Origin: Acidobacteriota bacterium
GTDB lineage: Bacteria > Actinomycetota > Acidimicrobiia > Acidimicrobiales > SHLQ01
NCBI GenBank assembly: GCA_022562835.1
Contig: JADFOM010000001.1
Coordinates: 1-33,563, forward strand
DNA: 33,563 nucleotides
Direction of reading: 5' to 3'
In this document: piece after piece, positions 1 through 33,563 of the stretch
How positions within the stretch are numbered: the stretch's first letter is position 1
Layout: the number at the start of each line of letters is the position of its first letter
Translations under genes and position numbers: made by a program
The notes under the pieces: model-generated
The model's database searches: none
The model's input: only the letters and a program-made list of their open reading frames with translations
Told to the model about the DNA's origin: nothing

Positions 1-49
1 CCTAGCGGGCGGAGCGCAACCCGTGGACTCATTCGCACCTCAACCATCC

Positions 50-314
50 CGCCCCGGAGGGGCGGAGGGAGCTTCATGGCGCAGACAAATTGCCAAGGAG
101 CATCTTCACAACGTGCTCCGCGTACCTGTCTGCGTGCGTACGCGCACAGGCAGATGGCGCACTTGTCAACGCAACGCGCAAGTCCTTCGCCCCGCCGGGG
201 CGAAAAGGGGATGATGAACCGGTTTTCCACGGGTTCCGTCCGCCGCCGGCGGACTCCACCCGTGGCTACAACCCGTCGCCCCTCTGGGGCGAAAGCTCGC
301 CCCGTTGGGGCGAG
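50..314. repeat. Cluster of four short GC-rich hairpins with 3-nt loops (CGCCCC-NNN-GGGGCG core), function unknown
   Basis: Read directly: 50-64 CGCCCC-gga-GGGGCG; 186-204 TTCGCCCC-gcc-GGGGCGAA; 276-292 TCGCCCC-tct-GGGGCGA; 296-314 CTCGCCCC-gtt-GGGGCGAG. They lie in a ~1.08 kb stretch with no convincing CDS. Confidence 0.6.
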
Positions 315-423
315 AGCGAGTAGCGGGCAGGGCAAGTCGTTGACCTGCCCCACCCGGCTCCCAGCGTCAGGAACTCCCGCCGATACTGTCACCGACCCGC
401 ATGCGGCTCGGCCAGATCGCCCG

Positions 424-467
424 CGCAAAAACGAAGCACCGGTGAAGCATCCGTGCTTCACCGATGC
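424..467 (-). terminator. Candidate intrinsic terminator for a minus-strand transcript
   Basis: Perfect 9-bp stem GGTGAAGCA-tccg-TGCTTCACC (441-462), extendable to 436-467 with one mismatch. On the minus strand it is followed directly by TTCGTTTTTGCG (U-rich tail). Confidence 0.35.
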
Positions 468-1086
468 CGCTCGTTCTTGGGCGGGTAGTGCCTGAACTAC
501 CTCTGTCCCGCCGTCTGGTACGAGCCAAAGCGCGGTTGTGAAAGGAGGGAAATGATGCTGCCGACCTCCGTGTCAACAGGTTTGGAGCCTCGTTCCCGGA
601 CCGCCACGCAGCGCCCCGGGTGGCAATCTGTCGGTTCGATCATGGACATTGACCGCGACGCTTCCATCAGCCTTCTGCGGGGGCTTACTTGTTTCTGGGG
701 GGGCTTACTCGCCCCCTCATGGCCCAAGTTTTCGACGCGGATCACCGGCCCGACGACAGGCGGCTGTTTCCCTTCACCGGTCAGCCGCTGTGGTGTCCGA
801 TAGAAACATACCTCACGAATGATCAGCGGCAATCGGGCTTATTCCCCAGCTTAACATCTTGCTGTGAATGGTAGCCCAACTCGACTCTAAGGCATCAATC
901 CGTGGTGGGTGCGCTGGCGACAAGGGCTGCATCTTGGTTAAGAGGGTAAATACCCGAAATGGACCTACCGCGCAGGAATCCTTCGATTGTGCCACATTAT
1001 CGATCATCTGCTTCGATTTAGAGACATCGCCGACCGGAGGAGGCCTCCGATTTGGCGCGACGGAACTGGTGGGTATAATCCGTGCG

Positions 1087-1773
1087 ATGGTCATCACCAT
1101 CGATGGACCCGCCGGCTCCGGCAAGTCGACGGCGGCGCGCAAAGTCGCTGCCCGGCTTGAGGTTCCGTATCTCGATACCGGGGCGATGTATCGAGCCATC
1201 ACCCATGTGGCCCTGCTTCGGGGTATCCCTCTGGAGGACGAGCAAGCGGTCGTGGAGTTGGCCCGGCAAACGCGTCTGGAGGTCGATTGCGGGCCCACGC
1301 ACGCCAGAGTCAGAGCGGATGGGCATGACATTAGTGAGGCCGTCCGCAGCCTGAAAGTTACGCAAGCCACCGGCGCTGTAGCCCGAATCCAGCCGGTGCG
1401 CGACCTCATGGTGGCTGAGCAGCGGCGGTTGGGGCGCCGGCTCGGATCGTTCGTGACCGAAGGTCGCGACCAGGGCAGCATCGTCTTCCCGGATGCCGAC
1501 ATGAAATTCGTGCTCGAGGCCGAGCTGGAACAGCGGGCCTTGCGACGACTGCGAGACTTGCAGGTTGACGGCGAAGAGGTCGAGTTCAGGGAGGTGATCT
1601 ACGACCTGAAGACCCGTGATGCCAACGACTCGGTTCAGTGGTCCTCCCTCCTCCGGCCAGACGCCGCCATCGTCATCGATACGACCGACCTTTCGATCGC
1701 CCAAGTGGTGGACTGCCTTTTGGGTCACATCCGGGCCGTCATCCCCTGGCCGAACGCCTCGGCCCAAAGCTAA
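1087..1773 (+). CDS. cmk: Cytidylate kinase
   Basis: N-terminal P-loop MVITIDGPAGSGKSTAARKVA, followed by LDTGAMYRA. The 228-aa length is typical. ATG 1087 is chosen; an in-frame GTG at 1069 is the alternative. The 868 start in the ORF track adds a non-homologous extension. Confidence 0.85.
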   Translation: MVITIDGPAGSGKSTAARKVAARLEVPYLDTGAMYRAITHVALLRGIPLEDEQAVVELARQTRLEVDCGPTHARVRADGHDISEAVRSLKVTQATGAVARIQPVRDLMVAEQRRLGRRLGSFVTEGRDQGSIVFPDADMKFVLEAELEQRALRRLRDLQVDGEEVEFREVIYDLKTRDANDSVQWSSLLRPDAAIVIDTTDLSIAQVVDCLLGHIRAVIPWPNASAQS

Positions 1774-1940
1774 CTCGTCACAGCCGTCATAGCCCCCTCT
1801 CGACGCTACCTAGCGTGGCGTTCGGCTAGCGGGAGGCTCTTCGGATCGGCCTTTCCTGGGGCTTTCCCGCCGATCTGGAATCGCAACTCCTGATACCACA
1901 ATAGGTTGGGTGCAAACCAAATATTTTCGTGTGAAATCAT

Positions 1941-1994
1941 TTGACGAGGCCCACATAGTGGGGTAAGTTGAAGGGTGTTCGCAACATATAGTAC
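1941..1994 (+). promoter_or_regulatory. Candidate sigma70-type promoter with two NrdR-box-like sites upstream of the nrdJ remnant
   Basis: TTGACG (1941-1946), a 17-nt spacer, then TAAGTT (1964-1969). Palindrome CCCAC-ata-GTGGG (1950-1962) sits in the spacer. A second site, CAACATATAG (1982-1991), matches 9/10 of the NrdR core CwAtATaTwG. The two centres are about 31 bp apart, as expected for tandem NrdR boxes. Confidence 0.3.
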
Positions 1995-2247
1995 CCGTTG
2001 CCGAGTTGCGGCTGTTGGGTGGGGGGCGTAGGGGCGACGTCGATTCCGGGCGGGCGGAGTCGGGTGGTTGGATCGATTGGCGCAGATTGCCCTGTCCAGC
2101 CTTGGCTGGCGGGTTAGAACCTTGCTGGCGGTTGACACGGATCAGCCGTTGGATTTCGAGCCAGGCGCGGCTCGGCGTGTTGCCGGTGAGGGCGTAGGGG
2201 TCGGCATGCAGACGTGTCAGATCGACGATACTGGTGGCTGCGCGGAC

Positions 2248-2680
2248 GTGGGCGACGACGAGATCAAGCTCGGGGACAACGCCCAGCGGGTGTTGAGGGC
2301 CCGGTATCTCAAGAAGGACGAATCCGGCCAGTGCGTCGAGACGCCGGCCGAGTTGTTCCGCAGGGTGGCCAAGTGCGTAGCCAAGGCGGAACGGCAGTAC
2401 AGCGGTAGCGAGGCGGCCCGCAGCGAGTGGGAGGATCGCTTCTATCGGCTGATGACCAGTCGTCGTTTCATGCCCAACAGTCCGACGTTGATGAACGCCG
2501 GTCGAGAGATGGGCATGCTCAGTGCATGTTTTGTGCTCCCCGTTGGAGACAGCATCGGGGAGATTTTCGATTCGATCAAACACACGGCCCTGATCCAGAA
2601 GGCGGGCGGTGGAACCGGATTCGCCTTCGACGAGCTACGCCCCACCGGCGACTATATCAGCAGCTCGGGCGGCACGACAT
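2248..2680 (+). pseudogene. nrdJ: Class II (adenosylcobalamin-dependent) ribonucleotide reductase NrdJ, 5' fragment only
   Basis: Translation LGDNAQRVLRARYLKKDESGQCVETPAELFRRVA...RFMPNSPTLMNAG...SACFVLPV.DSI..IF...ALIQKAGGGTGFAFDELRP.GDYISSSGGTT matches the NrdJ N-terminal region. Similarity stops after GGTT, where SGPVSF normally follows, and the frame runs into unrelated sequence until the stop at 2757. About 145 of the several hundred expected residues remain. Confidence 0.7.
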
Positions 2681-3074
2681 GGGGTGGACGCGGGGCAACC
2701 GCCAGGGTGGGGAGCCGAGCGAGCGCTGCATCGCGTTCGGCGTCGTCATCGCCGTAGAAGGCGGGGTCGTGAATCTGATGCCACTTGTCGGCGCCTAGTA
2801 CAAGTACCTCGAAGCCATCCGCGATGTCGACAAGCAACCGCGCCTCGGTCACCTGAACCTCGAGCCATGAACGATGCGACGCCTCCAGTTCGAGGACCGC
2901 GACCCGATCGTCGAGTGGCGACTGACAGTCGCCACTCTTGCCGAGGGGATCTGTCGAAAGGCTGAACACGACGACCCCGAGATCGTGAGAGCGCAGAGCG
3001 GCCTCACCGATCGCGAGGTGCGCGATGGTGGGCGGATCGAACGAGCCAGGAAAGACGCCACGACGTTGAGCCAC
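2652..3074 (-). CDS. Cytidylyltransferase-fold nucleotidyltransferase (NadD-like), probably 3'-truncated
   Basis: N-terminal GVFPGSFDPPTIAHL matches the (H/T)xGH nucleotidyltransferase motif. At 140 aa it is short for the family. Its last ~9 codons (VVPPELLI-stop) are the antisense of the nrdJ fragment, so the native C-terminus appears lost. Confidence 0.5.
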   Translation of the reverse strand: MAQRRGVFPGSFDPPTIAHLAIGEAALRSHDLGVVVFSLSTDPLGKSGDCQSPLDDRVAVLELEASHRSWLEVQVTEARLLVDIADGFEVLVLGADKWHQIHDPAFYGDDDAERDAALARLPTLAVAPRPPHVVPPELLI

Positions 3075-3141
3075 CTGTCGACTTTACTAGCGGCATGCTC
3101 AGCCGAACGCCACCGAAACCTGGTTGTAGTCGCGATGGCGG

Positions 3142-3263
3142 TTGGGCATACTTACCGCTGTGGAGAACTATTCGCTCGAACCAGCCGAAGTAGTAGTACT
3201 CCAGTAGCGCGCGGGTTCTTCCCGTGCGCTTGACCTCCCAGCCGGGGGGTCGTTCTCATTTTT
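3142..3263 (+). promoter_or_regulatory. Candidate ilvB leader peptide plus transcription attenuator
   Basis: Small ORF from GTG 3160 (or TTG 3142) to TAG 3205-3207 ends in E-V-V-V-L-Q-stop. Hairpin GCGCGCGGG-ttctt-CCCGTGCGC (3207-3229) follows. Then comes hairpin GACCTCCC-agcc-GGGGGGTC (3232-3251) followed by GTTCTCATTTTTG, about 70 nt before the ilvB ATG. Confidence 0.4.
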
Positions 3264-3331
3264 GCCCCGAAGTTTGCAAGATCTACCAACGAAATGCAGC
3301 GTGAAACCATGAATAACTCAGGAGAACGCAG

Positions 3332-5068
3332 ATGAAGATTGACGGTGGCCGCGCCCTCATACGTTCACTCGAGGCCGAGGGCGTAGAGGTAATGTTTGGG
3401 CTTCCCGGCGGAGCGATTCTGCCCGTCTATGACCCGATCATCGACTCGTCTATCCGCCACATCCTCGTTCGCCACGAACAAGGCGCTGGACACATGGCCG
3501 AGGGTTATGCCCATGCAACCGGTCGCCCCGGTGTCGTGATGGTCACCTCAGGTCCGGCTGCGACCAATGTTGTGACACCACTCTGTGACGCCTATCTGGA
3601 TTCGGTCCCGCTCGTTTGCATTACCGGACAGGTTCCCTACGCGGCGATCGGCACCGACGCGTTTCAAGAATGTGACACGACCGGAATAACGATGTCGGTC
3701 ACCAAGCACAACTTTCTAGTTTCGGAGGCGGCCGACATCCCCCAGGTCATCCACGATGCGTTTCACATCGCGACGACCGGCCGACCCGGCCCCGTACTGG
3801 TCGACATCCCAAAGGATATTGTCGATCCGAACAATCCGAACTCGGCACTCGACTGGTACGAACCAACCGGTCACGCTCTGCCCGGGTACCACCCACAGCT
3901 AGACGGTGATCCGGCCGACGTTGCCGCGGCAGTCGATCTGTTGTTGGCGTCTGAGAGACCCGTTATCTACGCCGGGGGCGGCATCCTCAAGGCGCGCGCG
4001 GCGGAGTCGTTGCGTGAGTTTGCCGAGCTCACCAACATCCATGTCGTCACCACCCTGATGGCCCGGGGGGCGTTCCCCGACGACCATGCGTTGGCTCTCG
4101 GCATGCCTGGGATGCACGGCAACTACACAGCGGTTACCGCGATGCAGGAGGCCGACCTGTTGATCGCACTCGGCAGTCGATTCGATGATCGCGTGACCGG
4201 CAAGGTCGACGGGTTCGCGCCGGATGCCAAGATCATCCACGTCGATATCGACCCAGCAGAGCTCGGCAAGGTGCGTCTTGCGCAAGCCGCGATCACCGGC
4301 GATGCGAAACGAGTGATCGACCAGCTCATCGCAGAACTGCGCCGCCGCGGCGAGTCCGGAGCCGACACCAGCGCATGGAAGGCCAAGCTCAGTGGTTGGC
4401 AGGAGCGCTATCCGCTGACCTATGAACAGTCCGAACCCGGCGAGCTCCTCAAGCCGCAGTACGTCGTGGAACAGCTGCGTGACCATTCCCCCGAGGACAC
4501 GATCATGACGTCTGGGGTTGGTCAGCATCAGATGTTTGCGAGCCAGTATTGGACGTTCCGCCATCCCTACACCTGGGTCAATTCGGGTGGGTTGGGCACC
4601 ATGGGGTTCTCGATTCCTGCTGCGATCGGGGCGAAGGTCGGCATGCCGGATCGCACGGTCTGGTCAATCGACGGCGACGGGTGTTTCCAGATGACAGCCC
4701 AGGAGCTGGTGACAGCATCGATGGAGAAGATCCCCATCAAGGTCGCCTTGTTGAACAACGCCTACCTCGGGATGGTTCGTCAATGGCAGGAAATGTTCTA
4801 CGAGGAGCGCTTCAGCGAAGTGCACCTGAGCCACGACCTTCCTGACTATGTCGGTTGGGCGAAGTCGATGGGTTGTGAAGCTCTGCGCGTCGAATCGCCT
4901 GAAGAGGTCGCTCCGGCGATCGAAAAGGCGAACGACATCAACGACCGTCCCGTGGTCCTGGAGTTCCGCACCGACCCCCGCGAAAAAGTGTTCCCGATGG
5001 TTGCGTCGGGCCAAACCAACTCCGAGATCATGGTCCACCCCAGCCAGGACCAGCCGGGAGCATCGTGA
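3332..5068 (+). CDS. ilvB: Acetolactate synthase (acetohydroxyacid synthase) large subunit
   Basis: 578 aa; ThDP-enzyme motifs (HEQGAGHMAEGYA, GGLGTMGFSIPAAIGAK, IDGDGCFQM..QEL, NN..LGMVRQWQ). AGGAG lies upstream of the ATG. ilvN and ilvC follow. Confidence 0.95.
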   Translation: MKIDGGRALIRSLEAEGVEVMFGLPGGAILPVYDPIIDSSIRHILVRHEQGAGHMAEGYAHATGRPGVVMVTSGPAATNVVTPLCDAYLDSVPLVCITGQVPYAAIGTDAFQECDTTGITMSVTKHNFLVSEAADIPQVIHDAFHIATTGRPGPVLVDIPKDIVDPNNPNSALDWYEPTGHALPGYHPQLDGDPADVAAAVDLLLASERPVIYAGGGILKARAAESLREFAELTNIHVVTTLMARGAFPDDHALALGMPGMHGNYTAVTAMQEADLLIALGSRFDDRVTGKVDGFAPDAKIIHVDIDPAELGKVRLAQAAITGDAKRVIDQLIAELRRRGESGADTSAWKAKLSGWQERYPLTYEQSEPGELLKPQYVVEQLRDHSPEDTIMTSGVGQHQMFASQYWTFRHPYTWVNSGGLGTMGFSIPAAIGAKVGMPDRTVWSIDGDGCFQMTAQELVTASMEKIPIKVALLNNAYLGMVRQWQEMFYEERFSEVHLSHDLPDYVGWAKSMGCEALRVESPEEVAPAIEKANDINDRPVVLEFRTDPREKVFPMVASGQTNSEIMVHPSQDQPGAS

Positions 5069-5556
5069 TGACCAAGCACCACACGATCGTTACGACCGTC
5101 GAAAACAAGCCCGGTGTGCTCGCTCGGGTCGCTGGCCTGTTCGCCCGCCGGGGATTCAACATCGAGTCGTTGGCGGTGGCGCCGACCGACGACGAGGCCT
5201 TCAGCCGCATCACTTTTGTGGTCGACGTCGAGTCTGCACCACTCGAACAAGTGGTCAAGCAGCTCGACAAGCTGATCAACGTCGTCGAAATCGTCGAACT
5301 CGATCCGACCGAATCAGTAGCGCTCGAGTTGCTCATGATCAAGATCGAGGCTCAGGACCCGAGCGGGCTCGCAGAGCTCATCGAGTCGTTCGAGGCGACG
5401 ATCTTGGAGGAGCGCGGCAATCACTTCCTAGTAACAATGACCGATGACTCGGTCCGATTGGACGATTTCGAAGAACGGCTGCGACCCTTTGGGATCGCAG
5501 AGGTGCAACGCACCGGAAAAGTTGCGTTGCGATCGCTCGACGCGCCCGAGCGCTGA
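5065..5556 (+). CDS. ilvN: Acetolactate synthase small (regulatory) subunit
   Basis: ACT-domain start HTIVTTVENKPGVLARVAGLFARRGFNIESLAV. The start overlaps the ilvB stop (GTGATG; GTG 5065 or ATG 5068). Confidence 0.9.
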   Translation: MMTKHHTIVTTVENKPGVLARVAGLFARRGFNIESLAVAPTDDEAFSRITFVVDVESAPLEQVVKQLDKLINVVEIVELDPTESVALELLMIKIEAQDPSGLAELIESFEATILEERGNHFLVTMTDDSVRLDDFEERLRPFGIAEVQRTGKVALRSLDAPER

Positions 5557-5622
5557 ACTAACCCACGAGCAAGAATCAACAACGACGCGTCCGCCGGACG
5601 GGTCCAAACCGAAAGGCACACC

Positions 5623-6654
5623 GTGGCGAACATCTACTATGAGGCCGACGCGGACCGATCCCACATCGCGAACCGAAAGGTGGCGATTCTCGGATATGGC
5701 TCGCAGGGCCACGCTCACGCACTCAACCTCAAGGAATCTGGCATCGACGTGCGGGTTGGTTTGCGCGAAGGTTCAGGTTCTGTCGCCAAGGCGTCCGCTG
5801 CCGGCCTAGCGGTGGCTTCGATCGCTGACGCCGTCGCGGAGGCCGACATCATCATGCTGCTTCTGCCCGACACCGAGCAGGCAGACATCTACAGCGAACA
5901 CATCGCCCCGAACCTCGAAGCCGGCAATGCGCTCGCATTCGCTCACGGCTTCAACATTCGGTTTGATCTGATCAATCCGCCCGAGGATGTCGACGTGATC
6001 ATGATCGCGCCTAAGGGCCCCGGTCACCTCGTGCGCCGCACCTACACAGAGGGTGGCGGCGTGCCATGTCTAATCGCGGTGGAAAACGACGCATCGGGCT
6101 CGGCCAAAGAGCTCGCGTTGGCCTATGCCGACGCGATCGGTGGGGCACGAGCCGGTGTCATAGAAACGACTTTCACCGAGGAATGTGAGACCGACTTGTT
6201 CGGCGAGCAGGTCGTGCTCTGTGGCGGGACGACATCGTTGGTTCAGAGTGCCTTCGAAACACTTGTCGCCGCCGGCTACCAGCCAGAGGTCGCTTACTTC
6301 GAGTGTCTCCACGAACTGAAGCTGATCGTCGATCTCATGTACGAACAGGGCATCGCGGGGATGCGTTACTCGATCTCGGACACCGCGGAGTACGGCGATC
6401 TCAGTCGGGGGCCGCGCATCATCGACGACAACGTTCGCGCCACGATGCGCCAGATCCTCACCGAAATTCAGGATGGCACCTTTGCCGAAGAGTGGGTCGC
6501 CGAATCCAAGGGTGGACGCAAGAACTTTCACCGGCTCGAGGAGGAGGGCCAGAAGCAACGCATCGAGGTCGTAGGAGCCGAGCTGCGCCGAATGATGCCG
6601 TGGATTGCGGAAGGCAAGCAGGATGTGCGCGAAGCCTCGGGCGGTCAGGGTTGA
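5623..6654 (+). CDS. ilvC: Ketol-acid reductoisomerase (class I)
   Basis: [21 protein letters not shown] Rossmann motif and the conserved ...FGEQ..LCGG... core. 343 aa, GTG start. Confidence 0.95.
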
Positions 6655-6671
6655 TACTTGCTGCTAGTTGA

Positions 6672-6746
6672 GAACCGGTGTCAGACACCCAGCGCAGTGC
6701 CGGTTTGGCGGGTGCGTTCTTTGCGCTGTGTGTCTGACACCGGTTC
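6672..6746 (+). terminator. Long perfect-arm hairpin after ilvC (U-tract-less terminator or REP-like element)
   Basis: GAACCGGTGTCAGACAC (6672-6688) is the exact reverse complement of 6730-6746. The stem extends through CAGCGCA/TGCGCTG (6690-6696 / 6722-6728) with one mismatch, giving about 25 bp. It starts 18 nt after the ilvC stop. Confidence 0.45.
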
Positions 6747-6843
6747 GCGCTGGCCAGCGGTATTGCCCTCGTTCGGCTTGACCACATAGGGTCTGCGAGA
6801 TTCGCGGTGTGTTAGCGCCGCTGCAGCAAACGGGGAGTACAAC

Positions 6844-8154
6844 ATGAGTGCCGACTGGGGATTTGAGACTCAACAGATTCACGCGGGTCAGACACCCGAC
6901 GCGGAGACGGGCGCCCGGGCAGTACCCATCTACCAGACAACGTCGTACGTGTTTCGAGATCACGAGCATGCTGCAAACCTGTTCGCACTCGCCGAGGCCG
7001 GCAATATCTATACGCGGATCATGAACCCGACGCAGATGGTGCTCGAGGGTCGCCTCCAGGCACTCGAGGGTGGCACCGACACAGCTATTGGTATCCCCGG
7101 CGCGCTGGCGGTGGCATCGGGCCAGGCCTCCGAGACCATCGGGCTGCTGAACCTCGCCGAAAACGGTGACCACATCATCGCTTCATCGTCGCTCTACGGC
7201 GGAACCTACAACCTGTTGCACTACACGTTTCCCAAGCTCGGTATCGAGGTCACGTTCGTGGACGACCCCGATGACCTCGACGCCTGGTCAGGTGCAATCC
7301 GTGACAACACCAAGGCCTTGTACGCCGAGACCATTGGAAACCCGAAGAACGACTGCCTCGACATCGAGGGCGTTTCGGCCATCGGCCACGACGCCGGCAT
7401 TCCGCTCATGCTGGACAACACGGTCCCGACGCCATATCTGATCAAGCCACTCGAGTGGGGCGCAGACATTGTGGTGCACTCGATGACCAAGTTCATTGGA
7501 GGCCACGGCAACAGCATCGGCGGGGTGATCGTCGACGGCGGCACCTTCGACTACGAGGCCAGTGGACGGTTTCCGAACTTCACCGAACCAGACCCGAGCT
7601 ACCACGGCCTGGCCTACTTCCCGGCGCTTGGGCATGGCTCTTACATCCTCAAGGCGCGTGTGCAGTTGTTGCGCGACCTCGGATCGGCGATCTCGCCGCA
7701 GAACGCGTTCTACTTCCTCCAAGGCCTCGAAACATTGAGTTTGCGGATGGAACGCCACTTCGAGAACGCCCAGACGGTCGCCGAGTACCTCGACGCCCAC
7801 GATCAGGTCGAACAGGTTCAGTACGCAGGTCTTACGTCAAGTCCATGGCACGAGCGGGTCAAGAAGTACGGCGGCGGTAAGGGGTTCGGTTCTGTGCCTG
7901 CGTTCATCATCAAGGGTGGCGCTGACGCTGGCGTGAAGTTCGTCAACTCCCTCGAGTTGCACAGCCACGTGGCCAACATCGGCGACGTGCGCAGTTTGGT
8001 AATCCATCCCGCCTCGACCACCCACTCCCAGCTCAGCGAGGACGAGCAGCGTGTTGCTGGCGTCGGACCCGGTCTTGTTCGCCTGTCGGTTGGCCTCGAA
8101 TCGATCGAAGACATCATCGCCGACCTCGACGTCGGGTTTGCCGCCGCCAAGTGA
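6844..8154 (+). CDS. metY: O-acetylhomoserine sulfhydrylase (aminocarboxypropyltransferase), PLP-dependent
   Basis: GFETQQIHAGQ..D..TGA.AVPIYQTTSYVF N-terminus and the PLP-lysine motif HSMTKFIGGHG. 436 aa. Confidence 0.88.
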   Translation: MSADWGFETQQIHAGQTPDAETGARAVPIYQTTSYVFRDHEHAANLFALAEAGNIYTRIMNPTQMVLEGRLQALEGGTDTAIGIPGALAVASGQASETIGLLNLAENGDHIIASSSLYGGTYNLLHYTFPKLGIEVTFVDDPDDLDAWSGAIRDNTKALYAETIGNPKNDCLDIEGVSAIGHDAGIPLMLDNTVPTPYLIKPLEWGADIVVHSMTKFIGGHGNSIGGVIVDGGTFDYEASGRFPNFTEPDPSYHGLAYFPALGHGSYILKARVQLLRDLGSAISPQNAFYFLQGLETLSLRMERHFENAQTVAEYLDAHDQVEQVQYAGLTSSPWHERVKKYGGGKGFGSVPAFIIKGGADAGVKFVNSLELHSHVANIGDVRSLVIHPASTTHSQLSEDEQRVAGVGPGLVRLSVGLESIEDIIADLDVGFAAAK

Positions 8155-8184
8155 TCCGGTTGGTGAGTGAGCGTTAGCGGGTAG

Positions 8185-8210
8185 GTCCGATCCGGCTTTG
8201 CCGGTCGGGC
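8185..8210. terminator. Hairpin between convergent metY and the sugar transferase gene
   Basis: GGTCCGA(T)CCGGC-ttt-GCCGGTCGGGC: stem of about 11 bp with one bulge and one G-T pair. It lies between two converging stop codons. Confidence 0.35.
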
Positions 8211-8229
8211 CGAGTTGCGCTTGCGTTCT

Positions 8230-8261
8230 GCGTATGAGCGACGCCGAAGGCGTCGCGAACT
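8230..8261. repeat. Copy 1 of an intergenic repeat family (ATGAGCGAC-hairpin-GCGAACT)
   Basis: GCGTATGAGCGACGCCGAAGGCGTCGCGAACT contains hairpin GCGACGCC-gaa-GGCGTCGC (8238-8256). Related copies lie at 11061-11089 and 11169-11203. Confidence 0.6.
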
Positions 8262-8270
8262 AGCAGCCAA

Positions 8271-9773
8271 CTAGTAGGAGCCGCGTTGCAGGACGACGGC
8301 AGGGACCGTGCGCAGCAGGATCATCACGTCTGCGAACAGCGTCCAGTTGTCGACGTAATACAGGTCGAGTTGACCGTAATCGCCGCCAGCGTCGCTGCGC
8401 CCGCTGACCTGCCACATTCCTGTGATGCCAGGCCGAACACGAAGTCGATTGTGTAGAGCGTTGTCCCAAACGGCGACCTCGGACGGTAGGGCTGGTCGAG
8501 GCCCAACAAGGGACATCTCGCCCCGGACGACGTTGATCAGTTGGGGTAGCTCATCTATGGAGGTCTTGCGGAGGAAACGGCCGACGCGCGTGATGCGCGG
8601 GTCTGCCTTGATCTTGAACAAGGGGCCTTGGGCCTCGTTGAGGTGCCGTACGTCGTCGAGTTGGTCCTCCGCATCGACGACCATCGTGCGCAGCTTGTAG
8701 ACCTCGAACTCATTGCCGTCGCGCCCAACTCGGACCTGCTTGAAGAAGACCGGACCTGGAGTGGTTAATTTGATGGCCAGCATCGCTGGACCAATCACCA
8801 CAGAGCCGAGGATGATGAGAATCAAAGACACGACCAAGTCGAACGACCGCTTGGCCAGAGCGCGCCATCCGTGACGACGCACCGGCTCGATGTACACCAT
8901 TGGGAAACGGCCGAGTGGGCGAATGGTGAGGCGGTCTGTGGCGATGTCACACAATGTCGAGGACAGCTCGACGTGTACACCGTTTTCCGTCAGTGCGCGG
9001 ATGAGTTGATTCGAGGTTCCGATATCGACGGCGGTCGCTGCGATGATCACACCAACCGCACCGGTCTGGTCGAGCAGCTCAAGCACATCTGAGGGTTCGG
9101 CAAGTCGTTCGCTCAGCGGCGCATCACTTGGGGGAAGCAGAGATTCGGCGAAGCCGACGACTTCGTAGCCGAGAACCGGGTCACTTGCGAGCATGTCGCG
9201 GACCAACCGCCCCTCGGCGTTGTTGCCAATGATCAACACGCGGCGGAGCATGTTGCCGCGCAGGCGAGCCCGCCGAAACGCTACTCGTGCGGCATACCGT
9301 TCGAACGCGACGACCAGAACCGTGATGACTGTTGCCGTGATGATCCAGGTACGCGCCAACGTGATCTTCGCCATGATCGAGGCGACACCGATCAGGATGA
9401 GAGAACCACCGATCGCCTTTAGGATGCGCCAGCCCTCGTCGACTCCGCGGGTGATGAAGCGCGCCTTGTAAAGCGACTGATTCATGAACATCGCTGGCCA
9501 GACCGGAGCCGTTGCCAGTAGCAGCAAGAAGTATGTCCTGTTCGAGACGGGGTCACCGGGGTTGAGGTTGCCGTGGACGATGACCGATGCGATCAACGCC
9601 AATGTGATTGCGTTCAGGTCGGCGAGAGCCAGGGCTGTCTTGCGTGAACTTACGTTTGAAACCGGACGAAAATCACCGTCATAGTTTTCATGGACGGGGT
9701 GTAAACGGACGCGCGCCGGACGTTCCTCGCCCTGGCGCGCCTCAGTTTCCTCCTCAGGAGAAGCTGTGAGCAT
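8271..9773 (-). CDS. Polyprenyl-phosphate hexose-1-phosphate transferase (bacterial sugar transferase, WbaP/EpsB-like)
   Basis: N-terminal TM segments. The C-terminal sugar-transferase domain reads KRSFDLVVS...PGPVFFKQVRVGRDG.EF.VYKLRTM...DPRITRVGRFLRKTSIDELPQL.NV..GEMSLVGPRP. Confidence 0.85.
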   Translation of the reverse strand: MLTASPEEETEARQGEERPARVRLHPVHENYDGDFRPVSNVSSRKTALALADLNAITLALIASVIVHGNLNPGDPVSNRTYFLLLLATAPVWPAMFMNQSLYKARFITRGVDEGWRILKAIGGSLILIGVASIMAKITLARTWIITATVITVLVVAFERYAARVAFRRARLRGNMLRRVLIIGNNAEGRLVRDMLASDPVLGYEVVGFAESLLPPSDAPLSERLAEPSDVLELLDQTGAVGVIIAATAVDIGTSNQLIRALTENGVHVELSSTLCDIATDRLTIRPLGRFPMVYIEPVRRHGWRALAKRSFDLVVSLILIILGSVVIGPAMLAIKLTTPGPVFFKQVRVGRDGNEFEVYKLRTMVVDAEDQLDDVRHLNEAQGPLFKIKADPRITRVGRFLRKTSIDELPQLINVVRGEMSLVGPRPALPSEVAVWDNALHNRLRVRPGITGMWQVSGRSDAGGDYGQLDLYYVDNWTLFADVMILLRTVPAVVLQRGSY

Positions 9774-10080
9774 CTTTGTTTGGTTCCCTCTACTGCTTGT
9801 ACTTCCGCCGATGGTAGAGCCCTAGACCGTCACTGTCAGTGGGCCGATCTTCTCAATTCCCCGAATGTCCCGCTTGTTAACCACGATGCTCTTGGGCAGT
9901 GTTTCCCATCGTTACTAAGAGAATAGCCCTAGTAGAGTCCTCATCTTGTTACATTCTGATGACTCTCTGTGTATCAGCGTCGCAACCTCGCAGAGTGCAG
10001 GAAGCGAGAATCGCCGAGTTGAGTGCAGATCGTCATCGCAGATAATCGTTAGGGTGAGCTAAGCCATTCTAAGCGCTATT

Positions 10081-10992
10081 TCAGCGACTTTTTGCTCCCG
10101 AGCGTGGTCCGTACCCGGGTGGGTCGAACGGGGGGATGCCAGATTCCTCTGCTGCAAACAGCGAATCGACGTTTGACGCGACCTCATCGATCTCGAGTCG
10201 TCCGTCGCCTCGATATTCGGCCACGACGTGCCAGCGTTTGGCAAGCCACATCCCGTCGAGTGCCACGATGAACGTCTGCCCGTTGATGTGAGCCGATGCG
10301 TCCGAGGCCAGCCAAGTCACGAAGGGAGCAACGTTGGCCGGGTCGTACCTGTCGAATGCATCGGGGTCATCGGGGACCGCCATGGACGGTAAATAGTCTG
10401 TCAGCCCTGTGCGGGCACGAGGCACGATGACGTTGGACGTGACCCCATATTTTTCAAGCTCCCTGGCAAACGTGATCGCCATCGAGCAGATGCCACCCTT
10501 CGCTGCGCTGTAGTTGGACTGGGCTGGACCGCCGAACAGGCCCGACTCGCTGGCGGTGCTGATGAGCCGTCGCGGCTTCTCTTCGCCAGCCTTGGCTTGG
10601 TTACGCCAGTGGACCGCGGCGTGGCGCGACGGGGCCCAGTGGCCCTTGATATGAACATTGATGACAGCATCGAAGTCCTCCTCGGTCATGGAAAACGACA
10701 TGGCGTCACGCAAGATTCCTGCATTGTTTACCAAGATGTCGAGGTCGCCCCAGGTATCGATGGCCTGAGCGATCATCGCCTCCGCGGCATCGAAATCGGA
10801 CACCGAACACACGTTGGTCTCTGCGGTGCCACCGCTGCCTTGTATCTCGGACACGGTTTCGGCTGCAGCTTCGGCGTTGAGGTCATTTACTAGGACATTG
10901 GCGCCCTCATCTGCGTACTGCTGCGCATAGGCGCGTCCGAGTCCGCTTCCGGCTCCGGTGATGATGGCGACCTTGCCGTCGAGAATTCCCAT
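10081..10992 (-). CDS. Short-chain dehydrogenase/reductase (3-hydroxyacyl-CoA / 3-oxoacyl reductase-like)
   Basis: GKVAIITGAGSGLGRAYA cofactor motif and catalytic SNYSAAKGG (YxxxK). ATG 10992 is preceded by AAGGGGA. The ORF-track start at 11079 adds an unrelated leader. Confidence 0.85.
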   Translation of the reverse strand: MGILDGKVAIITGAGSGLGRAYAQQYADEGANVLVNDLNAEAAAETVSEIQGSGGTAETNVCSVSDFDAAEAMIAQAIDTWGDLDILVNNAGILRDAMSFSMTEEDFDAVINVHIKGHWAPSRHAAVHWRNQAKAGEEKPRRLISTASESGLFGGPAQSNYSAAKGGICSMAITFARELEKYGVTSNVIVPRARTGLTDYLPSMAVPDDPDAFDRYDPANVAPFVTWLASDASAHINGQTFIVALDGMWLAKRWHVVAEYRGDGRLEIDEVASNVDSLFAAEESGIPPFDPPGYGPRSGAKSR

Positions 10993-11060
10993 GTGTTGTT
11001 CCCCTTGGTGCTTTGATGGATGCCTGGAATTGGATAGCGACGTGGTGAGATTAGTGCGAG

Positions 11061-11203
11061 TCCCCCGCATGAGCGACAACGAAGTAGTCCGGGTGTGGCT
11101 TTGCCGCCCCGGACGTTCAAACCCACTCGACGTTTCTGCGAAGCCGAAACTCGCAGGAACCCGAAGGGTTCCCCCGCATGAGCGACACGAAGTGTCGCGA
11201 ACT
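11061..11203. repeat. Two further copies of the ATGAGCGAC-hairpin repeat plus an adjacent GAA-loop hairpin
   Basis: 11061-11089 is TCCCCCGCATGAGCGACAACGAAGTAGTC. 11169-11203 is TTCCCCCGCATGAGCGACACGAAGTGTCGCGAACT, with hairpin GCGACAC-gaa-GTGTCGC. Hairpin GGAACCC-gaa-GGGTTCC lies at 11156-11172. AACTCGCAG occurs twice. Confidence 0.6.
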
Positions 11204-11214
11204 CGCAGCGAGAG

Positions 11215-12417
11215 TCAGTTAAGGCGCTGAATGATCATTGCCATTCCCTGACCACCACCGACACACATCGACTCGAGACCGAACTCCTTGTCCGAGTCGC
11301 TGAGTCCGTTGATCAGAGTGGTCATGATGCGGGCACCGGTCATGCCGAATGGGTGACCGAGAGCAATCGCGCCGCCGTTGACGTTGAGTTTGTCGAGGCT
11401 GATGCCTAGTTCATCCGCCGACGGTATTACCTGTGCTGCGAATGCTTCATTGATCTCGACGAGATCGATGTCATCGATGGTCATGCCAGCACGGTTCAAC
11501 GTCTGGCGACAAGCGTCGATTGGGCCAAGTCCCATTATCTCCGGACTCAGTGCGGATACGCCAGAGGCCACGATGCGGGCAAGCGGCTCGAGTCCCAACT
11601 CTGCGGCTCTGGTGTCGCTCATCACGACTACGGCGGCGGCGCCGTCGTTGAGCGGGCACGCGTTGCCTGCAGTCACCGTGCCGTCTGGTCGGAATACGGG
11701 GCTGAGCTGGGAGACTTTCTCGATCGTCGTGCCGGCGCGGATTCCATCATCGGTCGAAACCACGGTGCCATCGGGCAGGGTGTATGGGGTGATCTCGTTT
11801 TCGAAGAAGCCGCGAGCCTGTGCGGCCTCGGCGCGATTCTGTGAGGCGACGCCGTATTCGTCCTGCGCCTCGCGGGACACGTTCTTGTACTGGGCAACAT
11901 TTTCAGCGGTCTGACCCATCGCGATGTAGATGTCGGGAAGTCCCGACGGCGGCGTCCACGTTTCGGTGCCCTCACCGGCACGCGACGCGGTGTGGGCCTC
12001 AGCGTCCGTGAACTGTTCGTTGTGCGGACCGCTGTCGGCCGCGCCATACATGTAACGGCTAACGGTCTCGACGCCGCCGGCGACGAAGCAGTCACCCTCG
12101 CCGGCCTTGATGGCATGGGCCGCCATGCGAATGGTCTGCAGCGACGAAGAGCAGTAGCGGTTAACCGTGACGCCTGGGGCGTCGACGTTGGCGAGTATCG
12201 CAGCAGCCCGGCCAATGTTGTAGCCGGCCTCGCCGCCTGGCTGGCCGCAACCCCAGATCACGTCTTCGACCTGATCACGAGGAAGATCGGGGACCTTATC
12301 GAGCACGTCTTCGATGATGAAGGCTGAGAGATCATCGGGCCGCGCTTCGGTGAGCGAACCCTTGTTTGCTCGGCCTATGGGCGTGCGAGCGGTCGAGACG
12401 ATTACAGCTTCGGCCAT
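11215..12417 (-). CDS. Acetyl-CoA C-acyltransferase (thiolase)
   Basis: AVIVSTARTPIGRA start, active-site NRYCSSSLQ, C-terminal GHPFGMTGARI and CVGGGQGMAM. ATG 12417 has GGGAGAA upstream. Confidence 0.9.
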   Translation of the reverse strand: MAEAVIVSTARTPIGRANKGSLTEARPDDLSAFIIEDVLDKVPDLPRDQVEDVIWGCGQPGGEAGYNIGRAAAILANVDAPGVTVNRYCSSSLQTIRMAAHAIKAGEGDCFVAGGVETVSRYMYGAADSGPHNEQFTDAEAHTASRAGEGTETWTPPSGLPDIYIAMGQTAENVAQYKNVSREAQDEYGVASQNRAEAAQARGFFENEITPYTLPDGTVVSTDDGIRAGTTIEKVSQLSPVFRPDGTVTAGNACPLNDGAAAVVVMSDTRAAELGLEPLARIVASGVSALSPEIMGLGPIDACRQTLNRAGMTIDDIDLVEINEAFAAQVIPSADELGISLDKLNVNGGAIALGHPFGMTGARIMTTLINGLSDSDKEFGLESMCVGGGQGMAMIIQRLN

Positions 12418-12607
12418 GACGTTTTCTCCCTGATCGATTGCTGGCACTTTAGAGGTCCGAAGGCTTGGAACCACAGCGGCTCTACGATGGCCGACACGAA
12501 AGCGGTCGACGTCGGGCCGCTATGGTCACGGGGTCGCCGTTTCACGCGATGCAAGGTGGATTCGGCCGATCGCCGGGTTTCCAGAACAAGCTGATCAGGA
12601 GTGAGCG

Positions 12608-14068
12608 GTGCCAATCGAACCAGATCGCCAGTGGAAGATGTTGATCGATGGGTCATGGGTGACGACGTCATCGACCTATGAGATCATCGACCCCAACACC
12701 ACCAAGGTTGTCGGACACGCACCCGAAGCTACGGTTGCCGATGCCGAGGCCGCCGCCGCAGCAGCGCGCAAGGCCCTGCCGGCCTGGCGTGATAGCTCGG
12801 TCGGAGAGCGGTGTGCGCTACTCGGCAAACTTGCCGATCTGCTCGAGGGCCGGGTGGGGGACTGGGTCGATGTTGTTCAGGCCGAGACCGGTGCGACGAT
12901 CAACATCACCGAGACATTGCAGGTGGGCGGTCCCACCGTCGACAGGTTTCGCTACTACTCGACACCGCGCGACGTCGACGTACCAATCGCACCGTTCTCC
13001 TCCGCAGCAACCACACTCGGCCCTGCCGGACTGATCGGTGCAATGGCGCTTCGTCAGCCCGTCGGTGTTGTCGCTTGCATTACCCCGTACAACTTTCCGC
13101 TGACCAACGTGGCAGGCAAGATCGCACCGGCGTTGGCTATGGGCAACACCTGTGTCATCAAACCTGCCCCGCAGGATCCGCTCGGGATTCTGCTGCTCGG
13201 TGAGGCGATCACCGAGGCCGGATTTCCTCCCGGGGTCGTCAACATCATCACGGGTTCGGGTCCCGAGGCCCCTGCCACTCTGGTCGATTCCAAAGACGTC
13301 AACATGATCAGCTTCACAGGGTCCACCCCCATAGGGGCGAAGATCTATGAGAACGGCGCCAAGACGATGAAGCGACTACTGATGGAACTTGGTGGCAAGG
13401 GCGCGCTGATCATGACCGATGATGCCGATGTCGGTCAGGCGACGGGCGCGATTGCGTCGGTGTGGGGATTTCACAGTGGACAGATCTGCACGGCGCCTAC
13501 CCGCGTGCTGTGTCACCGATCGCTGTATGACCAGACCGTCGAGGGGCTGACGGCTGTGGCAGAGATGCTGAAGGTCGGCGACGCGCTCGAGCGCGACACC
13601 TTGGTAGGACCGGTCATCACCGAGATGCATCGCGACAAGGTGGAGGCGTTCATCCAGAGCGGCGTCGACGATGGTGCAACTCTCTTGGCCGGAGGTCAAC
13701 GTCCAGACCTGCCCGGCTATCTCATTGCGCCAACGCTGCTGGCCGATTGCACGCCGGACATGCACGTGGTGCGCGAGGAGGCGTTCGGTCCCGTCGTCGT
13801 CGTGTTGCCGTTCGACGAGGACGACGAAGCTGTGGCACTCGCGAACGATTCCGACTACGGACTGTTCAGCTATGTCTATTCGGGCAACACCTCGCGGGCC
13901 TACAAGATCGCTCAGCAACTCGAATCGGGCAACGTGGCGCTCAACAGCGTGCAACCACATATGGAGGCACCGTTTGGTGGTTTCAAAATGTCCGGTATCG
14001 GTCGTGACCGAGGCGTGTGGGGACTCGAGGCGTACAGCGAGGTGCAGGCGATTAGCTGGCTCGCCTGA
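12608..14068 (+). CDS. NAD(P)-dependent aldehyde dehydrogenase
   Basis: FTGST.IG, catalytic LELGGKG and GQICTAPTR motifs. 486 aa. GTG start with AGGAG 6 nt upstream. Confidence 0.9.
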   Translation: MPIEPDRQWKMLIDGSWVTTSSTYEIIDPNTTKVVGHAPEATVADAEAAAAAARKALPAWRDSSVGERCALLGKLADLLEGRVGDWVDVVQAETGATINITETLQVGGPTVDRFRYYSTPRDVDVPIAPFSSAATTLGPAGLIGAMALRQPVGVVACITPYNFPLTNVAGKIAPALAMGNTCVIKPAPQDPLGILLLGEAITEAGFPPGVVNIITGSGPEAPATLVDSKDVNMISFTGSTPIGAKIYENGAKTMKRLLMELGGKGALIMTDDADVGQATGAIASVWGFHSGQICTAPTRVLCHRSLYDQTVEGLTAVAEMLKVGDALERDTLVGPVITEMHRDKVEAFIQSGVDDGATLLAGGQRPDLPGYLIAPTLLADCTPDMHVVREEAFGPVVVVLPFDEDDEAVALANDSDYGLFSYVYSGNTSRAYKIAQQLESGNVALNSVQPHMEAPFGGFKMSGIGRDRGVWGLEAYSEVQAISWLA

Positions 14069-14071
14069 ACA

Positions 14072-14521
14072 ATGGGCGTTCGAGGAGTGCGCACCGCATA
14101 CGTCGCTCCCGGGCTCGTGGCTTCCGCCAGCGCCAGTGTTGTGCTGTCGGGCACCTTCACCTGGCTTGATATCGCGGGAGATGAGCTGTCTGGATTCAGG
14201 CTCGCCGATCTCGTGTTATCACTCGATGGGGCGTATTCGATCTCGCCGCCGAGCTGGATCGGGTTCGTCTGGTACCTCCTTCCCGTTGCCGCCGCGCTGA
14301 ATTGGGTGGTTCTGTTTGCGTCGTGGCCGGTTCGGATCACGACATGGACGCGCTGGCTTCTGGCCCTTCAAACGGTGGTCACCGCAGCGGTCGCGGCGGC
14401 AGCCTCAGCTACAGCGCAGGTTGCCGTCGGTGCTGGCGTGTGGCTGGCCGCGGGTGGACTAGTACTCGGTTGGGGTGGGGTCGGTGTGGATGTTGTGTCG
14501 AGGCGCCTGACATCGACTTGA
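14072..14521 (+). CDS. Hypothetical integral membrane protein
   Basis: 149 aa with several hydrophobic/Trp-rich segments. It starts 3 nt after the aldehyde dehydrogenase stop. Third-position GC looks similar to neighbouring genes by eye. No family recognised. Confidence 0.5.
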   Translation: MGVRGVRTAYVAPGLVASASASVVLSGTFTWLDIAGDELSGFRLADLVLSLDGAYSISPPSWIGFVWYLLPVAAALNWVVLFASWPVRITTWTRWLLALQTVVTAAVAAAASATAQVAVGAGVWLAAGGLVLGWGGVGVDVVSRRLTST

Positions 14522-14579
14522 CCCGGCCTGGTTGCCACTAATTCCTACATTTGAACTCGGAACATGTCGATGGGTGGTG

Positions 14580-16196
14580 ATGGACGAGAAGTACGCAAGC
14601 GTCGAATCGGGTTCGGTCAGCGGTGGACCGCCGGGTCGCGTGGTGGCAGTCATCGTCGCAGCCGTTGGAGTGGCGGTACTGGCGTTCATCGGCTTTCGGG
14701 TCACCGGTGCGGCTAGTGGTTCGGCGGCCGGCGCCGACACTTCGTCCGAAGCGGTTACCGGACTGATGGGAGCGTTGTCCAGCGAGAACGTTATCGAGAT
14801 CTTCGCGCTGCTCCCGCCGAGCGAGGTTGGTCATGTCGTCGAGTTGTATGTGCCCGGCGTTGAGCTCGCACAAGAGTCTGAAGTAATCGTCTCGGACGAT
14901 CCACTCGCCGGTATCGATATCACGATTGAGGGCACGGTCACCCGTGTCGAGGAGCTGCACTCGGACATTCACCGGGTGTATCTCAGCAACGATGCGATCG
15001 TGCGGGTGGTTACCGATCCCACGAAGATGGATCCAGCGCTGGCCGAACAGGCCGAAGCATCCGTTGAGACCATAACGGCGCAGGAGCTGCTGGAGGAATT
15101 CAACGATCGTGACGATCCCGACCCGTTGTCCGAACTATTTGTAGTTGCCGTGCGCGAACGCGGTCAGTGGTTCGCCAGCCCGCTCTACACGACGATGGAA
15201 TACCTCCGCGAGTACTACGACGTCGATGTTCCGGACTTCGCGGCTTCTCGCGAAGTCGTCAATGTTGGCGCCGAGAGCCCGGAAGGTGTTCTCGAACAGT
15301 TTCTCGAGCCGATCGACGAACTGGACGAAACCGACGTCATCGAAGGGCTCGACCAGGCGATCGCTGGTCTCGAGGAAGGATCGGAAGCGGACTATATGGC
15401 TGATGTCGACTGGGAAACGTCGCTCATCGCTCCCGACGAGATCGACGTGTTCTTGGACTATGCACCAGTGTTCGCAGCCATCACCGAGGAAATTCAGATG
15501 TCGACCGACGAGATATTCGGGCCGATGGAAGCGATAGAAGTCGGGGAGGCGATTCCAGAGATGGAGGCTACGACCGACTATCGCGAAGACTGGAATGCGA
15601 TTCCTGAAGCCCCTCCGCCACCGTATGACTGCCCAAATCTGACTGCCCCCGATGGAACACCAGCGTGCGATCCCTGGACGGTCCCCGCCATCGAGGATCC
15701 CTACTTCGATGACGACTCGTATTACGACGACTTCTATTACGAGGAACCGCTCACGTTGACCGAGCAGCTCGAGGAGATGCGCAACGCGTTCGAAGAAGCG
15801 GACTACAAGGGAAACCTTGATATTGAGACCGAGACCATGGTCGAGTCGATGAGCGACGATCGGGCCAGGGTGAGCGTGACTGCAGCGCAGCTACGCGGCG
15901 AGCTGAGCTGGCAGGATCCGGGCATGCCGCGCTCGAGTGTTGTGCTCGACGCTGAGATCTATGACGGGATATGCGGACGGTACTCGTTCGTACAGACCGA
16001 CGTCGTGGAGTACGAGGGGGCGCCGCCGGAATCGTTCACGGAGTCGGCCGACGAGTGTCTGGAGATCCCTGGCGATCGCCCCGCTGGAGCGTTCATCATC
16101 ACCCGCGAGATCGACGGTCAGTGGTACTTCAGCCCAATCGAAACTATTATCGAATACGCGCGCTTCGCCATCGAGATCGCTTCCGCCGAGGACTGA
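14580..16196 (+). CDS. Hypothetical membrane-anchored, highly acidic protein with an internal duplication
   Basis: N-terminal TM helix VVAVIVAAVGVAVLAFIGF, then a long D/E-rich region. The motif GQW(F/Y)xSP(L/I)xT(T/I)(M/I)EYxR occurs twice (DNA ~15140-15215 and ~16089-16170). ATG 14580 is chosen; in-frame GTGs at 14574 and 14577 are possible. Confidence 0.6.
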   Translation: MDEKYASVESGSVSGGPPGRVVAVIVAAVGVAVLAFIGFRVTGAASGSAAGADTSSEAVTGLMGALSSENVIEIFALLPPSEVGHVVELYVPGVELAQESEVIVSDDPLAGIDITIEGTVTRVEELHSDIHRVYLSNDAIVRVVTDPTKMDPALAEQAEASVETITAQELLEEFNDRDDPDPLSELFVVAVRERGQWFASPLYTTMEYLREYYDVDVPDFAASREVVNVGAESPEGVLEQFLEPIDELDETDVIEGLDQAIAGLEEGSEADYMADVDWETSLIAPDEIDVFLDYAPVFAAITEEIQMSTDEIFGPMEAIEVGEAIPEMEATTDYREDWNAIPEAPPPPYDCPNLTAPDGTPACDPWTVPAIEDPYFDDDSYYDDFYYEEPLTLTEQLEEMRNAFEEADYKGNLDIETETMVESMSDDRARVSVTAAQLRGELSWQDPGMPRSSVVLDAEIYDGICGRYSFVQTDVVEYEGAPPESFTESADECLEIPGDRPAGAFIITREIDGQWYFSPIETIIEYARFAIEIASAED

Positions 16197-16270
16197 CTCG
16201 TCCCGCCGAGGTCAATATTGCGATAGTTGAGCCAATCGGACAGTGGGCCGCTGAGACGCGATACTGGCCC

Positions 16271-16798
16271 ATGGACGATGCCACATCTCTCGCTGAGTTG
16301 ACCGTGATAGATGTCGACGGCAACAACGTTGAGTTGGGGTCGTTCTGCGGAAGACCGCTGCTGATCCAGATGTTGCGTTACTACGGTTGACTGCCCTGCA
16401 AGGACTACCTCACGCAGTTGCGGGAGGAACATCAGGCATTGGAGGAGTCGGGCGTTTCGGTCGTGGCCATCGGCGGATCTGCGCAAGATCAGGCCGCAGC
16501 GCTCCAACCCGACTACCCGTTCCCCTTGTTGTTGGATCCCGACCAGGTAGTGCGCCAAGCGGTTGGACTGGGCACGTTGAGCATCGGTCAAATGATCAAG
16601 CCGCGTAGCGCATGGCGTTACGTGCGATCGATTCGCAGTCGAGTCGCACCCGGCAAGATCACCGAGGACCGTGAGCAGGCACCGGGTGTGTTGCTGACGA
16701 ACGCGGTGCTGGAGGCGGAGTGGGTTTATCGCGGAACGGGCTTGGGTGACTATCCGTCGATGCAGACAGTTCGTGATCAGGTTGCCCACATGCGGTAG
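16271..16798 (+). CDS. Peroxiredoxin-like (AhpC/TSA, PRX_like2-type) thioredoxin-fold protein with in-frame TGA at 16388-16390; candidate selenoprotein (U-L-P-C)
   Basis: ORFs 15971..16390 and 16418..16798 share a frame and are separated only by this TGA. The joined translation is ...LTVIDVDGNNVELGSFCGRPLLIQMLRYYG-U-LPCKDYLTQLREEHQALEESGVSVVAIGGS...FPLLLDPD...APGVLLTN.... This follows the layout of CxxC Prx-like proteins, with the TGA at the first Cys position. ATG 16271 gives 175 aa. Confidence 0.6.
16408..16427 (+). ncRNA. Candidate bacterial SECIS-like hairpin
   Basis: CCUC-A-CGC-AGUU-GCG-G-GAGG: 7 bp with one A/G mismatch. The apical loop AGUU contains GU and begins 25 nt after the UGA. 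Folded by eye only. Confidence 0.3.
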
Positions 16799-17035
16799 AC
16801 GATCGACCTTCTTGACCGCGTGTGGTGTTCAAGAGACCACCAAAAGACGTCGAGTCATCCAGATTGCATGGAGCGTACGACCTAGGTATCTCTCTGATAG
16901 ATAGGTCCGTTCGCGAACAATCATCGTTGTGCTCTGTTCTAGCGGCCGTGGCTTCTCTACAGTTGGGCCCCAGCGGTGTGGGTGCTAATACGCGAAGGCA
17001 AATGCCTGGCGACAGGTCTGGAGGAGCGGTAAAGA

Positions 17036-17371
17036 ATGCTCGATTCGATGTACGCGCCATTGGTGGAGATGTCGACCGAATGGATGGGCGACGGGGCTTG
17101 TAGTGGCAAGAGCGACCTCTTCTTCGCTCCTTTCGCCGAACGACCAGAGGCTCGTGTCCGTCGCGAGAATCAAGCTCGCACCATTTGTGAGGAGTGCAGT
17201 GCGTTGGGCCAGTGCCGCACCTGGGCGCGAGAGAATCGGGAGCTTGGCTTCTGGGGCGGAGAGTCCGAGGCCGAGCGGGCGGCTGCCGGTTTCGCTCCGA
17301 CCACACCGATCATCGGTCGTCGTCGGGTAGCCGAGGAACGCGCCGCGAAGGCACTCGCCAAGGCTGTCTGA
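17036..17371 (+). CDS. WhiB-family (Wbl) Fe-S transcriptional regulator
   Basis: Four Cys in the pattern C-x28-C-x2-C-x5-C (GACSG...ICEECSALGQC), followed by the G(F)WGG turn (ELGFWGGES) and a basic tail. GGAGGAG lies 9 nt upstream of ATG 17036. An internal ATG at 17069 is possible. Confidence 0.8.
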   Translation: MLDSMYAPLVEMSTEWMGDGACSGKSDLFFAPFAERPEARVRRENQARTICEECSALGQCRTWARENRELGFWGGESEAERAAAGFAPTTPIIGRRRVAEERAAKALAKAV

Positions 17372-17398
17372 CACCGGTAGTGGTGTCTGTCAGACACC
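17364..17398. terminator. Palindromic element between convergent whiB-like and enoyl-CoA hydratase genes, related to the 6672-6746 element
   Basis: CTGTCTGACACCGGTAGTGGTGTCTGTCAGACACC contains the palindrome GGTGTCTG-t-CAGACACC (17382-17398) plus an extra half copy, GTCTGACACCGG (17366-17377). It shares GTCTGACACCGGT with 6733-6745. Confidence 0.4.
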
Positions 17399-17425
17399 TT
17401 GCTTTCGCTCACGCGCAGTTTGCCG

Positions 17426-18241
17426 TTAGTCGAGCCAGTCGGGCCAGTCGTCGGTCAAGGTCATCTCCCACCGTGGGTCACGTTTCTCCATAAACGCCAC
17501 TACACCTTCGCGGGCATCGGGACCCGCCATCAGGTGATGATGGAGTTCGGTTTCGAGACGCTCGATCTCCTCTGATCGGCCCTCTGGGTCGCGCCACAGA
17601 AGACGCTTCGTGACGCCGACCGACACGGGTGCCGTGTTGGTCGCGATGTCGCGGGCGACGTCCAGCGCACGGTCGAGTACGGCGTCGGCGGGTAGGGCTT
17701 CGTTTGCCAGACCCCAATCGGCGGCCTCGACGCCACTGAACATTCGACCCGTCAATAGAATCTCCGCGGCCCGCGCATGCCCGATCAGGCGAGGCAAGCT
17801 CCAGTGAGCGCGGGCGTCGGGCATGACCCCCCGGCGGACCTGCACAATGCCGAGTTTCGCATCCTGCGCGACGTAGCGCAGATCACATTGCAGTGTCATC
17901 GTCAGCCCAATGCCGATCGCGTGCCCATTGATTGCTGCGATCACGGGTTTGCGGACATCCCACGCATGGAAGCGAAACGGGTCCGCCGAAAACGCCGGCT
18001 TGTCGTCGGTCTGGGTCGGCGCGGCAAACACAGAGGCACCATCGGAGAAGTCCGCGCCAGCACAAAAGGCGCGGCCCTGTCCGGTTAACACGACGACGCG
18101 AACATCGTCGTCGGTGTCGCATCGGGCCCAGGCGTCCTGTAGCTCAGCGGCCATCTCACCGCTGAATGCATTGAGCTTGTCGGGACGATCGAGCGTGATC
18201 GTCGCCACGCCGTTTGTCAGATCAAATCGGGTTGAACTCAT
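17426..18241 (-). CDS. Enoyl-CoA hydratase/isomerase (crotonase family)
   Basis: ITLDRPDKLNAF, VVVLTGQGRAFCAGADF and PVIAAINGHAIGIG motifs. 271 aa. Confidence 0.9.
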   Translation of the reverse strand: MSSTRFDLTNGVATITLDRPDKLNAFSGEMAAELQDAWARCDTDDDVRVVVLTGQGRAFCAGADFSDGASVFAAPTQTDDKPAFSADPFRFHAWDVRKPVIAAINGHAIGIGLTMTLQCDLRYVAQDAKLGIVQVRRGVMPDARAHWSLPRLIGHARAAEILLTGRMFSGVEAADWGLANEALPADAVLDRALDVARDIATNTAPVSVGVTKRLLWRDPEGRSEEIERLETELHHHLMAGPDAREGVVAFMEKRDPRWEMTLTDDWPDWLD

Positions 18242-18277
18242 CGTGCTTTCACCCTGTCACGAGAAACAGCTTCGAGC

Positions 18278-18979
18278 TCAACGCGGGTCGTCAACGACGC
18301 GACCGTCAAGGTCTGTGTCCTCGGCATTATCAGCGTCGATCATCCGCGCGCGCCGATGTATTCGCACGCGTCGAAACACGACGACCGCGAGAACTATCGC
18401 GATGTACTTGCCGTTGCCGCCTCGTTGGCTCAGCCAGCTGAAAAGGCTCGCACCGGCGATCACGTTGAGAAGAATCCCCGGAATGATGCCGAGGCCGGTG
18501 CCGATGAGAAATGGACGCCACCTCACCTTGGAAACTCCGAGAAGCCAGTCGGCGGGTGGCAACATGCCGGTGAACAGGCGAAGGAGGAACACCGGCCATA
18601 TCCGCTCGTTGTCGAAGCGGTCGTTCCAGCGGGCCATACGCGGAGGGATGTGTCGCTCTGCCCAGTCGCGACCGATCCAGCGTGCGAACGCGAAAGCGAT
18701 CGTGCTTGCGCCCATATTGCCGATCCAGCTCAACAAGACTGCTTGCGGCGTGGACCAGACCAGACCAGCGGGCACCATGAAGATCACTCCCGGCAAACCG
18801 ATCGGCTGGAACACCCACATGATTGCAACGAACACGACCGGACCCCATACGCCCGTCTCGGTCAGGAGCCGCTCGATCTCGTCGGGGTCGGTCCATCCGG
18901 CCTCATACGCCCATGCCAGCAGCCCGAGCCCAACCAGTACGACCACCGCAAGGATGAGCCCGCGGGACCGGTTGCTCAT
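18278..18979 (-). CDS. TVP38/TMEM64 (DedA/SNARE-associated) family membrane protein
   Basis: Multi-TM protein containing ...GLPGVIFMVPAGL...GASTIAFAFARWIGRDW.... ATG 18979-18977 overlaps the ATPase stop (ATGA). Confidence 0.8.
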   Translation of the reverse strand: MSNRSRGLILAVVVLVGLGLLAWAYEAGWTDPDEIERLLTETGVWGPVVFVAIMWVFQPIGLPGVIFMVPAGLVWSTPQAVLLSWIGNMGASTIAFAFARWIGRDWAERHIPPRMARWNDRFDNERIWPVFLLRLFTGMLPPADWLLGVSKVRWRPFLIGTGLGIIPGILLNVIAGASLFSWLSQRGGNGKYIAIVLAVVVFRRVRIHRRARMIDADNAEDTDLDGRVVDDPR

Positions 18980-21309
18980 GGCGCATTCGGTGAGAGGCGC
19001 CCGGTCAACCATGGCACCGCGATAACACCGAGTGAGCCGATGGCTGCGCCCGTGAGCACTATCGTCCAGGCCGCGGCGGGTAACCTCTCCAGCTCGAAAT
19101 AGTCGCGAAGCATCGGGATCGACGCAACCGCCGCGTAGCTAGCTCCCATCGCGACCACGAGACCAACCTTCCAAGTACGCAGAGGTCGAGCAACGACGAT
19201 CAGAATTGTCAGTGCGATCACGAGGAGGCAGATCGTTGCAGCGGTCCGAGCCTCCTCGATGCTGTAGTCACCGCGGCGGATGATCTCGAAGACGGTGACC
19301 GCAGCGGTTCCGGCGCAAGCGCCTGCCGGCAGCGAAAACCAGAGCGTCCGAGAAAGGAATCCGGGCCTCACCAGCTCGCTGTCAGGCGCGAGCGCCAGGA
19401 AGAAGCCAGGGATGCCGATGCTGAACGTGCCAATGAGTGTGAGCTGGCGTGGTAGGAACGGGAACGGCGAACCGATGATCACGATAATCAGGGTTATGAG
19501 AACGGCGTAGGTGGCCTTCGAGATGAAGAGGTTGGCGACCCGTTCAACGTTGTTGATGACCCTGCGACCCTCGCTCAATACGCGTGGGAGCGTCGAGAAC
19601 TTGTTGTCCAACAACACGAGCTGTGCAACGGCGCGGGTGGCCGACGAGCCCGAACCCATGGCGATGCCCATATCACTGTCCTTGAGCGCGAGGACGTCGT
19701 TTACGCCATCGCCGGTCATTGCTACGATGCGTCCATCGCGTTGCAGCGAGCCGACCATCGATCGCTTCTGATGAGGTGTCACACGACCAAATACGACCTC
19801 GCGTCGGACGATCTCATCGAACTCCTCACCCTCATCTGGCAGGGTCGTGGCGTCGTATCCGACGTCCGCGCCGGCAATCCCTGCTCGCCGCGCCACCGCC
19901 GCGACGGTGTCGGGATGATCGCCCGAAATTACGCGCAAATCGACTCCCTCCGCCGCGAAGAAAGCGAAGATCTCCGCGGCGTCGGGCTTGATCGTGTCCT
20001 CGAGCAGCACAAAGGCGATCGGATCTCGTCTTTTTGACAACTGACTCGAGTCGGCCGATGTCTCGCCGACAGCGCGAGCCAACAGAAGCACCCTGCGGCC
20101 CTCGCGTGCGTGTTCGAGCATGCGCACACGTTCGCCGTCGTCGTTGTCGTCAAAGAGAATGTCGGGAGCGCCAAGGTAGAAGGTGCCATGCCCCTCGAAA
20201 CTCGCAGAAGCCCACTTGCGGGCAGAACTAAATGGCACGATCTCGGTCGGGACCCAGCCGGGATCAGCGCAGACAGAGGCCACCGCTGCAAGCGAAGCGT
20301 TTGGATTTTGGTCGGCCGCTGCCATTGCACCTAGCGCGGCGTGAACGGTGGTTTCACTCGTGTCGCGGAGCGGCTCGATCCCGCCGAGAGATATCTCGCC
20401 GGTCGTGATGGTGCCCGTCTTGTCGAGACAGAGCGTGTTGACACGCGCCAGAAGTTCGACCGTGGCAAGTTCCTTCGCGAGCGCCTGATGGCGGGCGAGG
20501 ACGATGACACCCGCGATAAAGGCCAAGCTGGTGAGTAGCACCAACCCATCGGGGACCATCGCCACGGTCGCGGCAACCATTCCTTGTAGCGCGTCTTGCC
20601 ACTCGTCTTGCACGTTGAGCAGGCGGATCAACAACAAGATCGATACGGGAGGGATTATCACCATCAGCCAACGCATTATGACGTTGACACCTTGACGCAG
20701 TTCAGAATCGGCGAGTTGAAAGCGTCGAGCCTCCTCGGCGAGCGTGCTCGCGTAACTCTCCGCGCCGATTCGTTGAGCGCGCACGTGGCCCGAACCTGCC
20801 GCGACGAAAGAGCCCGACAGAACCTGGTCGCCGACATCTTTGAGCACGGCCTCGGCCTCGCCGGTCAGCAGCGACTCGTCGATCTCGAGGCCGACACCAT
20901 CTACCACCTCTCCGTCGACGACGATCTGATCACCGGTCTCGATGCTCAGCAGATCGTCTGCTACGACCTCGCTCAGGGCGACCTCACTCTCGGCACCGTC
21001 GCGTAGAACCCGCGCCTTTGGTGCCGACAACACCGTGAGGTTGTGCAGCGTTTTGCGCGCCCTGAGCTCCTGGCTGATGCCGATGACGCTGTTGGAGATG
21101 ACGACACCTACAAAGAGTCCGTCCTCGGGGTATCCGGCGATCAGAATCAGGACGAACAGCGTCGACATGATCGCGTTGACCGGTGTGAAAACGTTGGCCC
21201 GCAGGATTTGAGGGAGGGTGCGCACGGGCGCGTCGGGTACGTTGTTGACGCGCCCGTCGGCGACCCGTTCGGCAACCTCCGCGGCGCTGAGGCCGGTGGC
21301 GAGGCTCAC
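18976..21309 (-). CDS. Cation-translocating P-type ATPase (no N-terminal metal-binding domain; CtpE-like / P2-like)
   Basis: LTGEAE actuator motif, phosphorylation site CLDKTGTITTGE, hinge MTGDGVNDVLALK and TM4 VPDGL. 777 aa. The GTG start overlaps the Nudix stop (GTGA). Confidence 0.9.
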   Translation of the reverse strand: MSLATGLSAAEVAERVADGRVNNVPDAPVRTLPQILRANVFTPVNAIMSTLFVLILIAGYPEDGLFVGVVISNSVIGISQELRARKTLHNLTVLSAPKARVLRDGAESEVALSEVVADDLLSIETGDQIVVDGEVVDGVGLEIDESLLTGEAEAVLKDVGDQVLSGSFVAAGSGHVRAQRIGAESYASTLAEEARRFQLADSELRQGVNVIMRWLMVIIPPVSILLLIRLLNVQDEWQDALQGMVAATVAMVPDGLVLLTSLAFIAGVIVLARHQALAKELATVELLARVNTLCLDKTGTITTGEISLGGIEPLRDTSETTVHAALGAMAAADQNPNASLAAVASVCADPGWVPTEIVPFSSARKWASASFEGHGTFYLGAPDILFDDNDDGERVRMLEHAREGRRVLLLARAVGETSADSSQLSKRRDPIAFVLLEDTIKPDAAEIFAFFAAEGVDLRVISGDHPDTVAAVARRAGIAGADVGYDATTLPDEGEEFDEIVRREVVFGRVTPHQKRSMVGSLQRDGRIVAMTGDGVNDVLALKDSDMGIAMGSGSSATRAVAQLVLLDNKFSTLPRVLSEGRRVINNVERVANLFISKATYAVLITLIIVIIGSPFPFLPRQLTLIGTFSIGIPGFFLALAPDSELVRPGFLSRTLWFSLPAGACAGTAAVTVFEIIRRGDYSIEEARTAATICLLVIALTILIVVARPLRTWKVGLVVAMGASYAAVASIPMLRDYFELERLPAAAWTIVLTGAAIGSLGVIAVPWLTGRLSPNAP

Positions 21310-22037
21310 CCCGACTCCGACTGTTCGAAGTGGTATCGGTCACCGTACATGCGGAGCCGATGACGGGGCCCGGGCATGTGCGGGTCGTTGGTGTCGTATC
21401 CGGCATCGCCATGCCACATGGCAACCGGTCCATCTGAGTCGAGGCCGATGTGTGTCTCGTAGAACGCGGGCTCGATGTGATGAGCCCACTCCAGAAACGA
21501 CGACACAGTGTCGTGTTGCGATAGATGGTGAAGTGTTACCCACGTCGGCGGCGCCAACTCGATCTCCGCTCGATCGCGCCGTTCGAGTGCATCCAAAGGA
21601 GCCATCCACTCGGCGTCGTAGATCTCGCCGCCGTCGATCTCAACAACATCGGTGGTTGTTTCGGCCGCAAAAAAGAAGGTGGTGAACCGTTTGGGTGCGA
21701 CCGGTGGTGGGGTCCAGTGGGCAAACCACTCGAGTTGAGCAGCGTCGACGCCGATATCGGTTTCTTCGCGGGTCTCGCGCACCGCTGCGACACGCGCCGC
21801 GCGTTCGAGGTCACCGTCGTCGTCGTGGTAGTCCTCGAGATCGAGTCGTCCCCCCGGAAACACCCACATGCCACCGAACGTGATCTTCGAGTTCTTCCTG
21901 AGCATCAGTGTCTCGAGCTGACCCTGCCGTTCACTGACCAACACCAAGGTGGCGGCGGGTATCGCTGGAGTGTCACCTCGCGCGGCGGCGTCGCGCGCCC
22001 ATTTGGCGAAACGATCTCGATCTCGATGGGTTGTCAT
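21306..22037 (-). CDS. Nudix hydrolase
   Basis: Nudix box GGMWVFPGGRLDLED...AAVRETREETDI (Gx5Ex7REUxEExGU pattern). 243 aa. Confidence 0.8.
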   Translation of the reverse strand: MTTHRDRDRFAKWARDAAARGDTPAIPAATLVLVSERQGQLETLMLRKNSKITFGGMWVFPGGRLDLEDYHDDDGDLERAARVAAVRETREETDIGVDAAQLEWFAHWTPPPVAPKRFTTFFFAAETTTDVVEIDGGEIYDAEWMAPLDALERRDRAEIELAPPTWVTLHHLSQHDTVSSFLEWAHHIEPAFYETHIGLDSDGPVAMWHGDAGYDTNDPHMPGPRHRLRMYGDRYHFEQSESG

Positions 22038-22108
22038 TGGGCGCTATGCAATCACACCAGCGGGTGAAAAGGGGTACTGTCCGGACGGATTCGCCTACAA
22101 CAGGAGAT

Positions 22109-23788
22109 GTGTTGCAGACCGATGGCTTGTTAGAAGAGGTGCGTGCCGAACTTACCGGGCCCGGTGGGATGTTCGAGATCGGCACCGAAGAGGTGCGCGG
22201 TGAGCCGAGATCTGTCTGGGCTGGTCGCAGACGCAACCTCAACGAGCTGGTGGAGGGCTGTGCCAACCACGGCGACGCCGAGTTCCTTGTTCTAGGTGAC
22301 GTGCGCATTACCCATGCCGATTTTCTCAGACGAACAAACGCTCTGGCGCGCCGGCTGCGTGACGATTACGCCGTCTCGCCTGGTGACAGGGTCGCGATCT
22401 TCGCGGCGAACCGGCCGGAGTGGGTGATTACGTTCTATGCGGTTGCTCGTATAGGCGGCATCGTTGTTGCGATGAACGGGTGGTGGACCCGCGATGAGGC
22501 GGTCTATGGCCTCGATCTCGTGGACCCTGTTCTTTTGGTCGGTGATGCTAAGCGTCTCGCGCGGCTCGATGGGTTCGACCACGGCGCGGTCACACTCGAC
22601 CTCGACGAGGGTTTCGCCGAATTGATGGAAGGTGATGGCCCAGCGCCGCCGGTGAACCCGGCTGAGGACGATCCGGCCCTCATTCTTTTCACGAGTGGTA
22701 CCACGGGTCGTCCCAAGGGGGCCTTGATCTCGCATCGTGGGTTGATCGGATTCATAGACGGAATGATCTACCGCGGTGCCGAGGCTGCTTTCGTGAAGGC
22801 GCGCACCCACCCAGATTCGTTGAGCGCTCCACGTTCGCAGTTGATCACCCTCGCGACATCGCCGCTGTTTCATGTCTCCGGGCTCTTTGGTTCGACCCTT
22901 ATCGGTACGTCGGTCGGGTCAAAGCTGGTCTTTAGGAGCGGAAAGTTCGACGCTGACGAGGTGCTGGCATTGATCGAGGCTGAACGGGTGACGAGCTGGG
23001 GGGCGCTCGGGTCGATGGGTCCGCTCGTCGCACAGGCCGCGGCTGAATCGACCCGCGATCTTTCGAGCATCACAGGCATCGGATTCGGGGGAGCTCCTGT
23101 ATCGGAGACCGTGCAGAATCGTCTTCGAGAGGCCTTTCCGAACGCGGCGGCAAACTTCGGCATGGGTTACGGATCGAGTGAATCGGTTGCCGTCATCACA
23201 TCGATATCCGGAGCCGAGATGGTCGAACGGCCGGACTCATGCGGCACGGTCAACCCAACCTTCGACGTCGAGACACGTGACGATGATGGCAATGTGCTGC
23301 CCGAGGGCGCCGAGGGCGAGATCTTTGTGCGCAGCGCCTACACGATGCTCGGCTACTGGCGAAACGAGGAAGCGACCGCCTCGACCCTCATCGACGGCTG
23401 GCTGTCGACCGGTGACATCGGTCGCTTCGAAGATGGATATCTTTACATCAACTCTCGGGCACGGGACATGATCCTGCGCGCCGCTGAGAACATCTACCCG
23501 GTCGAGATCGAGCACCGGATCGAAGCGCACCCCGACGTAGCGGAGTGCGCCGTGCTGGGTGTCGATCACGCGACGCTTGGACAGGAGGTCTGCGCGGTCG
23601 TCGTGTTGAAGGGATCGGCTTCACTCGACGAGTCGGCAATGGGTACTTGGGTCGCCGAGACACTTGCTGGATTCAAAGTTCCGAGCGTCTGGCGTCAGCG
23701 AGACGAGCCCCTGCCGCGCAACGCGGCAGGCAAGGTCGTCAAGGATGTCTTGACCGGCGACCGTTCGCTCGATCAGATCGAGGAGTAG
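22109..23788 (+). CDS. Acyl-CoA synthetase / AMP-dependent ligase (FadD-like)
   Basis: AMP-binding motif LILFTSGTTGRPKGAL, plus YGSSE, TGDIGR and a C-terminal ..PRNAAGKV. The start is uncertain: GTG 22109 or TTG 22112 after CAGGAG. The 22031 start would overlap the divergent Nudix gene. Confidence 0.85.
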   Translation: MLQTDGLLEEVRAELTGPGGMFEIGTEEVRGEPRSVWAGRRRNLNELVEGCANHGDAEFLVLGDVRITHADFLRRTNALARRLRDDYAVSPGDRVAIFAANRPEWVITFYAVARIGGIVVAMNGWWTRDEAVYGLDLVDPVLLVGDAKRLARLDGFDHGAVTLDLDEGFAELMEGDGPAPPVNPAEDDPALILFTSGTTGRPKGALISHRGLIGFIDGMIYRGAEAAFVKARTHPDSLSAPRSQLITLATSPLFHVSGLFGSTLIGTSVGSKLVFRSGKFDADEVLALIEAERVTSWGALGSMGPLVAQAAAESTRDLSSITGIGFGGAPVSETVQNRLREAFPNAAANFGMGYGSSESVAVITSISGAEMVERPDSCGTVNPTFDVETRDDDGNVLPEGAEGEIFVRSAYTMLGYWRNEEATASTLIDGWLSTGDIGRFEDGYLYINSRARDMILRAAENIYPVEIEHRIEAHPDVAECAVLGVDHATLGQEVCAVVVLKGSASLDESAMGTWVAETLAGFKVPSVWRQRDEPLPRNAAGKVVKDVLTGDRSLDQIEE

Positions 23789-24102
23789 GGAGAGGCTGTT
23801 GCGTCGGCGACGATGACATCGTCGAGCAGCATCGAGGCGCGCAACGAACCGTCGGCATGAGCACTGATTGACAGCTCGTAACGCCGATCGATCGGCACAG
23901 CCTTGCGAAGACGAATATCAAGATTGTGACCAGAGCTGCCCGAGGCGTTGGTGAAGGCCAGCTCGAAGGCTTCGCGCACCGCACTGACAGAAGCGAAACC
24001 GAACCCGGTCGAGTGGGTGGGACGGGCAACCCAGTACTCGGTGTGGCTACTACCCATGAGGCACTGTAGGCCTGCGGCGAGACCTCGTCTGTGAGCGGGC
24101 AC
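23773..24102 (-). CDS. Hypothetical small protein (doubtful)
   Basis: Only open frame in the 23789-24172 gap with protein-like composition (…YELSISAHADGSLRASMLLDDVIV…). A 22-codon sample gave about 50% third-position GC, lower than neighbours by eye. It overlaps the fadD-like 3' end by 16 nt. No family recognised. Confidence 0.25.
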   Translation of the reverse strand: MPAHRRGLAAGLQCLMGSSHTEYWVARPTHSTGFGFASVSAVREAFELAFTNASGSSGHNLDIRLRKAVPIDRRYELSISAHADGSLRASMLLDDVIVADATASPYSSI

Positions 24103-24172
24103 GACTTCCTCTGCACCGTCGATGCGCTGCAGACGTGTGCCCTACGCCGCAATCTCCCCCATACTGGACGTC

Positions 24173-26275
24173 ATGAAAGCGTTCGTGGGATTGAAATGGG
24201 TACGTGTCGGTGCATTCGCGTTGGTTCTGATCGGTGTCGCCGCGTTGGTCACCAAGGATCAATGGGATTGGTTTTTCGAGCCCGACGATGCGCAGACGAC
24301 CGGTGTGTCCGCACCCACAATCGACGATGTCGGCGACAGCGAGCGGCTATACCGGATCTCGCCCGGCGCCGACTCGTCGGTGACCTACACGGTGCAGGAG
24401 CGCCTCGCCGGAACCTCCAAGAGTGCTTCGGGAACGACCGATGTGCTCGCTGGCGACATCGTCGTGAACCTCGAGGATCCGAGCCTGAGTCGGGTAGGTA
24501 CGATCGTCGTGAATGTCGAGATGTTCGAGTCGGATTCGCGTCTGCGCGATAAGCGAATCCGTCATGACTTCCTCGAGTCAACTCACTTTCCGTTCGCGAC
24601 ATTCGAAATGACCGAGGTCGAGGGGCTTCCCGACGCTGCAACCGACGGTAGGCCATCTGCGCTCACCATCACCGGCGATCTCACACTCAAGGAAACGACC
24701 GCACCTGTGACCTTCACCGGGCAGGCGACAATGGATGAGGACAAGCTGTCCGCGACCATGTCGACCACCCTATTGATGTCGGAGTTCGATATTGGACCCA
24801 TCAATATTGCCGGCCTGGTCCACACGTCCAATGAGATCGAAATGGACTTTGTGCTCGAGGCAGACCGCGTCGCGCTCGACAGTGCCGCCCCCGACGAGTC
24901 CGAACTGGCCGTTGCACCCTCACTTCCCGAACACGGAGAGGGGAATTTCTCCGAGGGCGTCCAGCCCATCCTCGAGGCGCGCTGCGTGAGTTGTCACACC
25001 ACCGTCGACGGACCGGGTTCGAGCACCTGGGCGCTCGATACCGCTGGCGACGCTGCCGAGATCGCCGAGGACATCGCGTTGGTCACCCAGTCCAGGTACA
25101 TGCCGCCTTGGCCGGCGTCGGACATGAGCCTCAAGTTCGAACACGACTATTCGCTCACCGGCGAGCAGGTCACCACCATTGCGCAGTGGGCTGAGTCCGG
25201 CGGCGGGCTCGACGTACCACCGGACACCAAACTTGAGGCGGGCGACGATTTGTTCGAACCGATCCAACGTGATCAGGTCGTCCCGCCGGCCGATCCCTAC
25301 ATTGGCAGTCTCGATCGTCCCGACGATTATCGGTGTCAGGTCCATGAGATCGCCGACCCCGAAGGTAATGGCACCTGGCTCAAGGGTATTGCGTTCGAAC
25401 CTGACGCGACCGAGATTGTGCACCACTCCATCATCTACCGCGTGCCGGAGTCGGGCCGAGCCGAGGTAGAGCGTCTCGACGGTGCTGACGGGAGTCCCGG
25501 CTGGACCTGTTTCGGACTGTCCAATCTGCAATCGCCTGGCGTCGGGTCCATCGGCGGATGGGCACCAGGTCAGCAACCGACGGTCTACCCCGACGGTGTA
25601 GGTCTCTATCTGGCCCCAGGCGACCTGATCGTCAATCAGATTCACTATCACTACGACGACTCGACGCCACCGGATTCCTCAGAGCTCGTGTTCGACACGA
25701 TTAGTGAAGCCGAGATCTCTGCTTCGGGCGAGACGATGCGTTCCATCAGGGGTCGTTCCTATCTGACGCCGGCCGAGGGTCCATGTACCCCCGAAGAGGT
25801 CGGACCGCTGTGCGATCGCGACGCGGTGCTCGACGACATCGACCAAAAGTACGGTGGCGTCGCTCGCTACATACCGAATTTTGTGTTGGGCAGATGTGGG
25901 GGCACGGTCGACGACTATGACGACCTTGATGGTTCGGTGTTCTACAGCGCGTGCGAATTGCCAGCTGGCGATTTCGGCAAGCTACGGTCGGTGCTCGGCC
26001 ATATGCACGAATTTGGTAAGGCCTACCGGATGACCCTCAATCCAGGAACGCCCGACGAGCGGATCTTGCTCGACATTCCGACCTGGAGCTTCGAGTGGCA
26101 GCTCTACTATGTGCCGACTGAGGACATAACGATCAAGCCCGGAGACTCTTATCTGTTCGAGTGTTGGTGGGACCGCTCACTTGTGTACATGGAGGAACCG
26201 CGTTACATAACGTGGAACGAGGGCACCGTCGATGAGATGTGCTTTTCCGGCGTGAGCGTCGTCCCAGAGAAGTAG
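24173..26275 (+). CDS. Membrane-anchored fusion: YceI-like domain + CxxCH (heme c) motif region + copper type II ascorbate-dependent monooxygenase (PHM/DBH-like) domains
   Basis: TM helix VGAFALVLIGVAALV. YceI-like region SSVTYTVQERLAG...SDSRLRDKRI.HDFLES..FP.ATF...ITGDLTLKE.TAPVTF. CVSCH lies at 24983-24997. The CuH-type ligands are HH (EIVHHSIIY) and H (NQIHYHY). The CuM-type ligands are HxH (GHMHEFGK) and Met (DEMCF). Confidence 0.8.
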   Translation: MKAFVGLKWVRVGAFALVLIGVAALVTKDQWDWFFEPDDAQTTGVSAPTIDDVGDSERLYRISPGADSSVTYTVQERLAGTSKSASGTTDVLAGDIVVNLEDPSLSRVGTIVVNVEMFESDSRLRDKRIRHDFLESTHFPFATFEMTEVEGLPDAATDGRPSALTITGDLTLKETTAPVTFTGQATMDEDKLSATMSTTLLMSEFDIGPINIAGLVHTSNEIEMDFVLEADRVALDSAAPDESELAVAPSLPEHGEGNFSEGVQPILEARCVSCHTTVDGPGSSTWALDTAGDAAEIAEDIALVTQSRYMPPWPASDMSLKFEHDYSLTGEQVTTIAQWAESGGGLDVPPDTKLEAGDDLFEPIQRDQVVPPADPYIGSLDRPDDYRCQVHEIADPEGNGTWLKGIAFEPDATEIVHHSIIYRVPESGRAEVERLDGADGSPGWTCFGLSNLQSPGVGSIGGWAPGQQPTVYPDGVGLYLAPGDLIVNQIHYHYDDSTPPDSSELVFDTISEAEISASGETMRSIRGRSYLTPAEGPCTPEEVGPLCDRDAVLDDIDQKYGGVARYIPNFVLGRCGGTVDDYDDLDGSVFYSACELPAGDFGKLRSVLGHMHEFGKAYRMTLNPGTPDERILLDIPTWSFEWQLYYVPTEDITIKPGDSYLFECWWDRSLVYMEEPRYITWNEGTVDEMCFSGVSVVPEK

Positions 26276-26351
26276 TTAGGGAACTTTCACAAGTTCGGCT
26301 GGTTACGCGCGATAATTAAGAAGGCCGAAACACGACTGCGAGGTTCCCACG

Positions 26352-27617
26352 ATGTCGATCGATACGAGATCTCGTCTGCGATGCGAGGTTCGCCCGCTCA
26401 CAACCGACGAGGTTTTCGATGAGTTGTTGCCAGCAGCTATCGCGCTGTGCGGAACGCTGGCCGGTCGCGGGATCGAATATCAGGAACTGCCACCGCTCGG
26501 CCTCGACGTCGATGGCCGCTCCGTCACTCTCTCCGCGCGCAACGGTGCTGCCTACATCGAGACGGGCCTCGACGATGCGGGCGTGATCGCCGAGCTCGAA
26601 GGTGAGGCGCTGTCCAATTTGGTCCAAGACGTGCAGACGACAATGGGTCTTGCCATGACGTCGCGTGCGAAGGTTACGAGTGGATCGCTCGATGACTGGA
26701 TCGCATGGGAACCAGCCCTGCGAGCACTATTGGACGGTCGGGCGGTGCACGAGGCCGGCGACGTCGAGATGTTTGACCGCGACGGTGACCCACTCGACCT
26801 CACACGGTCGTTCGGTCCCGACGATGACCGCGACGAGATCGCACATTTCATAGAGCAGGCCGGGTTCTTGCACCTTCGCGATGTCTTTGGCGAGGGTGAG
26901 ATGGCGGCGGTCGACGCAGACATCGAATCGAGTCTTGCGGAGGCGGTGGACGGCGACGACGGCTACTGGTGGGCAACAAACGGTAGCGGCGAGACCCTGC
27001 CGGTGCGCGTGTTGTGGTTCCACGAGCGTTCCGAGACCTTGCGCGAACTGCTGTCCGATTCTCGCCTGCAATGGCTTGCCGAACTAACTGGAGACGACCA
27101 CAACGGCGACAACCTGGGGGCCGAGGGTCTCATCAAACCGCTCGACATAGTGAATGGATTGTCCGACCTTCCATGGCACAAGGACTGCGGGCAGGGAGGC
27201 CATTCCTATCAATGCAGCGGGATGACCGTTGGCATCTCGGTGACCGGCGCGGATCGGCTCAGCGGTGCGCTTGGGGTGATACCGGGCTCACATCGGGCGA
27301 ACACAGTCCCGTTCATGCGTGACCGCAAGCTCGACTTGCAGCCAATCATGCTGGAAACCCGCACGGGCGATGTGACGGTGCACTGCAGCGACACGTTGCA
27401 TCGGGCCCACCCACCGATAGAGCAACCCCGCAAGGTCGTCTATTCGGGATTTAGATTGAACCCTCGAGACGAGGACCGCTTCGATGCGCCGTCGACCGAA
27501 ACAGTTCGGGCGGCACGCTCGGCCTTGACAGATGTGCGTGACCGCATCGAAGCGGCCGACAATTCTGATAATGACCGGCGATTCAAGGCAGACATCTCCG
27601 GGGTCAAGTCTCACTAA
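26352..27617 (+). CDS. Phytanoyl-CoA dioxygenase (PhyH) family Fe(II)/2-oxoglutarate oxygenase with an N-terminal extension (possibly SCP2-like)
   Basis: The C-terminal half carries LPWHKDCG (HxD) and ...TVHCSDTLHRAHPP (distal His). The first ~150 aa resemble a sterol-carrier-type lipid-binding domain, which is inference only. The last 5 codons and the stop lie inside the left inverted repeat. Confidence 0.75.
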   Translation: MSIDTRSRLRCEVRPLTTDEVFDELLPAAIALCGTLAGRGIEYQELPPLGLDVDGRSVTLSARNGAAYIETGLDDAGVIAELEGEALSNLVQDVQTTMGLAMTSRAKVTSGSLDDWIAWEPALRALLDGRAVHEAGDVEMFDRDGDPLDLTRSFGPDDDRDEIAHFIEQAGFLHLRDVFGEGEMAAVDADIESSLAEAVDGDDGYWWATNGSGETLPVRVLWFHERSETLRELLSDSRLQWLAELTGDDHNGDNLGAEGLIKPLDIVNGLSDLPWHKDCGQGGHSYQCSGMTVGISVTGADRLSGALGVIPGSHRANTVPFMRDRKLDLQPIMLETRTGDVTVHCSDTLHRAHPPIEQPRKVVYSGFRLNPRDEDRFDAPSTETVRAARSALTDVRDRIEAADNSDNDRRFKADISGVKSH

Positions 27618-27642
27618 CTACTAACTACAACTAACTGGGTCA
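27600..27642. repeat. Left arm of a 36-bp perfect (43-bp, one mismatch) inverted repeat with stops in all six frames
   Basis: GGGGTCAAGTCTCACTAACTACTAACTACAACTAAC (27600-27635) is the exact reverse complement of 28841-28876. TAA occurs at 27615, 27622 and 27632, one per frame. The complementary strand carries TAG/TGA in all three frames. Confidence 0.95.
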
Positions 27643-27650
27643 AGGCTTCG

Positions 27651-28784
27651 CTAGGTGGGAGCGACGGCCTCGAGAGAATCGAACCCGTAGGGCAAATACA
27701 GTCCTGCCGAGAGGTTCTCATGCATGCCGTACCCGATGCGCCCATCGTCGGTCTCATGGCGACAGAGCGTTTCGTTGAGCCAGGCAATCTCGAGCCGATC
27801 GGTGGGCTCACCGACCTCGATGACAACCCCCTCGACCTTTTCCTGCTCGCCTTGCCAGACACCGTGGCCCCAGTACCCGTCGTAAATATATCCAGATCCG
27901 GCCTTGAGGTAGACGGTCCGCAACGGTGTGGTCTTGATGCGTAGGTCTGAGGCCCCGTCGCCGCTGAACCACAGTTCCGCTCGCGCTACTTCACGCGTTC
28001 CAGCATGGTATTCGATGTCGATTTCTGGTCGACCAAGCTGTTCAGGCGGCCGTTCGTCGCCCAGGTTGTAGAGGAGTACGGCCTCCTCGAGGATCCGGCG
28101 ACCAGCGTGATCGTTATCGATCGTGATCTTGACCATGTGGTCGTCGAATTGGATGGGTAGCCAGTTGTGAAAGAACCCCATCGGTGCGTCCGGTGCACGT
28201 TTTGCTCCGATGCCTTTGGGTTCAGGTTCACCGATGCCGTGACGTATTCCCCAGCTGTGGTCTCTGGCGCCAGCCCAACGGCCGGGGGAAACTTCGCGCC
28301 GCTCGCCATCGATCTCGATCCAGCCGCTGTAGTTGCCTACGTGGGCGAGGCGGTAGGTCTCCTGCGTGACTCTCGAGCCAACCCGTGACCAGGATTTTGG
28401 CTCGGGCAGGGCCTCGGTGCTGGCTGTGAATGTGACGTCGAGTGCGATTCCCCATTCGTTAGGTTCACACACAAGTCGCAGCGATCGTAGGCCTTCGATG
28501 ACCTCGACGCGAAGCGGTCCTACAGCTGTATCCATGCGGTCCGCTCCCAACTCGCGTGAGGCCCGCACAGTTGTTTGAACCTCACCGTGCGAAACGCTGA
28601 CGAACGCGTCCGTCACTCCCAGATTGGGGTACTGGCCCATTCCGAAAACCATAAACAACGAGTCATCCGACGCGTGCATGTTGAAGTAGTAGCGGTCATA
28701 GAAGTGGCGATCGCTGGTGCCGACCGTGTCGATCGGTTCGGGTATCTGATGTATGAGGTAGTCATCCGCCGTGCTGAGTGGCAT
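27651..28784 (-). CDS. Conserved-looking hypothetical protein (377 aa), family not recognised
   Basis: Long ORF with gene-like composition. ATG 28784 is preceded by AAAGGA 7 nt upstream. Notable motifs are FYDRYYFN and GARDHSWGIRHG. It is the only gene between the two repeat arms and is antisense to both flanking genes. Confidence 0.7.
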   Translation of the reverse strand: MPLSTADDYLIHQIPEPIDTVGTSDRHFYDRYYFNMHASDDSLFMVFGMGQYPNLGVTDAFVSVSHGEVQTTVRASRELGADRMDTAVGPLRVEVIEGLRSLRLVCEPNEWGIALDVTFTASTEALPEPKSWSRVGSRVTQETYRLAHVGNYSGWIEIDGERREVSPGRWAGARDHSWGIRHGIGEPEPKGIGAKRAPDAPMGFFHNWLPIQFDDHMVKITIDNDHAGRRILEEAVLLYNLGDERPPEQLGRPEIDIEYHAGTREVARAELWFSGDGASDLRIKTTPLRTVYLKAGSGYIYDGYWGHGVWQGEQEKVEGVVIEVGEPTDRLEIAWLNETLCRHETDDGRIGYGMHENLSAGLYLPYGFDSLEAVAPT

Positions 28785-28833
28785 GGCACGTCCTTTCGGT
28801 CTGGGGTCAAAGCATTGCACGATCAACGGGGTC

Positions 28834-28876
28834 TGACCCCGTTAGTTGTAGTTAGTAGTTAGTGAGACTTGACCCC
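28834..28876. repeat. Right arm of the inverted repeat
   Basis: GTTAGTTGTAGTTAGTAGTTAGTGAGACTTGACCCC (28841-28876) is the exact reverse complement of 27600-27635. The preceding TGACCCC (28834-28840) matches 27636-27642 with one mismatch. Confidence 0.95.
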
Positions 28877-28894
28877 ATTGATGCGCGAATATGC

Positions 28895-30415
28895 ATGTAT
28901 ATGGTTGAAACCCCTTGGACAGGCGATGCGTGCTCACTTGTTGACGCGTTTCGCGCAGGCGATAGATCACCGATCGAAGAACTCGAGGCGACGCTCGCAG
29001 CAATCGAGGCATCCGAGCTGAACTGTTTCTCGTATCTCGACTTCGAACGCGCAAGGGAGACAGCGGCCTCGGCTGATGTGAGTCTGCCGTTCGGCGGACT
29101 GCCGATGGGTATCAAGGAACTCGAGCCTGTCAAGGACTGGCCCTGGACCGAGGCATCACTCGTCTTTGCCGACCGCGTCTCAGATCACGACGGCACGATC
29201 ATGTCGCGCCTGCGCGCAGGCGGAATCGTCCCCGTGGGCCAAACAACCGCGAGCGAATTCGGCGGGCTCAACGTCAGCGTCACCAAGATCAACGGGGTGA
29301 CGGGAAACCCATGGGACCCGTCACGTTCAGCGGGCGGGTCTTCGGGCGGAAGCGCTGCAGCAGTGGTTGGTGGACTCGTACCGCTGGCCAGCGGAGGCGA
29401 CGGCGGAGGATCGATTCGGATCCCCGCCGGCTACAACGGCCTATTGGGAATGAAGGGAACCTACGGGAGAATCCCTCGAGGTCCGCACACTCAGATAGCA
29501 CCGTTGACAGTGGTGCTAGGTTGCCTAGCCCGTTCGGTGCGCGATGCTGCCCGCTTCTATGACGTCTGCGCCGGATATCACCCAGCGGACCCAACGAGCC
29601 TTCCTGATGTCGACGGCTGGGAATCGAATCTTGGAAGTCACGATCTGAAGGGCCGCACCGTAGTCGTCGATCCCACTCTTGGTGGGGTGGTGGTCGATCC
29701 GAAATCCCAGAAGGTGGTGCTCGAGGCAGCTGAGGCCCTGATCGCAGAATTGGGCCTCAAACGAATTGAGTCGCCGGTGACGATGCCACGTCTCGGAGCG
29801 ATGTGGATGATGGGCAACGTCACAACGTTGCTAAATGACCTTGGCGATCTCTGGCCGCGCTGCGCGGAGGACTTGACCGACGAGGTGCGGGTCGGACTGC
29901 AACTCACCGACGCGCTGTACAACCTGCGTGTCGCGTCGGCAGGTGAGGCAGACAGGACCGCGATGAACGACACGATGGGTGAGATGTTCGCGGCCGCCGA
30001 CTTCGTGATCACATCGACGAACCCCGGGCCTGCGTTTTCAGCAGAAAACCCGATGAGCAGCGACGAAAAATCTTTCATCGACTACGCAAAGGGCGGCCGG
30101 GTGACCCGGTTGGGGTTCAGAGCCGCGATGAAGACAGCGAGCATGGCCGCCGGTGTCGCCCCGAAACTGCCCAACGCACTGGTTCGCCTCGCCACGTCGC
30201 GTGCCGAACATTTGCTCGACATGGGAGCGTTGACCATTCCGGCGAACATCGCAGGAAATCCGGCGGTGTCGATTCCTGCCGGGCAGGTCGATGGACTTCC
30301 AGTCGGCATGCAGGTGATTGGACGCCATCACTGCGATGCCGTGTTGTTCGATGTTGCTCTCGCCGCGGAGCGCAGTCGTCCGTGGCCGTTGGTTGTGCCG
30401 AACGCTCCCGCGTGA
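28895..30415 (+). CDS. Amidase (amidase-signature family, GatA/FAAH-like)
   Basis: AS signature GGSSGGSAAAVVGGLVPLASGGDGGGSIRIPA and an upstream GIKE lysine region. ATG 28895 or 28901 is the likely start. The GTG 28862 start in the ORF track lies inside the repeat arm. Confidence 0.9.
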   Translation: MYMVETPWTGDACSLVDAFRAGDRSPIEELEATLAAIEASELNCFSYLDFERARETAASADVSLPFGGLPMGIKELEPVKDWPWTEASLVFADRVSDHDGTIMSRLRAGGIVPVGQTTASEFGGLNVSVTKINGVTGNPWDPSRSAGGSSGGSAAAVVGGLVPLASGGDGGGSIRIPAGYNGLLGMKGTYGRIPRGPHTQIAPLTVVLGCLARSVRDAARFYDVCAGYHPADPTSLPDVDGWESNLGSHDLKGRTVVVDPTLGGVVVDPKSQKVVLEAAEALIAELGLKRIESPVTMPRLGAMWMMGNVTTLLNDLGDLWPRCAEDLTDEVRVGLQLTDALYNLRVASAGEADRTAMNDTMGEMFAAADFVITSTNPGPAFSAENPMSSDEKSFIDYAKGGRVTRLGFRAAMKTASMAAGVAPKLPNALVRLATSRAEHLLDMGALTIPANIAGNPAVSIPAGQVDGLPVGMQVIGRHHCDAVLFDVALAAERSRPWPLVVPNAPA

Positions 30416-30539
30416 TCTGCACGTCAATCGTCGATGACGAGAGGATGTGAGCCGCACACCTGAGACGTGGTCGTTGCATAGGCGTGGGCGGTTGCATCGT
30501 AAGGTCTACGGTGCGGGGATATCGCTGGAGAGCAGGGTC

Positions 30540-33500
30540 ATGACTGAAGCGGAAATTCCGGAGGGCACGGTCACAGTCCTGTTCACAGACCTCGTCGAAT
30601 CGACGCGTCTCAACCAGAACCTGGGTGACGACGAGGCCCGACAGGTCGGTCGCCAGGTCGAGGAGGTCACAAGACGACTGGTCGAAGCGAACCGGGGCGT
30701 GCTGATCAAGGAGATGGGCGATGGGCTCATGGCCGCCTTCGCGTCGGCCCGGCGGGCGGTGACTGCCAGTCGGGAGATCCAGATCGAGATGCGTCGACTT
30801 CAGCGCAACGGGCTCGGTGTAGCGGTCGAGATGCGCATAGGGCTACACACCGGTGAGGTGCTGAGCGAGGATGGCGACATCCACGGCGAGACGGTCATCA
30901 TCGCCAAGCGCATCGAGGGGCTGGCAGCACCTGGCGGAATTCTGGCTTCCGAAACGGTGTATGGGGTGCTGGGGACCGCTCGCGACGAACTCGTCGATCA
31001 AGGCTTGGCCGAGTTGAAGGGCATCGATGCGCAGTGGCGGGTATTTGTCGTGCCGCTGCCCGACGATGAGGCCGGTGGCAAGCTCGCCGACAATGAACCC
31101 ACGCCGTATGTGGGACGTATGACCGAGCGCGAACAGCTCAACACGATGCTCGATGCGGCGGCTGGTGGCCGAGGCGGCATGGTGCTCATCGGTGGACCAG
31201 CCGGCATGGGAAAGAGCCGCCTAGCCCGCGAAGCCTTTGCAACCGCAGAACGCCTCGGCATGACGGTGCTGAGCGGGAACTGCCTCGATATGGACTCTCC
31301 GCCCCCATACCAGCCGAGTATCGATCATCTCGAACAGGCTGCGCGGGCAGCGTCGCCCGAGGGTTTCCGAACCACACTTGGCGAGAACGCACCCGAGGTC
31401 GCAAAGCTGTTGCCGTCGCTTCGTCAGCGCTATGACGACATTCCTGAGTCACCCGACCTGACACCCGAACAGGAACGGCGCTACATGCTTCACGGCGTGG
31501 GTGAGTTCATCGAACGCGCCGCTCGAGCTCAACCACTGGTGTTGGTCTTCGAGGACCTTCACTGGGCCGACGAGTCGACATTGCTTCTCCTGCGACACCT
31601 CGGCGGCCGGCTGTCGGAGATCCCATGTTTCGTAATCGGTACCTACCGCGACGACGAGGTCGACACCAGCCGGCCGTTGAGCGCCGCGCTGGGGCCCTTG
31701 ACGCGCGACGTTGGCGCGGTCGACATACATCTGCGGCTGCTCACCGTCGACGAGGTCACGATCGTGCTGGCGGCACGCGCTGGGCTAGATCCGCCACAGG
31801 AACTAATCGACCTCGTGTTCGCAGAGACGCAGGGGAACCCGTTCTTTGTCGAGGAGTTGTTTCGACATTTACGAGACAGCGGAAAACTGTTCGACGACGA
31901 TGGCGCCTGGCGGGCGGGCTTCGAGATCGGCGAAACCGAGGTGCCGAGCGGGGTGCGATTGGTGATAGGCCGTCGCCTCGACCTGCTCGACGGCGAGCAT
32001 CGACGCCTTCTCGCGTCCGCCGCGTTGATAGGGCGCACGTTTTCCTTCGAACATCTCGCACGCTCGACTGCCGCCGACGAAGACGTTCTGTTCGACGCCC
32101 TCGAGATCGGCGAACGAAACAACCTCATTGAGGAGGCCCCAGCCGGTCGCGATGCCCGTTACATCTTCATGCATGAACAAATCCGCCAGACTCTCGTCGG
32201 AGAGCTGTCGCTCGCCCGCAGGCAAAGACTCCACCTCAAGATCGCCGATGCCCTGCAAAGCGATGCCGACATTCCGTGGATCGAGGTAGCGCATCACCTC
32301 TATCAGGCGGGCCCCGCCGCGCCAGCCGACCGGGCACTCGAGGCGATGATCGCGGCCGCAGAGCGGAACCTTGATGCGCTGGCTTTTGAGGACGCGTTGA
32401 AACACATCGACAATGCCGAGGCGTTCGTCGGTGATGATCAGCGGGTTGCATTCCGTCTGATGCAGGCTCGCGCACTTCGAGGCGCTGGGCGGGTCGACGA
32501 TGCACTAGCGGTCCTCGACGCCGAGTTGGCTCAGGCTGAAGAACTAGACGATCAGATAGCGTTGCGGCTTCAGCGGGTTCGGTTGTTGAACGACCAGTAC
32601 CGCGCTGGTGAAGGGCTCGATGACGTGGCGGCGCTTGTTGAGGCGGCAGCCGAAGCCGCTAACCCCGACCTCGAGATCGACGTGCAGCTCGCTCGGGGAC
32701 GGGCGCATTACATCCTTTCGCTCGACGAACCGTCGCACGCCGAACAATCGAGGGTCGCCTATGAAGCCGCGTATCAGGCGGCGAAGGCGCGTGGCGACAA
32801 GGCCAAGATGGCGGCGGCGTTGTTGCCGACGACCTGGTTCACCGACTACTGGGCCGAGTATGCGGACACCGCACAGGCCAACGTGGAAGAGTCACTGGCG
32901 TTGGCCAACGAGCTGGGTGATGAAGATCTAATCCTCGACGCGCTATCGGCGTCGATGCACAGCGGTGGGATGAAGTTCAACGTGGCGAGGTCCGAAGAAC
33001 TTCTCGCGCGACTGGAGGCCCGCCGCGACCCGGTGAAGCTCAACGCACATTGTTTCTGGATGATGTGGCAGTACAACGCGATCGGCCGGTTCGCCGACTC
33101 TGTCGCCGTTTGTGACCGAGGGATCGAACTCGCGGACCTGATCGGATCCGAACCGGTGCAATACGGGTCGATCAAGGCAATCGCGTTGACCGAACTCGGA
33201 CGGTTCGACGAGGTCGCGGGCGCCATCGACCAGGAGGTGACCGACGACAACCACCCGTTTGGTCAGGCCATGGCCTCGCTCGCCCGCTCGATCTACCTCA
33301 CCCGAATCGCCGCGTGGCAGTCGGCTGCTGAGAGTCTCATAGACACGATTGATCGAGCGGAGATGTTGTCGCGGGTGTGGATGCAGATGTGGGCGTCCAG
33401 TCTGTTGACCACGGTCGCTGCGCACCTGCGCACCGACGTCGATGACGGCGAAGCGTTGGCTGACGCGGTGGCGTCACGAGTTGATGCCGCGCCTTTTGGC

Positions 33501-33563
33501 CTGACCGCGGCTGAGGTCGCCCTGATCGAGCAGCGCCCGGCCGACGCAGTCGAGCTCCTGTCG
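30540..33563 (+). CDS. Class III adenylate/guanylate cyclase domain + AAA (STAND, AAA_16-type) ATPase + TPR-like region; 3' end outside the window
   Basis: My own translation of the open frame from ATG 30540 gives 1008 codons with no stop to the window edge. Cyclase core: VTVLFTDLVESTRL...KEMGDGLMAAF...GLHTGEV...GD.HGETV.IAKRI. P-loop: LIGGPAGMGKSRLA. Walker B-like: LVLVFEDLHWADESTL. A long helical repeat region follows. It is absent from the ORF track because no stop is reached. Confidence 0.85.
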   Translation, partial: MTEAEIPEGTVTVLFTDLVESTRLNQNLGDDEARQVGRQVEEVTRRLVEANRGVLIKEMGDGLMAAFASARRAVTASREIQIEMRRLQRNGLGVAVEMRIGLHTGEVLSEDGDIHGETVIIAKRIEGLAAPGGILASETVYGVLGTARDELVDQGLAELKGIDAQWRVFVVPLPDDEAGGKLADNEPTPYVGRMTEREQLNTMLDAAAGGRGGMVLIGGPAGMGKSRLAREAFATAERLGMTVLSGNCLDMDSPPPYQPSIDHLEQAARAASPEGFRTTLGENAPEVAKLLPSLRQRYDDIPESPDLTPEQERRYMLHGVGEFIERAARAQPLVLVFEDLHWADESTLLLLRHLGGRLSEIPCFVIGTYRDDEVDTSRPLSAALGPLTRDVGAVDIHLRLLTVDEVTIVLAARAGLDPPQELIDLVFAETQGNPFFVEELFRHLRDSGKLFDDDGAWRAGFEIGETEVPSGVRLVIGRRLDLLDGEHRRLLASAALIGRTFSFEHLARSTAADEDVLFDALEIGERNNLIEEAPAGRDARYIFMHEQIRQTLVGELSLARRQRLHLKIADALQSDADIPWIEVAHHLYQAGPAAPADRALEAMIAAAERNLDALAFEDALKHIDNAEAFVGDDQRVAFRLMQARALRGAGRVDDALAVLDAELAQAEELDDQIALRLQRVRLLNDQYRAGEGLDDVAALVEAAAEAANPDLEIDVQLARGRAHYILSLDEPSHAEQSRVAYEAAYQAAKARGDKAKMAAALLPTTWFTDYWAEYADTAQANVEESLALANELGDEDLILDALSASMHSGGMKFNVARSEELLARLEARRDPVKLNAHCFWMMWQYNAIGRFADSVAVCDRGIELADLIGSEPVQYGSIKAIALTELGRFDEVAGAIDQEVTDDNHPFGQAMASLARSIYLTRIAAWQSAAESLIDTIDRAEMLSRVWMQMWASSLLTTVAAHLRTDVDDGEALADAVASRVDAAPFGLTAAEVALIEQRPADAVELLS

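Follow-up and report, generated by a model that had tools for sequence, protein, structure and literature searches.

Does the TGA at 16388-16390 stop translation, or does it specify selenocysteine (Sec, U) within a longer reading frame? The question is raised by a gene on the forward strand of the window (the whole stretch of 33,563 nucleotides analysed here), which an earlier note, made from the DNA letters alone, had put forward as an unannotated candidate selenoprotein. That proposal is supported by three lines of comparison, namely a TGA conserved at a Cys position, selection on both sides of it and a covarying hairpin behind it. We put the probability at close to nine in ten that 16271-16798 is a selenoprotein gene, its product being a SelL-related, Prx-like thioredoxin-fold protein with a predicted Sec40-Leu-Pro-Cys43 active site.

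Reading frame and gene limits

Read through the TGA, the locus is a single frame of 175 codons of which that triplet is the only interruption: an ATG at 16271 opens 39 sense codons (MDDATS...LLIQMLRYYG), the TGA follows, and CTG CCC TGC (L-P-C) and 132 further sense codons lead to a TAG stop at 16796-16798. The earlier note had described a frame broken at this one TGA, with a 175-aa product on read-through and a redox motif G-[TGA]-L-P-C, and re-translation matched it exactly, CTG CCC TGC standing directly after the TGA. The N terminus MDDATS is shared with the product of L001, one of the related loci, which are numbered here with an L. The list of open reading frames cuts the gene in two (15971..16390 and 16418..16798), and an exact sequence look-up showed that GenBank keeps its C-terminal 126 aa only (Table 1). 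On the minus strand, the overlapping frame that had been set aside as a shadow is indeed present and has no Pfam match. At least five other genes of the window (ilvN, ilvC, and those for an ALDH, a thiolase and an ATPase) end in TGA as their normal stop, and there is therefore no global reassignment of the code; when the coding-like frames of the window were scanned for further in-frame TGAs in a Cys-motif context, no second selenoprotein candidate emerged.

Table 1 Features of the locus and of related loci (window positions unless a related locus is named)
Feature	Position	Strand	Evidence
Probable complete selenoprotein gene, Sec at codon 40, with TAG	16271..16798	+	Frame, homologues, dN/dS
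UGA predicted to be read as Sec (U40), first position of U-L-P-C	16388..16390	+	Alignment with homologue Cys
TGC for Cys43, putative resolving residue of UxxC	16397..16399	+	Cys in all lineages except L001/L002
Putative bacterial SECIS-type hairpin, 8-bp stem, AGUU loop at 16416-16419	16408..16427	+	Fold and covariation
GenBank-annotated part, 'AhpC/TSA family protein' MCH7787817.1, 126 aa, TTG start within the SECIS loop	16418..16798	+	Exact sequence look-up
Antisense shadow frame, no gene	16118..16789	-	No Pfam match; homology and selection all on the + strand
WhiB-family gene, downstream	17036..17371	+ (same strand)	Downstream in L001 too
Upstream Bcp/PrxQ gene, putative Sec type	L008:402-869; L017:6912-7382; L019:6948-7418; L020:2044-2514; L007:1155-1625	Same strand as the SelL-like gene	

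Conservation of the UGA

Two protein-collection searches returned 122 full-length homologues, mostly from Actinomycetota, every one of them a continuous polypeptide, and in all 122 the aligned site is the first Cys of an RY[YF]G-C-[MLA]-P-C motif. In ResA, too, the residue opposite the TGA is the first Cys of the CxxC. Ten protein-collection matches are truncated proteins that start just past the aligned Cys site; in the DNA of these, and in that of the matches from a genome scan and a metagenome scan, an in-frame TGA occupies the same codon in every case. The peptide patterns of the two scans ended before the TGA or began after it and did not require a TGA. Among the GTDB representatives of the genome collection, a set that does not include the window's own genome, the scan found one locus only, L007.

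The TGA is kept in all ten lineages of the Sec form, at 33-97% amino-acid identity to the window protein (97% in L006, 75% in L001/L002 and 33% in the most distant). These lineages are the window with L006, L001/L002, L003-5, L007/L017/L019/L020 (four Acidimicrobiales MAGs), L008, L009, L010, L011, L016 and L021. They were drawn from independent JGI, ENA and NCBI assemblies, metagenomes and MAGs, and the recurrence of the TGA across such sources means that it is no read error. Homologues thus carry either Cys (122 full-length proteins) or TGA (ten lineages) at the aligned position, the distribution by which the earlier note had wished its proposal to be judged. The P-C that follows U is invariant across lineages, except that U replaces C in L001/L002. 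In a neighbour-joining tree nine of the ten Sec forms fall into one clade, with 35% bootstrap support only, and L011 stands apart; midpoint rooting was uninformative as to a single origin of the Sec forms, and one or two conversions from Cys to Sec are both possible.

The GenBank truncation of the gene to its last 126 codons recurs in every related MAG, so that the redox gene content of these Acidimicrobiales would be under-called; annotation tools that take selenoproteins into account could be trained or benchmarked cleanly on this locus.

The downstream hairpin

A small hairpin with a GU-containing loop, starting 18 nt past the UGA, had been suggested from the window alone and was confirmed at 16408-16427. 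It spans +21 to +40 from the U of the UGA and consists of a 5' arm CCUCACGC, the loop AGUU and a 3' arm GCGGGAGG; in the window copy the stem has a single A.G mismatch. A 66-nt stretch folded alone is unremarkable against shuffles (z = -1.26), so that it is the comparison of lineages which carries the case for the hairpin.

Across all ten Sec lineages the hairpin stands in the same register and its AGUU loop is invariant. Paired cells amount to 87.5% over these lineages, as against at most 57.5% with slid 3' partners; three pairs change on both sides, and the observed covariation score was reached by none of 500 shuffles. Stem pair 25:36 is A-U in three lineages, G-C in four and G-U in two, while pair 27:34 is G-C, A-U or U-A and pair 21:40 is C-G or G-C, depending on the lineage. 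The hairpin overlaps the conserved codons L-[TA]-Q-L-x-[ED], and part of its sequence conservation is therefore at the protein level. Pair 25:36 couples the first base of a Thr/Ala codon to the third base of an Arg/Cys/Ser/His codon, a coupling that seems hard to explain by protein constraint.

The published bSECIS model describes a loop of 3-9 nt with G among its first two positions followed by G or U, a stem of 4-16 bp, a spacing of 16-37 nt and an energy of -7.5 kcal/mol or lower (PMC13188914). The hairpin agrees with this model throughout, having a loop of 4 nt (A-G-U-U), a stem of 8 bp, a spacing of 25 nt from UGA to loop and a local fold energy of -10.1 kcal/mol, and the compensatory changes in ten lineages go with this agreement. 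Two of the only three Cys-form genes examined as negative controls are without the hairpin. The third, the Cys form at L014:96-680 (RYYGCMPC), has a hairpin as far from its Cys codon as the SECIS is from the UGA in Sec forms, but one of unrelated sequence, CUGCUCG-CACU-CGAGGAGCAG; this may be chance or a relic. Rfam, applied to the window at gathering thresholds, returned neither a SECIS family nor any other RNA.

Evidence on Sec decoding and neighbouring candidates

Neither the 33.6-kb window contig nor the flanks of related loci, about 165 kb in all, were found to hold a gene for tRNA-Sec, selA, selB or selD. The E. coli proteins SelA, SelB and SelD, compared by tblastn with the window and these flanks (198 kb together), gave noise only (E of at least 0.4), and ARAGORN found no tRNA, tRNA-Sec included, on the window. 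This absence favours a reading in which the UGA is recoded without selenium, either by hairpin-driven insertion of Cys, through a Cys-charged tRNA-Sec-like tRNA and a SelB-like factor, or by near-cognate read-through with Trp; SelB-like systems that insert Cys are known from some bacteria. We consider such recoding very improbable. The hairpin fits the standard bSECIS model, and on related contigs a TGA stands in place of the catalytic Cys codon of a peroxiredoxin (TxxU) and of a PrdB/GrdB-like protein (UxxC). An enzyme with Trp in place of its catalytic Cys would be dead, which does not go with the purifying selection on the gene. Furthermore, the class Acidimicrobiia includes another order, Actinomarinales, all members of which are reported to have selA, selB, selC and selD (bioRxiv 10.64898/2026.04.03.716425).

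The related contigs merit description, as they bear on whether Sec is used in this lineage at all. In the L007/L008/L017 lineage, a Bcp/PrxQ-type peroxiredoxin gene lies directly upstream on the same strand with a TGA at the codon for its peroxidatic Cys (TPG-U-T); the two halves of this gene flank positions 41-43 of the Pfam profile, and it has a strong downstream hairpin of its own of about -23 kcal/mol, so that two putative selenoprotein genes stand side by side. The L007 copy contains an extra TGA (L007:1242) at a Trp codon that is TGG in L017 and L008, probably an assembly error or a strain defect. On L016, a GRDB/PrdB-like gene (L016:18828-19613; PF07355, profile positions 217-344 of 347) has a TGA at 19332-19334 in the context LLVPV-U-PVCH and is a candidate UxxC selenoprotein gene; the contig also carries a SelL-like gene of the U-M-P-C type. 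Both Prx and PrdB/GrdB are classic selenoprotein families (PMC2398784, PMC9312934), and these neighbouring genes lend good, though indirect, support to Sec decoding in the Acidimicrobiales-like lineage. On L003, a DUF3179 gene (L003:1-1223) lies 7 kb from the Sec gene and is called as one uninterrupted product; DUF3179 is listed among the families with UxxC/T selenoprotein members (PMC9312934). The use of Sec by Acidimicrobiales is barely documented in the searchable literature, and the present locus would add evidence for it in their oxidative-stress or thiol-redox enzymes.

Selection on both sides of the UGA

Both halves of the Sec-form gene are under purifying selection. Between the window gene and L001, dN/dS is 0.17 over the whole gene, 0.17 in the 39 N-terminal codons (dS 0.68) and 0.18 in the C-terminal part (dS 0.98), and between L007 and L008 it is 0.23 upstream and 0.25 downstream of the UGA.

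These figures bear on a second alternative, in which the UGA terminates and a separate C-terminal protein of 126 aa, translated from the TTG at 16418 with or without a 39-aa peptide upstream, is functional. Gene callers do find a start past the TGA in every lineage, either the TTG of the loop or an ATG right after the TGA (U-M-P-C). However, the TTG is invariant because it forms part of the CAGUUG loop and closing pair, and the nine codons from the UGA to the annotated TTG are conserved in frame, with no non-synonymous change from L001 at dS 0.9. A product of the downstream fragment would lack three of the fold's beta strands as well as its first active-site residue. Each of the 122 Cys homologues is, moreover, a single polypeptide, and neither of the findings which the earlier note had named as damaging here, normally separate halves or an unconserved downstream half, was encountered. 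We regard a split gene as very improbable.

A pseudogene or assembly error, that is, a TGC-to-TGA nonsense change or a miscalled base in an ordinary CxxC Prx-like gene, has next to no chance of being correct: TGA is one base from TGC, only the downstream fragment is annotated in GenBank and a second gene of the contig is degraded, a fragment at 2068-2757 of the large subunit of ribonucleotide reductase (RNR), yet the same TGA stands in ten lineages down to 33% identity, in independent assemblies whose divergence excludes chimeric copies of one sequence, dN/dS is near 0.2 on both sides at dS of 0.7-1.0 with no other stop or frameshift, and a covarying hairpin lies at SECIS distance.

A variant with two UGAs

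L001 and L002, contigs of two different JGI samples that differ at a few bases, contain two in-frame TGAs (L001:468-479 and L002:826-837) in a G-U-L-P-U-K motif, the second at the codon for Cys43. The two UGAs are nine bases apart and lie 25 and 16 nt from the loop of a single hairpin, both within the accepted SECIS window. The resulting UxxU motif would be a potential diselenide. We tentatively suggest, as an idea with somewhat less than even odds, that in the Acidimicrobiales SelL-like clade one 8-bp AGUU SECIS decodes either one or two UGAs to give a selenenylsulfide or a diselenide pair, with a Sec-PrxQ module in some members. If this is true, the clade would be a tractable natural system in which to approach the purpose of a diselenide centre and the minimal distance for decoding between UGA and bSECIS. 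Work on Sec/Cys exchange and diselenide chemistry would also profit from having one small protein in matched UxxC, UxxU and CxxC forms, together with a very simple SECIS.

Protein family and predicted fold

With the TGA translated as Cys, the product matches the Pfam families AhpC-TSA (PF00578; E = 6e-11, 42.7 bits where the cut-off is 26), AhpC-TSA_2 and Redoxin, exceeding the gathering score of each; the comparison with the AhpC/TSA profile, U being replaced by C, had been proposed in the earlier note. The best curated family is NCBIfam NF040769, 'SelL-related redox protein', which the window protein matches over its full length at 88 bits (E = 4e-25). Three clade members score 88.4, 96.2 and 105.7 bits (E = 4e-25 to 2e-30) over positions 4-172 of the 173 in the profile, and none of the three reaches the curated cut-off of 120 bits. 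By NCBI's rule, then, the protein scores as a relative and not as a member of NF040769.

Among solved structures, ResA-type thiol-disulfide oxidoreductases come nearest in sequence (E = 7e-5), their CxxC aligning with U40-C43, and the next is human prostamide/prostaglandin F synthase (PGFS, PRXL2B). An AlphaFold model (pLDDT 83) of P0005, a Cys homologue with 40% identity, shows a thioredoxin fold in which Cys44 stands directly before a helix at 45-56, and the Foldseek neighbours of the model are ResA (E about 1e-9), Bcp/PrxQ and human PGFS/PRXL2B. By analogy with this homologue, the window protein is predicted to have a thioredoxin fold with its first redox residue at the N terminus of helix alpha-1, and it contains an extra helical insert at residues about 105-135.

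The peroxiredoxin motif P-x-x-x-T/S-x-x-C is absent: the corresponding residues are L-R-Y-Y-G-U-L-P-C, with no Thr/Ser three residues before U, and the protein is therefore not a peroxiredoxin proper. The earlier description as a 'Prx-like thioredoxin-fold' protein stands as regards the thioredoxin fold and the AhpC-TSA match, but the Prx Thr is missing and the site is of the CxxC type related to SelL/PRXL2 and ResA. No signal peptide or anchor segment was found in the protein, and this, together with the missing Thr of the T-x-x-C motif, leads us to read it as a putative cytoplasmic selenol/thiol oxidoreductase.

Genomic context of the window

The window is one complete contig of an NCBI MAG that is labelled 'Acidobacteria bacterium', whereas the contig has Acidimicrobiales-like content. 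Its IlvC is 80-83% identical to many proteins from Acidimicrobiales/Acidimicrobiia, and the order ALDH ... SelL-like gene ... P-type ATPase-NUDIX is common to the window and to contigs of Acidimicrobiales MAGs. Because of the WhiB gene, the IlvC identity and this synteny the Acidobacteria label looks wrong, and the MAG has likely been mislabelled or mis-binned. A near-complete genome of a close relative is available in L015 (ENA ERZ25072999 ctg322049_50x_c, 4.45 Mb), with an IlvC 90% identical to that of the window; the two are syntenic between ilvB and the gene for the thiolase, a stretch interrupted by a DUF87/MFS insertion, and the 10-kb flank covered on L015 ends short of the place of the SelL-like gene.

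The remainder of the window consists of ordinary chromosomal genes, including cmk, ilvBNC and genes for a sulfhydrylase, a thiolase, an ALDH and an enoyl-CoA hydratase. The 229-aa open reading frame at 2068-2757 (+) matches the N-terminal all-alpha domain of the RNR large subunit but, of the 523 positions of the barrel domain, only the first 55; it looks like a truncated RNR remnant, because the barrel match ends at 55/523 and ilvB starts at 3332. At 30438-33563 (+), a frame of at least 1042 codons, missing from the list of open reading frames because it runs off the contig end, has an adenylate/guanylate cyclase domain followed by AAA_16, a predicted layout typical of a large actinobacterial signalling/regulator protein. 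Just upstream of the SelL-like gene, 14532-16196 (+) encodes a very acidic protein of 554 aa that has a hydrophobic segment near its N terminus and matches no Pfam family. The gene sits where L017-type loci have the Sec-peroxiredoxin, and part of it is also found upstream in L001, L002 and L006.

Proposed mechanism

We tentatively propose the following mechanism. The UGA at 16388 would not be read as a stop, since the hairpin at 16408-16427 would act as a bacterial SECIS and recruit SelB.GTP.Sec-tRNA(Sec) to the ribosome, upon which Sec is inserted and translation proceeds to the TAG at 16796. Sec40 would then stand where the first helix begins, in the place that the attacking Cys takes in a CxxC protein, and from there it could attack an oxidised substrate such as a disulfide, a sulfenate or a peroxide. 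Cys43 would resolve the adduct as a selenenylsulfide, to be recycled by a cellular reductant. The dependence on SelB and tRNA-Sec, the incorporation of selenium and the nature of the substrate are all predictions.

Relatives place the gene directly after that for the Sec-containing Bcp/PrxQ-type peroxiredoxin, and our best guess is therefore that the SelL-like protein may serve as reductant or partner of Sec Bcp/PrxQ in the detoxification of peroxide. In the window itself no peroxiredoxin gene adjoins 16271-16798.

Comparison with known systems

Perhaps the closest precedent is the class of UxxC/UxxU Prx-like thiol:disulfide oxidoreductases (PF00578), which have been predicted as bacterial selenoproteins since the mid-2000s (PMC9312934, PMC13188914). 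The window protein resembles this class (type WP_010940744.1; GOS 'Prx-like 1') in its PF00578 domain, in having Sec first in a UxxC at the position of the CxxC, in the existence of UxxU variants and in a bSECIS that lies inside the coding region. It differs in its motif, RYYG-U-[LIMA]-P-C here against the commoner FYRGxW-U-PxC there. Identity to the one comparable published sequence, the GOS 'Prx-like 1' read JCVI_READ_1095515484943 (...HRHLGULPCRRHVLQLQ...), is low (25% over 153 residues, E = 8e-12, from a single read), and the present clade was seen only in Acidimicrobiales-like actinobacteria.

With SelL, NF040769 and PRXL2 (FAM213, PGFS) the protein shares the AhpC-TSA_2 domain and a CxxC-type site, which aligns with C44/C47 of human PGFS. 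SelL, which Shchedrina et al. are said to have described in PNAS in 2007, is reportedly a UxxU selenoprotein; the window protein, by contrast, has UxxC. The UxxU form of L001/L002 presumably mirrors the defining motif of SelL, a single SECIS being in range of both UGAs. SelL, after which the best NCBIfam match is named, was called 'a Prx-like protein' in the GOS selenoproteome paper. ResA/TlpA/DsbE proteins have the aligned CxxC and are the closest solved structures by sequence and fold; however, ResA/TlpA are membrane-anchored, extracytoplasmic and Cys-only, whereas the window protein has neither signal nor anchor and carries the extra helical insert.

As in the SECIS elements of E. coli fdhF and fdnG, the hairpin lies just downstream of the UGA, within the open reading frame, and has adjacent G and U in a small apical loop. 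Unlike these, it has no bulged U, being a plain stem of 8 bp capped by an AGUU tetraloop, and its distance of 25 nt from UGA to loop is, we assume, longer than that of fdhF. The finding leaves the knowledge of how selenoproteins are made unchanged, and the RYYG-U-xPC proteins are not a new kind of selenoprotein; they are a distinct, unannotated clade in Acidimicrobiales-like bacteria within the known UxxC/UxxU class.

Follow-up and report, generated by a model that had tools for sequence, protein, structure and literature searches.

The perfect inverted repeat that surrounds a single reverse-oriented gene, here called X, in this 33,563-nucleotide stretch of DNA (the window) is most probably made of two inverted copies of a REP-like dispersed repeat native to this Acidimicrobiales clade, the bracket around X being a by-product with a fixed orientation. 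We see no evidence for a switch at X, and a dedicated cargo cassette is unlikely. On this reading, a striking feature, six-frame stops in a perfect inverted repeat around an antisense gene, finds its explanation in a known class of mechanism, which should prevent its annotation as a switch or as contamination. The features of the locus are:

26276..28900, no strand: variable block of PhyH, left copy, X and right copy, between a conserved YceI-like gene and the amidase gene (synteny)
26352..27617, plus strand: PhyH-family dioxygenase gene (Pfam PF05721)
27595..27650, minus strand: left copy of the ~57-nt element (nhmmer family profile, 55 bits, E 1e-15; alignment with 8 other copies)
27651..28784, minus strand: gene X, 377 aa, Rv3169-family conserved protein by profile match (NCBIfam NF053593 Rv3169_fam, 403 bits against a cutoff of 150)
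28827..28882, plus strand: right copy of the element (nhmmer, 63.6 bits, E 2e-18)
28901..30415, plus strand: amidase gene (Pfam PF01425; 83% identical orthologue P0248 in OZ244202)

The sequence at 27600-27635, GGGGTCAAGTCTCACTAACTACTAACTACAACTAAC, has its exact reverse complement at 28841-28876, as found from the sequence itself and with a repeat finder. The match reaches 43 nt with one mismatch and is extended by the repeat finder to 50 nt at 92% (27593-27642 and 28834-28883, with a spacer of 1191 nt). With up to three mismatches allowed, the 36-mer has exactly two matches in the window and none in 100 shuffles. Each arm carries stops in all three frames of both strands, a property shared by 0.4% of the 56-mers and 0.015% of the 22-mers of the window. 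The preliminary description had reported the repeat, the stops and a single minus-strand gene between the arms, and all of these were reproduced, the last as one credible gene at 27651-28784. Its statement that the window holds no transposase or recombinase was borne out by a Pfam scan of the main window ORFs, which returned metabolic and regulatory genes and no such domain, with no Pfam match of any kind at 14532-16196 and 17910-19025. Searches with parts of the arms gave no exact match of the 36-mer in genome_contigs, no match of the outer-end 18-mer in viral_contigs, and three matches of the 22-nt core in metagenome_contigs, all of them AT-rich, of low complexity and unrelated to the element. 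No Rfam family was found over 27300-29200 at E<=1, and a sigma-70 promoter scan over 27450-29000 found nothing.

Each arm is part of one copy of a ~57-nt element, which consists of a hairpin GGGGTC-T-GACCCC, GTTAGTTGTAGTT, 8 variable nt (AGTAGTTA in the window-type version) and GTGAGACTTGACCCC(GTTAG). In the left copy, which contains the arm 27600-27635, the outer end GGGGTCAAGTCTCAC-TAA provides the last five codons and the stop of PhyH, as had been described before: the ORF ends at 27617, inside the arm. The PhyH C-terminus reads FKADISGVKSH*, with GVKSH and the stop encoded in the arm, while homologues stop 3-4 residues past FKA(N/D). The inner hairpin module of this copy is degenerate (CGAAGCCTTGACCCA) and gives no ssDNA hairpin (0 kcal/mol). 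The right copy, which contains the arm 28841-28876, has an intact hairpin module, AACGGGGTC-T-GACCCCGTT (28825-28843; -8.4 kcal/mol, z -3.7), and a terminator-like match on the plus strand. It is located between the start of X (28784) and that of the amidase gene. Homology to a 504-aa orthologue places the amidase start at ATG 28901 and not at GTG 28862; the right arm thus lies entirely between genes, its end being 17 bp before that start. As for X itself, its profile match identifies it as a predicted Rv3169-family protein and not a transposase. It has no Pfam match, and its 1965 homologues occur in varied gene contexts.

Further copies were sought with the degenerate pattern TGACCCNGTTAGN{15,30}GACTTGACCC, which is strict, so that all copy counts are lower bounds. 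The pattern matches five loci of one 4.45-Mb chromosome, OZ244202, at 0.016, 0.67, 1.18, 2.40 and 3.28 Mb. This complete Acidimicrobiales MAG chromosome comes from a true relative, with an amidase 83% identical to that of the window and about 9 kb of colinear sequence. Altogether, we count at least six copies in OZ244202 (including both copies at the transposase locus L014 described below), two in the window and one in L010, a relative at 79% nucleotide identity; no additional copy was found in 40 kb around the known copies or elsewhere in the window. Nine copies were aligned over 58 columns. The dispersed OZ244202 copies are identical to each other at 52-55 of the 58, i.e. ~90-95% identical even when Mb apart, and near-identity between copies is therefore normal for this family. 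Copies mostly adjoin or overlap gene 3' ends and provide stop codons: such an end falls inside the element or within 5 nt of it at 12 of the 18 copy flanks. All of the flanking ORFs have Pfam domains. Stops in all six frames are specific to the lineage of the window and L010. Two other candidates were set aside, a Chloroflexota pattern match (L015) that has no stop-rich core and is attributed to chance, and a third, degenerate copy at 26271-26287 that is not significant alone.

The family is linked to a Y1 transposase gene in OZ244202. At L014, inverted copies at 4830-4884 and 5866-5920 (55 nt, 85%) bracket a single ORF, 4847-5830, encoding 327 aa with matches to Pfam Y1_Tnp (E 9e-12) and Bac_DnaA_C (E 1e-3) and a score of 78.2 bits against the cutoff of 80 for NCBIfam REP_Tyr_transpos. 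The protein has no tblastn match in the 33.5 kb of the window and no match in a sequence search of the PDB. The layout at L014 is that of REPtrons, in which a RAYT transposase gene is bracketed by two inverted repeat copies (PMC2817692), and of TIRtrons, which have a GGGGWSAS motif and whose TIRYT enzymes have an HTH C-terminus (PMC3733652; PMC6006769). In the relative, and not in the window, inverted copies flank a Y1/HUH gene with a C-terminal HTH, and the copies are dispersed over five loci Mb apart, L014 among them. The motif GGGGWSAS, as GGGGTCAG, is present in the hairpin module of seven of the nine aligned copies, the right copy of the window among them, and the outer end of the element, GGGGTCAA, has one mismatch to it.

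Y1/HUH tyrosine transposases of the RAYT/TIRYT type act on single-stranded DNA hairpins, and we know of no experiment in which transposition of TIRYT-type repeats was demonstrated. The element would belong to a REP-like class that flanks, and is presumably copied in trans by, a single-copy transposase of this type ("TIRtron"). Copies would settle at gene boundaries, mostly at 3' ends, where the stop-rich sequence would close the incoming reading frame, and this would explain both the all-frame stops and the five codons borrowed by PhyH. The family, its tie to a Y1 transposase gene, its placement at gene ends, the fixed orientation and the synteny are observed, and mobilisation by the transposase, the order of events and any role of the copies as terminators are inferences. 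The copy between X and PhyH is probably old, because a diverged copy is also present in L010. The copy between X and the amidase gene was not seen in L010 and borders a block in which the window and the syntenic OZ244202 differ.

The neighbourhood of X was compared among relatives. The same junctions in the same orientation are found, with SNPs, in four other assemblies of near-identical strains. L007, L011/L012 and L013 all have the orientation of the window, and L013 spans both arms at 98.7% identity; these are assembled contigs and not reads, so that a minority orientation may have escaped notice. In L010, where X is 87% identical at the amino acid level, X is convergent with PhyH and a diverged copy matching at 22 of 29 core positions lies between them. 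There is no second arm within 92 bp, the apparent end of a co-directional gene lies 17-27 bp upstream of X, and the region upstream of X differs from that of the window. A diverged repeat with fixed orientation in many related genomes had been named beforehand as evidence against a recombining repeat, and L010, with the same convergent X/PhyH arrangement and a diverged repeat, provides it in part. In OZ244202, similarity to the window extends over 18677-26275 (L021 1-8452) and resumes over 28901-30415 (L021 10001-11515), with none in between; a sulfatase gene takes the place of the PhyH and X block. The neighbourhoods of X homologues at ~80% identity (L001-L003) show no flanking repeats and no PhyH/amidase synteny, and synteny is likewise missing around PhyH homologues at 65% identity (L008, L009). 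Contig L022, reached through a cluster member of 48 aa (P0245), is not similar to the window.

Three observations sit uneasily with the repeat-family explanation. Firstly, the 33.5 kb of the window contain no Y1 transposase gene, and a cognate enzyme in this organism is thus hypothetical. Secondly, both copies of the window, the only two in 33.5 kb, touch the same gene X, a clustering that exceeds chance expectation for a low-copy family and counts against it. Thirdly, the arms are identical over 36 nt, yet about 5 of the 14 nt in the left hairpin module have changed. Such uneven divergence suggests that the arms underwent some exchange or selection, which the model leaves unexplained.

A reading that is compatible with the repeat-family explanation, and which we consider possible though improbable, is that a rearrangement was joined at the right copy, with dispersed copies as the homology that brought PhyH and X beside the amidase gene in place of the sulfatase gene. 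Between the outer end of the right copy and the amidase start there are 17 bp, and it is precisely here that similarity to OZ244202 begins again; the difference between the window and L010 upstream of X is in keeping with such an event. At the other edge of the block, the weak element-like 17-mer at 26271-26287 would fit as well, but it ranks within the top 0.7% of window tiles, overlaps the stop codon of the YceI-like gene and may be due to chance.

Could X instead be the cargo of a transposase-less TIRtron? The preliminary description had raised a cargo-carrying, non-autonomous element. Its non-autonomous part stands to the extent that the repeat family to which the arms belong is non-autonomous and, in a relative, tied to a Y1 transposase. 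In the cargo scheme, X and the two arms would form a derivative with a passenger gene in the transposase slot, and a TIRYT from another locus could move this unit in trans. The geometry is that of the L014 unit: the hairpin ends point inward, the 5' end of the gene is 35-43 bp from the plus copy, and its 3' end adjoins or overlaps the minus copy. Homologues of X lie in very different neighbourhoods, and the PhyH and X block is missing from the syntenic OZ244202 site. Against cargo, a single copy accompanies the X/PhyH junction of L010 and a likely co-directional gene end lies close upstream of X there, the X homologues in L001-L003 are armless, the left hairpin is destroyed, and the variable block takes in PhyH, which lies outside the arms. 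Moreover, IS200/IS605 elements are excised as a single strand by their Y1 enzyme, an established mechanism, and if that mechanism is a guide, inverted copies, whose hairpins are on opposite strands, would be ill-suited to it. We hold this scheme to be unlikely, and rate slightly lower still the broader proposal that the arm-X-arm unit was copied or moved in trans by a TIRYT, or, as a variant, that the whole PhyH and X block moved between same-strand copies. If it were true, REP-type domesticated transposases could shuttle cargo genes.

Inversion of the segment, also put forward in the preliminary description, is highly improbable. The arms would then be recombination substrates, and the segment would invert through RecA, acting on the identical tracts of 36-43 bp, or through an invertase encoded elsewhere, turning X from antisense into part of an operon and back. 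In favour of this, the identity over 36 bp is perfect, inversion would keep all ORF ends intact, and identical cores beside a diverged hairpin are compatible with conversion between the arms. However, a single orientation is seen in all junction-informative contigs, from at least four assemblies, and in the 79% relative. In L013, a SNP affects the left arm but not the right, which shows that identity between the arms is not maintained. None of the scanned window ORFs has a recombinase domain, the arms are typical of a dispersed family with highly similar copies Mb apart, and the left one is without the family hairpin. Neither does the orientation in L010 give any sign of the past inversion that had been considered. 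Integron attC sites, which are single imperfect palindromes next to a cassette, were rejected: arms are present on both sides here and the core sites do not fit. Finally, the idea of a faulty assembly or of an engineered cassette with stop linkers, suggested earlier and in keeping with several short contigs that break near the arms and with the use of all-frame stop linkers in synthetic constructs, is effectively refuted by SPAdes and MEGAHIT (k=141) contigs from other samples that reproduce both junctions with SNPs, by the diverged orthologous copy in the 79% relative, by further family members in a complete MAG chromosome, and by a search of PLSDB plasmids whose only match, of 22 nt (E 0.1) inside a Dietzia oxidoreductase CDS, was judged to be chance.

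Among known systems, invertons with serine or tyrosine invertases also have inverted repeats around a segment whose inversion changes gene orientation, but at this locus a single orientation was seen, none of the scanned window ORFs is an invertase by Pfam match, and the repeats belong to a dispersed family instead of being dedicated sites. IS200/IS605 elements and their non-autonomous derivatives (PATEs) share a hairpin-recognising Y1/HUH enzyme and the existence of small derivatives without a transposase gene. Their ends, however, are not inverted repeats and carry hairpins on the same strand, whereas the copies here are inverted, an arrangement from which the bracketed gene would not be expected to leave as one single strand. 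REP/RAYT systems and REPINs (Nunvar 2010, PMC2817692; Bertels & Rainey 2011, PMC3116915) resemble the family in having short hairpin-bearing extragenic repeats, mostly downstream of genes and highly similar within one genome, and a single-copy Y1 transposase gene between two inverted copies. They differ in several respects: no 5' GT[AG]G head adjoins the palindrome CTAACGGGGTC-T-GACCCCGTTAG of the element, a GTAG being present 3' of it inside GTTGTAGTT; the unit is ~57 nt against 20-40 nt; and the inverted pair lies 1.2 kb apart around a gene, against ~100 bp for a REPIN doublet. The copy number may differ too, since the copies known so far, at least 6 in 4.45 Mb with the strict pattern, are far below the usual >100 REPs per genome.

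TIRtrons with their TIRYTs (Di Nocera et al. 2013, PMC3733652; TnpA-Y1 subclass 2.1, Quentin et al. 2018, PMC6006769), which are little mentioned in the literature searched, share with OZ244202 a Y1/HUH transposase, a DnaA-C-like HTH and two long inverted GGGGWSAS repeats. Further repeat copies are scattered in OZ244202 as a family of moderate size, and the repeats overlap the 3' end of the transposase gene, the "3'ov" arrangement of PMC3733652. Unlike in TIRtrons, the pair in the window flanks an Rv3169-family gene and not a transposase, and the element adds a short perfect palindrome and a second half-site. The Acidimicrobiales family is not described in the TIRYT literature searched, and the first RAYT survey had found no homologues outside Proteobacteria (PMC2817692). 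The family illustrates how a stop-rich repeat may settle on gene 3' ends and give them tails and stop codons, and the X locus offers a concrete test case of whether repeat pairs mobilise or rearrange neighbouring genes. While REP/RAYT work has so far been centred on Proteobacteria, a repeat family tied to a Y1 transposase is documented here in Acidimicrobiales.

The inverted repeat was recovered both by reading the sequence and by a repeat finder: the sequence at 28841-28876 is the exact reverse complement of GGGGTCAAGTCTCACTAACTACTAACTACAACTAAC at 27600-27635. With one mismatch the two match over 43 nt, extending to 50 nt at 92% (27593-27642 / 28834-28883). Allowing up to 3 mismatches, the 36-mer occurs twice in the window, as the two arms, and not at all in 100 shuffles. 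The preliminary description was borne out on the stops, present in all three frames on both strands of each arm (a property of 0.4% of window 56-mers and 0.015% of window 22-mers), on the PhyH ORF, which ends within the left arm, and on the enclosed segment, which holds a single credible gene on the minus strand. This gene, X, encodes an Rv3169-family protein (403 bits), not a transposase. Homology to an 83%-identical orthologue corrects the earlier amidase start to ATG 28901, and the right arm is therefore wholly intergenic.

Features around the inverted repeat
26352-27617, plus strand: PhyH gene
27595-27650, minus strand: left copy of the repeat (arm 27600-27635)
27651-28784, minus strand: X
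28827-28882, plus strand: right copy of the repeat (arm 28841-28876)
28901-30415, plus strand: amidase gene

In a more distant relative, L010 (79% nucleotide identity to the window; X 87% and PhyH 86% identical in amino acids), X is convergent with PhyH, and a diverged version of the arm lies between them (22 of 29 core positions), preceded by the perfect palindrome CTAACGGGGTC-T-GACCCCGTTAG. The same palindrome stands on the inner side of the window's right arm, and each arm thus consists of TGACCCC, a 29-nt stop-rich core and TGACCCC again. A degenerate pattern, TGACCCNGTTAGN{15,30}GACTTGACCC, comprising the positions common to these three copies, matched five loci, Mb apart, in OZ244202, a complete 4.45-Mb Acidimicrobiales MAG chromosome. 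A match in a Chloroflexota MAG was rejected as a chance hit. The pattern also picked up related units clustered in a Legionella MAG (36%-GC contig JASJHH010000182.1, L018 100-320), where four close units AATAGACTTGACCCCGTTAGTT and an inverted GGGGGTCAAGTCT have a 19-mer in common with the Acidimicrobiales element's outer end; the sharing may point to a cross-phylum conserved recognition motif of TIRYT-type enzymes (Y1 transposases), or the contig may be mis-binned.

The consensus of nine aligned copies is (C)GGGGTC-T-GACCCC GTTAGTTGTAGTT N8 GTGAGACTTGACCCC (GTTAGTTG). An nhmmer profile gave 63.6 bits for the right copy and 55 bits for the left; it detected none elsewhere in the window and no additional ones in the 40 kb surrounding those of OZ244202. 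No Rfam family matched the element. The dispersed OZ244202 copies are 52-55/58 identical to one another, so near-identity among a genome's copies is usual in the family. As ssDNA, the right copy folds into an 8-bp hairpin (-8.4 kcal/mol, z -3.7) that, with its T-rich tail, is predicted to be terminator-like; in the left copy the hairpin is lost (0 kcal/mol). An additional GGGGTCA motif (window 28803-28809), 25 bp inside the right-arm hairpin, is not significant alone.

At 2.40 Mb in OZ244202 (locus L014), an inverted pair of copies (55 nt, 85%) encloses a 981-bp segment with one gene of 327 aa. Pfam assigns its product to Y1_Tnp (IS200-like, E 9e-12), with a Bac_DnaA_C-like HTH at the C-terminus; in NCBIfam it comes closest to the REP-associated tyrosine transposase, scoring 78.2 bits where the cutoff is 80. 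Going by the literature on the family, the Y1 enzyme would mobilise the element. An extra tandem half-unit, TGACCCCGTTAGT in direct repeat, is seen at L014 4816-4842 and L019 6939-6965, indicating that the outer motif can be duplicated in some copies.

All ORFs adjoining the nine copies have Pfam domains, and at 12 of the 18 flanks a gene's 3' end lies in the element or no more than 5 nt from it. The genes concerned are window PhyH and X, both L010 genes, the TIRYT gene, whose reading frame continues for 12 codons into the copy downstream of it, and luciferase-like, acyl-CoA dehydrogenase, NT5C, PaaX, amidohydrolase, permease and esterase genes. PhyH homologues usually end 3-4 residues past FKA(N/D); the C-terminus is FKADISGVKSH* in the window protein and FKADITNGVKSQT* in that of L010, the element supplying tail and stop. 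The element's forward strand is stop-rich throughout the family, while six-frame stops are limited to the window lineage and L010.

OZ244202 is a relevant relative. The two amidases, its own and the window's, are 83% identical, and window 18677-26275 and 28901-30415 (amidase) are colinear with 1-8452 and 10001-11515 of its syntenic stretch, L021. The stretch between a conserved YceI/Cu-monooxygenase-like gene and the amidase holds PhyH, left copy, X and right copy in the window (26276-28900) but a sulfatase gene in L021 (8453-10000). The right copy's outer end lies 17 bp from where synteny resumes. Over the YceI-like stop, at the opposite block edge, is a weak element-like 17-mer (26271-26287, AGTAGTTAGGGA-ACTT), not significant alone; synteny stops again directly after the amidase (30416 onward). 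The window makes up one complete MAG contig of 33,563 bp from NCBI. The NCBI label of the MAG, 'Acidobacteria bacterium', is probably wrong, since all close homologues of X, PhyH and the amidase (3 proteins searched) and ~9 kb of colinearity indicate Acidimicrobiales.

The interpretation given in the preliminary description finds partial support. The evidence best supports reading the inverted repeat as two copies of a TIRYT-associated REP-like family. The left copy, at the X/PhyH junction, would be old, being common to the window and L010. This leaves unexplained why both copies cluster on one gene, why 0 of 36 arm-core positions differ against ~5 of 14 in the left hairpin module, and why the right copy falls at a synteny breakpoint. 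That X and its arms form a mobile cargo cassette is unlikely: the geometry is that of a TIRtron (transposase plus flanking inverted TIRs), with hairpins facing inward, the gene's 5' end 35-43 bp from the plus copy and its 3' end abutting the minus copy, but L010 shows no second copy in the 92 bp upstream of X, a stretch in which a co-directional gene seems to terminate, and X homologues elsewhere have no arms. The invertible switch offered in the preliminary description is unsupported, because only one orientation was seen across the contigs compared and the window ORFs scanned hold no recombinase or transposase domain, as that description had also noted.

Its last option, an engineered or assembly artefact, is effectively excluded, since the same junctions, with SNPs, recur in other assemblies of near-identical strains and PLSDB plasmids gave no match to the element except a 22-nt chance match. 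L007 (99.2% identity) runs from PhyH through the left arm to the X 3' end; L011 and L012 (99%) from the amidase side through the right arm and X into the left arm; and L013, a MEGAHIT k141 contig (98.7%), spans both arms and their outer flanks, with a SNP confined to the left arm. All four are in the window's orientation, each with SNPs against it. Bases 1-23 of L011 and L012 (CGCCGCCGGCGCCGGAAAACCGG) diverge from the window past 28972, within the amidase N-terminus, through a contig-end artefact or a difference between strains.

An apparent second REPIN/RAYT-type family of the clade is represented by a hairpin-forming doublet at window 6672-6746 (25-nt arms, 96% complementary, 25-nt spacer, head GGTGTCAGACACC), between an ilvC-like gene and a Cys/Met PLP-enzyme gene. 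Doublets with the same head (GGTGTCAGGCACCGAGC) at L021 3444-3558 and 4140-4263 flank a second, shorter Y1 transposase-like ORF of OZ244202, 42% identical to the L014 protein and possibly disrupted.

TIRYTs and TIRtrons have been described as RAYT-like genes between long TIRs sharing GGGGWSAS, some of these TIRs making up dispersed families of moderate abundance (PMC3733652). Most TIRYTs belong to TnpA-Y1 subclass 2.1, whose defining feature is an HTH / Bac_DnaA_C C-terminus (PMC6006769). The L014 layout, a Y1 gene between inverted copies, matches the published description, and the element hairpin contains GGGGTCAG. The element departs from the canonical REP definition in lacking a GT[AG]G head and in its length of ~57 nt. 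On the layout and the hairpin motif, the element is therefore filed as a TIRYT-associated, REP-like repeat family in Acidimicrobiales, of a kind known but little studied.
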